Source of the DNA: Minisyncoccia bacterium
GTDB taxonomy: Bacteria > Patescibacteriota > Minisyncoccia > UBA6257 > 2-01-FULL-56-20
Length of the DNA stretch: 64,000 nucleotides
NCBI GenBank assembly: GCA_049997875.1
Contig: JBEKRC010000003.1
Coordinates: 183,885-247,884, forward strand
Reading direction: 5' to 3'
This document shows positions 1-64,000 of this stretch, piece after piece. The first letter of the stretch is position 1, and each line of letters starts with the position of its first letter. The notes beneath the pieces are model-generated. The model was not told the DNA's origin and searched no databases. It saw only the letters and a program-made list of their open reading frames with translations. The translations under genes were made by a program, and so were the position numbers.

Positions 1-1402
1 GCTCCTTCGGAAGTTTCGCGTAGGTCCGGATGGAACCGATCGGGCCTTTCCAACCGCGAAGTGTTATATACCGCGGCCTGCAATATCTCATAATCTCAAG
101 ATCAGGTATCGCCACGCGGATCCGATCGCCTTTTTTATATACCTTCCCGCCATGCACGTAATTCGGTCCCGTGTATTCATATTCATCGCACACCTTGAAT
201 GACCTAACACCATCCAAAACATCCAACTTTGTAAGGATCACATTCGGCCCGGTGAGTTTGACCGCCGAATAGCGGACAAGCGGAAGGTCAAGCCATCCGG
301 TCCGGCGAGCGCGGCCGGTCGTTGCGCCATACTCATTCCCTTTTTGCCGGATCGCGATCCCCTGCACAAATTCATCGCGGTCGTTAATGGAAGCGTTTGG
401 ATAATTCTCCGCCTCCGTCCTTCGGCTCGCATGCCTCACGTGCTCGGCGGATTTTTCCCCTCCGAGTTCCGTGGGGAATGGCCCTTCGCCCACGCGCGTC
501 ATGTAGAAGGCCTTCACAATGCCAAAAGTAAGATCAACATTCTGCTCGCGGAGCCCGACGCCCTTCGCAAGTCCCTGGATAGAGCAATCCGACGAAGTGA
601 CGTACGGATACGTTCCGTAATCAACGGAGAGCATGTTGCCCTGCGCGCCTTCAAGAAGGATATTCTTCTTGCCGAGGAAACTGCGCAGCATCGCATCGGT
701 ATCCGCGATGAACGGACGCAGTGCTTTCCCGTACTGCAGATAGCGTTTCGCGATTCGTTCCGTGTTAAAAATATTTTTCGGATGATAGAACTCGCCGCGG
801 TGCAAAATTTCCTGGTGCATGATCTCACGGACGACTCGCGGATCGTAGGTCTTGATCAATCGAATCTTCTCTTCCAAATTCCTGCGCAATTTTTCCCTGA
901 ATACTTTTGGATTCAGAAGATCGTTCACAATGAGCCCAAGGCGTGCGACATGGTCGGTGTACGCGGGCCCCATGCCACGACCCGTCGTGCCGATCTTCCC
1001 GGTTTTTCCCGATGCCTCGCGTACGCGGTCCAAAACGACGTGCTGCGGCAGCACGAGCCGCGCGTTCAGGGCAATCCGCAGGTGTTTCGGAGAAATTCCC
1101 GCCTTCTTCAAGATCGCAATTTCATCCAAAACCGTTCCCGGCTCCACCGCAACTCCCGAGCCGATCACGTTGAGCTTCCTGTGCAACATACCGGACGGCA
1201 GAAGATGGAACACGAATTCCTTTTTGCCCAATTTGACGGTGTGGCCCGCGTTCGCGCCGCCCGTGCCGCGGGCGATGACGTCCGCCCAATGCTCGGCGAA
1301 ATAATCAACGAATTTTCCCTTTCCCGTGTCTCCCCACTGCGTACAGACGATCCCCAGCGTTCGGACGCCCTTCGGAACGCGGGGGTTCGCTTGGGAATGG
1401 GT
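1..1402 (-). CDS. purA: adenylosuccinate synthetase (partial; C-terminal end lies beyond window start)
   Basis: Manual minus-strand translation from ATG at 1402-1400: [36 protein letters not shown] (P-loop GDxGKGK), ...GKTGKIGTTGRGMGPAY..., ...ILTKLDVLDGVRSFKVCDEYEYTGPNYVHGGKVY... Frame is open to position 1. Absent from the ORF track only because it has no in-window stop. Confidence 0.85.
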
Positions 1403-1403
1403 C

Positions 1404-2903
1404 CTACGCATGGTCTCTCCGATAGTTGGGCGCGTCGCGCACAATGCGTACTCCGTGCGGATGGGACTCCTTGATGCCGGCGGCGCTGATGCGGATGAAC
1501 TCCGCATTGCTCCGCAGTTCCTCAATCGTCCGTGCGCCGACGTATCCCATCCCTTTTTGCAGACCGCCGACATATTGATGCATTACCGTTTCCAATTCGC
1601 CCACGTATGGCACTAACCCTTCCACCCCCTCCGGCACGAACCGGTCCTTCGCGGTATTCGCCTCGCGATACCGCTCGCGCGAACTGCGGCTCTCTTCCAT
1701 CGCGGAAAGCGATCCCATGCCGCGGTATCGCTTCATTGGCGTTTCAAAACGGAAATCAACTTCTCCCGGCGCTTCTTTGGTGCCCGCGAGCAATTTGCCG
1801 AGCATCACCGAGTGCGCTCCCGCGCCAATCGCGATCGGGATGTCGCCCGAATTCTCAATGCCGCCATCTGCGCAAATCGGCACGTCGGTCTTTTCAAGCG
1901 CTTTCGCCACTTCATAAGTCGCCGTGACTTGTGGGCAGCCGATGCCCGCGACGATCCGCGTTGTACATATAGAACCTGGACCCTGGCCCACCTTCACTCC
2001 GTCAGCCCCCGCCGCGACGAGCCGCTTCGCCGATTCGCCGCGCGAAATATTGCCCGCCACGACGTCAACGCGATACGCCTTCTTGAGCGCCTTGATCGTC
2101 TGGATAACGTCTTTTGAGTCGCCGTGCGCGGTGTCAATGACCAAAACATCCGCGAATCCCTTGAGCGCTTCCGCCCGCTCCATCGCATCGTCGTTCACGC
2201 CCACCGCCGCGGCCACGCGCAATCGCCCGTGGCTGTCAACGTTATATTTTCCCGATCGGCCGGACTTGATCCGCTTGAGATCGGAAAAGAGATACATACC
2301 GACAAGATTGCCCCTGTTCACAAGTGGAAGAACTTTTTTCTTCGCCTTGAGCATGATCTCGTACGCCTTATCAATTGAGGTGCCCTTCGGCGCCGTCACG
2401 AGGTCGCGCGTCATGACGCTCTTCACCTTCTGCGAACCGTCGCCCGAAAAATCAAAATCGTTCTCGGTGATAAGCCCCGCGAGTTTGCCGCGCGCGTCCA
2501 CAACCGGAAAACTGTGGAAAGAAAATCCTCTCTCTCTGCGCATCGTCTCAACCTCCTGGAACGTCATATTCTCGCGGATCGTGATCGGCGTCTCTATGAG
2601 GCCCGAGAGATGGAACTTTACGCGACGGACTTCTTCGCTCTGCTCCTTGGGCGTAAACCCCCTGTGGATCACGCCCAAGCCGCCGAGCTTCGCCATCGCG
2701 ATCGCCATCCGGCTCTCCGTCACCGTATCCATCGCCGCGCTCGTGATCGGGATCTTGAGCGGCACATTGCGCGAGAACCGGCTCGTGAGCACCGTAGCAC
2801 TCGGCATCACGTCGGAATAATCCGTCTTCAAGCGCACCTCGTCGTAGGTGACCGCGAGGCCGAGAGCCTCAAGCTCCTTAAAAAATTTATCGCACTTCCG
2901 CAT
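1404..2903 (-). CDS. guaB: IMP dehydrogenase with CBS pair
   Basis: 499-aa ORF; IMPDH catalytic motifs ([15 protein letters not shown]-like CADGGI) and an internal CBS-pair region. Stop is 1 nt from the purA start. Confidence 0.95.
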
Positions 2904-3016
2904 AGATGAATTTATTATATGTGATTTCTGGATTTTTGCAAAAGCGGGCAGTACCCCCCACCTCTCCGGCGGCTGGACGACGTCAGTCCTGTTCGCTATC
3001 GCACTATCGCAGAAAA

Positions 3017-3661
3017 CTAGCAGTCAGCAGCTATGCCTTCAACAAGAGAGGGTAGCTCCGACAAGGTAACAATTTTGAAATCTTCTCCGAGATTATCTCC
3101 TTTTTCGGCGACCAACACACATTTGATATCGGCGTTGTGAGCAGCTTCAATATCTTCTTTGTAGTCACCAACATAAAGAGCTTTCGTCCTATCCTTAATT
3201 CCCAGGTGGTCCATGGCTTTAATGATTCCTTCGGGATTCGGTTTGTGATTTTTCACGTCTTCTCTGTCCAAGACAACATCAAAATATTTACGAAGATCAA
3301 ACTTCTTAAGAAGCATCGTGGTAGTTGTTCTGCCGCGACTGGTAATGAGCGCGGTCTTGTAATTCTTTTTTATCGCTTCCAGTACCTCGCTCGCGTGAGC
3401 CATTAAGGTAATTTTGGGCGCAAATGCCACAGACATTTTCTTGCTGTATTCGTAGATGGGCAGAACTTCTTCTTCTGACAAAGATGGCAGCAGTTTTTTT
3501 GTAATATCCAAAGTTTTCAAACCTAGAAGCGGCAAGAAATCTTTTTCTTGCGGAATGGGTAACTTAAAGTGTCTGAAGGTTTCCTGAAAATACTCTATCG
3601 TCGGACGGTTGGAGTCTACTATGACGCCGTCGAGATCAAAAAGTATTGCTTCAATAATCAT
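3017..3661 (-). CDS. HAD-superfamily hydrolase (subfamily IA phosphatase-like)
   Basis: N-terminal motif I ILFDLDGVIVDS, motif IV VGDYKEDIEAA. Lower GC than neighbours; embedded in the pur operon. Confidence 0.8.
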   Translation of the reverse strand: MIIEAILFDLDGVIVDSNRPTIEYFQETFRHFKLPIPQEKDFLPLLGLKTLDITKKLLPSLSEEEVLPIYEYSKKMSVAFAPKITLMAHASEVLEAIKKNYKTALITSRGRTTTTMLLKKFDLRKYFDVVLDREDVKNHKPNPEGIIKAMDHLGIKDRTKALYVGDYKEDIEAAHNADIKCVLVAEKGDNLGEDFKIVTLSELPSLVEGIAADC

Positions 3662-3781
3662 TCCTTAAAGTATATAGCTTTTGCGAAGCGGCATGCATGC
3701 GTTTGCCCGCTCTGGCGGCTGGGCAATGTTCAACCTCGGAAGACCCAACCAGAGAGGATAACCTTTTTGCGCCGGCGGCGT

Positions 3782-4927
3782 TCATTCCTCGCCTGGCGGT
3801 TGCAGAATAATATCTTCCGGTTCAAAGACGACCTCGCGCTTGCCTTCTTCCACGACGCCGAGGTCAAAAAGTTCGCAGCCGGCTTTTTTACCAAGGGAGA
3901 CGGTCCGGTCAACTTCTTCCTTTGGCACGAAAAGATAATAGCCGACGCCCCAGTTAAAGGTCTTTAGGCAATCACGGAGGGAAACGCCGAGTCCGCGCAT
4001 GAACTGGAAAAGCGGTGGCACGGCTGGCCAGTTTTGGATGCGATAGGTGAATGGCCGTTTATCAAACGCGAGCTTGCCGATGCCGTCGCCCGTGCCGGGC
4101 AGGATCGCCGCGATTCGCACATGGGCATTCTGGAGCGCCTCCACAAGCGCGACGTACGAGCGTGTTGGAATCAACGCCTCCTCGCCGAGCGTGGTACCGT
4201 TCGGAAGCTTTGTAAGAAATTTATCGGGAAGTGCAAGCGCCCGCTTGATGACAAGCGATATGCCGTTCGCGTGGAGGCCGGAGGATGCGGCGCCAACGAT
4301 ATGGCATCCCGGCGCAAGTTCTTTCCCAGTAATGAGATTTGTGTTTGGCGCGATAATGCCCGTCGCGCAGCCCGAGAGCGAAGGCGCGGCGAGGACCGGC
4401 GGCTCCGGCTTCATAAGATACTTGAGCGCAGGCGATTCCCCCGCTGGCAGAGCCATCCCGACTTCCTTGCAAATCTTGAAAAATCCTTCGGCCAAATCAT
4501 GGCTGCGTTTCTCATCCGAGAACCATGCGGCATCGCCCACGGCAACCTCATCGGTAAAAATGACGGGCATCGCCCCTTGCGCGATGAGATCGTTCACCGC
4601 CATGAGCGCGGTATCAATGCCAATTGTTTCGTAGTACGTCCTGCCGGTGCCGGCGTTCTGATACATCCACTCCGCAATCCAGTTCTTGTTCCCGAGCCCT
4701 TCCTGCGTCTTGCACCAGAGGTGCGGCAGGCCGCCGCGGTATTCATACACCGCGCCGTGCGCGTGGAGCACATCGTTATTCACGTAGACGCCGCGGCGGT
4801 TTGGGAAAGAAAGCGTCCGCTTTCCCATCGCGATCATCGCCTGCTTGAAGGGTTCCAACTGCGTATAATCCACTCCCGCCTTTGCGTATTCGCTTTTACC
4901 CATCGCTGCCCGTTTATCTTTGGTCAT
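3782..4927 (-). CDS. purM: phosphoribosylformylglycinamidine cyclo-ligase (AIR synthetase)
   Basis: YAKAGVDY N-terminal PurM signature; 381 aa; operon context. Confidence 0.9.
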   Translation of the reverse strand: MTKDKRAAMGKSEYAKAGVDYTQLEPFKQAMIAMGKRTLSFPNRRGVYVNNDVLHAHGAVYEYRGGLPHLWCKTQEGLGNKNWIAEWMYQNAGTGRTYYETIGIDTALMAVNDLIAQGAMPVIFTDEVAVGDAAWFSDEKRSHDLAEGFFKICKEVGMALPAGESPALKYLMKPEPPVLAAPSLSGCATGIIAPNTNLITGKELAPGCHIVGAASSGLHANGISLVIKRALALPDKFLTKLPNGTTLGEEALIPTRSYVALVEALQNAHVRIAAILPGTGDGIGKLAFDKRPFTYRIQNWPAVPPLFQFMRGLGVSLRDCLKTFNWGVGYYLFVPKEEVDRTVSLGKKAGCELFDLGVVEEGKREVVFEPEDIILQPPGEE

Positions 4928-6327
4928 TACATCCGCGCGAGTTTCTTCGCAAGGCCGAGATAATTCTTTGGGGTGAAGCTCTTGAGCTCCTTTTTCAATT
5001 TGTCCGATATTTTAAGGGAGTCCACGAAGGCGCGGATGTCGTCCAGAGTCACTTGCCGCCCGCGCGTGAGTTCCTTCAATTTCTCGTAGGGCATGGGAAT
5101 GCCCTCCCGCCGCAGAACGATCTGGATCGCTTCAGAAACAATCTCGGGATGTTCCTCAAGCGCTTCCACCACCTTCGCCTCGTGCACCGAGACCCGCCCG
5201 AGGCCGTTCAAAAGATATGAATAGCCGACCGCGCAATGTGCGAGGGCAACGCCGAAGTTTCGCTCCACGGTGGAATCGGAAAGATCGCGCTGCAGGCGCG
5301 ATATGGGGAGCTTTGCCGAAAAATGTGCGAAGAGCGCATTCGCGATGCCGAGGTTGCCCTCGCTATTCTCAAATTTTATCGGATTGATCTTGTGCGGCAT
5401 CGTGGAGGACCCAATCTCGCCTTCTTTCGCTTTCTGCACGAGCCAATCGTCGCTTATGTAGCGCCACATATCCTGATCGAAACCAATGAGGATGGTATTT
5501 GTGCGGCGGAGAATATCGAAAAGTTCGGCATACGAGTCGTGGGGATCGATTTGCGTGGTCAGAAGATTCGGTTCGAGGATTGCTGTGCGCTCGCGATTCA
5601 GGCGAGCAATAAATCTCTTTGTAAACGCGATCCAATCGACATTCGGATACGCCGCCACGTGCGCGTTGTAATTCCCGGTTGCACCATTCAGTTTCACGGA
5701 AACCTTAAACTTCGCTAGTTGATCCATTTGCCGCACGAGGCGCGCCCGGAATACATTCATTTCCTTCCCGAACGTCGTCGGCGTTGCTGGTTGCCCATGA
5801 GTGCGCCCGAGCATCGGCAAACCGGCGTACTGCCTCGCAAACCCCGCAAGCGCCCGCTCAATCTCGCAAAGGAGTGGAGTAAGCACTTCACGGATGGCAT
5901 CGCCGAGCATCAGACCATATGCAATTTCGCTAACATCATAGGAAGTGAGCGCGAAGTGCAACCAACCGAGCGAATCCTTGAGCGAAGTCCTTTTCAATTT
6001 CTCCCGCATGAAATATTCCACCGCCTTCATGTCGTGCTCTGTCGCCTTGATGTGTCGGTATCCCACTTTTTCAATAGCACTGATGATTTTTGCGTCTCCG
6101 ACCGGCAGTTTATAAAGCTTACGGATGAGCACCTTTTCGCGCGCGGAAAAATGCCGGAGCCCGATGCCCCGCGTCTCCGAGAGCGCGATAAGATATTCGC
6201 CTTCCACGACGAGCCGGTAGCGCATGAGCCCCGATTCGCTGAAAATCTTCGCGAGGTCTTCCCCATAGCTCCGATAGCGCCCGTCAACGGGACTTATCGC
6301 TTCAAGCTGGTCTATGAGCTGGTCCAT
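4927..6327 (-). CDS. purB: adenylosuccinate lyase
   Basis: ISPVDGRY motif near N-term; lyase-1 fold length. Start reassigned to the internal Met (MDQLIDQLEAISPVDGRY) 4 nt after the purD stop. The ORF-track start at 6378 would overlap purD by 47 nt. Confidence 0.88.
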   Translation of the reverse strand: MDQLIDQLEAISPVDGRYRSYGEDLAKIFSESGLMRYRLVVEGEYLIALSETRGIGLRHFSAREKVLIRKLYKLPVGDAKIISAIEKVGYRHIKATEHDMKAVEYFMREKLKRTSLKDSLGWLHFALTSYDVSEIAYGLMLGDAIREVLTPLLCEIERALAGFARQYAGLPMLGRTHGQPATPTTFGKEMNVFRARLVRQMDQLAKFKVSVKLNGATGNYNAHVAAYPNVDWIAFTKRFIARLNRERTAILEPNLLTTQIDPHDSYAELFDILRRTNTILIGFDQDMWRYISDDWLVQKAKEGEIGSSTMPHKINPIKFENSEGNLGIANALFAHFSAKLPISRLQRDLSDSTVERNFGVALAHCAVGYSYLLNGLGRVSVHEAKVVEALEEHPEIVSEAIQIVLRREGIPMPYEKLKELTRGRQVTLDDIRAFVDSLKISDKLKKELKSFTPKNYLGLAKKLARM

Positions 6328-6331
6328 AGTA

Positions 6332-7597
6332 TTACAAAGCTTTTGCGCCGATGTCCTTTCTATAATACATCCCTTCAAATTTTATTTTCTCCGCTCCGAC
6401 ATACGCCTTGCGGAGCGCTTCCGCGAGCGTGGGCCCCAAGGCACTTACGCCGAGTACCCTTCCGCCCGACGTGACGAGTCCGCCATCTGCGAGCTTAGTT
6501 CCGGCATGGAACACTATAACGCCTTCCAGTTTCTCCGCCTCACGGATGCCCGTAATCGGAAATCCCTTTTTGTAAACGCCGGGGTACCCTCCCGATGCCA
6601 TAACTATACACGCCGCATAGCACGAATTCCACTCTATTGAAACCCCGTTCAACTTCCCGGAAGCGCACGCTTCAAGAATTTCCAAAAGATCCGTTTTTAA
6701 AAGTCGCATGAGCGATTGCGTTTCGGGATCGCCGAAGCGGGCATTGAACTCAAGTACTTTGGGCCCTTCGGGGGTGATCTTCAGCCCGGGATACAAACAC
6801 CCCGAAAAGGTGCATCCTTTTTTCTTCATGGCGCGGAGCGTAGGGTCAAGGATCGTCTGCGCGATCTGGTTTTGAAGTTCGTCGGTCACCCACGGCACGG
6901 GAGCGATCGTCCCCATGCCGCCGGTATTCGGTCCCGTGTCTCCTTCGCCCACCGGCTTGTGGTCCTGCGCGGTCGGCATCACTGCGCGCGCGACCCCATC
7001 GGAGAATGCGTGAATGGAAATTTCCTGCCCTTCCAAAAATTCCTCTATTACCACTTCGTCCCCTGCGTCCCCGAACGCGCGGTCTATCATTATGTTTTTG
7101 AGCGCCGCCCTCGCTTCGTCCATCGTCTTGCACACTATTGCACCTTTTCCGAGCGCGAGCCCGCTTGCTTTCACAACGATCGGCACGGATTGCGATGCAA
7201 GATATCGGGAGGCCTCATCGTAATCCGTGAATATCCGGAACGCCGCCGTGGGAATATATTCATCCTGCATAAGCTGCTTCGCGAACGCCTTTGAGGCCTC
7301 TATCTGCGCCGCTGCCTTCGTCGGGCCAAAGATCAAAAATCCCTCTTTTTGAAATTGATCAACGATACCGAGTGCCAAGGGATCGTCCGGACCTACGACC
7401 ACAAGATCAACGACCGATTTTTTTGCGAACGCGATGAGCGCCGGAATGTCGTCCGCTTTGATCGCAACATTCTCGCCGAGGCGCGCGGTGCCGCCGTTGC
7501 CCGGCGCGATAAAAAGCTTCCCGAGCCGCGGAGACTGCGCGAGCTTCCACGCAAGCGCGTGCTCGCGTCCGCCGCTCCCTATCAAAAACACGTTCAT
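6332..7597 (-). CDS. purD: phosphoribosylamine-glycine ligase
   Basis: MNVFLIGSGGREHALAWKL N-term; ATP-grasp; 421 aa. ATGA overlap with the purN stop. Confidence 0.92.
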   Translation of the reverse strand: MNVFLIGSGGREHALAWKLAQSPRLGKLFIAPGNGGTARLGENVAIKADDIPALIAFAKKSVVDLVVVGPDDPLALGIVDQFQKEGFLIFGPTKAAAQIEASKAFAKQLMQDEYIPTAAFRIFTDYDEASRYLASQSVPIVVKASGLALGKGAIVCKTMDEARAALKNIMIDRAFGDAGDEVVIEEFLEGQEISIHAFSDGVARAVMPTAQDHKPVGEGDTGPNTGGMGTIAPVPWVTDELQNQIAQTILDPTLRAMKKKGCTFSGCLYPGLKITPEGPKVLEFNARFGDPETQSLMRLLKTDLLEILEACASGKLNGVSIEWNSCYAACIVMASGGYPGVYKKGFPITGIREAEKLEGVIVFHAGTKLADGGLVTSGGRVLGVSALGPTLAEALRKAYVGAEKIKFEGMYYRKDIGAKAL

Positions 7598-8337
7598 CCC
7601 TGCGGAAAAAGCAGCATGGCGGCCTTTTTTGAATCCTCAAGGGTCACTTCTTCCCCTTTGCGGACAAGCGGCGTTTCGCGCACGAGCTCCCGCACGCGGC
7701 CATTCATAAAGTCCTCCAAAGTGGCGATCTGTGTTTCGTGCTCAAAGGGGAGCAACCGCGCCGCAAGCGACTTCGGATCGTCGTCCGGCAAGATCGCAAG
7801 CTGCGTACGTTTCAAAACCGTGCCCTCGTCGAACTGCTCCGCCACGCGCTGTGCCGTCGCCTCAGTCCAAAAATCGCGCCCCATGCTCCGCACGAACAAG
7901 AGTCGCGCCGCGTGGACACGCAGGCCAAACATCCCCTTCCCGCCAAAATCGGGACGGCCCGGGTCAAGCGGCCCCGGGTGCTGGTTGATCATAGCATTGC
8001 GGAATGCGGCGATCACGTTGCGCGGGGTCTTTATCATCCATCCGTACTGGCCGACGAGATCAACGGCCTGCTCTTTAAGAACTTTCAAAATCGCGCCCCC
8101 GAACTCTTCTTCGTTTGAAAATTTCTTCGGTTCAATAACAAAAATGTTTTTGCGCGGTATTCCCAATCGTTCCATTTTTTGCATCACGCCGGCGTCCGGC
8201 CTGCTTGCAATCAAGCATGCCGGCACAATCCCCAAAAGCCGTCCGGCGTGGTGCGCCGCGACGATCGCTTCCGCGGTCGTGCCGCCTCCCGAAGCAAGTA
8301 TGGCCAGACGAAACGTTTTCATGCCTTTTATGCCCAA
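7594..8337 (-). CDS. purN: phosphoribosylglycinamide formyltransferase
   Basis: FRLAILASGGGT N-term and NQHPGPL (NxHPSLLP-like) formyltransferase motif. Confidence 0.85.
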   Translation of the reverse strand: MGIKGMKTFRLAILASGGGTTAEAIVAAHHAGRLLGIVPACLIASRPDAGVMQKMERLGIPRKNIFVIEPKKFSNEEEFGGAILKVLKEQAVDLVGQYGWMIKTPRNVIAAFRNAMINQHPGPLDPGRPDFGGKGMFGLRVHAARLLFVRSMGRDFWTEATAQRVAEQFDEGTVLKRTQLAILPDDDPKSLAARLLPFEHETQIATLEDFMNGRVRELVRETPLVRKGEEVTLEDSKKAAMLLFPQG

Positions 8338-9734
8338 GTTTCCTGCAGGGCCGGTATGCCGACCTCCGCCTTCCGCTCACGGATGTCCAAGGGATACTTC
8401 CCGGTAAAGCAGGAAGTGCACAGTTTGTCTTCGGGAACGCCAATGCCCCTGAGGATCCCCTGATACGAAAGATAGTGAAGCGAGGTCGCGCCCAGAAATT
8501 CCCTTATCTCGGGGATGGTCTTTTGGAATGCAAGGAGGCTTGCCTGCCTGGGCGTGTCAATGCCGTAAAAATCGGGAAAGCGCACGGGCGGAGAGTTCAC
8601 CAAGAAATGCACTTCTTTCGCGCCCGCTTCAAAAAGAATCTTCACGATCTGCGGGCTCGTGTTGCCGCGCACGATGGAATCGTCTATCACGATGGCGCGC
8701 TTGCCTCCTACGATGTCGGGGATGGCCGCGAGCTTCGTCTTCACCCCTTGCTTGCGCATCCGGTCGTCCGGATCAATGAACGTCCGGTACACGTAACGGT
8801 TCTTGACGAGCGCGAGTTCCAAGGGAATCCCCGATGCCTCCGAATAGCCGACCGCACCCGGGATCCCCGTCTCGGGGATAGGAATCACCATGTCGGCGTC
8901 AATTTTGCGTTCCCGGGCAAGTTCAATGCCGCACCGTTTGCGGGCGGCATACACCGAGGTTCCCAAAAGTATGCTGCTTGAACGCGCGAAATACACGAAT
9001 TCAAAGATGTCCAGTTTTTGATCGGGCGGCACAAGTTGAATTGACCGCATGCCTTTCTTGTCCACCACAATCATCTCGCCGGGAAGGACGTCACGCATAA
9101 AGGTCGCTCCGACCGAGGGAAAGCTGCACGTCTCGGAAGAGAATGCAAACCCGCCGTTCAACTGTCCCATGGAGAACGGTTTGAGGCCATAGGGATCGCG
9201 CGCGGCGACGAGCGTTGTCTTGTCCATGATGAGAAGCGAGAACGAACCGGTGAAAAGTGGGTAGGCACTGCGCACCGCTTCTTCGAGTGAGCATCCCTGT
9301 TTTATGAAATGTTCAACGGCGAGCGTCATCATGTAGGAATCCGAGCGGGCCGCCGTATCCACCCCTTCTTTTTTCAAAAATTCCTCAAGTACCTTCACGC
9401 TTGGCAAGTTGCCATTGTGCGCAAGCGCGATACGCCCGTCCTCCGTCATGATCGGCTGTGCGTGCCGAATGCCGGTTCCCGATGACGTGGAATACCGATT
9501 CTGGCCGATCGCAATATGGCCTTTCAAATTATCAATTTTTGCGTCGTCAAAAACCTGCGTGATAAGGCCGTTGCCTTTTTGGCATTCAAGGCGCGTGCCA
9601 TCGGCAACCGCCATACCCGCGCTCTCCTGCCCGCGGTGCTGGATGGCAAGCACGCCGAAGAACGTGATACGCGCCACGTCCATGCCCTTTCCGTAAATGC
9701 CAAAGACGCCGCACTTCTCATTGAGTTCGTGCAT
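8328..9734 (-). CDS. purF: amidophosphoribosyltransferase
   Basis: N-terminal nucleophile Cys (MHELNEKCGVFGIYG), GATase-II plus PRTase domain; 468 aa. Confidence 0.92.
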   Translation of the reverse strand: MHELNEKCGVFGIYGKGMDVARITFFGVLAIQHRGQESAGMAVADGTRLECQKGNGLITQVFDDAKIDNLKGHIAIGQNRYSTSSGTGIRHAQPIMTEDGRIALAHNGNLPSVKVLEEFLKKEGVDTAARSDSYMMTLAVEHFIKQGCSLEEAVRSAYPLFTGSFSLLIMDKTTLVAARDPYGLKPFSMGQLNGGFAFSSETCSFPSVGATFMRDVLPGEMIVVDKKGMRSIQLVPPDQKLDIFEFVYFARSSSILLGTSVYAARKRCGIELARERKIDADMVIPIPETGIPGAVGYSEASGIPLELALVKNRYVYRTFIDPDDRMRKQGVKTKLAAIPDIVGGKRAIVIDDSIVRGNTSPQIVKILFEAGAKEVHFLVNSPPVRFPDFYGIDTPRQASLLAFQKTIPEIREFLGATSLHYLSYQGILRGIGVPEDKLCTSCFTGKYPLDIRERKAEVGIPALQETWA

Positions 9735-9746
9735 GTTGTTCGTATG

Positions 9747-10721
9747 TTACGGTTTATGCAGGACAAACGCCTCTAAATTTTTTCTTATGCGATCCAACGC
9801 CGGCATCGTGAAGTCCGGCGCGAACGTCCGTCCCGTGATCTGTTCAAAAATTTTCACGTACCGGCTCGCGAGTTCCACCACCATCTCGCGCGGCGCTTCG
9901 GGCAGCGTGGCGTCCTTATAGGGATCACAGTGCTCCTTGAACCAGAGCCGCAAAAATTCCTTGTCAAAGTTTTCCGGCTCTTCGCCCTTCGCGATGCGCG
10001 CCTCGTAGCTCGCCGCCTGCCAGTAGCGCGAAGAATCGGGAGTATGTATCTCGTCAATAAGCATTACCTCTCCTTTCGGCGAAATGCCGAATTCATATTT
10101 TGTGTCCACAAGGATCAACCCGCGCTGTTTTGCCAACTCCTGCCCGCGCGTGAAAAGCCGGAGCGCGGCGTTTTCAATCTGTTCCCATATTTCTTTTTTC
10201 ACCAGGCCTTCGTGTATGATCTCGTCCCGCGTGACCGGCCGATCGTGCGCCTCCGATTTCGTGGTGGGCGTGAGGATAGCGTGCGGAAGCTTCTGGTTCT
10301 TTTTCATGCCGTCGGGCAGCGTAAGGTCGCCAAATCGCCGCTCGCCTTTCTGATAAAGCGTCCAAATCGCAGTCCCCGTAACCCCAGTAATATAGCCCCT
10401 TACGACGACCTCTATGGGAACCACCTCGCACTTTTCCGTTACCGTCACGTTCGGGTCGGGGACCGCAATCACGTGGTTTTTCACGATATCCGCGGTCTTT
10501 TCAAACCAAAACGCGCTTACTTGCGTAAGCACGTTTCCCTTGAATGGGATGAGGCACAGATTCCTGTCAAACGCGGAGTAGCGATCGGTCGCAACGAGGA
10601 TCAGGCGATTGGGCTGCGTGTACACATCTCGCACTTTCCCCGCGCGGCGCTCGCCGAGCCCCTGGAAATCGGTCTTATCAATAACATCCCCGATGTGCGC
10701 TTCTATGGTTGCCTTATCCAT
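9747..10721 (-). CDS. purC: SAICAR synthetase
   Basis: GKVRDVY...LILVATDRYSAFD motifs; 324 aa. Confidence 0.9.
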   Translation of the reverse strand: MDKATIEAHIGDVIDKTDFQGLGERRAGKVRDVYTQPNRLILVATDRYSAFDRNLCLIPFKGNVLTQVSAFWFEKTADIVKNHVIAVPDPNVTVTEKCEVVPIEVVVRGYITGVTGTAIWTLYQKGERRFGDLTLPDGMKKNQKLPHAILTPTTKSEAHDRPVTRDEIIHEGLVKKEIWEQIENAALRLFTRGQELAKQRGLILVDTKYEFGISPKGEVMLIDEIHTPDSSRYWQAASYEARIAKGEEPENFDKEFLRLWFKEHCDPYKDATLPEAPREMVVELASRYVKIFEQITGRTFAPDFTMPALDRIRKNLEAFVLHKP

Positions 10722-10729
10722 TAATAGTT

Positions 10730-11224
10730 TTATCCGCTGGTTTCAACTTTTTTCGCTTTCTCCGCCACGGCCGCGCGGAGTTTTTCTTTGTAGTCCACGA
10801 TCTTTTTCTGCAGCGCCGCGTCCCCCGCTCCCAAGATCTGCACGGCGAGGATGGCGGCGTTCTTCGCGCCATTGATCGCCATGGTCGCGACGGGAACTCC
10901 GGGCGGCATCTGCACCGTTGAAAATAACGAATCAAGACCGCTCAAGGTCTTGGATTGTATGGGAACTCCGATCACGGGCAGCGGCGTCATCGCGGCGGTC
11001 GCTCCCGCAAGATGCGCGGCGCCGCCGGCTCCCGCGATGATCACTTTCAACCCACGGTCCGCCGCACTCTTCGCATATTCGTATGCGCGGTCCGGCGTGC
11101 GATGCGCGGAGACGACCGTCATCTCGTACGAAACGCCGAACTCTTTGAGCGCGTCTGCCGCCTCCTGCATCACGGGCAGGTCGGAATCGGAACCCATAAT
11201 AATACCTACGAGTGGTTTAGGCAT
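10730..11224 (-). CDS. purE: N5-carboxyaminoimidazole ribonucleotide mutase
   Basis: [10 protein letters not shown]...AHRTP...AGGAAHL PurE signature; 164 aa. Confidence 0.9.
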
Positions 11225-11344
11225 TGTTCGGTCGATTTATGTTTCCATTCTAGCATACCCCGGGACCCCGTCAAAACAAAAATGGCCATCCTCGGTGCCT
11301 TCTCGCGCTTGTCGAGAAAACACCGAGAATGACGATGGGGGAGG

Positions 11345-11545
11345 TTACTCCCTCAGGCGTAACACCTTCCGAGGAACACCTCCCAGTTCCCCGGCTTTTT
11401 CATATAAAAACAAAGCACTTGATCCAAAAAGCGCCAGGGCGATAGCGCCAGCCACTGCGATGGTCATGCTCACTACGGCCACCGCGAACACCCCTAACCC
11501 TATAATCCGCAACCACCACGGTCGCTGATTTATCGCTTTCTCCAT
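11345..11545 (-). CDS. small hydrophobic membrane protein (hypothetical)
   Basis: 66 aa, two predicted TM stretches; sits between HD and purE in the operon. Confidence 0.35.
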   Translation of the reverse strand: MEKAINQRPWWLRIIGLGVFAVAVVSMTIAVAGAIALALFGSSALFLYEKAGELGGVPRKVLRLRE

Positions 11546-11631
11546 GGGCCCTCCTTTTGGCTTGCTATTTCTTGCCTTACTAAAGAATAAAGAAAATAGT
11601 TGTGCGCGTCAAGAAATTTTTCCTGCTATTC

Positions 11632-12213
11632 CTAAATCATCCTTTTCCTCCGAGCCGAGGCGAGCAATCGTTCGTAGATCGTGAGAATGTTTTTGTCGTG
11701 CAGCATGTAAGCGCGTTTGTATTTTTGGAGCTCAGCCTCGGTGATCCCGTGTTTCTTCCAGGGAGGCGTGCCAGAGGCGAGGCCCTGGAGCATGGGCTGC
11801 AAGCGGTCTATGGAGATCGCCACCTTTGCCTCCTTGGTGCGCCCGGCTTCAAACTCCGCCCAGAGCCGGTGGAATTTCTTCATGAGGTCCGACGGCAAAC
11901 GTCCGAAGAGCTTCTTTGCAGCTGCGTCCTCGCGAGCCTTTTTGGACCTGCGCGCAGCATGATCAAAAAGAAAAGTATCGCCCGCGTAAATTTCCACAAG
12001 GTCATGCGCAAGAATCAATTCCAGCGTCCGCAGGAGATCAAGGCTGCGCGGCAGGTCCTGTGAAAGAACCACGGCCCACAGGGCGAGATCGTAAGAATGC
12101 TCCGCGCTGCTCTCTGGGCGCTTCCCGCCAGAAATCCTGTTGCGCCGCTCGACTAGCTTCAGCTTTTCGGCTTCTTCAAGAAACGAAAGCAAGGTGTCAA
12201 TCCTGTCCTTCAT
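11632..12213 (-). CDS. HD-domain phosphohydrolase (YfbR-like 5'-deoxynucleotidase family)
   Basis: AEHSYDLALWAVVL (H..) and ILAHDLVEIYAGDT (HD) motifs; 4-nt overlap with the upstream HAD gene. Confidence 0.75.
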   Translation of the reverse strand: MKDRIDTLLSFLEEAEKLKLVERRNRISGGKRPESSAEHSYDLALWAVVLSQDLPRSLDLLRTLELILAHDLVEIYAGDTFLFDHAARRSKKAREDAAAKKLFGRLPSDLMKKFHRLWAEFEAGRTKEAKVAISIDRLQPMLQGLASGTPPWKKHGITEAELQKYKRAYMLHDKNILTIYERLLASARRKRMI

Positions 12214-13217
12214 CGCAATTTGCCCTCCCGGTTCCCCTCGCGACCCTCGCGCGCCGTCTGAAGCTCGGTGAAAATCGGAGCGAACACTTTTTGAAGCGGC
12301 CTGCCTTCCCGCATACCATCTAAAACATCAGGACGCGCAAGCATTCGGCGGAGTTCATCCCAAGATTCAACCGTCGCGCCGTTCGGATCGTGAAAGCTTT
12401 CTCTGTGTGTGCCATTGCGATCAAAAAGGAAAAAAGGGACGCTGGCGCTCTTTGCCAATTCACCGTCCTTTACGGGATCGTCCCCTCCATACATAACCCT
12501 CTCCCGCATTTCCATCGCACCTTTAAGGTCAAAATTGTCTGTCCGCATTCCCTGTTCGCGAAGCCATTTCCAATGCGCGAGGGCAAAAGGGAAAACGCCC
12601 GGCTTCACTCTACGGAACAGCTCCTTGGGGTAGGTCCGTTCGCGAATGTCATCATCGGTGACAAGGACGCGCGGCGCAGGAAGGCCCCATGCAGAAAAAG
12701 CCTTTTTGATGAATTCGGTATGTCCGGAAGAAAGCACCCCAATATCAATAGCAACATCACCTCGTTCATTCAGTTCCCCAATTTCCTTTAAAAGCGCCGA
12801 TACCCCATCACAAGGAGGCGGCCACACTCTTCCGTCTGGAAATTTTGCGCCAATCTCTCCGCTCAATTGCTCAAGCTTCACCTGTACGAAAAGTTCTGTG
12901 ATGGTTCGTTGGGGATCGGCATTGTCCCACAACATACCGCCTTCTTTCCTTTCCCCATTTTGCTTTTCAAAAAATTGCCTCGCATTATCCAAAAGTTCCG
13001 GTTTTTCACGCAAGAGATCCGCAATCAACTCACTGGGCGCACGGTTTTTGTGGCCGCCCTGTCGATCATAAACTTTTACGCCTTCTTTACCGAACAATGT
13101 CTCAAGCGCGAATCTGTGCGCTTCGTTCACACCGATGTTATTCGGACTCGCGGTAAACGTGTCGGCCAGAGTCCCGTCAAAATCAAACAGAAATAAATAG
13201 CGTTTGGAGTCCTTCAT
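12210..13217 (-). CDS. HAD-superfamily hydrolase
   Basis: True start MKDSKRYLFLFDFDGTLADT (motif I DxDGT) at 13217, forming an ATGA overlap with the purQ stop. SSGHTEF and GDDPVKD motifs. The 122-aa Arg-rich extension in the ORF-track call (to 13583) is read-through over purQ and is rejected. Confidence 0.75.
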   Translation of the reverse strand: MKDSKRYLFLFDFDGTLADTFTASPNNIGVNEAHRFALETLFGKEGVKVYDRQGGHKNRAPSELIADLLREKPELLDNARQFFEKQNGERKEGGMLWDNADPQRTITELFVQVKLEQLSGEIGAKFPDGRVWPPPCDGVSALLKEIGELNERGDVAIDIGVLSSGHTEFIKKAFSAWGLPAPRVLVTDDDIRERTYPKELFRRVKPGVFPFALAHWKWLREQGMRTDNFDLKGAMEMRERVMYGGDDPVKDGELAKSASVPFFLFDRNGTHRESFHDPNGATVESWDELRRMLARPDVLDGMREGRPLQKVFAPIFTELQTAREGREGNREGKLR

Positions 13218-13982
13218 TTGAAATACCCGACGGCGTTCTTGAAAACCTGGAGCCCGGGACCGTGGACGGGAAGCTTCTTCCCTGCGCGCTCCAGTTTTTC
13301 TTTGAGATACGGCCAGTGCGGGAGCTGCGTGAAGAATATCGCGCGTTCGGGATGCGGCATTGTCCCCAAAATCCTTCCCTTGCGGGCAGCGATGGAAGCG
13401 ATATCCTTCATCGCGCCGTTCGGATTCGCAGCGAGATCCTGATATTTGCAAATCTCCCCTTTTGTGTATTTCGCGGCGATTGAATGGCTTTTTTCCATGG
13501 CGGCGAGCGTCTTCTCGTCGGCATAGTATCTGCCTTCGCCGTGCGCAATCGGCACCATAAGGGTCTTTATCCCGCGCAGCCACGGCGTCTCGCCCGTAAT
13601 CTTCAAATCAACCCAGCGGACGGTGTATCGCGCGGAGGTATTCGGCAAAAGTGCGCCGGGCAGAAGGCCGAGATTCGTGAGAATCTGAAATCCGTTACAG
13701 ATGCCGATAACGAGCCGATCCCTGCTCACAAACTCTTCCAGTTCGTCGCGGAGATGATTCTTAAGTTTGTTGGCATACGCCTTGCCGGAACCGGTGTCGT
13801 CACCGTACGAAAACCCACCGGGGATCGCAAGAATTTGATAATTTTTTAATTTCCCTTTTTCCGCAACGAGGTCGTTCACGTGGACGATGTCCGCCCGCGC
13901 GCCCGCAAGATCAAACGCGAATTTCGTTTCGTCCTCGCAGTTGAGGCCGTATCCCGAAAGAACAATGGCGCGCGGCGGTTTC
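13214..13982 (-). CDS. purQ: FGAM synthase glutamine amidotransferase subunit
   Basis: MKPPRAIVLSGYGLNCEDE... class-I GATase; start moved to the internal Met at 13982 (ORF-track start 14062). Confidence 0.88.
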
Positions 13983-13997
13983 ATAGTTAATGTTTTT

Positions 13998-16976
13998 TTA
14001 ATATCCCTTAAATGTGGATTTATACGCCCGCAACATTTCGCCGAGCGGCATCTTTGCCGCATTCCTGCGGCGGATCACGACGCGCTCTTTGCTCGTCACG
14101 CGGCCGATGCAAGCGAAGCGATTGCCTCGCATCTTTTTCTCAAATGCGCGTTTGTGGTGCAGGGCGACCGTCACGACGATTCTTCCCTGGCTCTCCGAGA
14201 AAAATGCTGAGGTGTCGCTTGATACCATTCCAGGCAACTTCGCGAGCGAAACATCCAATCCCAATTTTCCGGCCATCGCCGTCTTCGCAAGGGCGACTGC
14301 AAGGCCACCCCTCGCCACGCTCGTACCGGATGCCACAAGACCCTCGCGCACGCACGAATAGAACGCGTTGTATAATTTTTTGTTCCTCTTCGCATCCACG
14401 TGAGGAACGCTTCCTGTGGAAAAATATTCGCTGCCACCGAGCTCGTCAAAAGTTTCACCTAAAATATATACAAGGTCGCCCGCGGACTTTGCGTCAAGCG
14501 ACACCGACTTTGCGGCATCGGGAACGACGCCCATTGCGGAAATCAAAAGCGTCGGCGGGATGGAAATCTTCAACGGTTTTCCGTTTTCGTCATAGCCCTT
14601 AAAGTCATTAAACATACTGTCTTTCCCTGAAATGAAAGGGGTTCCGTATGCGACTGCGTAGTCGTAGCACGCCTGGACGGCGCGCTTCAATTGGAACAGC
14701 CGCTCCGGCTCATTGGAGCTGCACCAGCAGAAATTATCAAGCAGGGCGAGATAATCGGGATCCGCGCCTGCGGCCACGGCGGACCGGATCGCGGTGTCAA
14801 TCGCGCATGCCGCCATCGCGTAAGGATCGCGCTCCGAATACGCGGGAACAATGCCTGATGAAAGCACCACCCCTTTCGGGGAATTGAGAACCGGCCGGAA
14901 GACCGATGCGTCCGCATTCACCCTCCCCCTCCCTACGAGCGGCTTCAGCACGGAGCTTGCCTGCACCTCGTGGTCATACTGCATAGAAATGAACCCGTAA
15001 CTTGCGATGTTCGGCCGCGCGAGCATTCGGACGACCGCTCCGCTCAAGTCGCGTTCCGTTGGCAGCGGCGAATCAATTTCAATTGTGAGTGAAAGCGGTT
15101 CGCGAGTCATGAGCCGCTTCGTGGGCAATCCCTCGTGGAGAAATTCCAGATCAATGTCCATCGCAGTTTCTCCCTTGAATTTCACAACGCACTTCCCGAA
15201 ATTCGTAAATCGCCCGATCACCGTTGCCTCCACGCCGCGCGCGCGCAAAAGTTTGGACAATTCAGGCCATTTTGACTTCGGCACGGCGAGCGTCATGCGC
15301 TCCTGCGATTCCGAAATCCAAATCTTCCACGGCTCAAGGCCGGGATATTTAAGCGGCACCCTGTCCAAATCAACAAGGCACCCATTGCATTCTTTTGCCA
15401 TCTCGGCCACCGAGCAGGAAAGCCCTCCGGCACCGTTATCTGTAATGCTGTGATAGAGGCCGCGGTCGCGCGCTTCCTTTATCAAGGCGTCGCTCATCTT
15501 TTTTTGCGTGATCGGATCGCCGATCTGCACCGCGGTCGCGGGACTCCCGGAATCCATTGCTTCCGAAGAGAACGTCGCGCCATGGATGCCGTCCTGCCCC
15601 ACGCGTCCGCCGGTCATCACGATGTAATCTCCCGGCTGCGCCCGCTTTTTGTACAAAGGCCTACCTCCATACATCCGCGGGATAAGTCCCACCGTCCCCA
15701 CAAAAACAAGCGGCTTCCCTCGGTAGCGCTTGTCAAAAAGGACGAATCCCTGCGGCGTGGGGATGCCGGAACAATTTCCGCCGACGTTCACGCCCCGTAC
15801 CACGCCGTCCATAATCCGCCGCGCGGAAAGCATTTTCTGCTTTTTCTCCGCATCGCGGTAGAGCACGCTCGCGTCGCGCGGGTCGGCGAAGCAAAAACCA
15901 TACAGGTTCGCGACCGGCTTCGCGCCGAGCCCGAACCCCATCGTGTCGCGATTCACGCCCACGATGCCCGTGACGGAACCGCCGAACGGGTCAAGCGCGG
16001 AAGGGCTGTTGTGCGTTTCCACTTTGTGCGTAATCAAATATTTGTCATCAAAGGCAATCGCGCCGGAATTGTCGGTGAAAACCGAAACGCAGAAATCTTT
16101 TTTGCCTTTCTTTTTGCGGATATCGTTCGTCGCCTGCTTGATGTATGAACGGAAAAGACCGCCCCGCACCTCGTCAATCGGATCCGCAAAGATCGTGTGC
16201 TTGCAGTGCTCCGACCACGTCTGCGCGAGCGATTCAAGCTCCACGTCGGTCGGCCTGCGCTTTTTCTTCGCCCTGAAATAATCGCGGATCGCCTTCATGC
16301 TTGGAAGATCAAGCGCGAGTGGCCCGTTCCTCGTCCCGTCCTTGTTCTGGATCCCCTCTTTCCCGATGCGGGAAAGCTCCTCGTCGCTTACCTCCAAATT
16401 CACCGACTCCACGGAAGGTTTCGTCCGAAGCCTCACGCTTGGAACCAGCGCCCCCATTCCTTTGTCGCGCCTGAATTCGCCCGCGCTTTTGATCCGCGCC
16501 CGCTGGATGAGCGGGTTATAAAGGCCCTCCGCGATGGCCGCCGCATCCACCTTGGATAATTTCCCCGAAAGGAAAAAAACCTGCGAGGAATATACGCCCT
16601 GGCCGTTCTTGCATTTCCTTCCCAAAAAATCTTCTATCGTTTCGCGGGCGGTTGTTCCTACGTTGTCGGTCACGCCGGGGAGAAACCCGATCTCAACCGC
16701 CCATGCGAATTTCTTCGGGGCCTCGGCGGAATTAATTACCGCTCGTTCAACGAGCGGGTTTTCAAAAAGTGCGGCGACTCCTTTGCGCTCTTTTGCCGTG
16801 AGCGGCATGTCCACCACGTACGAATCCGCGAGCGCGACGCCCGCGATCTTCCCCTTAAAACCGCGGTCTTCAAACTGCCGCCGATACACCTCGGCCCGCG
16901 TATCAGGTACCTTGTATCTGACGTCTATGCGCACAGCCATTGCTTCTATAATAACGTCCCCGCCCACCGCGCGCAA
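13998..16976 (-). CDS. purL: FGAM synthase II with fused N-terminal PurS-like/lgPurL-type domain
   Basis: 992 aa. N-terminus VRIDVRYKVPDTRAEV resembles PurS, followed by the AIR-synthase-related FGAM synthetase core. There is no glutaminase domain; purQ is separate. Confidence 0.9.
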   Translation of the reverse strand: MRAVGGDVIIEAMAVRIDVRYKVPDTRAEVYRRQFEDRGFKGKIAGVALADSYVVDMPLTAKERKGVAALFENPLVERAVINSAEAPKKFAWAVEIGFLPGVTDNVGTTARETIEDFLGRKCKNGQGVYSSQVFFLSGKLSKVDAAAIAEGLYNPLIQRARIKSAGEFRRDKGMGALVPSVRLRTKPSVESVNLEVSDEELSRIGKEGIQNKDGTRNGPLALDLPSMKAIRDYFRAKKKRRPTDVELESLAQTWSEHCKHTIFADPIDEVRGGLFRSYIKQATNDIRKKKGKKDFCVSVFTDNSGAIAFDDKYLITHKVETHNSPSALDPFGGSVTGIVGVNRDTMGFGLGAKPVANLYGFCFADPRDASVLYRDAEKKQKMLSARRIMDGVVRGVNVGGNCSGIPTPQGFVLFDKRYRGKPLVFVGTVGLIPRMYGGRPLYKKRAQPGDYIVMTGGRVGQDGIHGATFSSEAMDSGSPATAVQIGDPITQKKMSDALIKEARDRGLYHSITDNGAGGLSCSVAEMAKECNGCLVDLDRVPLKYPGLEPWKIWISESQERMTLAVPKSKWPELSKLLRARGVEATVIGRFTNFGKCVVKFKGETAMDIDLEFLHEGLPTKRLMTREPLSLTIEIDSPLPTERDLSGAVVRMLARPNIASYGFISMQYDHEVQASSVLKPLVGRGRVNADASVFRPVLNSPKGVVLSSGIVPAYSERDPYAMAACAIDTAIRSAVAAGADPDYLALLDNFCWCSSNEPERLFQLKRAVQACYDYAVAYGTPFISGKDSMFNDFKGYDENGKPLKISIPPTLLISAMGVVPDAAKSVSLDAKSAGDLVYILGETFDELGGSEYFSTGSVPHVDAKRNKKLYNAFYSCVREGLVASGTSVARGGLAVALAKTAMAGKLGLDVSLAKLPGMVSSDTSAFFSESQGRIVVTVALHHKRAFEKKMRGNRFACIGRVTSKERVVIRRRNAAKMPLGEMLRAYKSTFKGY

Positions 16977-17103
16977 CGCGCTATTCTATATCTGCCTTAG
17001 AGCACCACCCGCACTGTGGGTGACAAGCTAAGGCAGGGAGGGGTCCTCGGAAGTAGCACAGTTGTGTACACGAAGATCCCCTCATAAATCGTGGGCGCCC
17101 TCC

Positions 17104-17400
17104 TCAAGCGCAAATTCTGGGAGAGGGCGAAATCGTGCGGGCGAGAAATTTACCGAAAGGAATTGCGTCTCCTTTCACTTCAACCCGGTGGCCATTAAAG
17201 ACGTACGTCGCAGGAATGACGGTCCTTGCTTCAGAAGCCCAGGGTCCACCAGCCGCGATGGCACTCTCCTCGTGAACATACGTCTGACTCAACTCCAAGT
17301 AAGGTGCCCATTCGAAGTGTCGGTCGAGATATTCCCCTCTTCCATTGAGAACAATGAAGCCATCTACACTTCCCATGCTTCCTTCCATGTTTCCCTCCAA
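17104..17400 (-). CDS. hypothetical protein
   Basis: 98-aa ORF co-directional with and immediately upstream of purL; no recognisable motifs. Confidence 0.3.
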   Translation of the reverse strand: MEGNMEGSMGSVDGFIVLNGRGEYLDRHFEWAPYLELSQTYVHEESAIAAGGPWASEARTVIPATYVFNGHRVEVKGDAIPFGKFLARTISPSPRICA

Positions 17401-17490
17401 AGACGATATCGGGCGCTCTTACCGCCCGCTGCCAAAAGTTTAATTAGATAGACTTTTCCTGTCAACAAAATCAGGTACAATGATACTGCT

Positions 17491-18084
17491 ATGGAGAACG
17501 ACAATAACCACAAACCGCGACCCGGACTGCCGCCGAACGCACGCCTTGTCTTCAAGGGCGTGATCTTTGAAGTGTGGCAATGGGAGCAGAAAATGTTTGA
17601 CGGGACGACGGAAATCTTTGAAAAGATATGGCGGCCGCCGACGGTGGAGGTCATCGCGACGGTCGGCGACAAGATCCTTATTGAGGAACAGGACCAACCC
17701 GACCGGCCTCACAACATCAATTTTCCGGGCGGCAGAGCAGATAAAGGGGATGCTCCGCTCGCAGAGGCAAAGCGGGAGTTGCTTGAAGAAACCGGCTATG
17801 AATCGGCTGACTGGCAGTTGTTCATGCAACACGCGAGCGATGGGAAAGTGATACAAGACGGCCATTTCTTTATCGCAAGAAATTGCAAAAAGACGAAAGA
17901 ACCGCACCTTGATCCCGGGGAAAAGATAGCAACGAAGCTCGTCACGTTTGACGAGCTCATCGCCCTCGCCGACGAGCCCCGTTTCTGGATCTTCCCCGAA
18001 TTCATCTATTACCTCCTCCGGCTGCGACTTGACCCCGCGAAGAAGCAGGAATTCAAAGCACTGCTCTTCCCTTATGCACATTGA
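17491..18084 (+). CDS. NUDIX hydrolase
   Basis: Nudix box GRADKGDAPLAEAKRELLEETGY (Gx5[ED]x7REUxEExGU). Confidence 0.8.
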   Translation: MENDNNHKPRPGLPPNARLVFKGVIFEVWQWEQKMFDGTTEIFEKIWRPPTVEVIATVGDKILIEEQDQPDRPHNINFPGGRADKGDAPLAEAKRELLEETGYESADWQLFMQHASDGKVIQDGHFFIARNCKKTKEPHLDPGEKIATKLVTFDELIALADEPRFWIFPEFIYYLLRLRLDPAKKQEFKALLFPYAH

Positions 18085-18130
18085 CCGCGCTCCAGCCCAC
18101 TGTTATAAATCTTATAGAAGGGGGTGATCT

Positions 18131-18484
18131 ATGTTAGTCGTGGACGAAAGTGAGCGGAAGCTTGAAAAAACGGTACCGCTGGTGCTCCACCCAATAGTGG
18201 ACGAAGAGAACGGTAGCCCGGCACTGATTGTTGTCGTCCGAGAGTATATTTTGATGAAGCACCGGACGGAGGTAGTTCTCGATCTCACCGAGCACTCCAG
18301 CCTTGGAACTCCTGAGCTCGGTGAACTCGCCGACATCCTTGCGGAGACAGGCTTCGTTGGGGCAAAGCTGAAGCTGGTCTTGGGAAAGAAAGTCCGCGAA
18401 TCATTCCAGCTCCACCGTCTCGTCGCGGTATTTGACGTTTACGATAATGTGGCGATGGCGGTAGGAAGCTTTGCTGACAACTGA
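18131..18484 (+). CDS. STAS-domain protein (anti-sigma-factor antagonist-like)
   Basis: VVLDLTEHSSLGTPELGEL...GAKLKLVLGKKVRESFQLHRLVAVFDVY parallels the SpoIIAA pattern (VxLDLSxVxFxDSSGLG...LxLxxxxxxVxxxLxxxGL). Confidence 0.5.
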   Translation: MLVVDESERKLEKTVPLVLHPIVDEENGSPALIVVVREYILMKHRTEVVLDLTEHSSLGTPELGELADILAETGFVGAKLKLVLGKKVRESFQLHRLVAVFDVYDNVAMAVGSFADN

Positions 18485-18576
18485 ACGCAGGCAAACATCT
18501 AGCACCTAACCACTCGATGCTTGCCTGCACTTCCTAAGCACGGAACGACGGTTGCGTTTTTAGGAAGAGTTGGACA

Positions 18577-19041
18577 TTGACGATTTTGCCGCCATCTGCA
18601 ATAGTGGTGGTAGGAGGCGTCATGCCAAGAAAATTCATCAGTTGTTGGCTGAACCCATTTCCCGATTTCCTTCTTGCAGTACTTTCCACCGCCGGAGAGA
18701 ACGGCAACGGAGAAGAACGGAGAGTGGTGAAATTTCAAATGATGATGCAGGACGTGGAAGCGTTCATTAGGGAACACCACAACTTCCTGTGTCAATTATT
18801 AACGACAGACGAATTCGAAACCCCAACAAACGCTTTGTTTTTCCTCTGTCGATCCGGCTATGTGCTAGAAGAAAAAAAAGGAGAGGCAAGTGAATTCGTC
18901 GTGACCGAAAAAGGGTTCCAGCGCGGCCAGGAGGTATTGAGCGAACACTTCACTTGGTCAGAACGGAGAAGAGATTTTAGTTGGTTCACTACTTCGTTTA
19001 ATGAGCGGTTCGCGGTCGTAGAGAAGGGAGGGAAATCATAA
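18577..19041 (+). CDS. hypothetical protein (possible winged-helix C-terminal half)
   Basis: 154-aa ORF; start uncertain (internal MMMQDVEAF). The C-terminal segment ...ALFFLCRSGYVLEEKKGEASEFVVTEKG... has a wHTH-like pattern. Confidence 0.4.
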   Translation: MTILPPSAIVVVGGVMPRKFISCWLNPFPDFLLAVLSTAGENGNGEERRVVKFQMMMQDVEAFIREHHNFLCQLLTTDEFETPTNALFFLCRSGYVLEEKKGEASEFVVTEKGFQRGQEVLSEHFTWSERRRDFSWFTTSFNERFAVVEKGGKS

Positions 19042-19106
19042 CCAGGCCCGTTGATGAGAGTTCAATCCCCTCACCACACGGGCCATAAGTTTGTCTACGT
19101 ACTATA

Positions 19107-20066
19107 ATGAACACAAGTCGTATGAAAAACATCGTCACCATTGGGGGTGGCACGGGGAGCTTCAACGTCCTCGGCGCCCTCAAGGGATATCCGGTACATC
19201 TTACAGCGGTCGTCACCATGTCTGATGACGGTAAATCCACTGGCCTCCTTCGCGACCAATACGGCGTGCTCCCGCCAGGGGACGTCCGGAGGGCACTCGT
19301 CGCCCTCTCGGAGTCAAGCGCCGTAATGCGCGATCTTTTTAATTACCGGTTCGAGAACGGTGGGCTTGGAGGATATAGTTTCGGCAGCCTTTTCATCGCG
19401 ACGCTTGAGAAGGTAACCGGGAATTTTTCGGAGGCCCTCAAGGAGGCATCCAGTATTTTGAAAATACGGGGAGAAGTAGCGCCGGTGACGCTTGACAACA
19501 TCCGCCTGTGCGCCCGCCTTCGAGACGGAGAAGTAATCCGCGGCGAAAAGAATATCGATATCCCTCATGTGCCCCACCGTCCCCCCATAGAAAAAGTATG
19601 GCTAGAACCCGCCGCGCATATGAACCCGAACCTGCGCCGTATTTTCAAAAACGCCGACATGATCGTAATAGGCCCGGGCGATCTCTACACGAGCATCATA
19701 CCGAATTTGCTGGTCCGCGGCGTGCGGGAGGAGATCAAAAAATCAAAGGCGAAAAAAGTGTTTCTTTGCAACCTGATGACGAAGCGGGGCGAGACGGACA
19801 ATTTCACGGCGGAGGACTTTTTGAACACGATTGAAAAATATCTCGGCAAGAACGTGCTTGACTTCGCGATCTTCAATAAAAAACGGCCGCTGGGACGGCT
19901 GCTCAAAAAATACGAAGGGGAAGGCGCACGGCTTGTGGACCCTCCAAGAGCACCAATGAGAAACCGCAAGCCCAAGTACCTCGTTGCGGACGTTCTTGAT
20001 ACCTCCCCGTTCATCCGCCACGGTTCCCCCCAAAAGCTCGGGAAATTGCTCTTTTCCCTTCTCTAA
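19107..20066 (+). CDS. YvcK/CofD-family (UPF0052, gluconeogenesis factor-like) protein
   Basis: IVTIGGGTGSFNVLGAL...TAVVTMSDDGKSTGLLRDQYGVLPPGDVRRAL, classic YvcK/CofD motifs. Confidence 0.85.
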   Translation: MNTSRMKNIVTIGGGTGSFNVLGALKGYPVHLTAVVTMSDDGKSTGLLRDQYGVLPPGDVRRALVALSESSAVMRDLFNYRFENGGLGGYSFGSLFIATLEKVTGNFSEALKEASSILKIRGEVAPVTLDNIRLCARLRDGEVIRGEKNIDIPHVPHRPPIEKVWLEPAAHMNPNLRRIFKNADMIVIGPGDLYTSIIPNLLVRGVREEIKKSKAKKVFLCNLMTKRGETDNFTAEDFLNTIEKYLGKNVLDFAIFNKKRPLGRLLKKYEGEGARLVDPPRAPMRNRKPKYLVADVLDTSPFIRHGSPQKLGKLLFSLL

Positions 20067-20170
20067 ACGAAAATACTTCGGGAAATGCGGAGCACATTCG
20101 CCCCCGCTTCCGCCAACCGGCGGCTGATTCCCCAGCCGATGCCCGCGGCCGGAAGTGATATAATGGTAGT

Positions 20171-20389
20171 GTGCGGAAAAAGGATGCCATCTATGATGCG
20201 GAGAAGCTCGCCAGGTTTTTTGGCGTTACGAAAAAGACAGTGTGGGACTGGTGCAAGCGCGGCAAGCTTCCCGGTTTCAAGATCGGGAAACAATGGAAAG
20301 TGCGCGTGGCTGATTTACAAAAAATGATTGACCGGAAAATACGGCATCAGAAAGAAAATGCGGCACCAGCAACCCCGAAATTGTTTTAA
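20171..20389 (+). CDS. excisionase/MerR-type helix-turn-helix DNA-binding protein (stand-alone, 72 aa, GTG start)
   Basis: LARFFGVTKKTVWDWCKRGKLPGFKIGKQWKV matches the HTH_17 (Xis-family) pattern. Confidence 0.7.
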   Translation: MRKKDAIYDAEKLARFFGVTKKTVWDWCKRGKLPGFKIGKQWKVRVADLQKMIDRKIRHQKENAAPATPKLF

Positions 20390-20418
20390 AGGTCGGAAAA
20401 AAATCATTCATCATTCTC

Positions 20419-20565
20419 ATGTGGAAGCAATGGGTTAATTTCCTTCTTGGGCTTCTCGTCGTCATATTTACATACGTGACTCCGGGCCACACGATACGGT
20501 TCGTCATCGCAGGACTCGCGATCGCACTATTGTCGCTCTGGTCCGCGCTCAAGAAGAACGCATAA
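20419..20565 (+). CDS. small membrane protein (hypothetical, ~48 aa; below the ORF-track cutoff)
   Basis: Manual translation gives MWKQWVNFLLGLLVVIFTYVTPGHTIRFVIAGLAIALLSLWSALKKNA*, two hydrophobic helices. Confidence 0.3.
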   Translation: MWKQWVNFLLGLLVVIFTYVTPGHTIRFVIAGLAIALLSLWSALKKNA

Positions 20566-20578
20566 GAGCAAGAAGCCC

Positions 20579-20607
20579 TTGCACTTTTTTCACGGCCGCG
20601 CTATAAT
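20579..20607 (+). promoter_or_regulatory. sigma70-like promoter (TTGCAC-17nt-TATAAT)
   Basis: TTGCAC at 20579-20584, 17-nt spacer, TATAAT at 20602-20607, upstream of the 3D-domain gene. Confidence 0.55.
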
Positions 20608-20636
20608 ACCCTTACCAAAATAGGAAGATGTGCTAT

Positions 20637-20656
20637 GCCCCGAAAGGGGCGTTTTT
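20637..20656 (+). terminator. intrinsic-terminator-like hairpin inside the 5' leader (possible attenuator)
   Basis: GCCCCgaaaGGGGC followed by GTTTTT; lies between the predicted TSS (~20614) and the ATG at 20667. Confidence 0.45.
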
Positions 20657-20666
20657 GTTGAAAAAC

Positions 20667-21107
20667 ATGAAAAAGCTACGACTATTCATTGCCGCGGTCG
20701 CTCTCGCGGCCACCATGGCACCGGCTATCATACGGGCGGACATTGTCGCACCGAATGACGCATTGCGGGCGCCCGCATCGGACCCCGCGCGGGCCGAAAC
20801 CACGCTCCACGTGCGGGTAACGGCATATGCGAGCACACCGGACGAAACCGATAGCACGCCATTTATCACGGCGTCCGGCATGAGGGTGCATGACGGCATC
20901 GTGGCGACCAACGTACTGCCGTTTGGCACCAAGATAAAAATTCCTGCGCTCTTCGGCGAAAAGACCTTCACCGTGGAAGACCGCATGGCTCCCCGCATGA
21001 AAAACGTGGTGGACGTTTGGATGCCGACGAGAGCTGCCGCACTCCGGTTCGGCGCGAACGATGCCGATATCGCAATCGTCGCGGATCACATGCTCTCTCA
21101 AAAATAA
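20667..21107 (+). CDS. 3D-domain (RlpA/MltA-like) secreted cell-wall-binding protein
   Basis: Signal peptide MKKLRLFIAAVALAATMAPA. TAYASTPDETDSTPFITASG...HDGIVA...LPFGTKIKIP...TFTVEDRM is the 3D-domain signature. Start placed at the internal Met after the leader hairpin. Confidence 0.7.
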   Translation: MKKLRLFIAAVALAATMAPAIIRADIVAPNDALRAPASDPARAETTLHVRVTAYASTPDETDSTPFITASGMRVHDGIVATNVLPFGTKIKIPALFGEKTFTVEDRMAPRMKNVVDVWMPTRAAALRFGANDADIAIVADHMLSQK

Positions 21108-21111
21108 ACCG

Positions 21112-21759
21112 CTACGGATTCACCGCGGACTTCAAGAGCGCGTAATCCCCGCGGAAAAGATTTTTCGCCATATGAAAGACGCCGAATGCGATAAAAAGCG
21201 CGGAGAACACGTCTATGGAATAGTGAAGGTGCCCAAGGAGCACGGAAACGCCGCCGATCGTGGCGAATGCGAAGAAAAGATATCGTAAATATTTTTCGTC
21301 CCAGAAGACGAAGGCAAGCATGAAGGGCAATCCGGTATGCGCCGAAAAGAAGAGATCGTCGCCGGAGCTGAATTTATAGAAGAAATCGGTAGTATCAAGG
21401 TAAGAATGTATCTCTGGCGGCGCGATATGCGTAAGCACCATAAAGAGAGAACGAATGAATGTAAAAAGGGCGATGCTTTTCAATACAAAGGGGATCCGCC
21501 GCGGCTCGTAAAAAATAATGAGAAGCGTGACGACATAGAAAATAGTAGCTCCCTCCGTGAAGACAAAGTCCACGTTCACGACAGGAATATTATCCAAGAT
21601 AATGTCCGTGACGGTATTTGATGCGTGCGTCACCGTAAAAATATTCGCGTAATACGTGGCAAAGAGCGCAGCCGCATAGAATAACGCGCCGAGAATCACC
21701 CCGATGAGGAAGCTCTTTTTTGTCCAAATACCTCTATGTTTTTGTATAAATCTCTCCAT
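21112..21759 (-). CDS. PAP2-superfamily integral membrane protein
   Basis: Multi-TM protein with EPRRIPF (KxxxxxxRP-like), FSAHTG (PSGH-like) and HLHYSIDV (HxxxD) motif order. Confidence 0.55.
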   Translation of the reverse strand: MERFIQKHRGIWTKKSFLIGVILGALFYAAALFATYYANIFTVTHASNTVTDIILDNIPVVNVDFVFTEGATIFYVVTLLIIFYEPRRIPFVLKSIALFTFIRSLFMVLTHIAPPEIHSYLDTTDFFYKFSSGDDLFFSAHTGLPFMLAFVFWDEKYLRYLFFAFATIGGVSVLLGHLHYSIDVFSALFIAFGVFHMAKNLFRGDYALLKSAVNP

Positions 21760-23684
21760 TAGCGAACATGAAGCTTGGCCTCGCGCACGAGCCCGGCTAC
21801 AATCACATCAATATCCATCGTAGCCACCGCGACGAACTTGTCAGCTCCCCCGTAATACACATAGAGCTCGCGCTTCATCATAACCGCCCCGCAGGGAAAA
21901 ACAACATTCGGAACCACACCCTCTTTTTCGTACGGCATTGTGGGCTCCAAAAGCGGATCGTGCGTCCGGTAGAGCACGAGCGAGGGATCTTTGGCATCAA
22001 GAAGCGCGGCGCGGATGTTGTAATGGCCCGTACGGCGCGAAATGCCGTGATAGAAAAGCAGCCATCCATATTCGGTTTCTATCGGCGGCGAAGTGCCGCC
22101 GATCCGCTTTGAATCCCATTCGCTCGGGCGCGGCTGCATAAGAATCTTTCCGCCGAGGAACTTCGTCTCGCCGTCAAAATTCAAATCATTCACGGAATCA
22201 ATCCAGATATCCGACCCAAGACGGTGCAAGAACCAATACTTCCCGCCGATCTTTTTCGGGAAGAGCGCGGCATCCTTGTCGTCAAGTCCGGGCGGCGAAA
22301 TCAAGACCGACTTCGTCCAATGCCACGTATGGTCGTCAAAATCCTTCGCGCTGATTGACGTGAATGCCACGCGCGGAGGATCTTTCCCGTCAAACGCGGT
22401 GTAGCACATGTAAATCGTATCTCCTATCTGCGTGAGCCGCGGATCCTCGCAGCCGGAGTTGCCGCCGGGCACGAGCTTTTGCTCAAAACCTTCGCGCGGC
22501 GCGTAAACCGGATCCTGAAGCCGCTCCGTAACATGCATACCATCCACCGAGCTTGCGTATCCGATGACCGACGTATTGTCGTCGGACATCGCGCGGTAGA
22601 GGATCCGCACTTTGCCGTTCAAAAATATCGCCCCGGGATTGAAGGTCGCTTTGGCTTCCCATGCGTGTTCCTTGACCGGCGCGACGATGGGATTGCCTTC
22701 AAAGCGAACAAGTTCCCGCTGTTTCGTGAAGACCAGTTGTTCCAAAAGGTCATCGAGCGCCAGCACTGCGACGCAAGAAACCGTGTCTGCGGCGCCATAG
22801 TACAAATACACGTCTTTCTTGCAAACGAGCGCACCCGACGGAAACACAATGTGCGGCACGCGGCCGTAATGCTCGTATTCTTCCTCCGGCACAAGGAACG
22901 GCCGCTTCACCTCGCCCACGATCTTTCTCGGATCATTCATGCCCAAAAGCACCGCCTGCACCCCGAAGATCGCCGGCGGCGAAAAATAATTGTAAATATA
23001 AGAGTAAAAAACGAGCCAGCCGTCCTTGGTTTTCAAGGGCGCCGCGCCGACCTCCACTTGGTCCTTCTCCGAGTTTTCTTCAATACCAATACTGTGGCTT
23101 TTCCAATCGGCATACCATACGTTCCAGTATTCTTCCGACCAAATGTCTTCAATGCGATCAAAAAGCGCGAGGCAGATCTTCGCCGGCGGCCGATCGGTGT
23201 TCACCGTAAGAATCGCCGCGATCTTGCCGTTTACGCGCTCCGGAAAAAGCGCCATCGCCTTCGCGTTGAAAGGCGTCACAAGATGTTTCTCTCGTATCGT
23301 CCTGCAATCTTCGGTGATTGCGACGGCCGCCTTGATGCCGTCCGCGGAAAATTCACTGACCGCCGTGTAAAAAATATAATGCCTTCCTTCAAACGTCGTA
23401 GCGCGGGGATCTTCGCAGCCGTAGCGTTCCCAGTCGTACTCCGGACCGAAGAGCCGCTCGCGGTTCTTGAAATGAACGCCATCCTCGCTGACCGCGTGGC
23501 CGATTACAGAAACTTCTGCTTCGCGGTCTCCGACCTTTTGCCTCGCGCCCGTCGCGCGATAGAGCATGTGGATCAGGCCGCCTTCCGTGATGACGCATGG
23601 ATTGTACGCGGCGACGGATTCCCATGCCGATCGGGAATCGGGCAAAAGAACCGGATTCTCGGACAAACGCCTAACGAATGGCAT
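21759..23684 (-). CDS. tandem two-domain GH130-family glycoside phosphorylase-like protein
   Basis: Two repeats each carrying NPxxI/NPGAIF...YRA...GCEDPR...YTAFDG motifs; 641 aa. Confidence 0.8.
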   Translation of the reverse strand: MPFVRRLSENPVLLPDSRSAWESVAAYNPCVITEGGLIHMLYRATGARQKVGDREAEVSVIGHAVSEDGVHFKNRERLFGPEYDWERYGCEDPRATTFEGRHYIFYTAVSEFSADGIKAAVAITEDCRTIREKHLVTPFNAKAMALFPERVNGKIAAILTVNTDRPPAKICLALFDRIEDIWSEEYWNVWYADWKSHSIGIEENSEKDQVEVGAAPLKTKDGWLVFYSYIYNYFSPPAIFGVQAVLLGMNDPRKIVGEVKRPFLVPEEEYEHYGRVPHIVFPSGALVCKKDVYLYYGAADTVSCVAVLALDDLLEQLVFTKQRELVRFEGNPIVAPVKEHAWEAKATFNPGAIFLNGKVRILYRAMSDDNTSVIGYASSVDGMHVTERLQDPVYAPREGFEQKLVPGGNSGCEDPRLTQIGDTIYMCYTAFDGKDPPRVAFTSISAKDFDDHTWHWTKSVLISPPGLDDKDAALFPKKIGGKYWFLHRLGSDIWIDSVNDLNFDGETKFLGGKILMQPRPSEWDSKRIGGTSPPIETEYGWLLFYHGISRRTGHYNIRAALLDAKDPSLVLYRTHDPLLEPTMPYEKEGVVPNVVFPCGAVMMKRELYVYYGGADKFVAVATMDIDVIVAGLVREAKLHVR

Positions 23685-24921
23685 CGTGCAGCCTTGGCGC
23701 GCCGTAGCGTTTCAGCTCCTCGAGAAACGCATCGAGCTTGGCCATCGCCACGCAAACCACGGAATCTCCCCCGCCGTAGTAGACATAGAGCTCGCCGTCT
23801 TTCACGACCGCGCCACAGGAATAGACGACTCCCGATTTGAATCCGCTGTTCTCGTAATGCATATCCGGCTCGAGGACCGGAGTCCGCGAACGATAAAGAA
23901 CGTTGGTAGGATCTTTGCTATCAAGTATCATTGCGCCGATCTTATAGCGGTTGGGATCGCGCACGTCCATTGCATGATAAAAAAGCAACCATCCAAGTTT
24001 TGTCCTGATGGGCGGCGGCCCCGCGCCACGGATCCAGCTATCCCAGCTCCCCGTGCGTGAAAGGCGGTCATAATGGCTTCGGATGACTATTTTCTCATTT
24101 TCCAATTCTTCCAAGCTGTCAAAATATTCAATTTCAACGCGCGGAGAAATGCTGTGCAGAATGGCGAATTTGCCGTTGATCTTCTCCGGGAAGAGCACCC
24201 AGTTCTTGTGGATCTCGCCGGGCGGCGAGATGAGTGCCGGTTCCTTCCATGTCCAGCGTTTCTTCAGGAAATCCTCCAAACTGATGGAAGACAGCGCAAT
24301 GCGGATGGAGCCCCAACCGTCGAATGCGGTGTACATGAGATACACCGTATCGTCGAGAAGCGTAAGACGGGGATCCTCGCAGCCGCCGTTCCATCCTCCC
24401 CCGGAAGCGTACGCAACGGGCGCAACCGGCGTTTCCGACATCGGTCTCTTGCGGCCGACGGGGACAAATGCAGGCCGATCCAAACGCTCCGCAATCGTCA
24501 CTCCGTCATCGCTCCGCGCATATCCCAACACCGATATGTCATCACCGCCGATGGCACGGTAGAGAAGATGGACGCGCCGATCCGCATATACCGCGCCGGG
24601 ATTGAAGGTCGCTTTCATTTCCCAATATTGCCCTCCGTGCGACTCTATGATGGGATTGTTCTCGTGCCGCACAAGTTGATGAAGCACCGCGCGCGCGCGT
24701 TCCTGTTTTTCTCTCCGCGCCCGCGCGAGCGCCGCGCGCCGCAAGGTCCGCAACAATGCGGTGTGGCGGGAAATGGATTTCTTTGGGCGACCTCGCGCCG
24801 CACGCCTTTTGGGAGAAGCGCGGGAAGACTTTTTCCTGATTACTCTACGGGGCGGTGGCATCGTATTAACGGCGTCAAAGCGTGGGGGGGGCAACCCCCA
24901 TGTCGTTACTTCATTATACAC
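23671..24921 (-). CDS. GH130-family glycoside phosphorylase-like protein (N-terminus uncertain)
   Basis: NPIIES...ATFNPGAVY...GCEDPRLT...YTAFDGW motifs. The first ~80 aa are extremely Arg/Lys-rich and may be a mis-called start. Confidence 0.72.
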   Translation of the reverse strand: MYNEVTTWGLPPPRFDAVNTMPPPRRVIRKKSSRASPKRRAARGRPKKSISRHTALLRTLRRAALARARREKQERARAVLHQLVRHENNPIIESHGGQYWEMKATFNPGAVYADRRVHLLYRAIGGDDISVLGYARSDDGVTIAERLDRPAFVPVGRKRPMSETPVAPVAYASGGGWNGGCEDPRLTLLDDTVYLMYTAFDGWGSIRIALSSISLEDFLKKRWTWKEPALISPPGEIHKNWVLFPEKINGKFAILHSISPRVEIEYFDSLEELENEKIVIRSHYDRLSRTGSWDSWIRGAGPPPIRTKLGWLLFYHAMDVRDPNRYKIGAMILDSKDPTNVLYRSRTPVLEPDMHYENSGFKSGVVYSCGAVVKDGELYVYYGGGDSVVCVAMAKLDAFLEELKRYGAPRLHDAIR

Positions 24922-24946
24922 TATACGTACGCCGCGAAAGTTCCCG

Positions 24947-26134
24947 TCAGTGCATAACTCCCCACGTCGCAGGGTCCAAATCCCCGTCCGCCTTGAAAAG
25001 CATCGCTCCGCGAAGCCCGTATTTCTTGGCTAAGGCGATTTTGTCCGCCGTTGACTGCACATCGCTGAAAGAAGCAAAAAAAGTAGTGGAGGTATTGGGG
25101 TTGGCCGTTGCGAGGGCGGCAGGAAGCGTAGAGGCGACAATGGAGGTCAATGCAGGACCTACGTTATTGATGTGCGTGCTTGAGGCAAAGGTGAAACTCA
25201 ACTCACCGGCGTTATTGCGGTACGGCGCGATGCCCAAACTATCCGCCCGATCCATCGCTTGAAAAAACGTAAAGCTGCGCACCCTCTCGTACGTGGTCGC
25301 CCCCATATTCCACGAAACCTGATATTCGTAACCGTATGTCGGGATGCCAAGTATAACTTTCTTCGGACTGATCGTCGTAATCGTATTCTTGATCACTTTT
25401 TCCACCCATGCCGGATCCGCGGTCGGCGCGTAGAGCCTGCCGTTCCCTTTTGAGGCGTCAAGTTTGATGTCAATCGTTCCCTGGTCGTAGGCCATGACAC
25501 GCACCTCGTCGCAATATTTATTGAGCACGGCGTAATCTTCAGCATATTGGACCGCGGGCAACGGGTTTGAATCATAGAGCGAACCCACGGGCGTTCGCGG
25601 CACGACGGTGCAGGCAAGCGCCTTCCCCACCGGGTGCAACCGGAGCGCGAGCCCATAGATAAAAAGGGAATAATACGGTTTTGTACTGGACGTCATGCCT
25701 TCAAAATCAATATCAATGCCGTCAAATTTTTCCGATTTCACGAGCGCGGCGATCGTATCTTCTTCCGCCTGGCGCTTTTTGGCATTGGAAAGAAGCTTAT
25801 AAATATTTGGCGTATCAAACCAAGCGATGGTGGGAATGATCCTAACGCCGGCGTCGCGCACGGCGCCGAACCACGCGTCCCATGAACCGTTGCCGATGCG
25901 GAGGTCATCGATCAAGGCGCCACTGGAACTCAATTCATACGAGAATGGACTCACCTCATGAAGGGCGTTGAGGTTCACCGCGATGTCCGCCGCACCGTCC
26001 TGGCTTTTCCAAAACGGCAGCCAGACACCGTAGTAGAATGGCGTCTTTGTGGCTGCGCGCGCCGCGCCCGCGAAGATCGCGGCCGGCGCCGCTAGAAGCA
26101 CTATAAAGATTGTGGCAACGACTTTTGTTTTCAC
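24947..26134 (-). CDS. secreted GH18-family glycoside hydrolase (chitinase-like)
   Basis: Signal peptide; catalytic DGIDIDFE (DxxDxDxE) motif; 395 aa. Confidence 0.8.
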   Translation of the reverse strand: MKTKVVATIFIVLLAAPAAIFAGAARAATKTPFYYGVWLPFWKSQDGAADIAVNLNALHEVSPFSYELSSSGALIDDLRIGNGSWDAWFGAVRDAGVRIIPTIAWFDTPNIYKLLSNAKKRQAEEDTIAALVKSEKFDGIDIDFEGMTSSTKPYYSLFIYGLALRLHPVGKALACTVVPRTPVGSLYDSNPLPAVQYAEDYAVLNKYCDEVRVMAYDQGTIDIKLDASKGNGRLYAPTADPAWVEKVIKNTITTISPKKVILGIPTYGYEYQVSWNMGATTYERVRSFTFFQAMDRADSLGIAPYRNNAGELSFTFASSTHINNVGPALTSIVASTLPAALATANPNTSTTFFASFSDVQSTADKIALAKKYGLRGAMLFKADGDLDPATWGVMH

Positions 26135-26994
26135 GTGACAAATCCTTCCCGTGCAAGCGCATGTACGATCTTCCGGACCCGCCGAGGGGGTTCTTTGGTC
26201 CTTCGGCTTATCTGCCGGACGAGCGACGCACGGGAAATATTCCCGAAACCACGTCCGAAGAGCAATATCCGCAATATTTTGCCACGCAACTCGCGATCCG
26301 AGCCCAGAAACCGCGGCTGCGTTTTGTAATGAGCGCTTTTCCGATTCGGATTTTGGACGCCGCTCTGGCCGTCGCGCCCGCTATCCCTTGCACCGGTTCG
26401 ACTCATCGCGCCAAGCATCGCGCCGTAATCCATAAGCGCCCAATACCACTCGCGCACGTTCTTCCGAGGGAGGGTTCGTTTGATATAACGTGCGATCTCT
26501 TGGTCGGTTACCCGCCGCCGGGCCGATCGGCAAGAAAAGAAAAAATGAATAAAGACGCGGCGGATGTTCGTTTCAATAAAGACCTCGGGCTCGTTCCATA
26601 CAAATGCGCGGATGGCGCCCGCCGTCGCTTTCCCTATCCCGGGCAGCGATTCAAGTTCGGCGCGACCGTGCGGGAGCTCGCCATCAAATTTTCCCAAGAC
26701 GGCGCTTGACAGGCGTTGGAGCGCAAGCGCGCGCCGGTTATACCCCATCCCCTGCCACGCGCGGAGTACGTCTGCCGTCTTTGCCTGTGCAAGCGTGCGG
26801 AAATTCGGGAATTTTCCGATGAAAAACGGGTAGAACTTCACCACCCGTGCGACCTGCGTCTGTTGAAGCATGATCTCCGAGATCAAGATGCGATACGGAT
26901 CGCGCGTCCGCCGCCACGGCATATCACGCCCGTGCCGACGGTGATAATCCCGGATAACCCTTTTAAAGCGGGCTGTGGACATCTTCTTAATCAT
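26131..26994 (-). CDS. mutY: HhH-GPD DNA glycosylase, MutY/A-G-specific adenine glycosylase-like
   Basis: MPWRRTRDPYRILISEIMLQQTQV...LPGIGKATAGAI (HhH-GPD). Start placed at the internal Met (MIKKMSTARF); the ORF-track start at 27153 adds 53 unlikely residues. The start is ambiguous among Mets at 27009, 26994 and 26982. Confidence 0.72.
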   Translation of the reverse strand: MIKKMSTARFKRVIRDYHRRHGRDMPWRRTRDPYRILISEIMLQQTQVARVVKFYPFFIGKFPNFRTLAQAKTADVLRAWQGMGYNRRALALQRLSSAVLGKFDGELPHGRAELESLPGIGKATAGAIRAFVWNEPEVFIETNIRRVFIHFFFSCRSARRRVTDQEIARYIKRTLPRKNVREWYWALMDYGAMLGAMSRTGARDSGRDGQSGVQNPNRKSAHYKTQPRFLGSDRELRGKILRILLFGRGFGNISRASLVRQISRRTKEPPRRVRKIVHALAREGFVT

Positions 26995-27077
26995 AAACCA
27001 ACATCCCATTATCGGACGAGCGGCAGCTTCAGACTCTTGCACGCACCCTCCAACTCCCCTATACTGAATAATAAGCA

Positions 27078-27554
27078 ATGGATAAAAAGTTTTTGGGATC
27101 GTTGTTTGGCAAAAAAGCGGAACCCGAAGACCGTTACGTGATCGAGCTAGCACGGGCGAACAGCGCTCTCGCCGCGCGCTCGCACATCGGCCGCGCGCAG
27201 ATCACCGAACCGCCGCCAGAACCGGAAGGACAGCTCACGGTAGACATCTACCAGACGCCGGACGACATCGTCGTCCAATCTGCGATCGCCGGCGTCCGGC
27301 CGGAGGACATTGACATCAACGTGACGCCCGATTCCATCGTGATCCGCGGTTTGCGCCACCGTGAGGTGGTGGACAAAGAACACGATTATCTCTACCAAGA
27401 GTGCTACTGGGGACGTTTTGCCCGCTCCGTCATCCTCCCCGAAGAGGTGGACCCCGAGAGCGCCGACGTCACCTTCAAGAACGGCATCCTTACGGTCCGC
27501 CTCCCGAAGGCCAACCGCAAAAAGATGCGCAAGCTCAAAGTGCGCGTGGACTAG
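27078..27554 (+). CDS. small heat-shock protein (Hsp20/alpha-crystallin)
   Basis: LTVDIYQTPDDIVVQSAIAGVRPEDIDI...GILTVRLPK alpha-crystallin domain. Confidence 0.9.
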   Translation: MDKKFLGSLFGKKAEPEDRYVIELARANSALAARSHIGRAQITEPPPEPEGQLTVDIYQTPDDIVVQSAIAGVRPEDIDINVTPDSIVIRGLRHREVVDKEHDYLYQECYWGRFARSVILPEEVDPESADVTFKNGILTVRLPKANRKKMRKLKVRVD

Positions 27555-27600
27555 CATAAAGATCCAAAAATTCCGGCACTCGCTCCTCAGAGCAAGAACG

Positions 27601-28602
27601 CTACAAGAAGTGAAGGATGAGCCTCACGAGCGCGAAGCATACGAGTCCGATTATGACAAGATACGGAACCAACTGGAACCTCCAGTCCGGCGTGGGTGGA
27701 AGCTTTTGCGTGCTGTAGGCCGCAAGGCGTTCGTTCCCGGCCTTGTCGATCGCCCGAACCTCGATCATGCCGTCAAGGTTCTGATTTCTAATAAGATAGG
27801 GACTTATAGCCCGGATCCAGTTCCACTGGCTCTCCGGCAGACCAAGATCCTTCGTCGGTACCTCGGCAACCTCGTAATGGTCCACGCCTGTCTGCTTGTC
27901 AACCGTGGAAAAGACGGCAAAAAGCTGACCGTCAAAGAGCATGGGGTTACGGTACACGCGCACCGCGAAGGGTTCCGGAGGAGTCGTATCGCTCTCAATC
28001 GCATTCTCCAGAGCGCTCAAGGGCGCGTATTCCCCCTTCAAGAGCTCGGTATAGGTCGCGCCGCCGAGAGAGAGCTTGGCCAACGTTCCCAAACCGTCGT
28101 TTAACACCGCTTCCGTCGTGCTTTCGAAGGCGAGACTTGCCGTGAGGGGTATGCTGCTTGACGTAATAGCGGTGGACGTTGGAAAACGGAAATAAATCGT
28201 GGCCAGTTTGTTGCTCAACGAGGGATCGCCCGCCACGCGGCCGCAGTATCCGCCGGGCAAGCCGCCCACAAAGGACACAAGGCCGTAATCCTCATAGATG
28301 GTCGGCTGCTTCACCCACAGCGAAAAGATGGAATTGCCATCGCCCACATCCACCGCGTCAAGGATGTTCTTCGGGTACGCGAGGTCAACCTCCGCGGCGT
28401 TCACGCACTGGCTCCCGTTGTCCAACCGGACGTCCACGCCGAAGGTCACGCCCGGAGGGAACTTCCCCGTCGCGGGATCAAGATAGATCTGGGCCGCATG
28501 CGCGAACCCCGTCCCCATCATGACGACCGCAGGAAAAAGAACGGCAAGAATCTTAATCTTCATCAAGGGCACCTTCATCATATCACAGGTCAGCCGGTCC
28601 AA
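27601..28602 (-). CDS. membrane-anchored surface protein with N-terminal cohesin-like domain
   Basis: Signal peptide; AQIYLDPATGKFPPGVTFGVDVRLDN...NSIFSLWV...LATIYFRF resembles the cohesin pattern; C-terminal TM helix (LVPYLVIIGLVCFALVRLILHFL). Confidence 0.5.
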   Translation of the reverse strand: MDRLTCDMMKVPLMKIKILAVLFPAVVMMGTGFAHAAQIYLDPATGKFPPGVTFGVDVRLDNGSQCVNAAEVDLAYPKNILDAVDVGDGNSIFSLWVKQPTIYEDYGLVSFVGGLPGGYCGRVAGDPSLSNKLATIYFRFPTSTAITSSSIPLTASLAFESTTEAVLNDGLGTLAKLSLGGATYTELLKGEYAPLSALENAIESDTTPPEPFAVRVYRNPMLFDGQLFAVFSTVDKQTGVDHYEVAEVPTKDLGLPESQWNWIRAISPYLIRNQNLDGMIEVRAIDKAGNERLAAYSTQKLPPTPDWRFQLVPYLVIIGLVCFALVRLILHFL

Positions 28603-29741
28603 TAGAAAAGCATGATGCTCAGGTCTTGAAGGCCGACTTTATGGTCGCCGCTCAGCTCGGCGGGCGGATAGTCCGTGCCCCAATAGTAAAGGAGGATCGA
28701 AAAATCGGCGAGATTGACCCTGCCATCGCCGTTCAGGTCCGCGAGGACCGCTTTCCCACGGCCATTGTTACCGACATAAAAAGAAATAGCTTGGCTCACC
28801 GTGCTGCGGGCGACGGCGCCGTTCTGCGTCGTGATAAAGTCGGCATCAACCGTGTGAAATGCATTATTATCGAGCGGCGCGGTATCTATCGCCATTTTCC
28901 AATTTCCTTCCTGATCGGTGCTCGTCGTAAGCACGATATTTTTCCCCGAGTGGACATAGGCTTCAACGGTGACGGACGGGACCGATTGTCCGGAAATCGT
29001 AAGCGCATCCCCCTGCTTCGCCTGCCGTTTGTCTATGGAGATGGTGGGCGGAAGAAATGCGCCCGACACCGTCGTCACCGCACCTGCCGTGATCGTAAAG
29101 GTCGTCGTAAACGCGATTGATTTCAAGCCCGACGAATCTTCTGCCCAAAAGCCGAAGGTGGTGGCGCCGGGCGAAACGTTGGTCGTTGAAAAGTAAAAGT
29201 TCGCGCTTGTGTCGGCCTGCACGATACCGATGAGCGCGCCGTCCTTCAAAATATTCACGCTCGCGCCCGGGTACGCCTCGCCACGCACTATCACCTGGGT
29301 CTGCTTCGGCGACGAGTAACTTCCGCCAGAATATCCGCCGCCGCCAGCCGGCGCAGACCCCGGCAACGGCGCGAGAGATTCAATCTGGCACGTGGCCGAG
29401 CAGCCGGAACCGGTCGTCCCGTTCAAAGCGCCGGCATCGCACTGCTCACCGTACTGCGGTTGGAGAATGTCGTCGCCGCAATAGGGCCCCCACCCGCTGC
29501 AATCCGGCAGGCAATTCCTCCCCGCCGTGGAGGTCGCGTAGAGCCCGCTGTCCACCCCGTCGTCGCATACCTCAATGGGCGGCGTCACGATGCCATCGCC
29601 ACAGACGCTGACTAAGATCGTTGTCGTCGCCGAGAGCGATTGGGCAAACGCCACGTGCGCGCATAGCCCGACGCCGAAAAAACCCAGGGATATAAAGGCC
29701 GCGAGCCGGCCATCACTTATTTGGCGAAGGGGGCGGTGCAT
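28590..29741 (-). CDS. secreted protein with Cys-rich (CGDG...CDDG) repeats and C-terminal dockerin-like domain
   Basis: Start set at the internal Met giving a classic signal peptide (MHRPLRQ...LGFFGVGLCAHVAFA/QS). CGDGIVTPPIEVCDDG motif. C-terminus ADLNGDGRVNLADFSILLYYWG...DLSIMLFYWTG is a duplicated dockerin Ca-binding loop. Confidence 0.6.
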   Translation of the reverse strand: MHRPLRQISDGRLAAFISLGFFGVGLCAHVAFAQSLSATTTILVSVCGDGIVTPPIEVCDDGVDSGLYATSTAGRNCLPDCSGWGPYCGDDILQPQYGEQCDAGALNGTTGSGCSATCQIESLAPLPGSAPAGGGGYSGGSYSSPKQTQVIVRGEAYPGASVNILKDGALIGIVQADTSANFYFSTTNVSPGATTFGFWAEDSSGLKSIAFTTTFTITAGAVTTVSGAFLPPTISIDKRQAKQGDALTISGQSVPSVTVEAYVHSGKNIVLTTSTDQEGNWKMAIDTAPLDNNAFHTVDADFITTQNGAVARSTVSQAISFYVGNNGRGKAVLADLNGDGRVNLADFSILLYYWGTDYPPAELSGDHKVGLQDLSIMLFYWTG

Positions 29742-30744
29742 ACACGCGATCGCGGTGACGGCTTGACCGCTTCTTTCGGATAAGCCGGCGGATGCCCCTA
29801 AGAACCCCGTACAGGAAAGCGAGAATAAGAACCGCAATGCCGAATGTTATCGCTTTTTCGTTCCATTTGAGGCCCCAGAAACCATATCCGCTGTAGCCCG
29901 TAAGGGTGCCGGGCGGCAAAACCGCGAGGTCAAGCATTCCCTGACCGATGACATCGCCATCGTCCTTCCCGTAGATCTTATAAAAGACACGGTAGCTGCC
30001 CTGGGGCAGATAGGTCGGCATCTCGGCGACGACCTCCTTCCTTTGAAAAGGCCGCACCGAATCAAGTCCGTTCGTATTTTCCTCGGTCTCAAGCGTCGTC
30101 CCGCTCAAATATTCGTCGTATTGAAATACCACCTTGTGCGGCGACCCGGGAATATTCCCCGTATTCTCCACGTCCATGGTGAACAGGACCTTTCCAGGAA
30201 AGTGCATCCACCAGAACGAGTGCCCTTCTTCGGTGTTCGTCATGGCCACGCGGTTAACTTTCAACTTCGCCATTCTGCTGTCGATAACCTGGAGGTCAAC
30301 GTCGATCTGGGCGCCGATCGTAATGCCGATTGTGCCCGACGTCGGGGGAGCAAGCGGGGAAACCACCACCCGGATATTTCCCACGTAGTGACCGAGTTTC
30401 GCGTCGCTTGGGACATTCACGCTCACGAGTATCGGGACTTGCTGCACTCCCGTCGGCATCGTGAACTGCGTCCCGCGGTCGATGGATATCCAACTGTCCG
30501 CCCCCGGCACGTCAATCGAAATATTCGCGCGAAGGTCTTGCGTCGGATTGCTGCGGACCAAAAGGATGGCTTGCTCATAATGGGAGTTTTGTACGAGCGA
30601 GCCGTTTGTCACGTACGGCGGCGTTATGCCGAACCCATCCGCGCGCACCGGCAAAGCCGCCCGCAGACACAAAACGAACATTGCGAACGCAATAAAAAGA
30701 AAAAGAGGCGCCTTTTCCCTCCACAACCCCGTCATCTTCCCCAT
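29713..30744 (-). CDS. surface protein, DUF916/CscA-like architecture (signal peptide, beta-rich ectodomain, C-terminal TM plus basic tail)
   Basis: Signal peptide; N-terminal FGITPPYVTNGSLVQNSHYEQAILLVRSNPTQDL (fsv.P..p.nq...v.v.N pattern); C-terminal TM FGIAVLILAFLYGVLRGIRRLIRKKR. Confidence 0.5.
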   Translation of the reverse strand: MGKMTGLWREKAPLFLFIAFAMFVLCLRAALPVRADGFGITPPYVTNGSLVQNSHYEQAILLVRSNPTQDLRANISIDVPGADSWISIDRGTQFTMPTGVQQVPILVSVNVPSDAKLGHYVGNIRVVVSPLAPPTSGTIGITIGAQIDVDLQVIDSRMAKLKVNRVAMTNTEEGHSFWWMHFPGKVLFTMDVENTGNIPGSPHKVVFQYDEYLSGTTLETEENTNGLDSVRPFQRKEVVAEMPTYLPQGSYRVFYKIYGKDDGDVIGQGMLDLAVLPPGTLTGYSGYGFWGLKWNEKAITFGIAVLILAFLYGVLRGIRRLIRKKRSSRHRDRVYAPPPSPNK

Positions 30745-30779
30745 GATAGCACGGGACGGGAGAAACTCAAGGCATTACA

Positions 30780-32645
30780 TTACCAACTGGAAGGAGCGCT
30801 CCGCTGGGCAACGAACGTATTTTGGCCAGTGTAGTTGCCGGCGAGCAGAATCGAACTCGGGACCGAGATGCCCCAATAAGTTGCCCCTAAGGACGACGTT
30901 GCCGTTGATGTTGACTTGGGAATCTGGATGGCGAGCAACGCCCCGGGATTCACGAGCAACGCGGTGCCCGATGCATAGACCACACCGGAGGTGGCGTAGG
31001 TTATCTGCCCGACCGGGATGGTGGACGTCGTGGAAACCGGACAGCTCGGATAGGTAGTACACATCGAAGTGCCGTATAGCGTTTCGTTGAGGCCGAGATT
31101 GCCGAGTTCGGAGAGCGTCGTCGTCTGGGCCAAGGTCGGAGTCGTGGAGCCCGAAGACAGGGACCCGAAATTTATGCTCGGCGTATTGAGCTGCGAAGCA
31201 AGGAAGCTCAACACGGTACTGGTATTGGCGCTCGTGACGACCGTACTCGTCATGCCCACGTAATTCGTTGCCTGGACAGCCGCAGCCCAATTTTGATTGT
31301 AATACTGGGTGCTCGTCGCAGTGCCATCGGTGGGATCCGTGACGTACCAGAGCGGAAAGGTACAAGTCCATTGCGACGTGATTGAACTTGATCCAGCGCA
31401 CGAGCCGCCGTTCTGGGAACAGCTCCAATTCCATGTGGATGTGCCTATGGCCGCCGGATAACAATTGTTGGGATTGTAATTTCCGGATGACGAGCAATTC
31501 CCGAGGCCGATGCCAGAACGGAAAATGTCAATGCTCGCAGTCGCGACCTCTTGCCCGCCCACGGACGTCAAACAGCTGTTGTTGTCGGATGCCGTGAAGG
31601 TCACCTGGAAACCGGTCGTCTGCCCTCCCGGGTTTGTGAGCGAAAGCAGCGTGGTAGAACCGGTCGTGTTCAGCAAATTAATGCTGGACGATGCGATCGT
31701 CGGCGCAACCGCATTCACTGTTTCGGTTGCGTTCGTCCCCTGCGCGCCGCCGGAAGGAGGTACCAGAAACTGGTCAATGATGTAGCCATATGAGGAATAT
31801 CCGTTGTCCTGCGTTGGGATTGAAATGGTGGTCGTGCATGTGGGGTTGAGCGTGATGCCGGAGGTGGGCGAAGAGCAATATGTTCCACCAGGGCCGCAGG
31901 CCGTGCCCGTGAAGTCCGTCGCCTTGCAAACGAAAAGTTGGATGGTGGTAGTGGACCCCGTGAAGGTATCGCTGCTTGAGGCAGTGGCCGTCCACGTCAC
32001 GACGGCTCCCGGATTAGCCGGGGAATTGTTTGAGAACGCAGTGAACCGTGGACGGTGGTCCAAAACGAAAGGAGATGCCGTGTTCCCGCTTCCCTGCTGG
32101 TACGTGTTATTGCATCTCGGATTGAACGCGTTACCGTCGCAGATCCAAGCGAACCAAGCGTTGAACTGCGCGTCGGTTGATGACGGGGTATATGTTGACG
32201 TCGCATTGGTCCCGCTCGGGGTTGAGGTGGAAACCGCCCATTGGTTGCTCGCGCCCCCCCCGCAGGTCGGCGGGGCGCTGGCGTTCGCCGTCGGCGTGCT
32301 GCTTGATTTGCAAATCAAAAGATAGTAATTGTTCCCGTTCGGGCTTGTCCCTACCGCGACCCAGCTGATGGGAATCCCGACCACTGCCGGGCTGCTCGTC
32401 GTGTAGGGAGCAGCCTCCTGGGCGTTCACCGTCCAAAGCGGCGGCGTATTCAAAACCGTCAGGGTTGTCGTCGCGGTGCTCTGTGCCATTGCGAACCTTG
32501 CCGGACGCAAGGAACCAGTTGCCCAGAAGTTCACTGCGAGGATCGCGAAGGCCGTGAGCACGCCGAGCACGAGCACTAAAGCAGCAACCCGCCCGTGCGT
32601 ATCACGAAGGCACTCCTTAAGTTGCCGGGAATTGAAAAATTTCAT
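30780..32645 (-). CDS. giant secreted T/S/N-rich surface protein with conserved C-terminal module (class A)
   Basis: 621 aa with signal/TM at the N-term. The last ~120 aa (..NFGSLSSGSTTPTLA..LGNLGLNETLYGTSM..ATYWGISVP..GNYTGQNTFVAQRSAPSSW) are homologous to the C-terminus of the 36871..39432 product. Confidence 0.5.
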   Translation of the reverse strand: MKFFNSRQLKECLRDTHGRVAALVLVLGVLTAFAILAVNFWATGSLRPARFAMAQSTATTTLTVLNTPPLWTVNAQEAAPYTTSSPAVVGIPISWVAVGTSPNGNNYYLLICKSSSTPTANASAPPTCGGGASNQWAVSTSTPSGTNATSTYTPSSTDAQFNAWFAWICDGNAFNPRCNNTYQQGSGNTASPFVLDHRPRFTAFSNNSPANPGAVVTWTATASSSDTFTGSTTTIQLFVCKATDFTGTACGPGGTYCSSPTSGITLNPTCTTTISIPTQDNGYSSYGYIIDQFLVPPSGGAQGTNATETVNAVAPTIASSSINLLNTTGSTTLLSLTNPGGQTTGFQVTFTASDNNSCLTSVGGQEVATASIDIFRSGIGLGNCSSSGNYNPNNCYPAAIGTSTWNWSCSQNGGSCAGSSSITSQWTCTFPLWYVTDPTDGTATSTQYYNQNWAAAVQATNYVGMTSTVVTSANTSTVLSFLASQLNTPSINFGSLSSGSTTPTLAQTTTLSELGNLGLNETLYGTSMCTTYPSCPVSTTSTIPVGQITYATSGVVYASGTALLVNPGALLAIQIPKSTSTATSSLGATYWGISVPSSILLAGNYTGQNTFVAQRSAPSSW

Positions 32646-32656
32646 AATTTGTAGAG

Positions 32657-32830
32657 TTTTCTTACTACTATTTTAGCAGAAAAGCGTTACTTCAAGGGCG
32701 AAGTTATCCACAGGGAGCTATTTGCATATCCACAGGGGGCTAAGGGCTTTCTTACTACCATTTTAACAGGAAAAGCGTTACTTCAAGGGCGAAGTTATCC
32801 ACAGGGAACTATTTGCATATCCACAGGGAG
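32657..32830. repeat. ~91-bp tandem direct repeat (2 units) in the intergenic promoter region
   Basis: The unit TTTCTTACTAC(T/C)ATTTTA(G/A)CAG(-/G)AAAAGCGTTACTTCAAGGGCGAAGTTATCCACAGGGA(G/A)CTATTTGCATATCCACAGGG is repeated at 32657 and 32748. Confidence 0.85.
32704..32825 (+). promoter_or_regulatory. cluster of four DnaA-box-like sites (2x TTATCCACAGGG, 2x ATATCCACAGGG)
   Basis: Perfect TTATCCACA at 32704 and 32795, ATATCCACA at 32726 and 32817. The pair sits 22 bp apart within each repeat unit, 55-185 bp upstream of the 30780..32645 start codon. Confidence 0.5.
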
Positions 32831-34033
32831 TTACTTGTACCTGATCGCCTCGAGCGGGCTAATAGACGATGCCCGTCGTGCAGGGAAAATGCCGGTAATA
32901 AAACCTACGATTGCCGAAAAAACAGTAATGAAACCCAAAAAAGTGAGCGGAAAACTGAAAAGCTGCACGGCCGTCCCCCCGTAATGCGCCGCAACAAGAT
33001 TGAGAATATAATTGATTATCAGCCCGCCGGCAATTCCCATGGACATCCCGACCATGCCGCCCAGAAATCCCACGACGACCGCCTCGGCAAGGAAAAGAAT
33101 CTGGATGTCCCCTGGCGAAGCGCCCAACGTTCTCATAACACCAATCTCGTTCGTTCGTTCGAGGAGCGTCACCGTCATTGTATTGAACATGCCGATGGCG
33201 GACACGACGAGCGCGATGCCGCCGAAGCAGGCCAGGACGATCTGCACCCCTTGGAAGATCTGGTTGGCCTGCTCCACGGTCTTCGAAAGCGCCGTCACAA
33301 TGAAACCCTGTTTTACAATCTCGTCCTGGATGGCGTTCAGCGCCCCGCTTCCCGTCGCGCGCACCTGGGCGCCATCATAGAATGGAATGCCTACCTGCGC
33401 CGCAAGGGTTGCGAGCGGAATCATAACGTAGATGGAGGAAACGTCGGTCGTCACCCCCTTCACCATAAAGCTCCCGTTCAGAACGACCTGGTCGGCCCCG
33501 GCGGCGTTGCTGGTTTGGACGAACACCCGGAACGTGACTGTCCTGCCCAGAATGTCGCGTGGATCGTTAATGCCGAAGAGTTTGAGAGCGGCGCTTGAGA
33601 GGATAACGCGCGTCTGATCGGCCGAGGCATCCGTAAAGGGTTCGCCCGCCGCCATCGCAATGCCGGCATACTTGAAATACGACGCGCGCACTCCTTGAAG
33701 ATCGGCATTCGCGCTCAACGCATCAATGGTAATGAGCGAGGAGAATTTGGCGAGCGGCGAAACATCCTGGACATTCGGGATGGTTTTGAAATTTTCTATT
33801 GCCGCATCCGTGAGCGTCACTGCCTGTGACGGCGGGTTGCTTACGCTCAGGCTTAACAGGGTGTCACCGAAAACAATTTTCTCAAGCAAGACGTTTTGTA
33901 GGCCGAAACCAAGTCCCACAAGCATGACGACGGCAGAGGTGCCGACGCCCATGCCGAGGATCGTAAGCCATGTCCTCGCAGGATTGGTCTTGAACATTCT
34001 CGTTGAAAGTTTTATGGCATCGCTTGCGCGCAT
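32831..34033 (-). CDS. MacB/FtsX-family ABC transporter permease
   Basis: 400 aa; N-terminal TM, large extracytoplasmic domain, C-terminal 3-TM FtsX module (RTNEIGVMRTLGAS motif). Confidence 0.85.
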   Translation of the reverse strand: MRASDAIKLSTRMFKTNPARTWLTILGMGVGTSAVVMLVGLGFGLQNVLLEKIVFGDTLLSLSVSNPPSQAVTLTDAAIENFKTIPNVQDVSPLAKFSSLITIDALSANADLQGVRASYFKYAGIAMAAGEPFTDASADQTRVILSSAALKLFGINDPRDILGRTVTFRVFVQTSNAAGADQVVLNGSFMVKGVTTDVSSIYVMIPLATLAAQVGIPFYDGAQVRATGSGALNAIQDEIVKQGFIVTALSKTVEQANQIFQGVQIVLACFGGIALVVSAIGMFNTMTVTLLERTNEIGVMRTLGASPGDIQILFLAEAVVVGFLGGMVGMSMGIAGGLIINYILNLVAAHYGGTAVQLFSFPLTFLGFITVFSAIVGFITGIFPARRASSISPLEAIRYK

Positions 34034-34035
34034 GG

Positions 34036-35346
34036 TCAGAGATAAAGGCCTTGGGCCAATAATTTTTCAAGATATCGCGCCGCGCCCCGCGCATGATCCG
34101 AATCGAGGCCGATGCCGCCTGCTTCAAGACTGGTTTGCAACCGGCGACGGAAGTCATCCTGCTCTATAAAACCGCGAATACGGAACTTAAGGAGCTCGTC
34201 AAACCGTTCCTTTTGCTCAGGAGACAGCGAAAGCCCGCACTCCCGGATGACATCTTCCCGCACGGTGGCAAGCCGCTCCGCCTGCTTGGGCGAGATGACC
34301 CGGGCCTCGAAATTATCCCGATAAACCCTAATTTCCCGAGCCTCTTTGAGTATGGTGTTTATCTTATCCTCAAAGAGCTTCGCCTGCTCCTTATGGATGC
34401 CTACTCCACCCTCCTCCATGTCCTTGATAAGTAAGGCCCTGAACCCCTCGTCGGTGAGCTGCCCCTCAAGGAACATCTCCACGGACTTCTCAAGATGCTG
34501 GATCTCTTCAAATCCGATGTCCTGCGTTAGGAAATTCACGATGCTTTTCACCCGGAGATCATCTGGCGTGGCGTAGGGATAGATGCGCGCGAGCTTCTCA
34601 ATCTCCGAAAGCACCGATGTCCCCGGGTCGGTCTGCTTGATCTGCTTCCGCTCCGGATTGATCACCTCGCGTTCCACCTGGCCGTCTTTCAGATAATAGA
34701 CGCGGTGCGCATAGGGCAAAAGTTTCGCGTCGTGCGTGACGAGAATCACGGTTTTCTCATCTTTCACGTTGATCTCCTCAAGCGTGCTCATGACCTGATC
34801 CGCCGAAACGCTGTCCAAGTTCCCCACCGGCTCATCGGCAAAGAGGATCTCCGGATTGTTCGCAAGCGAGCGAGCGACCGCGACGCGTTGCGATTGTCCA
34901 CCCGAGAGGTCCGTGGACTGCTTGTGCGCCTGTTGGTCCACGCCGAAGCGCGTGAGGAGCTGCATCCCCCGCTTGTTGCGCTCGGTCTTGCCCACACCCG
35001 CGAAAATGAGCGGCAGGGCAACATTATCAAGCACGGAAAGCGACGGGATAAGATTGAACGATTGATAGATGATGCCGACGATCTTGCGCTGGAAATGCGC
35101 CATCTGCTGCACGTTGTAGCGGTAGATATTGTCCCCCTTCACGATCACCTCGCCGGATGAAGGCGGGAGAATTCCAAGGAGCGAATAGAGAAGCGTTGAT
35201 TTTCCGCAACCGGACGGACCGAAGAGGACGATGTACTCGTTTGGATAGATATCCAGACTCTCGCCGCGCAGCGCGTAAAACTCGTTGGACTTGCCCTCGT
35301 TATAGACGACTCTCACATTCCTGACCTTGATGATAGGTTCGATCAT
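34036..35346 (-). CDS. ABC transporter ATP-binding protein (MacB/LolD-type) with ~200-aa C-terminal helical extension
   Basis: Walker A GPSGCGKST, signature LSGGQSQRVAVAR, Walker B ILFADEPVGNLD. The extension contains the internal repeats ...EEGGVGIHKEQAKLFE... and ...EAGGIGLDSDHARGAARYLE.... Confidence 0.88.
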   Translation of the reverse strand: MIEPIIKVRNVRVVYNEGKSNEFYALRGESLDIYPNEYIVLFGPSGCGKSTLLYSLLGILPPSSGEVIVKGDNIYRYNVQQMAHFQRKIVGIIYQSFNLIPSLSVLDNVALPLIFAGVGKTERNKRGMQLLTRFGVDQQAHKQSTDLSGGQSQRVAVARSLANNPEILFADEPVGNLDSVSADQVMSTLEEINVKDEKTVILVTHDAKLLPYAHRVYYLKDGQVEREVINPERKQIKQTDPGTSVLSEIEKLARIYPYATPDDLRVKSIVNFLTQDIGFEEIQHLEKSVEMFLEGQLTDEGFRALLIKDMEEGGVGIHKEQAKLFEDKINTILKEAREIRVYRDNFEARVISPKQAERLATVREDVIRECGLSLSPEQKERFDELLKFRIRGFIEQDDFRRRLQTSLEAGGIGLDSDHARGAARYLEKLLAQGLYL

Positions 35347-35351
35347 AAAAA

Positions 35352-36845
35352 TTATTTTCCGCTCGTCCCGCCTCCGCCTCCCAAGCCGTTCAGCCAGCCG
35401 AAGGTGCTCTTGAAATTCCCGACGATGATATCAATGATGCTTTTCTCCTGTTCCGGCGTAAGGAGCACGAAATCTTCGGAGCTCGTCGCATTGCCGTCGG
35501 CATCGGTACAGGTGACCCAATACTTGTACACCGTGCCCGGCGCGAAACTGGTCACGACACTTACGTGCTTTTGGAGCAGCCCCGTTTCCGCGGGCATGTT
35601 GACCGTATCCTTGTCGTTCTTCACGATGCCGGGCACGTACGAAAGATTACAGGAGGCGGGTTCGTCCGTCTGCCACGAAACGATAGTCTGCACCGTGGTC
35701 TCTTGGCCGGGATAGAGCGCGGAATCGTTGTTCACCTGCGAGATAACCGGGGGTATGAGATTCTTTGTCGTCACAAAGTAGAGCGGCTGGCTCGTTACGA
35801 CGTCGCCGGCCTGGTTTGTGGCTCTGATCACCACCGAATACCGCGTCTGGAAGATAAGATCGTTGAGCTGAATATTGTGGGTCACGAGGAATGCCGGGTC
35901 GCCGACCGAAAGTGTTTTCCGCGTACTCATGTTGGTATACTCCACGGTGCCCGCCGTCGGGAGCGGCGTCGCCCAGCTCACCGTCGCCCCGTGCTCCTCT
36001 ATCTTTGCGAGCCGCAGGCTCAGGATCTGCGGCAGGAGCGACTTCGTGGTGAACGTGAGGTCATTACTCTCTCCCGGCTGACCGATCGTCCCCCGCGAGG
36101 AGACTTTATAGTGGTAGAGAGTACTCGGCGTAAGACCGTAGACGGTCACCGCGTGCGTTTGGGTATTGCCGTTCGGATCGTCATCCTTTCGCGTATAATT
36201 GCCGGGGTTTGCCCGGTATTCGGCGTCCGAAGCCACATAGACCGAACCGTCAGCGTCCACGTCAGTATTCCAAGCAATAGCCACCTGGTCGGCGCCGATG
36301 TCAAGTTGCGGATCGCCGAGAATCTTCGGCGGACCGACGTTCGCCGCCTCTTGTGAGCTTAAGGCTTGGGCCACGGCGCTAAACGCCGCCGCATTCGTAA
36401 TGCCCTGAATCGCCGCGATCGCCCGCGCCGCGAGGTTCTTTTGCTCGACGTTCGCAACCTGGGCCAACGTCGGCACGCTCATCGTGCTTGTCGTCGTGAA
36501 TGTGTAATCGCCGGAATAGCTTTGGTTGCTGTTCACGTCCGTCGCGCGGATCCGAAAGAAGTAGGTCGTCCCGGGAATGAGATCCAGGACCGCGATGCTG
36601 TGCGCCGTATCCAGTTCGCCCGCGTTGCGGATGCCGCAATAGTCCGTGTCCTCGCTCACTTCAATGAAACTGTCGGTTTTGCGGTCGGTCGTCCAGGTAA
36701 CGGTCGTGGAGGTCGCCTCCACGTTCGTAAACTGAACATTTGAGATGACGGGAGAATTGTCGGCGATCACCTGATGCACTACCGCGGCAGCGATCGCGAG
36801 AGCAAAGGCGACGACAAGGGCGGGAGCGAGAAGGCGCAAGCGCAT
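35352..36845 (-). CDS. secreted protein with multiple fibronectin type III-like domains
   Basis: Start at the internal Met MRLRLLAPALVVAFALA (signal peptide); FN3-like VTWTTDRKTDSFIEVSED...GTTYFFRIRATD repeated. Confidence 0.6.
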   Translation of the reverse strand: MRLRLLAPALVVAFALAIAAAVVHQVIADNSPVISNVQFTNVEATSTTVTWTTDRKTDSFIEVSEDTDYCGIRNAGELDTAHSIAVLDLIPGTTYFFRIRATDVNSNQSYSGDYTFTTTSTMSVPTLAQVANVEQKNLAARAIAAIQGITNAAAFSAVAQALSSQEAANVGPPKILGDPQLDIGADQVAIAWNTDVDADGSVYVASDAEYRANPGNYTRKDDDPNGNTQTHAVTVYGLTPSTLYHYKVSSRGTIGQPGESNDLTFTTKSLLPQILSLRLAKIEEHGATVSWATPLPTAGTVEYTNMSTRKTLSVGDPAFLVTHNIQLNDLIFQTRYSVVIRATNQAGDVVTSQPLYFVTTKNLIPPVISQVNNDSALYPGQETTVQTIVSWQTDEPASCNLSYVPGIVKNDKDTVNMPAETGLLQKHVSVVTSFAPGTVYKYWVTCTDADGNATSSEDFVLLTPEQEKSIIDIIVGNFKSTFGWLNGLGGGGGTSGK

Positions 36846-36870
36846 ATACCTATAGTCTATCAGAGTCTTC

Positions 36871-39432
36871 CTACGGCCACGGCAGCGAGTTGCGCACACC
36901 GATGAATGTATTCACGCCGGTATAATCTCCCGACGATTGTGGCACGGGCAGGCTGACGCCCCAATAAAGCGCGGCGCTCGCAGGATTGGCAGATGAGGTG
37001 GTCTTCGGAATCGCGAGCAACGTCGTAGTTCCCGGGCTTGGAAGGAGCGAGTTCCCCGACGCGTACGCGACCATCGAGGTCGCGTAATCCTGCGCTCCCA
37101 CGCCCAGGCTGCTCGAGCCGCTCGTCATGTTCGTGCCATACAGAGTGACGTTCAGCGAAACGTTCCCGAGCGACATGATAACGGTGGGAATGGCAAGCGA
37201 CGGCGTTCCCGATCCGGGCGCGAGGGACCCGTAGCTGATCGATGAGGTCATCTGGAGGCCGACGAGCGAAAGTAACGGTATGCCGGTTGACGTTGCGACC
37301 GACGACGTGGCGCCTTCGGCATCGGTTGCCTGGACGGCCGCCGACCACGAATCCCCCGCCCATGGCGTTCCGGAGTCGGTCGGCTGCGCAAAATACCAAA
37401 GATTCGCCCCGCAGGTCGCCGTGCACGCGGTGGCGTAACACAAGCTCAACGCACAACTCACGTTCCGGTAGCAATCGTTGTTGTCTGCGGTGCAACTCGG
37501 GCCGAGGCTCGTGCGATAGAATGTTGCCGTCGTTGTCGAAAGGTCGGTGTAACCGTTCGCGTCGCTCACAGTCGCCGTCGCCTGGATGAGCGTTGTCGTT
37601 CCCGCGACAAGCGAGATATTGCTGCCGCTGTTGCCGATCAAAGTGACATTGCTTGCCGAGGGCGCCACCTCGCCTATCACAATCTGGGGGTAAACGGCAT
37701 AGGAAGCAAACACGGTGCCGCTCGCCGTCACAGCCCTGAAACAATAGTCCGCTCCGACCTTCGCGCCGTTATCAGCGAGCGAAAGGTCCCACTTCCCGTC
37801 CGCTGCGGCCGGGATCGGACCTTGCGAGTTCGTGAACGGGTTTGAGGCGTCGTAGGTTTGGATCACAATGGTGCTCGAGCCGTCCACGGGGTCGGTGGTC
37901 GTGGGTGTGAGCGGTGACCCGTCCGTGACGCCGGCATTCGCATAATATTGGACAAGACCGCTTGACGTGGCGACGTTCGTATAACTCGCGGGATTCCCTC
38001 CCGAGGGTGCCGCGCAGTTCCCCGTCCCCGCTTCAACGTATTGCAGGTTGAACGACTGCGTGTTTGAGTCAACCTGGCTTCCCGCAACGCGGATGAGGAT
38101 GCGCAGGCGGAAGGTGGAGCTTGTGACAAGCTGGGCCGTCGCCGTCGCGTTCTGTGCTGCCAAGGGCAAGCCAACCGAAGTGGAAGCGATGTTCGCGAAC
38201 CACCTATAATCCGCAAGCGTGAAGCTCGGCGGGCTTTCCTCGCTTCCCTCCGTAATGAAGGTTCCGGGCGAGTTTTCGTCGTTGTATTCGGTCTGGATCC
38301 AGTTCAGAGGACGGATGATCTTGGAAATGCGAACTTCGTCTATCTTTCCCTTGAAGTAGGAGGTCCATGCCTGGTGGTAACCGATCGTCGTGCTCGCAAG
38401 GCCCGTCAAAGGCGACGTGTCGGAGCCTGTCCCTCCCTTTCCTGTGGTCGTGGCGGAACCGTCGACGTAAACGCTGAATTGAGTGCTTGTTACGGATGTC
38501 CCGGAAGCTGCCGCCCACGTGCCGACCACGTAGTGCCACTGTCCGTTATTGATCGCCGTATTGCTGGCTTCCACACCGATCCAGATGTTGGCGGAGTCGT
38601 CGCCGAACATCAATTTGCCGGTGGAGCTCGGGATCCCCATGAACTGGTTGCCGCAGCCCGTGCTGCCGCACGAGCCGTTCCCATCCAAGGCAAGCGTTAA
38701 AGAATGGCCGGCTCCCGAGCCCCTGTCCTGGACGATGACGCTTGTTGTTGATACGGTGCTTGAAACATTAACCCATGCCTCAATCGTTTCTGCAGTCGAA
38801 GACGATTGGAAGAGCGGCGTCGTGATATCCTGGCTGGAACCGTTCAGATTGACCGCGCCGTCTATTTTTCCGGCGGTCGACGTAGCGCTGCCCACTATGG
38901 TCCCGTTGTTCGCGTTCGCCGTGGAGTCCTTTGCGGAAAGCGTTGAGGTGCCGGTTGTCGGGAGGTGCCACACCCCCGAGTAGTTGCTGTCCCATGTGTT
39001 CGTGGGAGTCTGTAAGCTCGTCGTCGAGGAAGGATTGTTGTAGTACATGTAGAAGAGCGTATTCGTCGAGGTAGAGACCGTGGGGAGCTTCACCCATGCT
39101 TCAAGCTCACCGGTGCTTGATACGTAATGTTCTATCTCAAAATTAAGGAGGGACACGCCATCCGAGTTCGTGAAAAGAATATCGCTGCCGCTCGCCACGG
39201 TCTCCGCCGCGAGGTTCGTATCCGAGGCGATGCCCACAAGAACGGGGAAGTTGGATATGGTAGACGTGGTGCTCGAAGAAACCTGCGAATAGTTTACCGT
39301 TAAAAGCTTGCGGTGCAGCCACGCGGTGTTGTACCACTGTGACGCGCGGGCCGTAGAGAATGGCGCAAGAAGTGCGCCCGCAACGAGCAGCGCGCCAAGT
39401 AAAAAAAGTGCGTTTCGCGAAGGGCCAGGCAT
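36871..39432 (-). CDS. giant secreted protein: DUF2341 plus LamG/concanavalin-like domain plus class-A C-terminal module
   Basis: WLHRKLLTVNY...ISNFPVLVGIASDTNL...GSDILFTNSDG..LNFEIEHY (DUF2341 pattern), then WHYVVGTW...FSVYVDG...GKIDEVRIS (Laminin_G_3 pattern). The C-terminus is homologous to 30780..32645. Confidence 0.65.
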   Translation of the reverse strand: MPGPSRNALFLLGALLVAGALLAPFSTARASQWYNTAWLHRKLLTVNYSQVSSSTTSTISNFPVLVGIASDTNLAAETVASGSDILFTNSDGVSLLNFEIEHYVSSTGELEAWVKLPTVSTSTNTLFYMYYNNPSSTTSLQTPTNTWDSNYSGVWHLPTTGTSTLSAKDSTANANNGTIVGSATSTAGKIDGAVNLNGSSQDITTPLFQSSSTAETIEAWVNVSSTVSTTSVIVQDRGSGAGHSLTLALDGNGSCGSTGCGNQFMGIPSSTGKLMFGDDSANIWIGVEASNTAINNGQWHYVVGTWAAASGTSVTSTQFSVYVDGSATTTGKGGTGSDTSPLTGLASTTIGYHQAWTSYFKGKIDEVRISKIIRPLNWIQTEYNDENSPGTFITEGSEESPPSFTLADYRWFANIASTSVGLPLAAQNATATAQLVTSSTFRLRILIRVAGSQVDSNTQSFNLQYVEAGTGNCAAPSGGNPASYTNVATSSGLVQYYANAGVTDGSPLTPTTTDPVDGSSTIVIQTYDASNPFTNSQGPIPAAADGKWDLSLADNGAKVGADYCFRAVTASGTVFASYAVYPQIVIGEVAPSASNVTLIGNSGSNISLVAGTTTLIQATATVSDANGYTDLSTTTATFYRTSLGPSCTADNNDCYRNVSCALSLCYATACTATCGANLWYFAQPTDSGTPWAGDSWSAAVQATDAEGATSSVATSTGIPLLSLVGLQMTSSISYGSLAPGSGTPSLAIPTVIMSLGNVSLNVTLYGTNMTSGSSSLGVGAQDYATSMVAYASGNSLLPSPGTTTLLAIPKTTSSANPASAALYWGVSLPVPQSSGDYTGVNTFIGVRNSLPWP

Positions 39433-39481
39433 GGGATATTACCTAAATTATAAAGTAATATCGCGGCATCCGCGACGGTCT

Positions 39482-41245
39482 TTATCTGATAACCACGTTG
39501 AACTGGCAGTAGTTCGGCAGGACGGTCCCGTCGGCCTGCCGTTCGTGATATACCACAACGACGGTATACGACCCCGGCACGGCGAACGGGGTGGTTTTAA
39601 GCACAATAGTGTCGCTGTCCGGCGCAGAGGTCGTAAGATACGAGCTTACGCCCGTGGGCAGGGAACCGACCGCGGCATCATACATGAATGCCGACGACGT
39701 TTTTGTTGAGGAAGGGATCTCTGGAGGGATAAGCTTCAGGAGAAACGCGACCGTGTCGCCGCGGGCGACGGAAGCTGAGAAGGGGTCCACCGAACATATT
39801 TGTTTGGCCCACGGACTGAAGACATTCTTGAACGCCTGTTCGGGCGACGGAATGTTTTGCGGAGGGGGCGCAGGGGGAGAGGGGCTCTCGCTCGCCGTTT
39901 CCGGCGCGGGAGACGGCATCACGTCGGTCGTATTATCAGGCGAATCAAGATAGTTCACTTCAACGCCCACGGAGTCAAGATAGACCTGCGGCGTGGAAGA
40001 CGAACCGAGCCCGACCAGGGCAACCTGCAGGTGGGAAAGTTCGTCCCATGAACGTATCGGAATAGGATAGCGCGCGACCTGCCAGTTCCCGGCATTCACA
40101 TTCACAACCGGCTGCCACGTGACCCCGTCCGTTGAATATTCAATGCTCAAGACGTCCTCCACGCTGCTTGAGGGCAACTCGATCGTCTTGAATATATCCG
40201 TGTCTACCGTCATTGTTCCGGTCGGCGCGGGAACGGTCGCCGTCGCAACGACGGCCGGAGGCGCGGACGAACTCTCGTCGGCATATGCGGCAGGGACCAA
40301 CTTCACCAACCACGAGGTTGGTGATGAATCCGTGTCCGTGGTGGAACTCTCGTCCGGGACCGACGCGGGAGCGGGGGCGGGCTCGGGGGCCGTGATGGAA
40401 TTCTCATTGGTATCGGTACTGGTCATATCGGTTGTGGAAGTAGGGGCAATGACAGTAGTGGTGGCGAGCGCCGCGGGGGTGGGTGTAGCCGGGAGCAAAT
40501 CCGTGGTTGTCGTGGTCGTCGTGGCCGGCACGGCACCCGTTCCGATATCCAATGTGCCCGATGCGGTTGTGCTTGTCCCCTCGTCAGGCGACGGTGGTTG
40601 GATTGAAGTTGAGGCCTCGTCCGGAGTCGGGGTCGGAGCCGGCACCACCCCCGTCACTCCCCCTCCGCCGCCGCCACTGCCCTCAACCGACGGAGAACTT
40701 GAAGCGGTTGATGATTGAGCGGGTACAACAGCCGCCGTCCCGCTTGCCGTGCCGCTCGCACTGCTCGCGACCGGAAATATAAAGTTCCAAGAAAGAATGA
40801 GATAAGCATTCTGAAAAGGTTTTGCCTGAAGCGATGCGATGTCCGCGTCACCCGAAAAATTGCCGCAGAATATTTGCGCCGTCCCTGTCCCGAAAAACGC
40901 TGAATTCGCGCCATTCCATGCCGACGGCGGCGAGCCGGGCGGCACATCCGGTTTCCCCAATGCATTCGCCACGTTTTGCCAATTCCCGAGACAGGAAGAA
41001 GGATAAAAATCCGCCGTGCTCGCGAATCCGATAAGAGCATAGCGAACAAATATCGGAACGACGATGAGCGTGAAAAGCAAAAAGAACGCCACCCTATGAT
41101 GCCGGATAAAACGGAGCACTTTTGTGCGGCTTATTTCAAAGCGCCAGACCTTTTCGCGCAACACGACAGTTTGCCCGGAGGAAGCGCGTCCGACATCGCT
41201 TACCGCGCGCTCTTTGCTATTCCCCTTTGAGCGCTTTGTCCACAT
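39482..41245 (-). CDS. membrane-anchored Thr/Pro/Ser-rich low-complexity protein with C-terminal globular domain
   Basis: N-terminal TM (VAFFLLFTLIVVPIFVRYALIGF), long TTTTTTT/GGGGGG/PAP linker, ~200-aa C-terminal domain. Start uncertain; placed at MMWTKRS to limit overlap with the upstream gene. Confidence 0.45.
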   Translation of the reverse strand: MWTKRSKGNSKERAVSDVGRASSGQTVVLREKVWRFEISRTKVLRFIRHHRVAFFLLFTLIVVPIFVRYALIGFASTADFYPSSCLGNWQNVANALGKPDVPPGSPPSAWNGANSAFFGTGTAQIFCGNFSGDADIASLQAKPFQNAYLILSWNFIFPVASSASGTASGTAAVVPAQSSTASSSPSVEGSGGGGGGVTGVVPAPTPTPDEASTSIQPPSPDEGTSTTASGTLDIGTGAVPATTTTTTTDLLPATPTPAALATTTVIAPTSTTDMTSTDTNENSITAPEPAPAPASVPDESSTTDTDSSPTSWLVKLVPAAYADESSSAPPAVVATATVPAPTGTMTVDTDIFKTIELPSSSVEDVLSIEYSTDGVTWQPVVNVNAGNWQVARYPIPIRSWDELSHLQVALVGLGSSSTPQVYLDSVGVEVNYLDSPDNTTDVMPSPAPETASESPSPPAPPPQNIPSPEQAFKNVFSPWAKQICSVDPFSASVARGDTVAFLLKLIPPEIPSSTKTSSAFMYDAAVGSLPTGVSSYLTTSAPDSDTIVLKTTPFAVPGSYTVVVVYHERQADGTVLPNYCQFNVVIR

Positions 41246-43004
41246 CATCAACTTCTTTTTGGATGGTGCTTTCGGAAACCGTGAGTGCGTTCCGCAGGGC
41301 ATCAAGCACATGTTCCGGTTCAAGCTTCTCCGCGCCTTGCGCCTGGGCGGCGCCGCCATCCATTTGGTTCACCTTTTCCTCAACCTCCTCGCGCAATGCC
41401 TCAAAGACCGCCTCCGTCTTTTCTCGTATTTCTTCGTTCTCGCGCTTCGCGAGCGCAAACTGCATATCAAGGATCTTCTTCCGGTAAAAGCCGAAGCCCA
41501 CAAGGCCCACGATCATGAAGAACAGGGCCACGATGACGGCCCACCCGAAGCGGTCAAGGAACGGTGCCGCGATCACGTTGATCTGCGTTTTGTCGGTGGA
41601 AGTGGCCGCCGCGCCCTGCGTTGTCACCATGGTGACGCCAAGATCGTAGTTCCCGGTCGGCAATCCGCCCTCAAGCGCAAAGAGCCAGTGGCCCGTCTGG
41701 TCTGCGACCATCTTCCCCTCTGTGACCACCTTTCCGCTGTCCAAAATGTCCACGGTTACGTTCGCATTGCTGTCGGCGATACCCTCAAGGACAATGGGCG
41801 ACCGCTCAATGATCGTCGCCGGGAAATTCGTGATCTTTGGCATCGCGATGCCCGGGATCTCGAACGCGGCGTGCGCCTCGGCGAAGTTCCCTGCCTTGTC
41901 CACGGCACGGATCACGACCGTGTGTTTCCCGGGCAGGAGGGGCGGCGCCGTGTAAACACCGTTCTGGATATCGGAAAGGGCAACGACCGTGGAACTCACG
42001 CCGTCGAAGTTCGCTTCATAGTGGTCAATGCCGGAAACCGTATCCGTCGCATTGAAAGAAAGCAGGGTGAGCCCGTTCAGACCGCCGCCCGGCTGCGCGT
42101 TCACCGTGAAAGGCTGGGGCGGCGCGAGATCGATCTGAACCTGGTAGTGAACGGGGTCGCTCCAGTTCCCGAGTGAATCCTCAAAGCGCACATGGAAGTA
42201 CGATACGCCTTCGTGAATGCCGGAGTATTGCTTTGACGATATGAGGCCTTCGGAAGAACGCTTTGGGTACGTGGTAGGACTCTTGTCAAATGCCGTACTC
42301 ACGCCGGCAACATCGGAGGTGAGCTGCCACGTGAAGGTGGGGCTGTCGTTCGCGTACCACTTTTGCTGATCGGGATGCGTGGGCGACGAGACGGCGATGG
42401 AAACGATGAACGGCGTCTCTGCGGGAGTTGAGGCGCCTCCGCTGGATGGAGGTTTCTCGGACGGCGATGTAGAAGCAGACACAGACGCAGGCGCAGTGCC
42501 CGTACCCGAACCGCCGATCGCGAAGCTCGCCGTCCCCGTGCCGCCCAAGACATTTGTTCCCTGCCCATCCGCCGCAAGCGACGACGCCGAAAGGAACTTA
42601 AGGCCCGCGGTGCCCGCGGCCTGCGCTTTGAACGTAATGCTCATTATGGTGCCGGCATTTCCGGCATACGCGCTCGTGACGCCGCCGCTGAAGTTCACCG
42701 TGCCGTCGGAGTTTGAGTACGAAGGATCTGCAACCCAAAGATTGAAAACAGAATTGTCCTTTGAGACGCTTTGCACCGCAAGGAGCGATGGATCAAAACT
42801 GATCTTCCCATCCGCGGCGTTTATGCCCACCCCGCCGCCGCTGTCCACGAGCACGTTCACCGTGAACGTGCTCCCTACGGCGTATGAGCCGCTTGAAGGA
42901 CCGAATGAGAGCGAAGCGCCGGCCGCAAGCACGGGCGCCGCGGGAACCACGAATCCTACCAACAAAGAGGTTGTCCCCACGGCGATGGCTGCGCCCCACC
43001 TCAT
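41217..43004 (-). CDS. cohesin-domain surface protein with C-terminal TM anchor and cytoplasmic coiled-coil tail
   Basis: Signal peptide; SLSFGPSSGSYAVGSTFTVNVLVDSGGGVGINAADGKISFDPSLLAVQSV...GTIMSITFKAQAAG (cohesin pattern); Ig-like repeats; TM GWAVIVALFFMIVGLVGFGFY followed by a charged helical tail. Confidence 0.6.
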   Translation of the reverse strand: MRWGAAIAVGTTSLLVGFVVPAAPVLAAGASLSFGPSSGSYAVGSTFTVNVLVDSGGGVGINAADGKISFDPSLLAVQSVSKDNSVFNLWVADPSYSNSDGTVNFSGGVTSAYAGNAGTIMSITFKAQAAGTAGLKFLSASSLAADGQGTNVLGGTGTASFAIGGSGTGTAPASVSASTSPSEKPPSSGGASTPAETPFIVSIAVSSPTHPDQQKWYANDSPTFTWQLTSDVAGVSTAFDKSPTTYPKRSSEGLISSKQYSGIHEGVSYFHVRFEDSLGNWSDPVHYQVQIDLAPPQPFTVNAQPGGGLNGLTLLSFNATDTVSGIDHYEANFDGVSSTVVALSDIQNGVYTAPPLLPGKHTVVIRAVDKAGNFAEAHAAFEIPGIAMPKITNFPATIIERSPIVLEGIADSNANVTVDILDSGKVVTEGKMVADQTGHWLFALEGGLPTGNYDLGVTMVTTQGAAATSTDKTQINVIAAPFLDRFGWAVIVALFFMIVGLVGFGFYRKKILDMQFALAKRENEEIREKTEAVFEALREEVEEKVNQMDGGAAQAQGAEKLEPEHVLDALRNALTVSESTIQKEVDDVDKALKGE

Positions 43005-43579
43005 ACCTTTGGTGCTTCGTTCTTCGATTCCCGGACGGGAAGCTTTTTCCCCTCCCCAAGCTTCTTTATGGGAAGAACAACAATGAGCACGCCGTGCTGC
43101 AAAAACGTTTCCGCTTCCCCGCCATCAAAAGGCGCAGGAAGGTACACTTTGCGGTAGAGGGGATCCCACTTGATCTCCTGTTTCACGAACCTGCCCTTTT
43201 CCGGTTCCGCTCCAGGCTGCGCCCCGTGGGGAGGTGGAACGTCCGGCCTCTTCTGTTTCGCTTGGATAAGAAGCGTGTTGGATTCCTCATCCGCCGTCAC
43301 ATCAAAATCTTCAGGGAAAACTCCGCCCGCCTGTACAAAAACCACCATCCGCGTGTCGGATTGGAAAAGATCGACCGTTAAAGAATCCGTACCTTCGGGT
43401 GCCGAATCGGGCGCTCCCGCCGGATCACCCGGAGGGTCCCCCTTTGGCGGATCGGCGGTCTTTGCCCCCGCTGCGTTGTACGAAACGCCTCTCGCCGCAA
43501 CCGACGCTGCCCCTTTTGCAGTCGCTGCGGCATCCTCCTTCTGCAACTTCGTCGATAGCTTTTCGTAAAAGGATGCCAT
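43001..43579 (-). CDS. Hsp20/alpha-crystallin-domain protein with Pro/Ala-rich N-terminal region
   Basis: LTVDLFQSDTRMVVFVQAGGVFPEDFDVTADEESNTLLIQAK...GVLIVVLPIK parallels the Hsp20 at 27078. Confidence 0.6.
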   Translation of the reverse strand: MASFYEKLSTKLQKEDAAATAKGAASVAARGVSYNAAGAKTADPPKGDPPGDPAGAPDSAPEGTDSLTVDLFQSDTRMVVFVQAGGVFPEDFDVTADEESNTLLIQAKQKRPDVPPPHGAQPGAEPEKGRFVKQEIKWDPLYRKVYLPAPFDGGEAETFLQHGVLIVVLPIKKLGEGKKLPVRESKNEAPKV

Positions 43580-43630
43580 GTGATTTCACTTTCAGTATAC
43601 CAAACCGAAACGGTTCTTGTATCCCCAGGA

Positions 43631-45319
43631 TCAACCCGTCCAATGGGAAAGCATAATACTGAGATCGGGGAGATCCACGACGCCATCATGATTCAGATCG
43701 CCGGGCGGCCAGTCTTGTCCCCAGTGAAAAATCAGGACGGAAAAATCCACAAGGTTTACCTTGCCGTCTCCGTTAAAATCCGGATTCCCGGTTTTCGGCA
43801 TCGGTTCTTGCCCCACGCCGAGGTATGTAATGCCCGAAAAATCGCTCACCTGCAGTCCCGGCACAAACGACCGCGCCTTGACCTCGTAGGTATCCACGGC
43901 AAAACCGGTCGTATCCACCGCGTAGGACCAGCGGCCGTCCTCTCCGGCTCCGGCGGTGACCTCCACGGGACTTTTGGCGCCTTGCTGGCTCGTCACCCAA
44001 ATCTCCACGGTGGACGACGGCTCGCTCTCACCCGAGATCGTGACCTTTTTGCCCGGCGCCACCGTGCTTGTCGCGAGCGAAACGCTCGGAGGCATCACGA
44101 GTCCCGTCACGCTGTTCGCCGTTCCGGCGACGATCGTCATCGTGAAGGTTTGCTCCGAGATGCGCTGTCCGTTGCCATCGTTGATGTAGAGCGTGAACGT
44201 GTATACTCCTTGCGCGAGCGAAGGAATATTGACCGTAAAATCTCCGTTCCCGTCCGACGTCGTGCGCTGCGGGACGGCCGTTCCGTCGCGGAGAACCAAT
44301 ATCTCGCTTGACGGCAATGCCACGCCATGGATGACAAGGGAAGGCGACGACGGGCCGGGCGGATACGGCGCCCCGCCCCCGCCCCCAGCGCCTCCGGCAG
44401 TCCCCCCGCTGCTTCCTACTCCCGTCGGACTGCCGGCCGTAAACGAAATCACATAATCGCTCTGGTTCTTATTGCCCGCGAAATCCACGCATCGAACATA
44501 GTAGGTATAGGTGACTCCCTGTGCGATACCGGTCACCGTGAATGTATGGAAGGTTCCCACCGAATTATCCGCAGTAAGATTTGTCATCGCATCATAGCTC
44601 ACGCCCGGTGTCGTCGCATAGCGGCAGAGCGCGTACGTATCCGTATCAAAGGAAGCTACCACTGCCAAAACATTCGATGGGATCGTGCCCGACGGCATCC
44701 CATTCGAGAGCACGGGAGGATTTACCCTGTTGGTATTCACTTCAACCCCCACGGCGGGAAGTATCACGACCATCGCCGCCCCGTAATCGATTGGCGCGCT
44801 CGCCACACTGTAGGTATTGATGAAAATACGGTAGGAAGCCGTCGAGGACGGATTCGTGATCTGATATGTCCCCATGGGAGCGTTTGTGCCCAAAAGGAGG
44901 CGCGCATGGGCGCCCGCCGGGATGCCGTTCCCCGAAGAAAGCGTGATCGCGATGGGTCCGGTAAGGGGCGTAATGGCCACGCCGTCGCTCACTGCATCCG
45001 GTGCTGCCGCGAGCGGCCTTTCCGTAAAGCCGGAGGTCGGCGACGAAGTGGAATAGGCAAGGTCCATGTCGCTGTAACTGAACGAAGGGTCAATCGCGAA
45101 CGGCGTGCCTTCAAAACTTATGACGATCTCCCCCGACGCGGGAACGGCATCCGGAACACTAAAAAGAACGGTGTGGTTCGCCGGGAACGACGGCCTTGAG
45201 TCCGTGATCGTGTCGCTCACGAAACTGAGTTGCGACGCGATCGCGTGTGACGCCACAGCGCCAAAAACGAGCGCCGCGCATACGGGACCAATGGAACACA
45301 ACTGGGATCGGAGCTTCAC
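43631..45319 (-). CDS. secreted FN3-containing protein with C-terminal dockerin-like domain
   Basis: Signal peptide. N-terminal domain similar to that of 46909..48060 (LSFVSDTITDSRPSFPANHTV vs LTAVSDTLSDSRPGWQANHTI). Middle region homologous to 28590..29741. C-terminus DFNGDGKVNLVDFSVLIFHWG...DLNHDGVVDLPDLSIMLSHWTG. Confidence 0.6.
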   Translation of the reverse strand: MKLRSQLCSIGPVCAALVFGAVASHAIASQLSFVSDTITDSRPSFPANHTVLFSVPDAVPASGEIVISFEGTPFAIDPSFSYSDMDLAYSTSSPTSGFTERPLAAAPDAVSDGVAITPLTGPIAITLSSGNGIPAGAHARLLLGTNAPMGTYQITNPSSTASYRIFINTYSVASAPIDYGAAMVVILPAVGVEVNTNRVNPPVLSNGMPSGTIPSNVLAVVASFDTDTYALCRYATTPGVSYDAMTNLTADNSVGTFHTFTVTGIAQGVTYTYYVRCVDFAGNKNQSDYVISFTAGSPTGVGSSGGTAGGAGGGGGAPYPPGPSSPSLVIHGVALPSSEILVLRDGTAVPQRTTSDGNGDFTVNIPSLAQGVYTFTLYINDGNGQRISEQTFTMTIVAGTANSVTGLVMPPSVSLATSTVAPGKKVTISGESEPSSTVEIWVTSQQGAKSPVEVTAGAGEDGRWSYAVDTTGFAVDTYEVKARSFVPGLQVSDFSGITYLGVGQEPMPKTGNPDFNGDGKVNLVDFSVLIFHWGQDWPPGDLNHDGVVDLPDLSIMLSHWTG

Positions 45320-45339
45320 CTCTCAATTTTACCACGCGC

Positions 45340-45738
45340 TCACGAATGTATGGCCGGGGCGGAGGGCAGATCGGGGTCTCCCGTTTTTTTATGGAAACGG
45401 CGCCAGTCAAGATAGAAGTTCAGGGCGACGAGGACCGCAAGGACCGCTACGGCAACCGTGAGATAGCCGAGGGAAGAATCCCCTGCCGGCGAACTCGCGG
45501 CCGCGGTTGTCGAAGCAAGCGCCGCTTCCTGCGCGTTGAGGTAGGCCGCTTTTTGGCTCAAGGCATCATTCAGGGTATTGTACGGGTTGGGCAGCACGCC
45601 CACGCTCACGCCAACCTGGGCCAAGAGCGTCTTCCCGAAGAACGCGAGCTTCACATGCGAAGCAGTAACAAAGACCACGAGACCCATGAGCACGATGAGC
45701 CCAAAGAGTCCCGCTTTTTTGATCGTCGGTTTAACCAA
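45340..45738 (-). CDS. small two-TM membrane protein (hypothetical; CscD-position analog)
   Basis: 132 aa, TM helices at both ends. Confidence 0.4.
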   Translation of the reverse strand: MVKPTIKKAGLFGLIVLMGLVVFVTASHVKLAFFGKTLLAQVGVSVGVLPNPYNTLNDALSQKAAYLNAQEAALASTTAAASSPAGDSSLGYLTVAVAVLAVLVALNFYLDWRRFHKKTGDPDLPSAPAIHS

Positions 45739-46828
45739 AGAGGAGGAAAAGGATGATGAGGAAGATCACGGCAAAGATCGCGGTGGCGACCACAACGAAG
45801 ACGAGCCGCGAGAACGGCATCCGTCCCTCGTACAGGAACTTCTCCTCTTCGGAAATGGATGCTCTGCCGCTCCCCCCGCCCGTCATGGCATTCACCTTTC
45901 TTCTCACGTAGGTTCGGAGCGACCAGATGAATATGAGGACGAAGAAAATAACGCTCCCCAAGACCGCAACGATCGGGACGACCGGAATGATCCAGAACGA
46001 GGTGCTCGCCGAAACGGTCTTCTGCGATTCATTCCCGTAGTTCAGGGACATCACGGCGTCAAAGCGACCGATCATAAAACCGCTCCCACTCCAAGATACT
46101 TGGAAGGAACGGCTGCTGCCTGGAAAGATCGCCTCGCCGCTGTCGTTCATAACGACGGTCGCAACCTTTTGTCCAAACATGTTAGTGATGTCTATCGGGC
46201 CGCGCGGACGGAGAAGCACGTTCCCCTGATCCGCAAGGTTCACGGTGAAGGTGACGCTCGGCACTTGATACAATCCCTTGTCGGTGCTGAACTCGCGCAC
46301 CTCGGTCTGCTCGACGGACTGACCCGCGATGCGGAGATCAATGAGCGATCCAACCTGATACCCCACGCCGGCACCCGTCATCGCGGGACGCGTCGCGCCG
46401 TAGTTCACAAAAATCGCGCCGTAGTGACCGCCCGGCGTTGCATCCTTTGGAACGTCAATGGCGAATGGAACCTGTTGGGAACCGTAGGCAGGGATCGTAA
46501 TCGTGGGGGTCGGGATCGTCACCCACAAACTCACGCCGTACTCGGGAACCGATGACGTGCTGAAGATAGGCTCTCCCGATCCGTTGATACCCTTGATGTC
46601 CTGCACTCCTACCGTAAACGTCTTGGTTGTCGGATCAGGATTTGACACGGTTACCGAGCTTGAAAAGCGGTCGCCGGGATTCACCACTTGCTCAAAGAGA
46701 GCTGGCTGAACCCTTATACCGGAAGACGAAGTCTGCGCCTGCACGCGAGGAAGGACGAGCAGGCCACTGACCGCAACGAGCGATGCCACAACGCCCGATA
46801 TGACCACCACCCGCGTACTTTTTAACAT
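45731..46828 (-). CDS. surface protein, DUF916/CscA-like architecture
   Basis: Signal peptide; IRVQPALFEQVVNPGDRFSSSVTVSNPDPTTKTFTV N-terminal pattern; C-terminal TM plus RTYVRRKV basic tail and a second C-terminal TM. Confidence 0.5.
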   Translation of the reverse strand: MLKSTRVVVISGVVASLVAVSGLLVLPRVQAQTSSSGIRVQPALFEQVVNPGDRFSSSVTVSNPDPTTKTFTVGVQDIKGINGSGEPIFSTSSVPEYGVSLWVTIPTPTITIPAYGSQQVPFAIDVPKDATPGGHYGAIFVNYGATRPAMTGAGVGYQVGSLIDLRIAGQSVEQTEVREFSTDKGLYQVPSVTFTVNLADQGNVLLRPRGPIDITNMFGQKVATVVMNDSGEAIFPGSSRSFQVSWSGSGFMIGRFDAVMSLNYGNESQKTVSASTSFWIIPVVPIVAVLGSVIFFVLIFIWSLRTYVRRKVNAMTGGGSGRASISEEEKFLYEGRMPFSRLVFVVVATAIFAVIFLIILFLLFG

Positions 46829-46908
46829 AGTGTTATCTTACCATTAGGGAACGGCCCGAAGCAAGCACTCCGACGAGACTGCTTCGTTCGAAATTGCGCG
46901 TGAGGGTG

Positions 46909-48060
46909 CTAGAACACCGGGGTCGCCACATAGATTAGGTTGTTCGTATAGTCGTTCGCTGCTGCCTGCAGGGAACCGATCTCAATGCGCATCGCCACCT
47001 TTGCGGCACCAACGTTCTGCGTCGTGCCGTCCGACGGCCCGGTCCATGCAAAGACCGTTAGGGTGGAGGTCGGATTGAAGCTGCCGGCGTAGAACGGCGT
47101 GCTCGTACCGAAGTTCAACGTGCCGCTTGCATCGTCGCTTGTGATCCCGAAGTGCCCATACGTAAGCGGCTGGTTGATGATGTTCGTGGGCGGGGTCCAG
47201 GGACTCGGAGTGGAGGTGGCGTTGCCGTTGCTGAAGAGGTGGATGGTGTTACCCTTGTTGCTTGTCAGATCCTGGTCCTCGTGGATGGTCACGGCGAAAC
47301 CATTGGAGGCGTTGGTGGTCACGTTCAGCTGCTGGCCGAGCTCATTGTGCGCGCCGGGAGATATCGTGCCGAACGGGAGCGAGGTTGACGCCGACGTGCC
47401 TGTTGTCGTCGCGCCGTTGAGGAGCGCAGTGGTTGTCGAAAGGCTCGACACCGTGAAGGTGAATGTGGTCGCGATCGCGGCGGTCACGTTCACGCCGTTC
47501 ACGATGGCCACGCGCGTGTCAGCCGAGTTCCCTTGGCTCCCGCCGATGCGGATGATGTAGGAACCGGTGCTCGTGGGGTTCGTAATCTTGTTGTTCCCGA
47601 CGATAAACTTCAACGTGCCGGTCGGAACGGTATTGGACGAACAAACCGTGAAGGTGAGCGTGCTCGTCACCGCGCTCGTGAGCTGGATGTTGTTTCCGCT
47701 ACCGGGACAGGACGAGGTGGCAAGCGTAGCCCCCGTAAGCGCAATATCGGTAGAGGTGACGTTCTGCACCCCCAAAAAGGCGTTCGTCGTTGGGTCAAAG
47801 GTAATCTGGATAGTCTGGGTCGCGAGCGTGCTGCTTGGATTCGTATACTGGATCGTATGGTTGGCTTGCCAGCCAGGTCGCGAATCGCTTAGGGTATCGC
47901 TTACGGCGGTAAGGCTTGCTGCGTGGGCCTGTGAAGGGAAAAAGTTCTGGAGTCCGATGGTCCATGCCAAGATGCTTATTAAAAGCCCTGCGGCGATAGC
48001 CACGCCGAGATCCCGTTTTGCATTTTTCAAATACTTGCCTTCAGAAAACATTTGTAACAA
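46909..48060 (-). CDS. secreted T/S-rich surface protein with class-B C-terminal module (WxL-like hypothesis)
   Basis: Signal peptide; C-terminal ~150 aa FGTISPGAHNELGQQLNVTTNASNGFAV...TVFAWTGPSDG...DYTNNLIYVATPVF, shared with 50453..51778. Confidence 0.5.
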   Translation of the reverse strand: MLQMFSEGKYLKNAKRDLGVAIAAGLLISILAWTIGLQNFFPSQAHAASLTAVSDTLSDSRPGWQANHTIQYTNPSSTLATQTIQITFDPTTNAFLGVQNVTSTDIALTGATLATSSCPGSGNNIQLTSAVTSTLTFTVCSSNTVPTGTLKFIVGNNKITNPTSTGSYIIRIGGSQGNSADTRVAIVNGVNVTAAIATTFTFTVSSLSTTTALLNGATTTGTSASTSLPFGTISPGAHNELGQQLNVTTNASNGFAVTIHEDQDLTSNKGNTIHLFSNGNATSTPSPWTPPTNIINQPLTYGHFGITSDDASGTLNFGTSTPFYAGSFNPTSTLTVFAWTGPSDGTTQNVGAAKVAMRIEIGSLQAAANDYTNNLIYVATPVF

Positions 48061-48100
48061 ATTTTAAATTTATATGTTTATACGACCTTGCAATAATCTT

Positions 48101-48175
48101 TTATCCAGTATAACACAACAAGACATCCACACTTCAATACCCAGTTATCCACAGGCATTCCATTCGCTATCTACA
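48101..48175 (+). promoter_or_regulatory. cluster of DnaA-box-like sites (TTATCCAGT, ACATCCACA, TTATCCACAGG, CTATCTACA)
   Basis: Perfect TTATCCACA at 48145-48153 plus three near-matches, same orientation, immediately upstream of the 46909..48060 promoter (TTGCAA at 48090). Confidence 0.45.
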
Positions 48176-48244
48176 TCAAAACCTGAACCGGGTCAGGGCC
48201 GTCACCTGACAAAGAACGAAACTACCCTCCCGAGAACGCCCTCC

Positions 48245-49492
48245 TTATCTTACATAATAGAGGGAAATCCACAGGATACCGAGCAAAACCAGTGCGAATA
48301 GAATCACAAAAAAGGCGTATTTTCTGAGAAATCCAAGGTATTTTCGCCAACTGAACCCCACGCCTCCATCTTTCGCATCAGGGTATGCCCTCCGAAGGTC
48401 AACTACCCCTCGGATGGCCGGCTCGCGGAGGATCTGCGAGCTCACGGGCGGCTCAGTTTCCCTTCGCCCGGCGGTTGCAGGACCGTACTTCGCCATCTCA
48501 AGCGCAAGCGCCCGCCGCACATACCTTCGTATGGCAACCACAAAAACCAAAAGGAAAAGGAGCGTCCCCAATGCGACTATAACCATCCGCCAGACGGGCA
48601 GTATCCAAAACGAAATTGTCTGTGAAACGCTCTTGTTCCCGTCCTCGCCGTATGCGAGCGTCGCGACGGCGGTATAAGGACCGATATCGAACCAACTCGT
48701 CTCGCCGCGCCACTCAAAGTCAAACCGGCGCGTGCTTGAGGGAAGCACGTAGCCGAGATTCGTCTGGTTGATCTCTATTTTTCCGCACTCTTTGCCCCAC
48801 GCGTTGTAAATCTCCACCTCGCCCATCGGATGCAAATGGACGTTCCCCGTATTTTGGAACTTGAGCGTGAAAGGAACGTCCGGATTGGCGTACGTCCCCT
48901 GCGATGTGGAAAATTCCGTAATGCTTCCCTCTTCCTTTATGTCTCCGCCCACGCGGACAAAGATGAGCGACGAGATGAAGCTGCCGACACCGATGCGCGA
49001 TCCGGCCATCCCGTTCAACGAAGGTTCCGTACCGATGAGGATCGCGGCATAGTGACCGCCCGGCGAAGCATCTTTGGGAACCGCGACGGAGAATGGAACA
49101 TCAACTGCTCCGTCCGGAGGTATGACGATCGGATCCTTCAAGACCGTGATCCAGTTCGCGAGCGCATCGCTGTCGTTCGCGAGGTCCGCGAGAGCAATGA
49201 ACGTCCCGTGCCCTTCTTCGTCGGAAGCCGCGAATCCCATGACCGACCCGTAGACCGTAAGCTCCCCTGCGTTCGCGTTCACCACCCTGATGGAACTCGC
49301 CCATGAATCTCCGGGATTCACGTTGAGTTCAAAGAACGGCGGCGTGATGGTGAGCGAGAGCGAATCGTTCGCGGCGCGCGAAGCGAACGGGCAGAAGCAC
49401 GCGAGCGCCGTGAGCGACCACGCGACGATCAGCAAAAGATGGCGATTACATGCGGCCATGAATGTCGTAAGGGTGTCGGAGGTCAATGACAT
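48245..49492 (-). CDS. surface protein, DUF916/CscA-like architecture
   Basis: Signal peptide; LSLTITPPFFELNVNPGDSWASSIRVVNANAGELTV; C-terminal TM plus RRYVRRALA tail and an additional C-terminal TM. Confidence 0.5.
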   Translation of the reverse strand: MSLTSDTLTTFMAACNRHLLLIVAWSLTALACFCPFASRAANDSLSLTITPPFFELNVNPGDSWASSIRVVNANAGELTVYGSVMGFAASDEEGHGTFIALADLANDSDALANWITVLKDPIVIPPDGAVDVPFSVAVPKDASPGGHYAAILIGTEPSLNGMAGSRIGVGSFISSLIFVRVGGDIKEEGSITEFSTSQGTYANPDVPFTLKFQNTGNVHLHPMGEVEIYNAWGKECGKIEINQTNLGYVLPSSTRRFDFEWRGETSWFDIGPYTAVATLAYGEDGNKSVSQTISFWILPVWRMVIVALGTLLFLLVFVVAIRRYVRRALALEMAKYGPATAGRRETEPPVSSQILREPAIRGVVDLRRAYPDAKDGGVGFSWRKYLGFLRKYAFFVILFALVLLGILWISLYYVR

Positions 49493-50453
49493 GGCGATGC
49501 GCGAGAATGCGGTTCAGGATGCTCATGCGCCGATGATGCCGCTTCTCGTATTGCCGGTGGATCCATGCCGCAAGCACGATTACGGCCGCAAGCAGTCCCA
49601 CGAAAACGACCGTGAGCTTTTGCCACGGGAGCACCCACACGAGCGCCACGTTTTGGAGCTTGTTCCCGGCGGCACCGTACGTGAGATCGAGCATCGCCTT
49701 ATACTGGCCGAAACCCTGCCCGCTTCCCCATTGAGCCGTGAAATTATGCGTTTCCCCGGGAGCAATCGCCACGTGCTCCGGATTCGCATCAACGGAGCCG
49801 ATCTCGCGGCCAAGCCGATCATAGAAGAGAACGAGGCCCGACGGCGTCGAGGCCACGTCCCCCGTGTTCTCGATCGCGTAGGCGAAGCTCACCGGAAACG
49901 CGGAGACGACCCGGCCCGTGGGCGCAAAGCTCGCGAGCGCAAGTTCCTCCTTCACGTTGGACTGCACCGTGAGGTCCACGAGCGCCTGGGGCGCACCATC
50001 AAGGTGCGTCTCCGCCTCGTCGCGCGTGGAACCTTCTACGAAAGCGATGACCGCATGGTACGTGCCGGCCGCGGCGTACGGATTGATGTTGATGGAAACC
50101 GGTATGGTCTTTGTCTCGCCCGGAGCGAGGGGCATCGCCCCGCGCGAGACGCTTATCCAATTTGCGAGCGAAACGGATTTTTCCGCAAGCGAGGAATCCA
50201 CGAGCGAAGGGTCCTCAAAGGCCTGCTTGCCATCCGCCGTCAGGTTGTACACGGACACAAAAACGTTTGCAAGGTGATCGTCGGTGTTTTTAGCGGTGAG
50301 CGTGTAGTTCAAAATGTCCCTCGGCAGGCCGTGGTCGTCAATCACGGCGGGAGTGACAACAAGGCCGGCAGCACGGACGAGCGCTGGAAACCAAAGAAGA
50401 CAAATCGCGCCCAAGCCCGCATAAAATATTTTCTTGTAAAAAAATTCGTTCAT
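49446..50453 (-). CDS. surface protein, DUF916/CscA-like architecture
   Basis: Signal peptide; LVVTPAVIDDHGLPRDILNYTLTAKNTDDHL; C-terminal TM VVFVGLLAAVIVLAAWIHRQYEKRHHRRM. Confidence 0.5.
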   Translation of the reverse strand: MNEFFYKKIFYAGLGAICLLWFPALVRAAGLVVTPAVIDDHGLPRDILNYTLTAKNTDDHLANVFVSVYNLTADGKQAFEDPSLVDSSLAEKSVSLANWISVSRGAMPLAPGETKTIPVSININPYAAAGTYHAVIAFVEGSTRDEAETHLDGAPQALVDLTVQSNVKEELALASFAPTGRVVSAFPVSFAYAIENTGDVASTPSGLVLFYDRLGREIGSVDANPEHVAIAPGETHNFTAQWGSGQGFGQYKAMLDLTYGAAGNKLQNVALVWVLPWQKLTVVFVGLLAAVIVLAAWIHRQYEKRHHRRMSILNRILAHRHVIDLRHPYDIHGRM

Positions 50454-51778
50454 TAGAATGTGGGAGCGACGACGTATGCGGTGTTATCGCTGTAGGAACC
50501 GGTGAGCTGCATGGGATTCGTCTGAACGCGATACACCATGTCCATCGTGCTGCCTGTTGTTGGCGCGCCGCTGTATCCTATCTCGGCGGTTGTCGTGGTA
50601 AATCCGGCGTAGGTGTCATCCGCTGCGAAACGCGTGGACCCGCTCGAGAGCACGGCGCTTCCGGCATGATATCCGTAGCACGCCGTGGAAGTGGAAGTGC
50701 ACGCGGTCCCCCACGCCTGCGGACTCGCGTTCGTGGCATTCAGGGCCGGCACCTTATCACCCTGCGCATCCGTGAGCGGCGCATCTTGGAACGCATAGAG
50801 TTCATACCCGAACGCGGCATTCGTCGTCACCGAAAGCCGCTGCGCACCCGTAAGACTCGAACCGACCGGCAAAGTTCCGAAGGGAATACCGGTGGGTGTC
50901 GCGGAAACGTTTGTTACGATGCCGTTCGTACTCGTCCCTTGGGGAAGACCGCTCACCGTGAACGTAAGCGCCGCTCCCTGTGTCACGAGGCTCGGATACG
51001 ACGACGTTCCGTTCAGGAGGACCGGCATCCCGTCCGCGGCGTTCACCGCGCGGAAAAAGTACGTGGTCCCGACAACGGCGCCCGAGTTCTGCATCGTGAA
51101 CTCGTACTCAGTTGCGGCGCCTGCCGCTTGGGTGGCGGTGGAAGTACTTGTACCCGATGTGTTGTGGGTACCGCAGCCGTTCCCAACGCCGCCACTGCAA
51201 GAATCCGAATCGGTCAGAATATTGGTCGAAATCAGCGTATTATCGGCACCCGCGCCCGAGGCATAACACCAACTTGACGTCGCGACGCAACTCCCGATCT
51301 CCGTCACATATCCTACCCCCGAGGAAAAATCCGACGCGAGCGAATATTGGAGCCGGAACTTCACGTTATCGCTTCCCGCAAGACTGCTTGTTTCCTTGAT
51401 CGTGAGCCGCAGCTTCAGCGGTTCCCCGTTCGCGATGTTCGTGGGCGCCGTGCTTTGGGCGGCGAGCGAGCTTGTCGGCGTCTCGTCATTCACGTCGCCG
51501 TACCATTCCCACGCCTGCGACATTGGGGAGAATTCCGTGTCGTTCGCCGGACCCGTGTTGGACATGAATCCCGTGCCCGCCGCGTCGCCGTTCGTGATGG
51601 CGGAGCCGCCCTGGACCATCTGGAAGTCCGTGGATGACGAATACCCTCCGAAGGAACCTAGGTAGGAATCCTCTATCATGAAATGCGTGCTCGAGACCGT
51701 ATCGGCGGCGGACCAGAACGGCAGCACCGAAATGGCGACGAGGATCACTATGGTAAACACCGCGAATGCGCGCTCCAT
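50453..51778 (-). CDS. secreted T/S-rich surface protein with class-B C-terminal module
   Basis: Signal peptide; C-terminus FGTLPVGSSLTGAQRLSVTTNAAFGYEL...SPQAWG...YSDNTAYVVAPTF is homologous to the 46909..48060 C-terminus. Confidence 0.5.
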   Translation of the reverse strand: MERAFAVFTIVILVAISVLPFWSAADTVSSTHFMIEDSYLGSFGGYSSSTDFQMVQGGSAITNGDAAGTGFMSNTGPANDTEFSPMSQAWEWYGDVNDETPTSSLAAQSTAPTNIANGEPLKLRLTIKETSSLAGSDNVKFRLQYSLASDFSSGVGYVTEIGSCVATSSWCYASGAGADNTLISTNILTDSDSCSGGVGNGCGTHNTSGTSTSTATQAAGAATEYEFTMQNSGAVVGTTYFFRAVNAADGMPVLLNGTSSYPSLVTQGAALTFTVSGLPQGTSTNGIVTNVSATPTGIPFGTLPVGSSLTGAQRLSVTTNAAFGYELYAFQDAPLTDAQGDKVPALNATNASPQAWGTACTSTSTACYGYHAGSAVLSSGSTRFAADDTYAGFTTTTAEIGYSGAPTTGSTMDMVYRVQTNPMQLTGSYSDNTAYVVAPTF

Positions 51779-51779
51779 G

Positions 51780-52286
51780 TTATTGGCTTGTCTGTGACTG
51801 CTCGATCGTCTTCACGATGACGCTGTCGCTCCGCAGGGTCTCCCAAAACATTATCTGCGAGAGCGGAACCACCATCTCGCTCGTAGGTCCATGGATCTCG
51901 TTCCCGAGCTTCACAAGCTTGAGCTGCGACTGGTCCTCGCCGTTCAACTGTTCACTCGGCTGCGCAATCTGAAGATAGTACACGTCGCGCAACGTGATCG
52001 TTGCGGCGAAGGGCCAATGCTGGAAATGCCCGAAGTAGACCTGATTGTTCGTGAGGAACACCGCACGCCATGCCGTGTCGTGGGCGGTGGCATACCATGC
52101 GCCGAGCGCAATGACGAGCGCGATAATTGCAATGACGACGACCGTGTTTCTCTTGTTCCATCGCGATTTCAGGCGCGGTTCGGAAACAACGTTCTCGTTT
52201 TCTTCCCGAAGATTGAGGGTGCTAGGCATAAAATTTGATGATAAAAATTTACGGCGACCTTTACGGCGCGGTGCCGGCTGCGGCAT
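51780..52286 (-). CDS. small single-TM membrane protein (hypothetical)
   Basis: 168 aa; basic N-terminus, one TM (VVVIAIIALVIALGAWY), extracytoplasmic C-terminal domain. Confidence 0.4.
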   Translation of the reverse strand: MPQPAPRRKGRRKFLSSNFMPSTLNLREENENVVSEPRLKSRWNKRNTVVVIAIIALVIALGAWYATAHDTAWRAVFLTNNQVYFGHFQHWPFAATITLRDVYYLQIAQPSEQLNGEDQSQLKLVKLGNEIHGPTSEMVVPLSQIMFWETLRSDSVIVKTIEQSQTSQ

Positions 52287-53553
52287 CGGACGAAGTAGCG
52301 CCGGGTGAGACCGCGTCGGGCGTGGGCGTAACGGACGCCGCGGAAGTGCTGCCTGGAGTGTCGCTTGTGGACGAGGCGCCCGCGTTCACGCTCGCATCCG
52401 CACCCGTGTCCGTTCCCGCATTCATGTTCGCACCGGTGTTTGCATCCGTACTCGTGCCCGTGTCGGCGCTCGCGCTCGCACTGGTATTTGCGCCCGCACC
52501 GACACTGCTCGTCGCAACGCTTCCGATGTCCGCGCTGTCCGTTGTGCTCGTGGTCGTGTCGGAGACAGTCGCATCAGAGGTGGTCGCATCATTCGATGCG
52601 CCCACAGTGTCCGTATCTCCATCGCCTGCCGCCGCATTGCCGGCCGCCGCAGCACTCATTGTGGTAACGTCCGGCGTCCCGCCCCCGAACGCGACCGGCA
52701 TCGATTGCTCCACAACGGTCGACGACCCAGCGGCATAAGTGCTGATGATAAGCCACGAGAAAGACACGGGGATGGATTGTGACCGGACCGTACCGACATG
52801 GAAGCCCGCGCCGTCGCTCCTCTGCGTCACCGCAAGCGGGACTTCGGTGGGCGAAGTAGGCGTTACGATAACCTCCGAAGAAGAAGTGAGGAGGGTGTTA
52901 GGTACGAAAACATCTGTCACTCCGGCGCCGATCTCTCCATCTCCCGACATCTGATTCGCCCCTTTCGGCACGGCAATTGAGCCGCCGGGAAGCACCGCGA
53001 ACATCTTTGAGAAAATCTGCATGGCTGCCACGACGGACGTCTTCACTGCGTCCACGGCCGAGGTCACGATCCCGAAGAACTGCTGCAGCACCGAATCAAG
53101 CCAAGAGTCGTCGCTCGGCGGGGCGGCGGCGAGGGAAGAAGTGTCCATGGTGACCGTAACGTCAGTCAATGGGATAGGCGTAGAGAAGACAACCGTCGCG
53201 GAGGCCGTCGATGGGGATGTTATGGCTGCTGTCGCGCTCCCCGGCACCGTCCCGCCATCCACGGCGTCGACGACGAACGTCCCTCCCATCCGATCGCCCG
53301 CGGGCACCGTGATAGCGTATGCGTAAGAACCGTTCACACAGCTCGGATTGCTGCTTCCCCAAATGGAACCGTCGGACGTGCGGCGGATAACAACGAGCAC
53401 GAACCGCGCGGAGCAATTCCCGGAAACGGAGAGTTTCCCCGTTCCGGGATCAAAGACGACGTTGCTGCTCGCCGCGCGCGCCGCGCTCCCCCACGCAAGC
53501 AAGGCGAGGGAGATAACGCCGACGAAACTTACAAAAAAATATCTTTTGTTCAT
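52261..53553 (-). CDS. secreted low-complexity T/S/A/D-rich protein (hypothetical)
   Basis: Signal peptide; extreme compositional bias in the C-terminal half. Confidence 0.4.
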   Translation of the reverse strand: MNKRYFFVSFVGVISLALLAWGSAARAASSNVVFDPGTGKLSVSGNCSARFVLVVIRRTSDGSIWGSSNPSCVNGSYAYAITVPAGDRMGGTFVVDAVDGGTVPGSATAAITSPSTASATVVFSTPIPLTDVTVTMDTSSLAAAPPSDDSWLDSVLQQFFGIVTSAVDAVKTSVVAAMQIFSKMFAVLPGGSIAVPKGANQMSGDGEIGAGVTDVFVPNTLLTSSSEVIVTPTSPTEVPLAVTQRSDGAGFHVGTVRSQSIPVSFSWLIISTYAAGSSTVVEQSMPVAFGGGTPDVTTMSAAAAGNAAAGDGDTDTVGASNDATTSDATVSDTTTSTTDSADIGSVATSSVGAGANTSASASADTGTSTDANTGANMNAGTDTGADASVNAGASSTSDTPGSTSAASVTPTPDAVSPGATSSDAAAGTAP

Positions 53554-53558
53554 GGTCG

Positions 53559-55916
53559 TTAATCGTGGCTGCTAAAATAGACGTACGCGATCCTGTGAAC
53601 GGCGGCGGTCCCCGTAAGCGTGGTAACCGCATCCGTGATGCCGAGCTGCGTTGCCCCCGTTGCGATGTTCGTCGTCTTCGGCGTAGTTACATAGCTCCCC
53701 CCGTTCGTCGCAACCTGGCACAACATCTGCCCGGCCGTCGACATATCAAGAATGATGTCGTAGTAGGTGCTTGTCGTAACCGTCACACCGGTATTCGTAT
53801 AGCTTGCGGTCGTCCCGTCCCCTGAACCGCACTGCCAAGTCGTATCTCCCGCGCTGGTGGAATAGCGAAGACCAAAGAATACCGTTGACGTCGCGCCGGC
53901 AGCGACATCAGATCCCGTAATCGCAGCCGAGTTCAGCGCGACCCAGATGCGCCGGCTCGTAATGGTGGTATCGGTCCTGATCCTTGTCGCGAACCGCGGC
54001 GTATAGCGCGGTTGGGTCTGATTGAATGTCTGCGTCAATCCCCCTACGGAACCGTTCGATGCGGCGCTTGTCCATTGCACATAATAATCCTCCGCCTGCG
54101 CACTGGCCGCAGCGGTGCCGTTCACGGTAGGAATCCCCATATCAACCGCGGTGAACACCGTGGCCGCCGTACCGGTCGGCGCCCAATATCCCCACTGATT
54201 GGTACCGAAGTCCTGTTGCCACCCTATAGGGGTCGGGATGCAGTTCGTCCAGGCACCCCCTTGGTAACAACGGAAGCTTCCCGTGCTTGAGCTGTAATAC
54301 ATCGCGCCGTTGAAGCCGGTCGGGTCCCCGGCATCGGATTTCACGTCAAGCCCCAAAAGCGTCGGGACAGATCCGGCCGCCCCGTTCCGCCCGATCTTTA
54401 TCTTGTTGTTCAGCGTATCGGCGGCAAGAAGCGTTATCGTCCCGCTCGCATTCTGCAAAGCAAACGTGGTGGACGTATCGCTGGAGGGAAGAAAAACCGC
54501 ATTCCCGACGCTGTTAACATAGAAAACCGTGGATGACGCATCGTTCACTTGAATGGCGTTCCCGGAGCCAAAGTTACTCACGATCAATGCGGCCCCCGAG
54601 ACGTTCGCACCCGCAGTGATCGCGACCGTGCTCGTCGCCTGCGTTGAGGTCGGGGCGTTCACGATGGAAAGCGCTATGCCGGTTCCGTTCTGGCTCAATG
54701 TTAATCCCGTTGAAGCCGCATTTTGCACGATAGACATCCCCGCGGTCACGGACGGCGCGTTCAGCGTTTTATTGTTCAATGTCTGCGAGTAGTTCACGAG
54801 CGCCACCGTGTCCGTTGCCGTGGCGAAGTTCGGGATCGTGAGCGCCCCGACGACCGTCGGGTTCCAACTCAACGTCCCGGTCGCGCCCGTTCCCTGGAAG
54901 ACAAATTGGCTGGAGGTCGCCGTGGCCTGCAACATGCTCGCCGTCACGCGGTTTGCGATCGTGAGTATGCCGGACGAGGCGATCGTATTGCTCGCGGAGA
55001 AGAACTGTATTGCGCCCGTGCCCGTCCCGCCCTGCAGCGTAAGCGTGTTCGTTCCGGTCGCATTGATCTGCGGGTTCGCATCGCCGAGGACGAGGGCCCC
55101 CGAGGCGAGCACCGGTATCTCCGTGCCCGTCGCATTCTGCGACGGCGCGAATCCTCCCACCGTCGCCGCGTTGATGGCATACCCGGACGCCACGATCCGC
55201 TCGCGCGGGCTCAAGGCCTCAAACGTCGCGTTCGTGCAGCTTGAACTCACTTGCGCCGCCACTTCCACGTTCAGATACGCCGTGTCGTTGCTCTGAAAAT
55301 TGAAGGTCAACGGATCCCCTCCCGCGCTTACGTCACCCACGCCGACATCAAAGACGCCGTTCGCCACGGTAGCGGTCATCGCGGAGGCGGTGGTGCTCGG
55401 CCAGAGCTTGGTGCCCCCCGAAAGAGAATCATAAATGGAGAAACGGAAGCAGTATGGCGTACCCGATCCCCCCAAAAGATTGCCATTGGAGTCAAAAAGC
55501 CTGCCTTGATAGCTCAGGACGAGAGGTACCCCCGTGGCCGCCTTAGCAATCGCGATGGTGATAAAGGCGTATATGAGGAACGCAATAAAAAGGAAAAGGA
55601 GTACTACAAGGACATAAATGATCCTTCTCGCAAGGCGCAATATCGCCTCGGTTGATGAGTTAGCAACCCACCAGGTTCGAAGCTTTTCCCGCACCCATTC
55701 CTTAAAGGCAGGGATTGCGCGTTCCGCCCCGCTTTTCGCCATATATTCCCGAATGGCCTCCTCGGTCGTCACCCAAGCCACATTCAGGTAGATCTGTTTG
55801 CCCTGCAATTTCCCCTTCCGGATAAGCTGACCCAAATAATCCGGCGCATAGCCCGAAAGCTTCGCCGCTTCCTTAAGAGTGATATATTTAACCCCTTTGT
55901 CGTGTCTTATAGCCAT
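53559..55916 (-). CDS. 785-aa protein: N-terminal excisionase-type HTH, single TM, large extracellular T/S/N/G-rich beta-repeat domain
   Basis: VKYITLKEAAKLSGYAPDYLGQLIRKGKLQGKQI (HTH_17-like, same type as the 20171 protein). TM IIYVLVVLLFLFIAFLIYAFITIAIA. ~640 aa of G/T/S/N-rich repeats (TGTNTLTLQGGTGTGAIQF...). Confidence 0.55.
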   Translation of the reverse strand: MAIRHDKGVKYITLKEAAKLSGYAPDYLGQLIRKGKLQGKQIYLNVAWVTTEEAIREYMAKSGAERAIPAFKEWVREKLRTWWVANSSTEAILRLARRIIYVLVVLLFLFIAFLIYAFITIAIAKAATGVPLVLSYQGRLFDSNGNLLGGSGTPYCFRFSIYDSLSGGTKLWPSTTASAMTATVANGVFDVGVGDVSAGGDPLTFNFQSNDTAYLNVEVAAQVSSSCTNATFEALSPRERIVASGYAINAATVGGFAPSQNATGTEIPVLASGALVLGDANPQINATGTNTLTLQGGTGTGAIQFFSASNTIASSGILTIANRVTASMLQATATSSQFVFQGTGATGTLSWNPTVVGALTIPNFATATDTVALVNYSQTLNNKTLNAPSVTAGMSIVQNAASTGLTLSQNGTGIALSIVNAPTSTQATSTVAITAGANVSGAALIVSNFGSGNAIQVNDASSTVFYVNSVGNAVFLPSSDTSTTFALQNASGTITLLAADTLNNKIKIGRNGAAGSVPTLLGLDVKSDAGDPTGFNGAMYYSSSTGSFRCYQGGAWTNCIPTPIGWQQDFGTNQWGYWAPTGTAATVFTAVDMGIPTVNGTAAASAQAEDYYVQWTSAASNGSVGGLTQTFNQTQPRYTPRFATRIRTDTTITSRRIWVALNSAAITGSDVAAGATSTVFFGLRYSTSAGDTTWQCGSGDGTTASYTNTGVTVTTSTYYDIILDMSTAGQMLCQVATNGGSYVTTPKTTNIATGATQLGITDAVTTLTGTAAVHRIAYVYFSSHD

Positions 55917-55954
55917 CTCGAGGGTCGATATTTAACAAATCTTGGGTATCGAGA

Positions 55955-55983
55955 TTATATACTCATTATATAAAACCTTGCAA
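55955..55983 (-). promoter_or_regulatory. sigma70-like promoter for 53559..55916 (TTGCAA-16nt-TATAAT on the minus strand)
   Basis: Reverse complement reads TTGCAAGGTTTTATATAATGAGTATAATCTC. Confidence 0.5.
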
Positions 55984-56041
55984 TCAGGATATGTGCATAA
56001 AATGTGAAGAACGTTATAAAATATGCCCAAAATAAGGACAA

Positions 56042-56102
56042 TTTATCCACATATATTGGCTTATCCACATATCCACATCCACTAATTTTTCCTCTCATCC
56101 AC
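56042..56102 (+). promoter_or_regulatory. cluster of DnaA-box-like sites in a divergent promoter region (2x TTATCCACA, ATATCCACA, TCATCCACG), adjacent AT-rich stretch
   Basis: TTATCCACA at 56042 and 56060, ATATCCACA at 56068, TCATCCACG at 56094. Located 60-120 bp upstream of the minus-strand promoter and ~100 bp upstream of the plus-strand promoter. Confidence 0.5.
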
Positions 56103-56168
56103 GCCAATTAGTCTTCCCTTCTGCGCAGAAATGGATCCCGCCTTTGCCCAAAAAGCTGCCTTATGGGC

Positions 56169-56198
56169 TTGCAATATTCAGCAATACCATGGTATAAT
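56169..56198 (+). promoter_or_regulatory. strong sigma70-like promoter (TTGCAA-18nt-TATAAT) for the RRM gene
   Basis: TTGCAA at 56169-56174, TATAAT at 56193-56198. Confidence 0.6.
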
Positions 56199-56235
56199 AC
56201 AAACGTTGTAAGTGTTCTTAGTAGGTTTCGCCTGT

Positions 56236-56301
56236 CCAGTCGTAGTTTTGCACGTGATGCCGTGCGTGAATATCAAGCATGATGAGCAAAACTACGGCTG
56301 G
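56236..56301 (+). promoter_or_regulatory. long hairpin in the 5' leader of the RRM gene (16-bp stem with one G-U, 34-nt loop)
   Basis: CCAGTCGTAGTTTTGC at 56236-56251 pairs with GCAAAACTACGGCTGG at 56286-56301. Confidence 0.6.
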
Positions 56302-56400
56302 AGAGCAAGCAGAGGAGAAGTAGGTCGCCTTACACAAAAATAGCAAAACAGAGAATCCGGCACCAAATTGTTTTCGCGAGAAGGCGCTGGGTTGTATTTA

Positions 56401-56706
56401 ATGGCTACAAAATTATACGTTGGGGGTTTGCCCTACACCACGACGCAGGATGAGCTTCAGGCTGCGTTCGCGCAGGCCGGCACCGTTTCGTCCACAACCA
56501 TCATTGTGGACAAGATGACGGGCCGCTCGCGCGGGTTCGGTTTCGTCGAAATGGCATCCGACGAGGACGCCCAGAAGGCGATCGAGATGTGGAACGGCAA
56601 GGACTTCGGCGGCCGCAAGTTGACCGTGAACGAAGCCAAGCCCCTTGAGCAGCGCGCTCCTCGGAGCGGCGGCGGCGGCTACGGCGGCGGACGCCAGAGC
56701 TGGTAG
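56401..56706 (+). CDS. RRM-domain glycine-rich RNA-binding protein
   Basis: RNP-2 LYVGGL and RNP-1 RGFGFVEM; C-terminal GGGGYGGGRQ tail. Start at MATKLYVGGL; the ORF-track start at 56368 is less likely. Confidence 0.85.
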   Translation: MATKLYVGGLPYTTTQDELQAAFAQAGTVSSTTIIVDKMTGRSRGFGFVEMASDEDAQKAIEMWNGKDFGGRKLTVNEAKPLEQRAPRSGGGGYGGGRQSW

Positions 56707-56731
56707 GTTCCGCTTAACTGCAGAAACAAAA

Positions 56732-56758
56732 ATCCCGCAGCAATGCGGGGTTTTTGGT
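56732..56758 (+). terminator. rho-independent terminator
   Basis: AATCCCGCAgcaaTGCGGGGTTTTT immediately after the RRM gene stop. Confidence 0.8.
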
Positions 56759-57072
56759 TTCCGATTTTTAGAAACCGCGCAGATTTGACTTTCGCAAAAC
56801 CCTAAACTATTATCATGAGAATTAAAGGTCGGAAGTAATATGCTTTCTTATTTTAGAAATGTCTTAGAACAATCAGGGCCTAAGGGAGTATAAAAACCCC
56901 AAAAGACACCTAAGAGCCTGCGGCGCCCATTAGGACACCAACGGCGTAGTGCTAATTTGGGTCCTCCTGTCCCAAACTCGTAATGATTAAGTTCCGCTAT
57001 CCTTGGGCGGGCATCGCTTCGCGCACAGGCGACTAAGTCGAATCATGTTGCGCAAAATTAAAAATTATTATT

Positions 57073-58134
57073 ATGAACATCGCTTTTGTAATCATTTTCC
57101 TGGTTATACTCATCGTAGGGTTCTGGATTATCCTGCGTGAGATTCAGAAGAAATCGAGTGGGTCAAATGATGACCAGGCACTGCTCCTAATCCAAAATCA
57201 GATCAATGAGCTTACCCACGCTCTTGAAGCTAAACTCGGCGAATCGGCGAAGGCGATCACCGATTCTACTAATAAGGCGTTCGCCCAAGCGACCAAAAGC
57301 GCAGAACTTATAAAAGAAATTACCCAAGAGCTTGCGAAGGTCGGCGAAGGACAGCGTCAAGTGGCAAGCATCGCGGACAATCTGAAGAGCCTGCAAGACA
57401 TCCTTAAAAACCCGAAGCAGCGCGGTGTCTTGGGCGAATACTACCTGGAAACGGTCCTTAAGAATGTGCTGCCTCCGAACGCCTATAAGATACAGTATGA
57501 ATTCAAAGATGGAACCATTGTAGATGCCGTTATCATCACGAAGAATGGACTGATTCCAATAGATTCAAAGTTCAGTTTGGAAAATTACAATCGAATTCTT
57601 GAGTCCTCTGACAAAGCAGAGCGGGAGCGATATGAAACCGCTTTCGCAAACGATCTAAAAACCCGGATTGATGAAACTGCCAAATACGTGAAACCTGAGG
57701 AGGGTACGCTTGATTTTGCTTTCATGTTCATTCCATCGGAAGCGGTGTATTACGATCTTCTTGTTAATAAAGTAGGTGCCATTAAATCAAATAACGTAGA
57801 TCTTATTGAGTATGCGGCAGGAAAGAAAAAGGTGATGGTTGTATCTCCCACCACTTTCTTGGCATATTTGCAAACCGTCCTTCAGGGGTTGAAAGCGCTA
57901 CGGATAGAAGAAACGGCGAAGAAAATTGCTGAGCGGGTGAGCGAGCTGGGCAAACACTTGCTAAGCTACCAGGAATACATGCAAAAGGTTGGGAAAAATC
58001 TTACCGTTACTGTTTCGGCTTATAATTCCGCAGGCAAAGAATTCGGGAAAATAAACAAAGATGTGTACAGAATTACCGGAGATGAACTGAACCTTGAGGC
58101 ACCTTCAATTGAAAAGCCGGAAGAAACTACATAA
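57073..58134 (+). CDS. rmuC: DNA recombination protein RmuC
   Basis: N-terminal TM, coiled coil, QRGVLGEYYLETVLKNVLP...YKIQYEF (RmuC core). Confidence 0.85.
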   Translation: MNIAFVIIFLVILIVGFWIILREIQKKSSGSNDDQALLLIQNQINELTHALEAKLGESAKAITDSTNKAFAQATKSAELIKEITQELAKVGEGQRQVASIADNLKSLQDILKNPKQRGVLGEYYLETVLKNVLPPNAYKIQYEFKDGTIVDAVIITKNGLIPIDSKFSLENYNRILESSDKAERERYETAFANDLKTRIDETAKYVKPEEGTLDFAFMFIPSEAVYYDLLVNKVGAIKSNNVDLIEYAAGKKKVMVVSPTTFLAYLQTVLQGLKALRIEETAKKIAERVSELGKHLLSYQEYMQKVGKNLTVTVSAYNSAGKEFGKINKDVYRITGDELNLEAPSIEKPEETT

Positions 58135-58138
58135 GCAG

Positions 58139-59437
58139 CTACTTCTTCCGCCGCCGGAGGAACGCGGGGATGTCCCACGCGTCGCTTTCCTTCTCTTTCT
58201 TTTCTTTGCTGGATTTTGACTCGGCGGGAGCGGAGGCCTTTGCGGGAGCGTCTATGGAGGAGAAAATCTCGTTGTCCGAAGACCGTTCGCGCTCGCGCTC
58301 GCTACGGGCGGCAGCAGCTTCCTTCCCCGCCTGCGGTTTCTTCATTGAAAGCGATTCCAACGCGGGCGAACCGGTGCCAGATCGGGCGCCTCCGCCGCCG
58401 CTCATCCCGCCGCCGAACATGCCCGGTTGCCGCTCGTAGTGGCTTCCCCCGAAGAGCGTGGTCGTAGAACCTCCGTTGAAGCCCGCGGCAATCACGGTTA
58501 TTTTGACCTGCCCTTGCTTCAAATTGCGGTCATGATACGCGCCGAAGATGATGCGCGCACCGGGGTCAGCGGTCTGCGCGATGATCTTCGCCGCTTCATT
58601 GATCTCGGTCATCTTCAAGTCCCGTCCTCCCGATATCCCCAAGAGTACCGCTTTTGCGCCTTCGGGACTCGTCTCCAAAAGCGGCGAGTGGAGCGCCTGG
58701 TTCACTGCCGCAACGGCGCGGTCCTGGCCGGAGGCCACCCCGACGCCGATAATCGTCACACCTGCGTCCTGCATGATATTCTTCACGTCGGCGAAATCCA
58801 CGTTGATAATGCCGGGTATCGCGATGATCTCCACAATCCCCTTGAGCGCTTTCCGCAAAATGTCGTCAATTACCTCAAATGCCTTTATGATCGGCGTATC
58901 CTTGCTGATCACGGTGAAGATGCGGTCGTTCGGCACGACGATGAGCGCATCCACTTTGTCGCGCAATTTCATAAGCCCCTCTGCGGCAATCCTCTCTCTC
59001 TGGCTCCCCTCAAAGGTGAACGGCTTTGTGACAACGGCGATCGTGAGCGCCCCCGCCTGCTTTGCGGCTTCGGCAACGACGGGCGTGGCACCCGTGCCGG
59101 TGCCGCCGCCGAACCCCGCCGCAAGAAACACAAGGTCGGCCCCCTTCACGATCTCGCCAATCTCGGAGCGGTTTTCTTCTGCGGCCTGCCTGCCGAGATC
59201 GGGATTCATGCCCGTGCCCAACCCTTTCGTAAGCCCTTTCCCTATATATAACCGATGTTTGACGTTACAGTGATCAAGGTCCTGGTGGTCGGTGTTGATT
59301 GCTACAAAATCAACGCCGCGAACAAAGTCACGCGCCATCCGCGCGACCGCGTTTCCCCCTCCCCCGCCGATGCCGATTACCTTGACGTTCGTCGCAAGGG
59401 GCTGGAACTTCTCTTTTTTCTTATTAGAGGAAGCCAT
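58139..59437 (-). CDS. ftsZ: cell division GTPase FtsZ
   Basis: VIGIGGGGGNAV...GGGTGTGATPVVAE tubulin signature; long acidic/basic C-terminal tail. Confidence 0.95.
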   Translation of the reverse strand: MASSNKKKEKFQPLATNVKVIGIGGGGGNAVARMARDFVRGVDFVAINTDHQDLDHCNVKHRLYIGKGLTKGLGTGMNPDLGRQAAEENRSEIGEIVKGADLVFLAAGFGGGTGTGATPVVAEAAKQAGALTIAVVTKPFTFEGSQRERIAAEGLMKLRDKVDALIVVPNDRIFTVISKDTPIIKAFEVIDDILRKALKGIVEIIAIPGIINVDFADVKNIMQDAGVTIIGVGVASGQDRAVAAVNQALHSPLLETSPEGAKAVLLGISGGRDLKMTEINEAAKIIAQTADPGARIIFGAYHDRNLKQGQVKITVIAAGFNGGSTTTLFGGSHYERQPGMFGGGMSGGGGARSGTGSPALESLSMKKPQAGKEAAAARSERERERSSDNEIFSSIDAPAKASAPAESKSSKEKKEKESDAWDIPAFLRRRKK

Positions 59438-59508
59438 TTAACTCAATAGTAGCAAATCTTCCTCCGGCGCGCCACCTGTGCATATTTTCTCGAGTCTGTC
59501 TCAAACGA

Positions 59509-60753
59509 CTATGGCGTGAAGTAGCGGATGATCTTCCTCAGGCTGAAACTTGAAGACGAGCCTTCCTTGCTCCAACCTTCGCCGTCCACGCCCCAAAGGA
59601 CAAGGCCGAAGGCATTTACAAACTCGGGATCCTCAAGGAATTCCTTGAAAGGACCGCCGCTTGACTCCCATTCGTCGCTGACCGAGAAGCCGATCTGCGA
59701 GGAAAGTTTCATTTCCTGTTTCGCAAGGTCGGTGATGCCGGGGAGCTTCGCGCCGCCGCCCACGAGCACTGCGCCGCCGGGAAGCTCGCCGAATTTTTGG
59801 AATAATTTCAGTTCGTCATTCACAAGATCAAAGATCTCCTCAAGGCGCGACGCTATGATCTCGGCCGCAAAGCGCCGTGAGACGGTGTTCTTCGCTTCGG
59901 GCAGAAACTTCTTGAGATCAATGGACTCTTTGCTGCCAACGTCTTTGGGGAACGCGTAGCCGTAATGCAGTTTTATTTCCTCCGCCGCGTCCACGGGAAT
60001 TTTCAATCCCACCGCAAGGTCGTTGGAAATGTTTCCCGCGCCGACGGGGAACTTCGCGACGTCTACCAGTTTCCCCTCCTCATAGACCGAAAGTCCCGTC
60101 GTGCCGAAACCGATGTCCACGAGCGCAGTGCCCAAGTCGCGCTGGCGCTTGGAGAGCGCGGCACGCGCGGCGACGAGCGGTCCGAAGACGAGCCCGGAAA
60201 CCTCGCCGCCGCCCAGTTCCACCGCACGGATCAAATTTTTTATATGCGGTGAGAATGCATCAATAATCAAACTTTGCACCTCCAAGCGGCTGCCCGAGAG
60301 CCCCAGGGGATCCGCGATCTCCCCCACGCCGTCCACGACGAATTCTTTGACAAGCGTGTGGATGATCGTACGATTTTGCGGGAGATTGACCGCCTGCGAC
60401 GCCCGCACCGCGCGGTCAATGTCGTCTTGGTAGATCTCCGCATCGGCGCGCGAGACCGCGACGATCCCCCGCGAGGATTGCATTTTCGCTTGCGGCGTAC
60501 CGATAGAAATATAAACGTTTTTGAGCGCCGATTTGGAAACCTTCTTCGCGCCTGCGAGCGCGCGGCTCACGGCCTGCGAAACCTCGCTCATCTCCACAAT
60601 GGCGCCTTTCCGCATGCCGTAGCAGGGCACTTTCTGCACGTGCACGAGCGCCGGCTTCCCATCGCGCCGCTCGGCAACCGCCACCTTGACGGAAGAGGTA
60701 CCGAGGTCCAAGCCCGTCACAAAATTGCCGCGCGAAAGCCCTTTAATCTTCAT
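59509..60753 (-). CDS. ftsA: cell division protein FtsA
   Basis: Actin-like ATPase (GLDLGTSSVKVAVAE...); directly upstream of ftsZ; strong SD AAGGAGG 5 nt before the ATG. Confidence 0.9.
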   Translation of the reverse strand: MKIKGLSRGNFVTGLDLGTSSVKVAVAERRDGKPALVHVQKVPCYGMRKGAIVEMSEVSQAVSRALAGAKKVSKSALKNVYISIGTPQAKMQSSRGIVAVSRADAEIYQDDIDRAVRASQAVNLPQNRTIIHTLVKEFVVDGVGEIADPLGLSGSRLEVQSLIIDAFSPHIKNLIRAVELGGGEVSGLVFGPLVAARAALSKRQRDLGTALVDIGFGTTGLSVYEEGKLVDVAKFPVGAGNISNDLAVGLKIPVDAAEEIKLHYGYAFPKDVGSKESIDLKKFLPEAKNTVSRRFAAEIIASRLEEIFDLVNDELKLFQKFGELPGGAVLVGGGAKLPGITDLAKQEMKLSSQIGFSVSDEWESSGGPFKEFLEDPEFVNAFGLVLWGVDGEGWSKEGSSSSFSLRKIIRYFTP

Positions 60754-60921
60754 ATCCTCCTTATTTTATGCGGTGCGAGGGGCAACCGCAACTGTGCATT
60801 GGCCGCACATTAAAAAATCATTAAGGAATGCTTGACTTTACCTCCGTATCGCAATACTGTGCCAATAGCCCGCGCGAGACGTCAGTCTCTATCGGCTCAG
60901 CTGGTAGCGGGCATGCTAAAG

Positions 60922-60946
60922 AATCTCCTCCGGGAGATTTTTTATT
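60922..60946 (+). terminator. plus-strand intrinsic-terminator-like hairpin with no plus-strand CDS upstream
   Basis: AATCTCCtccgGGAGATT followed by TTTTATTT; a candidate promoter TTGACT-17-TACTGT lies at 60832-60860. Confidence 0.4.
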
Positions 60947-61343
60947 TCTCCATAATGCTTAAAAACTGCCCTTCCAACCGTTCCATTTCGGCTGCATCAG
61001 CTCTCTTTTTGTGGTCATAGCCCAGGAGATGCAGCATACCGTGCAACAAAAGCGGCATCGCCCGTTCCGGGCTGCGCCGCAGGATATCGCGGTTCAAATA
61101 GATCTCGCCTAGGTAGCGCCGCTTGGTCTCCGGATGAGGAAAACGGAGCGGCTCAGGAAACGACAGTACGTTCGGCTCGGAGCGTTTTTTGAAAAATCGG
61201 CGCTTGAGTACCTCAAGGTCACGGGCGGGCAACACAAAAATATCAAGGGCTGCATTGCGAGCACGCGCATTCCGCATCGCGAGAATTTTCAAGAGCTTTT
61301 TCGCGAGCCGGTCAAGCTTCTTGTCCAAAGATTCCCTAGCCAA
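60942..61343 (-). CDS. ybeY: rRNA maturation endoribonuclease YbeY
   Basis: HGMLHLLGYDH metal-binding motif. Confidence 0.88.
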   Translation of the reverse strand: MARESLDKKLDRLAKKLLKILAMRNARARNAALDIFVLPARDLEVLKRRFFKKRSEPNVLSFPEPLRFPHPETKRRYLGEIYLNRDILRRSPERAMPLLLHGMLHLLGYDHKKRADAAEMERLEGQFLSIMEK

Positions 61344-61782
61344 TTTTTTTCTTCACGATGTCACCCACCGTTTTGCCGTCCGCACGCCCCTTTGTGAGCT
61401 TCATCGCCTCGCGCATGAGCGAGTTGAAATCGTTGAAACCCTTTCCCGTGAGCTCGTCCACCATCTTTTCAATTTCCTCCGCAGAAAGCTCCCTGGGAAT
61501 GTATTCATAGACCACCGCGAGCTCGGCCTCCTCCTTTTTTACGAGGTCGTCCCGCTTCCCCTGCCGGAAGAGCTCAATCGCCTCCTTGCGCCGCTTCGCT
61601 TCTTTCTGTAAAACCGCAACGACTTCGTCGTCGGTCAGCGCCACGCCCGGCTGCTTCACGTACTTATCCTTTTGCACGTTGTAAATGCCGGAGGACATGA
61701 ACCGCAAAACGGCAACACGCTCCGCATTGCCGCTTTTCATCGCCGCCTTCAGGTCGTCATTCAATTTTTGGACCAGCGTCAT
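61336..61782 (-). CDS. GatB/YqeY-domain protein
   Basis: MTLVQKLNDDLKAAMKSGNAERVAVLRFM... matches the YqeY N-terminus; 148 aa. Confidence 0.8.
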   Translation of the reverse strand: MTLVQKLNDDLKAAMKSGNAERVAVLRFMSSGIYNVQKDKYVKQPGVALTDDEVVAVLQKEAKRRKEAIELFRQGKRDDLVKKEEAELAVVYEYIPRELSAEEIEKMVDELTGKGFNDFNSLMREAMKLTKGRADGKTVGDIVKKKIG

Positions 61783-61850
61783 TGCTCCTGCATTATAGCG
61801 CGATCGTGCGCCAAAGCAAAAAAATTATTCCCGATTTTGCCCGCTAGTGG

Positions 61851-61889
61851 AAGGAAAAAGCTGGGCTGCAGAACGTGTGCAGCCCAGCT
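61851..61889 (-). terminator. rho-independent terminator (minus strand)
   Basis: 12-bp perfect stem AGCTGGGCTGCA/TGCAGCCCAGCT followed on the minus strand by TTTTTCCTT; downstream of the 61917..62156 gene. Confidence 0.75.
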
Positions 61890-61916
61890 TCGCGTGTAGT
61901 TCCGGAGTCATCGGTG

Positions 61917-62156
61917 TCAAGCGCCCCTTTCTTTGGGTGCCTCCAATACCTTGCAAAGTACCCGCCAAAGCAAAGAGCCGAAAACCCCGAGGGCGCTGAT
62001 GAATGTAATGGCAATGGTGAGAAAGAGGAGAATGGCCGCCGCATGCTCACCGGTCTCGCCATGCCATAGGTCGGCGCGGATGGTGCGAACCATCACGGCC
62101 AACCCAAGAAGGCCGAGCGCGAGCATTCCGAGAAATTTCTTCATGTGGTCCTCCAC
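61917..62156 (-). CDS. small two-TM membrane protein (hypothetical)
   Basis: 79 aa, two hydrophobic helices. Confidence 0.4.
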   Translation of the reverse strand: MEDHMKKFLGMLALGLLGLAVMVRTIRADLWHGETGEHAAAILLFLTIAITFISALGVFGSLLWRVLCKVLEAPKERGA

Positions 62157-62276
62157 CGCGAGAAGTTCAAAGAACGCAGTTGGGATGGTAACATTTCGGA
62201 AGCTCGGCGTAAAGGGGTCTTCTTAAGAACGAGCGATCCGCTCCGGTAAGTGGGGGATGTGAGAGCTTGTTTTAGT

Positions 62277-62888
62277 TTAAATTATGATGCCGTTCTTTTT
62301 GAGGTCCGATTCTAGTTGCGCTAGGTTTTGGAACAGGATTGCTTTCATTCCGTGTCGTTGTGCAGAATCGATAAACTCTGGGTCATCGTCGACACAAAGA
62401 CACTCTTCCGGTTGAACGCCGATTCTTTCCAGGACGACATCGTAGAAATTCGGCTCGTATTTATGAACCCCGATTTCATAGGAAAGAATAAAGTCGTCAA
62501 AATCGTTTTTCAGATGATACTTTTCGTCAAGGTAATCAATCCTTTCTTTTATGTTTCCAGAGCAAGCGACAACCTTAAACCTCTTTCTCAGTTTAGAAAT
62601 CAAATCTTTCATTCCTTCAATGGGTTCGTAAGAAGAATGCCAAGCCTCTTTCAACGTAGGAATCAAATCCTCGCCGACGCCCAATCTTCTGACGGCTGTC
62701 CGCCAGAATTCTTTTTCGGTGAGTTGCCCTTTTCGATACCAAAATCCCTCCTTTCGAGGAGAAGAATTAAAAATTTCGTTGATGATATCTTTCGGCCGGT
62801 TGGTCAATTCGCATATCTTTTGCATTCCTATGCTGGTCCCCTTGGTGAAGTAAACTCCACCTAAATCAACGAGGATTACTTTGATCAT
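62277..62888 (-). CDS. HAD-like hydrolase
   Basis: N-terminal VILVDLGGV and C-terminal CVDDDPEFIDSAQRHGMKAILF motif IV-like; markedly lower GC than its flanks. Confidence 0.6.
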   Translation of the reverse strand: MIKVILVDLGGVYFTKGTSIGMQKICELTNRPKDIINEIFNSSPRKEGFWYRKGQLTEKEFWRTAVRRLGVGEDLIPTLKEAWHSSYEPIEGMKDLISKLRKRFKVVACSGNIKERIDYLDEKYHLKNDFDDFILSYEIGVHKYEPNFYDVVLERIGVQPEECLCVDDDPEFIDSAQRHGMKAILFQNLAQLESDLKKNGIII

Positions 62889-62958
62889 ATTTTTATCCTA
62901 CCAAAAAACCGCACAAAAGGCGCGTTTTTGAAATCCACTCCAGATGCCGGACGAGCGC

Positions 62959-63177
62959 CTAGCTCAAAAGCCCGAGTTTCTTCATCCGCTCTACTTCTGC
63001 CCGCTTCGCATCGCGGTGGATTGCCGAGAGTTTGCGTTTGATCCGGCTTACCGGGCGATCGTGGAACTTACGCGCGCGCGCTTCCTTCAAAATGCCGCTC
63101 CGCTTCACTTTTTTTGTGAAGCTGAAAAGTATGCTATTCGGGGATTCTCCCTCCCGTTTTCGTACTTCAACTGCCAT
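62959..63177 (-). CDS. rpsU: 30S ribosomal protein S21
   Basis: MAVEVRKREGESPNSILFSFTKKVKRSGILKEARARKFHDRP...RKLSAIHRDAKR typical bS21. Confidence 0.88.
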   Translation of the reverse strand: MAVEVRKREGESPNSILFSFTKKVKRSGILKEARARKFHDRPVSRIKRKLSAIHRDAKRAEVERMKKLGLLS

Positions 63178-63251
63178 GGAAGATAGTATATATGAATTAA
63201 ACTCTTAGTCAACCGTTGAAATAACTGACAGCAAAAAAACATTGGTGGCCG

Positions 63252-63411
63252 TAGGCATCTTGCTTGTGGTTCTGGAGAGGATCGCGCAGCCCCGCTCGGC
63301 TTGGTCCGAAATACCATTGCGTGTATTTCGGCGAGCGGGGCGAGCGGCAAGAAAAAATCCCCGCTGGAGGGATTTTATTCTGGCTCTCCAGAACCACAAG
63401 CAAGATGCCTA
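63252..63411. repeat. 160-bp element bounded by 28-bp perfect inverted repeats enclosing nested hairpins
   Basis: TAGGCATCTTGCTTGTGGTTCTGGAGAG at 63252-63279 is the exact reverse complement of 63384-63411. Internal stems CCGAAATA/TATTTCGG, CCCCGCTCG/CGAGCGGGG and AAAATCCC/GGGATTTT. Confidence 0.8.
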
Positions 63412-63834
63412 TGACACAATTTTCTTGCGTATCTCTTCCAAGGTCTCTTTCGGTTTCCTGTTCACCAGTGACTGGACAGGCCCTCCCCCGTCGCCATACC
63501 ACCGGGGCATCAAATGCACATGGAGATGGTCCACCACCTGGCCGCTCGCGCGGCCCTGGTTGATCCCGACCGTGATGCCGTCGCACTTCAATTTCCGCGA
63601 GAGCATCCCCGCCACTTTCTTCACCGCCGCGAAGAGCGGCGCGACTTCGGCGTCCGGCAGTTCAAGAAAATTTGGCACATGCGTTTTTGGGATCACCATG
63701 GTGTGCCCGGACGTCCGCGGTGCGATGTCCAAGAACGCGAACGCGCGGTCATCTTCGTACACCACCTGCGCCGGAATTTCCCCGGACGCTATTTTGCAGA
63801 AAATGCAATTCTTGTCTCGCGTTGGTTCCTGCAT
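63409..63834 (-). CDS. HIT-family hydrolase
   Basis: Histidine triad HLHVHLMP; 141 aa. Confidence 0.88.
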   Translation of the reverse strand: MQEPTRDKNCIFCKIASGEIPAQVVYEDDRAFAFLDIAPRTSGHTMVIPKTHVPNFLELPDAEVAPLFAAVKKVAGMLSRKLKCDGITVGINQGRASGQVVDHLHVHLMPRWYGDGGGPVQSLVNRKPKETLEEIRKKIVS

Positions 63835-63840
63835 GGTTCA

Positions 63841-64000
63841 ACCTAAAGCCGCTTTTTGATCTCGTCCACGACTTTGTGCCGCGGCACCGCTTCCTGCAGT
63901 CCGGTTTTTAAATCGCGGACGATAACACTGCTCTCGTAAATCTCCTTTTGGCCAAGAATGAGCGCGAGCGTAATCCCTTCCTTGTCCGCGGTCCTGAGCT
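63841..64000 (-). CDS. hisS: histidyl-tRNA synthetase, C-terminal anticodon-binding end (partial; N-terminus beyond window end)
   Basis: Manual minus-strand translation ...DKEGITLALILGQKEIYESSVIVRDLKTGLQEAVPRHKVVDEIKKRL* matches the HisRS C-terminus (ALILGEDE...VKDL.TGEQ). Confidence 0.65.

Follow-up and report, generated by a model that had tools for sequence, protein, structure and literature searches.

In-frame fusion of a predicted membrane-anchored HTH protein with a tail-fibre-like adhesin at the head of a Minisyncoccia surface operon

The fused gene and its product

The window (the whole stretch of Minisyncoccia DNA analysed, 64,000 nucleotides) carries on its minus strand an open reading frame, 53559..55916, that is intact and encodes 785 aa; the product is identical to the NCBI entry 'hypothetical protein ABSE18_03580 [Minisyncoccia bacterium]'. 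It consists of a winged HTH domain (residues 11-64), a linker, a TM helix at about residues 98-124, an AxA motif and a fibre-like ectodomain of 659 aa. Four genes on the same strand (49446..53553) complete the operon and encode proteins of 430, 168, 441 and 335 aa (p430, p168, p441 and p335), all of them carrying a TM segment or a signal peptide; the fibre gene is not followed by a terminator. Scans of the reading frame and its neighbours against Pfam, NCBIfam and PHROGs gave matches limited to sub-threshold HTH_17 and Bdello_MAT_N, with nothing for p430 and p441. Since the PHROGs scan returned no match, and hence no phage family, a prophage or tailocin origin of the locus is unsupported. A diversity-generating retroelement was rejected as well, because no TR/VR-type repeats lie within 47-60 kb and the fibre tip is ConA-like and not a C-type lectin.

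The N-terminal domain (55725..55886, minus strand) is assigned to the HTH_17 (MerR/Xis/BldC-like) winged helices by Pfam, AlphaFold and Foldseek. Residues 11-61 align to positions 1-49 of the 51-position HTH_17 profile (PF12728), with scores below its gathering threshold of 27 bits both for the full-length protein (15.4 bits, E 0.023) and for residues 1-130 alone (18.5 bits, E 0.0025); 92 of 96 aligned relatives match the profile at E<=0.01 (best E 1.3e-7), about 25 relatives carry a precomputed PF12728 match, and on these profile comparisons the assignment is solid at family level. The AlphaFold (AF2) model of residues 1-130 (mean pLDDT 83.6) has the order strand-helix-helix-hairpin-helix, with HTH elements E11-13, H14-21, H25-33, E39-42, E47-51 and H52-64 at pLDDT 85-94. 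Its best Foldseek match in the PDB is BldC (TM-score 0.79-0.82, rmsd 1.5 A), SoxR, RacA, TraN and mycobacteriophage Xis are the other best matches, and the structural neighbours are thus MerR-like; an OmpR/PhoB-type winged helix (Trans_reg_C) is absent, a Pfam scan at E<=1 giving HTH_17 alone. Sixteen positions are invariant in the 96 relatives (L14, A17, G22, Y23, D26, Y27, G29, Q30, L31, I32, R33, G35, G39, A47, W48 and T50), and R33, K34, K36 and K40, basic residues located in helix 2 and the wing, are conserved; these basic residues and the conserved candidate sites in the leader of the gene point indirectly to possible DNA binding. The Xis/MerR-type HTH read from the bare sequence in an earlier note is therefore borne out by the relatives, the model and the fold search. 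The same note had placed a stand-alone 72-aa protein at 20171..20389 in the same HTH type; that protein is a canonical HTH_17 domain (E 4.5e-14), and the likeness ends at the Pfam family, since BLASTP finds no similarity between the two domains and the subfamily HMM misses the 72-aa protein.

A basic juxtamembrane linker follows (residues 65-97; 55626..55724), helical at residues 71-85 in the AlphaFold model and delimited by charge and hydropathy, and leads into the single TM helix (residues ~98-124; 55545..55625; pLDDT 92-99), which is also placed by the junction alignment. The Kyte-Doolittle profile (19-residue) peaks at 3.1 over residues 99-121, with 1.43 as the second-best value in the protein, so there is one hydrophobic segment only. 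Because residues 1-97 are net basic (18 K+R vs 10 D+E) and RR abuts the helix, the N-terminus is predicted to be inside; this N-in/C-out topology, a rule-based prediction, agrees with the single TM helix, internal HTH and external C-terminus proposed earlier. The helix ends at an A-K-A motif (residues 124-126; 55539..55547) with a putative signal peptidase I site at A126/A127. Features of RodZ (Xre-type HTH, C-terminal RodZ domain) gave no Pfam or NCBIfam matches in the protein.

The ectodomain, in which G, T, S, N and A make up 55.5% of the residues, begins with a base domain (residues 127-255; 55152..55538), a beta-sandwich starting ATGVPLVLSYQGRL that is modelled at pLDDT above 90 and has conserved columns. 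A G/T/S/N/A-rich shaft (residues ~256-585; 54162..55151), of low model confidence as a monomer, connects it to the tip (residues ~586-785; 53562..54161; pLDDT about 90), a concanavalin-A-like lectin/glucanase jelly roll of the SO2946-like kind. The ectodomain fold matches phage tail fibres (BFVD, E down to 1.5e-12), and the tip matches 2a5z (E 1.6e-6), legume lectins and alginate lyases, and among phage proteins the 'SO2946-like C-terminal domain' and ConA-like proteins; fibre relatives end in PF13884 (S74 intramolecular chaperone) or other tips. Similarity to Bdello_MAT_N (NCBIfam NF053851) stays below the cut-off of 60 bits for the window protein (19.6 bits, E 6e-4) and for its relatives (15.7-32.1 bits, best E 9e-8), and PDB sequence searches with the ectodomain and with p441 gave no matches. 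In the relatives a signal peptide is followed by AxA, by ATGVPxILxYQGRL at the start of a beta-rich domain of about 130 aa, by the fibre and by a variable tip; in the window protein the HTH-TM module stands where they have the signal peptide. The ectodomain is thus a tail-fibre-like or MAT-like adhesin, as the earlier note had supposed from its repeats, and the fibre is probably trimeric; it is not the enormous sensor domain that the note had also seen in it.

Split and fused genes in related genomes

The same fusion, which the earlier note had suggested looking for in related genomes, is present in 7 of 120 fibre homologues; the other 113 (about 94%) are separately secreted proteins with their own signal peptide. 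Six of the seven (P0002-P0006 and L006) are fused orthologues of the window gene with 61-71% identity, and because they exist the fusion is no assembly error. The fused forms (P0001-P0006 and L006) make up one clade nested among split forms, and a single fusion event is weakly supported (bootstrap 27%).

The usual state in the relatives is that HTH-TM protein and fibre are encoded by separate adjacent genes heading the same operon. With the N-terminal 126 residues as query, 204 proteins were retrieved, nearly all of 102-210 aa, and the contigs on which they lie are the ones that carry fibre homologues of the signal-peptide type. In locus L001 the HTH-TM gene (141 aa) and the fibre gene share 11 nt, and the genes after them are those found in the window; the order HTH-TM, fibre, p430, p168, p441, p335 recurs in L001, L004 and L006 and partly in L002. 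In the close subfamily 58 loci could be evaluated: the gene after HTH-TM encodes the fibre in 34 (in L006 fused to the HTH-TM module), in 23 split loci it encodes a different large protein that has a TM or signal segment at its N-terminus, and in the remaining one, L063, HTH-TM is fused to a 1,039-aa protein. Anatomy, homology and synteny thus show an in-frame fusion of the first two genes of an operon; the surface-fibre operon is, by the same comparisons, conserved in Paceibacteria/Minisyncoccia, and the junction alignment indicates that the TM helix of the fused protein descends from the anchor at the C-terminus of the HTH-TM protein, which is normally a protein of its own.

The HTH-TM module is found in 833 cluster representatives at E<=1e-10. 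Stand-alone members usually have 122-195 aa; in 209 of 217 small members the TM helix begins near residue 90, and since the outside tail has a median of just 18 residues (range 0-46) the module by itself is without a sensor. Giant surface proteins carry it in doubled form at their N-terminus: of 139 newly returned cluster representatives, about 30 are 457-4161 aa long and combine two HTHs with a single TM but lack an obvious AxA, and the proteins of L063-L079 are of this kind. Every HTH paralogue has identical putative recognition residues, so none can be a gene-specific regulator. The HTH-TM profile returned from the PDB sequences TM-helix artefacts (GPCRs) alone.

All seven fused forms have (A/V)-x-A immediately ahead of A(T/S/V)G(V/I)P, the surrounding residues varying. 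After the hydrophobic core small residues occupy -3 and -1 (AxA rule), with A-K-A in the window protein and VHA, AHA, VQA, VHA, AHA and AHA in the other six, and four of the seven have P or G at -4 to -6. We infer that A-K-A is the kept c-region of the fibre signal peptide, with a putative cleavage site, and the fused product may accordingly be cut back into the usual two proteins. The h-region of signal peptidase I substrates is short, about 7-15 residues, and an AxA some 11 residues beyond the helix is at the limit for the enzyme in c-region length. Cleavage is uncertain because the hydrophobic span of the window protein, about 26 residues, is long for a cleavable signal and because in the other fused forms, with a span of about 21, an 11-residue spacer separates the helix from the AxA.

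The promoter region and its candidate binding sites

The gene is preceded by a sigma-70-type promoter (55954..55983, minus strand), TTGCAA and TATAAT separated by 18 nt, with 10 of 12 matches. Two palindromes of the type ATCTCG-N5-CGAGAT lie in the leader: ATCTCGATACCCAAGAT (55939..55955), which has a degenerate 3' arm and overlaps the final 2 nt of the -10 hexamer, and ATATCGACCCTCGAGAT (55915..55931), which overlaps the ATG start codon, 24 nt from the first. A DnaA-box-like 9-mer in gene sense, TTATGCACA (55992..56000), lies 8 nt upstream of the -35 hexamer and is the counterpart of the gene-sense box found in relatives 21 or 28 nt upstream of the -10. Three further 9-mers, two of TTATCCACA and one of ATATCCACA, lie in antisense on the plus strand (56043..56077), 60-95 nt upstream of the -35, and start at 56043, 56061 and 56069; the DnaA-box-like cluster that had been reported at this promoter is therefore real.

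The leader is conserved among the relatives. In the close subfamily, 63 of 64 loci have the palindrome; 108 of its 131 matches fall between -220 and +20 of the HTH start, its spacing is 24-25 (the class common to the window and L001-L006), 31-32 or 34-35 nt, and its N5 core is found either way round, C-rich in 70 cases and G-rich in 35. The two-way core and the spacing classes fit operators read on DNA. The palindrome tracks the HTH subfamily with a GKQxYxNxAW wing, and its 3' arm lies 3-7 nt before the ATG, where the ribosome-binding site is expected. A protein-independent metagenome scan for the double palindrome returned 80 loci, 53 of which are unrelated REP-like elements of GC-rich genomes with N5 = CTCCG/CGGAG; it adjoins an HTH gene in 6 loci and stands in arrays that lack one in 3. 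An invertible promoter (phase variation) is unsupported, as both palindromes lie mostly downstream of the -10 and do not flank the promoter. Rfam gave for the leader region sub-threshold miRNA-like matches only, to an unrelated hairpin at 56229-56306.

The DnaA-box-like 9-mer (<=1 mismatch) occurs 23 times in the window, vs 7.7 expected. It is found within 300 bp upstream of the HTH-TM gene in 72 of 81 loci, at 3.86 per kb in the upstream 300 bp vs 0.20 per kb elsewhere and at a fixed distance of 21 or 28 nt from TATAAT, and it tracks the GYxPDYxGQL helix common to both HTH subfamilies. TTATCCACA and TTGTCCACA coincide exactly with the known DnaA-box variants. The box may belong to DnaA and not to the HTH, because it is such a variant and also occurs at promoters without an HTH gene (at 32.7 kb and 48.1 kb of the window and in L082); as candidate sites, the TTATCCACA boxes are at least as likely to be bound by DnaA as by the HTH. 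A reading of the cluster as oriC was rejected, as boxes stand at three separate surface-operon promoters and are linked to promoters in 72 of the 81 related loci.

Proposed mechanism, alternatives and known systems

The gene is a derived in-frame fusion, and it is proposed that its product is split by signal peptidase into a fibre and a membrane-tethered autoregulator coupled to the fibre operon, a joint reading that we consider probable. Gene 1 normally codes for a tail-anchored protein in which a basic linker joins a cytoplasmic MerR/Xis-type HTH to a single TM helix, with very few residues left outside, and gene 2 for a secreted adhesin with a cleavable signal peptide, a conserved base of about 130 aa, a shaft and a swappable tip, here ConA-like. 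In this lineage a deletion of about 100 nt took away the end of gene 1, with its tail and stop codon, together with the start and the signal-peptide n- and h-regions of gene 2, and it is now the TM helix of gene 1 that directs export of the fibre. Most likely, signal peptidase I would still split the parts, so that one HTH-TM molecule would stay behind in the membrane for each fibre exported. In the cytoplasm its HTH would bind the leader DNA of its own operon. The candidate sites are the pair of ATCTCG-N5-CGAGAT palindromes lying from the -10 to the start codon, the TTATCCACA-type box, or both, and DnaA could possibly be a second input at the box. Such a membrane-tethered autoregulator would tie transcription of the fibre operon to the amount of its product. 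The suggestion that the protein is a direct regulator or autoregulator of the surface locus is thus plausible, since the promoter region has conserved candidate sites.

The earlier note had favoured a ToxR/CadC-like one-component factor, and of this the bitopic topology stands while the HTH is not of the OmpR/ToxR type. As an uncleaved regulator, the protein would use the fibre as its sensor, either fused to HTH-TM or docked on its short tail, and host contact would be relayed through the TM helix to the HTH and to transcription of the surface locus. The orientation of HTH, TM helix and ectodomain agrees with this, the promoter sites are conserved, and for MAT fibres no anchor of the base domain is known (PMC10769870); yet about 94% of the fibre homologues are secreted in the ordinary way by means of a cleavable signal peptide, and the stand-alone HTH-TM proteins expose 0-46 residues only. 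Repeated fusion of the HTH module to diverse large ectodomains means that uncleaved HTH-TM anchors exist, and the logic of gene fusion implies an interaction between HTH-TM protein and fibre, but HTH-TM genes also precede unrelated large exported proteins, so that the partner is not specifically the fibre base. The AxA kept in all seven fused forms suggests separation, and the MerR/Xis class of the HTH, not OmpR, also speaks against a reading that we consider unlikely. Its extension to a new class of contact-sensing one-component systems in Patescibacteria, with tethered MerR/Xis-like HTHs fused to or lying under adhesins and giant surface proteins and tip engagement acting on promoters with DnaA-box-like and palindromic sites, is doubtful; if it were true, the HTH might compete with DnaA and link host attachment to surface-gene expression and replication.

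It is likewise doubtful that the HTH does not bind DNA at all and is, as in RodZ, a cytoplasmic protein-interaction or export-assisting module that positions, anchors or escorts very large exported proteins, the leader being served by DnaA at the box and by RNA hairpins at the palindromes. The module is indeed always ahead of or fused to unrelated large exported proteins, and the recognition residues shared by all paralogues exclude gene-specific control. The box corresponds to the DnaA consensus and is found without an HTH gene, and hairpins at the palindromes, one arm of which is at the expected ribosome-binding site, could mask that region. However, the best structural matches are all DNA-bound MerR, BldC, RacA, TraN and Xis domains, helix 2 and the wing have conserved basic residues, the conserved arms and two-way N5 core of the palindrome favour DNA recognition over a mere RNA stem, and its occurrence tracks the HTH subfamily. 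We think it very improbable that the fusion is only apparent, whether as an assembly or frameshift artefact or because a separate fibre starts at an internal TTG (L93) with the signal peptide MRLARR...AKA. GAGG does stand 5 nt before TTG codon 93, and a canonical signal peptide would result; yet at the corresponding site of L006 neither an SD nor a start-like codon is found, M or L at this position is also typical of stand-alone HTH-TM proteins, the full-length frame is open throughout, and the same fused frame recurs in seven independent sequences of 61-71% identity.

Patescibacteria, which form a substantial part of the diversity of bacteria and live on the host cells to which they attach, have few recognisable regulators, and little is known of how they choose hosts and control their surface. 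We found no description in the literature of this architecture in Patescibacteria or CPR, and the cassette, in which a tethered DNA-binding-type protein lies ahead of or is fused to tail-fibre-like adhesins and giant surface proteins behind a stereotyped promoter and leader, is conserved, abundant and apparently undescribed. The merger of two normally separate genes points to a widespread and undescribed link between gene control and surface fibres in these host-dependent bacteria. Testable handles for studying fibre regulation and anchoring are the 60-residue domain, the 17-bp palindrome, the 9-bp box and the putative processing site, and the findings extend the idea of MAT/tail-fibre adhesins from Bdellovibrio to epibiotic ultra-small bacteria.

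Several known systems share parts of this arrangement. ToxR, CadC and TcpP likewise have an N-terminal cytoplasmic winged helix, one TM helix and an extracytoplasmic C-terminus and are encoded beside genes they would control, but their HTH is OmpR/PhoB-type (Trans_reg_C) where the present one is MerR/Xis-type HTH_17, and their periplasmic sensor is compact where here a tail of about 18 aa is found and the fibre is usually a separate protein. The mosaic adhesive trimers (MAT) of Bdellovibrio (PMC10769870) and phage tail fibres resemble the ectodomain in having a conserved beta-rich base of about 130 aa after the signal peptide, a shaft and an interchangeable tip, and in MAT the tip is also glycan-binding-like and the organism lives on other cells; similarity to Bdello_MAT_N is, however, far below the cut-off (19.6 bits, best relative 32, vs 60), for no MAT has an HTH-TM protein, fused or encoded upstream, been reported, and the Patescibacterium envelope differs. 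BldC, RacA and excisionases have the same fold as residues 11-64 (BldC at a TM-score of about 0.8) and are small domains binding repeated sites, but all are without a TM helix and BldC and Xis bind direct repeats; RacA also tethers DNA to a membrane-associated site, which it reaches indirectly via DivIVA. RodZ, with an Xre-type HTH, a TM helix and a periplasmic domain, is similarly bitopic with a cytoplasmic N-terminal HTH, which binds a protein (MreB) instead of DNA; it belongs to another HTH class and is not encoded with surface fibres, and a link to MreB is not known here. The ESPR of autotransporters and large exoproteins is, like the HTH-TM module, an N-terminal extension before the hydrophobic core and AxA of a huge fibre-like export, but it is an unstructured motif of about 25 aa, whereas the segment described here has about 97 residues and contains a folded HTH domain, which is also found as a protein in its own right.

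Anatomy of the HTH-fibre protein

The ORF at 53559..55916 (-) is intact and encodes a 785-aa protein identical to the NCBI entry 'hypothetical protein ABSE18_03580 [Minisyncoccia bacterium]'; Minisyncoccia is a class in the phylum Minisyncoccota, which equals the Patescibacteria/CPR of the older literature. Taken as a single sequence, its N-terminus covers positions 1-49 of the 51 in the Pfam HTH_17 profile below threshold (E 0.023; 15.4 bits, cut-off 27); 92 of its 96 aligned relatives match the same profile, with a best E of 1.3e-7. The AlphaFold model of residues 1-130 (mean pLDDT 83.6) runs strand-helix-helix-hairpin-helix into a juxtamembrane helix and a long TM helix; the closest PDB structures are those of DNA-bound BldC (TM-score 0.79-0.82, rmsd 1.5 A), with SoxR, HiNmlR, RacA, TraN and mycobacteriophage Xis as further neighbours. 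The matches of the relatives, the model and its PDB neighbours make the HTH_17 assignment firm: this is a MerR/Xis/BldC-type fold, and the Xis/MerR-type HTH that an earlier note had read here is borne out. So is the single TM helix after a basic stretch, since there is one hydrophobic segment (19-residue Kyte-Doolittle maximum 3.1 at residues 99-121, at most 1.43 elsewhere), preceded by 97 residues with 18 K+R against 10 D+E and an RR at the border of the helix. The basic N-side and the lack of an N-terminal signal peptide predict a cytoplasmic HTH; neither of the two outcomes that the earlier note had named as fatal to its reading, an HTH outside the cell or the want of a DNA-binding fold, was obtained.

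Outside the N-terminal HTH-TM part, G, T, S, N and A make up 55.5% of the residues. Homologues of this ectodomain are plentiful in Patescibacteria and share the motif A(T/V)G(V/A)PxI(L/I)x(Y/H)QGRL, placed directly after a signal-peptide-like N-terminus ending in AxA. The base domain (residues 127-255) is modelled confidently as a beta-sandwich and is matched recurrently by NCBIfam Bdello_MAT_N below the cut-off of 60 (19.6 bits for the window protein; up to 32 bits and E 9e-8 for relatives). In the mosaic adhesive trimer (MAT) fibres of Bdellovibrio the shaft is trimeric and the tip of S74 or non-S74 type, and what anchors their base domain to the cell surface is unknown (PMC10769870). PF13884 (S74) and other C-terminal domains occur in relatives of the window protein, whose own C-terminal ~200 residues give a confident model matching concanavalin-A-like lectins, glucanases and SO2946. 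A BFVD fold search with the whole ectodomain returns phage tail-fibre-type proteins (E down to 1.5e-12), including 'phage tail repeat like', 'major tropism determinant N-terminal domain', 'SO2946-like C-terminal domain' and ConA-like proteins. We conclude that the ectodomain is an adhesin of the tail-fibre or MAT-like kind whose tip has a lectin fold; the fold matches, the lectin-like tip and the sub-threshold Bdello_MAT_N matches agree with the tail-fibre or adhesin likeness noticed earlier. Its identity as a sensor domain was considered and rejected, the features being those of a tail-fibre/MAT-like adhesin.

Origin of the fusion and its wider family

Among the 120 best fibre homologues, an HTH stands in front of the fibre only in P0001-P0006 and the distant P0106; the remainder have an ordinary signal peptide at the N-terminus or are truncated. 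Residues 1-126 as query return 204 proteins, nearly all of 102-210 aa and ending just past the TM helix, and the contigs that encode these small HTH-TM proteins match in length, pair by pair, the contigs of signal-peptide-type fibres (P0122 with P0007, P0123 with P0011, P0134 with P0008, P0138 with P0009, P0144 with P0010, P0158 with P0012, P0182 with P0013, P0207 with P0014, and P0227 with P0042, the last pair with adjacent locus tags). At the related locus L001, where gene calls are independent, a 141-aa gene (2208-2633) and a 685-aa fibre gene (2623-4680) overlap by 11 nt and are followed, in unchanged order, by homologues of the 430-, 168-, 441- and 335-aa genes of the window. A profile scan with one genome per species gave 80 loci, of which L001-L064 make up a close subfamily and the others are more distant; all come from Patescibacteria-type MAGs, the few that bear other labels being probably mis-binned. 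In the close subfamily the HTH-TM gene is followed by a fibre gene, or in L006 fused to one, at 34 loci; at 23 the next gene encodes a different large protein whose N-terminus bears a TM or signal segment; one locus (L063) carries a fusion to a 1,039-aa protein, and six are not evaluable as the contigs end.

Relative to L001, the window lacks ~100 nt at the junction, namely the end of the first gene (tail and stop codon) and, of the fibre's signal peptide, the start with the n- and h-regions. In six of the seven fused forms the TM helix of the small protein is preserved as far as 'LYAxxxNxF'; 5-6 variable residues come next, and an (A/V)-x-A immediately precedes the beginning of the mature fibre. 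Of all seven junctions, that of the window is the shortest (...LIYAFITIAIAKA|ATGVP). The fusion in the window ORF is derived from two separate genes. Neighbour joining (NJ) of the ectodomains groups the seven close fused forms together, nested among split forms, and a single fusion event is likely, though not proven because the NJ support is weak (27%). The AxA motif is kept across 30-40% sequence divergence as neighbouring residues vary, which points to cutting by signal peptidase I; the long hydrophobic span makes such cutting uncertain.

The HTH-TM family is large: a profile search of 1.84 billion cluster representatives gives 4,397 at E<=1e-3, 833 at E<=1e-10 and 170 at E<=1e-30. The TM segment starts near residue 90 in 209 of 217 small members, with a tail of median 18 residues (range 0-46) beyond it, and these small proteins are without a sensor. 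Among 139 newly returned representatives, about 30 measure 457-4,161 aa and combine two tandem copies of the HTH with a single TM helix at ~150-220 and a very large ectodomain; they form a second, larger class of HTH-anchored surface proteins; comparable single-HTH giants occur in L066-L079. The ectodomain of the giants (P0250-P0378; L063, L066-L079) begins with a conserved 'FYP...GxWxNPxNxxGxPxV...FSExNSAxY' region. Given the size of the family and these giants, an HTH_17-TM unit N-terminal to, or encoded just before, large exported proteins is a recurrent theme in the phylum, the window ORF being one instance; searches of a paper library found no description of such a unit. Two further arrangements were seen. 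P0141 (197 aa), closest of all to the window protein in HTH and linker (73% identity as far as 'TWWVANSS'), then runs into a dockerin-repeat domain, has no TM helix and looks like a rearranged or chimeric gene. On a Doudnabacteria contig (L085, 2823-3011), a 62-aa canonical MerR/HTH_17 gene, without a TM helix and outside the HTH-TM subfamily, overlaps the fibre gene that follows it; here a small HTH gene has been paired with a fibre gene a second time and independently.

The fibre gene belongs to a run of genes for exported or anchored proteins (~29.7-55.9 kb, -); the next gene starts 6 nt past its stop codon, with no terminator-like site between the two. This surface locus holds two paralogous families (p441, p383 and a 562-aa protein; p335, p415, p365 and a 343-aa protein), the second with weak WxLIP_PGBD and Fn3-like matches and C-terminal TM anchors. 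The 562-aa exported protein (43631-45319, -) ends in dockerin-like repeats (DxNGDGKVNLxDFSxL), and genes with dockerin and cohesin domains follow a related fibre gene in L082 (7650-10089), hints that the surface apparatus may be assembled by cohesin-dockerin pairing. A 625-aa protein (39482-41359, -), in which a basic cytoplasmic N-terminus of ~85 aa is followed by a single TM helix (87-116), has the architecture of the ~600-aa proteins that follow HTH-TM genes in fibre-less loci (L011-L013, L017, L019 and others).

Promoter boxes and the leader palindrome

The DnaA-box-like cluster claimed earlier at the promoter (TTGCAA-18-TATAAT, 55983-55954, -) is real: TTATCCACA lies at 56043 and 56061, ATATCCACA at 56069 and, in gene sense, TTATGCACA at 55992-56000. 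In 72 of 81 loci the 300 bp ahead of the HTH gene hold a TTATCCACA or TTGTCCACA box, one mismatch allowed, and the density there is 3.86 per kb against 0.20 per kb in the remainder of those loci; in relatives the box mostly has the sense of the gene and lies a constant 21 or 28 nt from TATAAT. Two more box-bearing promoters, both without an HTH gene, lie in the surface locus, at 32704-32825 (four boxes) and 48145, and a box also precedes a fibre gene that has no HTH neighbour (L082). The four boxes of the former fall within a 91-bp tandem duplication (32658-32828; 1.9 copies, 95% identical) upstream of the gene of a 621-aa exported protein (30780..32645, -); in each copy, two DnaA-box-like 9-mers 22 bp apart are followed by TTGAAG-17-TAAAAT, so the whole box-plus-promoter unit has been duplicated. 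The latter, the third such promoter of the locus, carries a perfect TTATCCACA (48145-48153), antisense to its gene and directly upstream of a TTGAAG -35-like hexamer; it precedes the gene of a 383-aa exported protein (46909..48060, -) and has no palindrome. TTATCCACA and TTGTCCACA are the classical DnaA-box variants, which makes DnaA no worse a candidate for the box than the HTH, and the balance tips slightly towards DnaA. On the other side of the cluster, a near-perfect hairpin of ~75 nt (56229-56306) lies between a divergent promoter (56169-56198, +) and the gene of an RRM-type RNA-binding protein (56368-56706, +); Rfam gave only sub-threshold miRNA-like matches to it.

Between the -10 hexamer and the start codon of the HTH-TM gene stand one or two copies of ATCTCG-N5-CGAGAT, present at least once in 63 of the 64 close-subfamily loci; of 131 relaxed matches in 650 kb of loci, 108 lie at -220 to +20 of the HTH start. 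In the window one copy (55939-55955) overlaps the end of the -10 hexamer and the other (55915-55931) the ATG. The leader and start region are alike in DNA between the window (55914-55945) and L001 (2190-2230; …ctcgrtacccaagatt…aatatcgaccctcgagat…), with the start codon shifted, such that the second palindrome is translated in L001 (MNIDPRD) and ends in the ATG in the window. Copies are 24-25, 31-32 or 34-35 nt apart; the arms are conserved, and the core (consensus A-C/T-C/A-C/A-T/C) is found either way round (70 C-rich, 35 G-rich, both kinds together in 12 loci). This pattern fits a candidate symmetric DNA operator; alternatively, the palindrome may be an RNA hairpin hiding the ribosome-binding region. 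The wing GKQxYxNxAWxTT of the close subfamily always goes with the palindrome and the wing xRxxGRxWxV of the more distant subfamily is without it, the helix GYxPDYxGQL being common to both and the box present in most members of both; this fits a link between the HTH and these sites, with phylogeny as a confounder.

In a protein-independent metagenome scan for the double palindrome, 53 of 80 loci are an unrelated REP-like element of GC-rich genomes, an HTH gene is adjacent in only six, and three hold palindrome arrays. The REP-like palindrome GTAGCC/GTACTC-ATCTCGCTCCGCGAGAT (among L086-L165) is abundant in intergenic DNA of GC-rich contigs and matches the pattern though unrelated to the Patescibacteria leader. 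The arrays (L091 120-390, L113 3100-3350, L092 1680-1827; on contigs of GC 0.39-0.47) consist of about ten ATCTCGGACCCCGAGAT / ATGTCGGGGTCCGAGAT units with 'ataat' spacers; those of L091 and L113 have long inverted repeats at both bounds and no HTH ORF on the contig, and in L092 a TTATCCACA stands just ahead. They may be origin- or partition-like arrays of an extrachromosomal element.

Proposed function and comparison with known systems

On the anatomy, homology, synteny, derived fusion and conserved cis elements established here, we propose that the cytoplasmic HTH binds DNA in its own leader and would thus act as a membrane-tethered autoregulator of the fibre operon, that the fused precursor is exported by means of the module's TM helix, that a probable cut at A126|A127 would restore the two products of the split operons in a fixed 1:1 ratio, and that DnaA or the HTH acts at the box. 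We hold this overall picture to be moderately probable. Binding of the HTH to one of the two leader elements, palindrome or box, is predicted with similar, modest confidence; for the predicted cleavage, with a conserved AxA on one side and a long hydrophobic span on the other, the chances are roughly even.

If the precursor stayed whole, the window protein could be an uncleaved ToxR-like contact sensor, a reading that the topology would suit and the adhesin-like ectodomain would not, and which we consider unlikely. Somewhat less likely still is a RodZ-like HTH that does not bind DNA; the closest structures include DNA-bound BldC. The ORF is intact and has closely related fused counterparts, and an artefact or internal initiation is very improbable.

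The combination of a tail-anchored HTH_17 protein, heading or fused to genes for fibres and giant surface proteins, with a box-plus-palindrome leader of stereotyped form, appears to be undescribed. The earlier note had likened the protein to ToxR/CadC with a giant sensor: the topology stands and would work as theirs does, whereas their OmpR-type HTH and own sensor domain are absent. Towards the outside of the cell the likeness is to MAT and tail fibres, and the window ectodomain, though below the MAT family threshold, would work as they do.

Follow-up and report, generated by a model that had tools for sequence, protein, structure and literature searches.

What is a perfect 28-nt inverted repeat doing between the gene for a HIT-family protein and rpsU in the genome of a Minisyncoccia bacterium? 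The question arose from an initial annotation of the window, by which we mean the whole 64-kb stretch of DNA analyzed here. This annotation described a 160-bp element with perfect 28-bp terminal inverted repeats and inner hairpins, overlapping the HIT stop codon and lying upstream of rpsU, and it considered a MITE or small transposon, an RNase III processing site and an autoregulatory leader of the ribosomal protein gene. Coordinates, a mismatch scan and shuffled sequences confirmed the terminal repeats and the length of 160 bp. Likewise, the inner hairpins proved to contain perfect stems of 10, 9 and 8-9 bp, and the ORF coordinates bore out both the overlap with the HIT stop and the site upstream of rpsU.

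Anatomy of the inverted-repeat element

The element occupies positions 63252-63411, in the non-coding spacer between HIT and rpsU, with the perfect 28-nt inverted repeat forming its arms. Local gene order, all on the minus strand, is hisS, HIT, element, rpsU, HAD hydrolase, YqeY, YbeY, FtsA, FtsZ. On the gene strand the parts of the element follow one another as 5' arm, 7-nt linker, H1, H2 and 3' arm:

63384 to 63411, minus strand: 5' arm, TAGGCATCTTGCTTGTGGTTCTGGAGAG, whose first 3 bases are the HIT stop TAG (63409-63411)
63348 to 63376, minus strand: H1 (hairpin 63354-63376), AAAAUCCCU CCAGC GGGGAUUUU UUCUUG, -11.4 kcal/mol
63284 to 63347, minus strand: H2, a GC-rich nested hairpin of 64 nt, -36.4 kcal/mol
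63289 to 63298 with 63332 to 63341, minus strand: outer stem of H2, 10 bp
63306 to 63314 with 63323 to 63331, minus strand: inner stem of H2, 9 bp, the stems of H2 having an 8-nt loop and a 7-nt bulge
63252 to 63279, minus strand: 3' arm, the exact reverse complement of the 5' arm

The arm sequence TAGGCATCTTGCTTGTGGTTCTGGAGAG, found at 63252-63279, pairs with 63384-63411 at 28/28 nt, and 104 nt lie between the arms. This interior contributes 3 more perfect stems, those of 10 bp and 9 bp nested in H2 and that of H1, an 8-9-bp A-tract/U-tract hairpin. The 3' side of H2 is formed by a tandem 9-nt repeat (GGCGAGCGG x2 at 63330-63347 on the plus strand), which is consistent with growth of the region via local duplication. 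The arms are by far the best inverted repeat of the window, and in 64 kb of random sequence only ~5e-10 perfect inverted repeats of 28 nt would be expected within 600 nt. Further matches to the 28-mer with 3 or fewer mismatches were found neither in the 64 kb nor in 100 shuffles. The predicted fold of the element is a three-way junction, with an energy of -108.6 kcal/mol on the gene strand (z = -14.1 vs shuffles) and of -111.5 kcal/mol on the opposite strand (z = -11.1 vs shuffles).

Seven further contigs, assembled from independent samples (ENA, JGI and Logan), carry an element identical base for base, ruling out an assembly artefact. All 8 assemblies carry it in one orientation. The assemblies of the window species represent one population that is at least 99.96% identical, and polymorphism within the species is uninformative.

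The predicted HIT terminator and the rpsU promoter

The roles open to the element depend on the transcription signals around it. The flanking genes and the signals between the element and rpsU are as follows:

63409 to 63834, minus strand: gene for a HIT-family protein of 141 aa (Pfam HIT), the last gene of the hisS-HIT unit
63233 to 63239, minus strand: T7 run, 12 nt past the 3' arm and 20 nt before the -35 box
63185 to 63212, minus strand: rpsU promoter TTGACT-16-TATACT, sigma-70-like, ending 7 nt before the ATG
62959 to 63177, minus strand: rpsU, encoding ribosomal protein S21 of 72 aa (Pfam Ribosomal_S21), with its own terminator at 62924-62910

H1 begins 33 nt past the HIT stop and consists of an A-tract, an 8-9-bp stem (9 pairs, 3 of them G-C), a 5-nt loop and a U-tract tail with 8 U in 10 nt, that is, the stem-loop and U-tract after a stop codon by which Rho-independent terminators are recognized. 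The same design recurs after the RRM gene at 56728-56755 (plus strand), after rpsU at 62924-62910 (minus strand) and at 60919-60942 (plus strand). From these features H1 is predicted to be the Rho-independent terminator of the hisS-HIT unit. It is terminator-like on the plus strand as well, while its sole wobble pair (U-G) exists on the gene strand alone. A consensus terminator scan of the window did not list H1, presumably due to partial pairing of its U-tract with its A-tract. If H1 does serve as the HIT terminator, most HIT transcripts should stop inside the element, before the 3' arm. The long stem, by comparison, has no U-tract directly after it, the T7 run being too far away, and is thus not itself a canonical terminator. 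H1 shares the design of A-tract, GC stem and U-tract with ordinary (bidirectional) Rho-independent terminators. In contrast to these, it is enclosed by an extra 28-bp stem and accompanied by a second hairpin of 60 nt, which go far beyond the needs of termination.

rpsU has no Shine-Dalgarno sequence, and its promoter lies downstream of the element, between the element and the gene. Every relative examined, with or without the element, has the -35 box TTGAC and the -10 box TATACT, the latter at the same 7 nt from the ATG. The layout TTGAC(T)-16..18-TATACT was seen in L012, L013, L016, L020, L025, L026 and L028, and it persists across lineages whose four-fold sites are near saturation. Judged by these signals, rpsU appears to be of a leaderless type. 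Since the promoter stands between the element and rpsU, the element belongs to the 3' region of the hisS-HIT unit and not to an rpsU leader. At the other border, relatives end HIT at the homologous codon, L020 adding one residue, and the stop is TAG in L012, L013, L016 and L026, indicating that the TAG belongs to the host HIT gene.

The RRM gene mentioned above encodes an RRM-type RNA-binding protein, with an ATG at ~56403 (the mechanical ORF call starts from 56368) and a TATAAT box upstream at ~56193. Its upstream region (56192-56400) holds an imperfect hairpin (56232-56260/56277-56305, with 29-nt arms that are 83% complementary and a 16-nt loop) that may, from its sequence and position, be a structured 5' UTR. 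By coincidence, the 3' end of this hairpin, CTGGAGAG, matches the inner end of the element's 28-nt arm. Between the RRM terminator and the next gene, ~317 nt (56756-57072) contained no ORF of at least 70 aa and gave no Rfam match at gathering. G+C is low nearby (0.47 in the 56001-58000 bin vs ~0.56 elsewhere).

Turnover of the HIT–rpsU spacer and age of the stems

The flanking genes of the sister genomes L012 and L013 are ~91% identical to those of the window species, and their four-fold sites 80-89%. Over the stretch between the HIT stop and the -10 box, the window and these 2 genomes were identical only at the level of random sequence (0.30-0.43), and identity between L012 and L013 themselves was 0.78-0.95. 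Homology between the window spacer and the L012-type spacer was found neither by blastn nor by local alignment (z = 0.6-2.1 vs shuffles). The best local match covers the 3' half of the terminator and GCTCGC; at 21/27 identical positions it is only suggestive. L012 and L013 carry their own 24-27-bp inverted repeat at the same site (CTGCRCACGAATTGATTTT...), with ~118 nt between the arms. The stem comprises 27 bp with one U-G in L012 and 24 bp with 2 mismatches in L013, and the L012-type element folds as a 170-190-nt rod with internal loops and an apical A-tract/U-tract hairpin.

Other relatives displayed further states of the spacer. In L026 and L027 (HIT 80% identical) the L012-type arms are retained over 20 bp, with 2 mismatches, around a loop of only 22 nt, such that arm spacing among the relatives ranges from 22 to 118 nt. 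L025 has another upstream gene, and its L012-type 5' arm is cut to 10 nt while the 3' arm is largely conserved. In the more distant L020 and L028 the HIT–rpsU gap measures only 48 and 43 nt, respectively, which is essentially the promoter alone, with no element. Finally, in L014/L015, L016 and L017, also more distant, the space between HIT and rpsU is occupied by other genes. Taken together, we read the HIT–rpsU spacer as a hotspot of turnover, with strain-level insertions. On the same comparisons, the ancestor of a small clade would have acquired the long-hairpin module, which in the window lineage would have given way to a non-homologous one of the same layout. It is unusual to find two unrelated long-stem modules at the same 230-bp site between flanking genes that are 91% identical.

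Several observations concern the contigs of individual relatives. Positions 1-330 of L025 contain an orthologue of the RRM gene (window 56368-56706) and a terminator directly upstream of rpsU, with the junction located within the L012-type 5' arm, reflecting either a rearrangement or a chimeric 1.3-kb contig. L014/L015 and L016 encode an identical 135-aa HIT protein followed by different inserts (2909-4446 and 2909-4480, respectively). Genes in the HIT–rpsU inserts include one with an OMP-decarboxylase domain (438 aa, opposite strand) and one of 382 aa with a weak radical-SAM match. Downstream of rpsU, the window species has the HAD-family hydrolase (62277-62888) and a 75-aa ORF (~61900-62156). 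The hydrolase is also found in L013, and both are absent in L012 (site 3882-3955), L020 and L028, indicating that gene content varies on both sides of rpsU. The short contigs L005 and L006, obtained from different samples with different assemblers, both end at the first base of the rpsU ATG (L001 4658), ~13 nt past the border at the -10 box where homology with the sister species resumes. These ends hint at strains or species with different spacers co-occurring in those samples. In L028, where the HIT–rpsU site is empty, an IS200/IS605-type Y1 transposase gene (3950-4470, 142 aa) lies between ybeY and ftsA, with an identical hairpin, CCACGGCTTTAGCCGTGG, on both sides (~3956-3973 and 4449-4466). 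A link of the element to IS200/IS605 or RAYT was considered and rejected, the Y1 transposase occurring in this relative and not in the window.

With respect to constraint, the aligned spacers of L013 and L026 (arms and promoter region) were 87% identical, compared to 60% at four-fold sites (Fisher p = 1e-5). The L012-type arms and promoter region are therefore either constrained or recently exchanged. One clean compensatory change was seen by eye, an A-U pair in L012 vs G-C in L013 and L026; the L012-type alignment was too shallow for covariation analysis and is distorted by the L026 deletion and the L025 truncation. For the window element, the four-fold distance between the window and L012 (0.164) would correspond to 4.6 substitutions over the 56 bases of the arms after the two lineages separated, and none was seen (P(0) = 0.01). 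All 47 stem pairs, comprising the arms and the two inner H2 stems, are perfect (P = 0.0004). None of the 47 is G-U, which has P = 0.007 under a G-U fraction of 10% that is our own estimate; if ~10% is typical, a structure maintained at the RNA level alone would be unlikely to lack G-U pairs. Together these values suggest a young origin at the DNA level, by inverted duplication or foldback insertion, or else an active homogenisation of the arms. Perfect Watson-Crick pairing is the kind of trace that a DNA-level process leaves and is by itself no argument for RNA function. Among the non-Watson-Crick positions in the relatives' arms, counted by eye, U-G occurs 3 times on the gene strand and once on the other; together with the gene-strand wobble of H1, this bias may be taken as a weak hint at a sense-RNA function.

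Mobile element, regulatory structure or processing signal

The idea of a MITE or small transposon held for the shape of the element but not, in what could be tested, for a second copy or a clear target-site duplication. With 160 bp the element lies within the ~50-500 bp of the class, it has no coding capacity and no conserved ORF, and its ends are terminal inverted repeats. No copy or fragment was found elsewhere in the 64-kb window. Exact searches with arm 20-mers in 185,579 species-representative genomes and the JGI contigs returned 2 + 2 unpaired, chance-like hits in unrelated bacteria; the genome and metagenome collections also lacked the element's own locus (though L002 and L003 are JGI contigs), and its own genome was covered for 64 kb only. 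Window-type arms had no match in viral contigs, phages or plasmids, where the L012-type arm gave 8 single 17-mer hits, in line with chance. Six-frame translations of both element types, compared with 5.8 billion proteins (E <= 10), gave no hit among the 8000 candidates listed, a weak negative. The flanks (...GTGTCA / CGGCCACC...) have no common direct repeat. The annotation's call for a check of target-site duplications thus yielded nothing beyond a possible TA, which is inseparable from the outer 2 bp of the palindrome and is itself part of the host TAG stop. The +/-4 kb around the element contained no transposase or recombinase gene, and the whole window no Y1 transposase.

A solo or low-copy MITE-like foldback that was inserted in the HIT–rpsU spacer or replaced it, with no host function beyond bringing or enclosing a terminator, is the main rival to the explanation that we favor, and we regard it as unlikely. 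In size, in its perfect ends (26-28 bp), in being non-coding and in its intergenic site beside a gene end, the element resembles Correia elements (PMC10969869), and the MITE families reported include some that number down to 1 copy per genome (PMC10969869). The 43-48-nt gaps of the distant relatives look like 'empty' sites, the whole spacer is non-homologous to that of the sister species with sharp borders at the gene ends, the perfect arms suggest a recent arrival, and the spacer is an insertion hotspot in which an identical HIT protein is found with different inserted genes. These points have to be set against the searches described above, which produced no second copy or fragment in 64 kb, only chance-like 20-mer hits elsewhere, nothing in viral, phage and plasmid sets and no translated copies among the matches listed (5.8e9 proteins), as well as no transposase nearby. 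In addition, the only candidate duplication sits in the host TAG at a homologous codon, and the replaced segment also takes in the -35 box and the promoter spacer, which lie outside the inverted repeat.

The remaining alternatives assign the element a function at the RNA or DNA level, and we consider none of them probable. An autoregulatory mRNA leader of rpsU (S21), as the annotation had proposed from the position upstream of rpsU, deserves virtually no credence: the promoter between element and gene is kept by element-free relatives and leaves a leader of at most ~7 nt, relatives with 82-86% identical S21 have no element, and the sequence is not conserved in sister species with 99% identical S21. 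The refuting condition that the annotation had named, a lack of conservation upstream of rpsU, spoke against a leader as well, the element being absent in L020 and L028, unalignable with L012 and L013 and deleted in its interior in L026. It is improbable, albeit less so, that the element acts as a DNA structure upstream of the rpsU promoter, either a cruciform or paired inverted protein sites, tuning the promoter or absorbing supercoiling. Such a role would account for the Watson-Crick pairing without G-U, for the conservation of most of the L012-type 3' arm in L025 despite the loss of its partner, for an arm and promoter region more conserved than synonymous sites, and for the position of the 3' arm, which ends 28-40 nt before the -35 box. 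However, an arm spacing of 22-118 nt is not tolerable for a paired protein site, long spacers generally disfavor cruciform extrusion, the arm sequence is wholly different in the sister species while the promoter hexamers are the same, and element-free lineages use the same promoter. We find it highly improbable that the element is a stand-alone or processed small structured RNA gene, for instance a regulatory RNA, 6S-like or otherwise. The fold has a very high stability (z = -14) and the L012-type element forms a 170-190-nt rod with internal loops, but neither type has an Rfam match, even at E <= 10, no promoter-like site stands in front on either strand, the interior differs between the two types and is deleted in L026/L027, and the three-way junction of the window element is a different fold from the L012-type rod. 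An inverton, with the 28-bp repeats as recombinase sites, is scarcely credible. The perfect inverted repeats do surround a short non-palindromic segment at a promoter-proximal site, yet all 8 of 8 assemblies have the same orientation, no promoter-like site lies inside, H1 is terminator-like both ways such that a flip would change little, no recombinase gene lies within +/-4 kb, and only 22 nt separate the arms in L026.

Several known classes were also considered and set aside. Rfam 15 gave no match at the gathering threshold in the whole window, the best at E <= 10 reaching 11-14 bits vs thresholds of 39-70. 6S, SRP, 5S and Y-RNA had no credible Rfam match, and the interior of the element is non-conserved and deletable. 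No tRNA or tmRNA was found. Integron attC sites end in RYYYAAC/GTTRRRY, and by eye such ends are absent. A replication origin or terminus was rejected, as the GC skew shows no turn.

The explanation that we favor combines these results. We consider it probable, and state with good confidence, that the element is a foldback confined to one locus and carrying the HIT terminator, that it is no rpsU leader and that it cannot be shown to be a MITE. In the fuller form of this explanation, the 3' UTR of the hisS-HIT unit contains a solitary foldback module, upstream of a separate, leaderless-type rpsU promoter. Most transcripts would end at H1, and only RNA that reads through H1 could form the 28-bp duplex. 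In such RNA a duplex of 20-28 bp would be of the size cut by bacterial RNase III, and the arms might act as a back-up processing or insulating device that separates upstream read-through RNA from the rpsU unit. At the DNA level, the module would be a young inverted duplication or foldback insertion that replaced an older hairpin element in this lineage. Taken as a whole, terminator and RNase III/insulator proposal included, we rate this account slightly short of an even chance.

The RNase III or insulator role of the arms is the more tentative part of this account, and we hold it to be possible but rather doubtful. RNase III requires a duplex of at least 20 bp (~two helical turns); provided that transcription crosses both arms, the duplex would have 28 bp in the window and 27, 24 and 20 bp in relatives. 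A stem of 20-28 bp that is kept even with the interior deleted fits an RNase III substrate rather than the needs of a terminator. An RNase III site is thus plausible, although it would apply only to read-through transcripts. An efficient H1 weakens any RNA role of the arms, since the 3' arm would rarely be transcribed and the duplex would be rare. Moreover, the element-free L020 and L028 and the truncated 5' arm of L025 indicate that the stem is dispensable. We also asked whether this spot, between HIT and a leaderless rpsU, could in the small clade concerned be under selection for a hairpin of at least 20 bp whatever its sequence, such that a lost module is replaced by an unrelated one with the same architecture; we deem this decidedly unlikely. 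Similarly small is the probability we attach to a structure-only class of cis-elements, for example an RNase III-dependent operon insulator that guards a leaderless r-protein transcript and is maintained by turnover.

Comparison with known systems places the element between several of them. RNase III processing stems flank rRNAs or sit in operon spacers, where distant complementary segments pair in a polycistronic transcript. As here, a perfect duplex of >20 bp formed from distant segments encloses other structure. In contrast to these stems, the duplex of the window would enclose a terminator and not a stable RNA, would form in read-through RNA only, and is known here from sequence. Correia elements, the MITEs of Neisseria, have inverted repeats of 26 bp and TA duplications. 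They share with our element a size of ~100-200 bp, long terminal inverted repeats, a non-coding nature and an intergenic site. They occur in >120 copies per genome, and their co-transcribed long hairpins are cut by RNase III at the inverted repeats and can carry regulatory signals (PMC10969869). By comparison, one copy was seen here, with no demonstrable duplication and no sequence similarity to Correia elements, and its inner signal is a terminator as opposed to promoters or an IHF site. Other small palindromic units in extragenic DNA, located at the 3' ends of genes, resemble terminators, function as such or alter mRNA stability, and they tend to form clusters and to insert into one another (PMC10969869). 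Those units are multi-copy and defined by their sequence, whereas the element here is confined to a single locus and its counterpart in the sister species differs in sequence. By analogy, the element would work most like Correia or ERIC/SPRITE-type extragenic palindromes, whose co-transcribed copies can act as terminators and as RNase III substrates (PMC10969869), but it lacks their multiplicity.

In summary, this is a feature of an ordinary type with an ordinary terminator core, and only one aspect of it is moderately odd. To our knowledge, the ends and the processing of transcripts in CPR (Minisyncoccota) bacteria are almost entirely uncharted. If the long stem is functional, it would be the first cis-acting RNA processing or insulating signal described in a CPR (Minisyncoccota) genome, beside an apparently leaderless rpsU. 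If it is only a young foldback, the locus would warn against MITE calls made from shape alone and would provide a clean natural case of whole-spacer replacement between 91%-identical flanks, with the layout of hairpin plus terminator kept.
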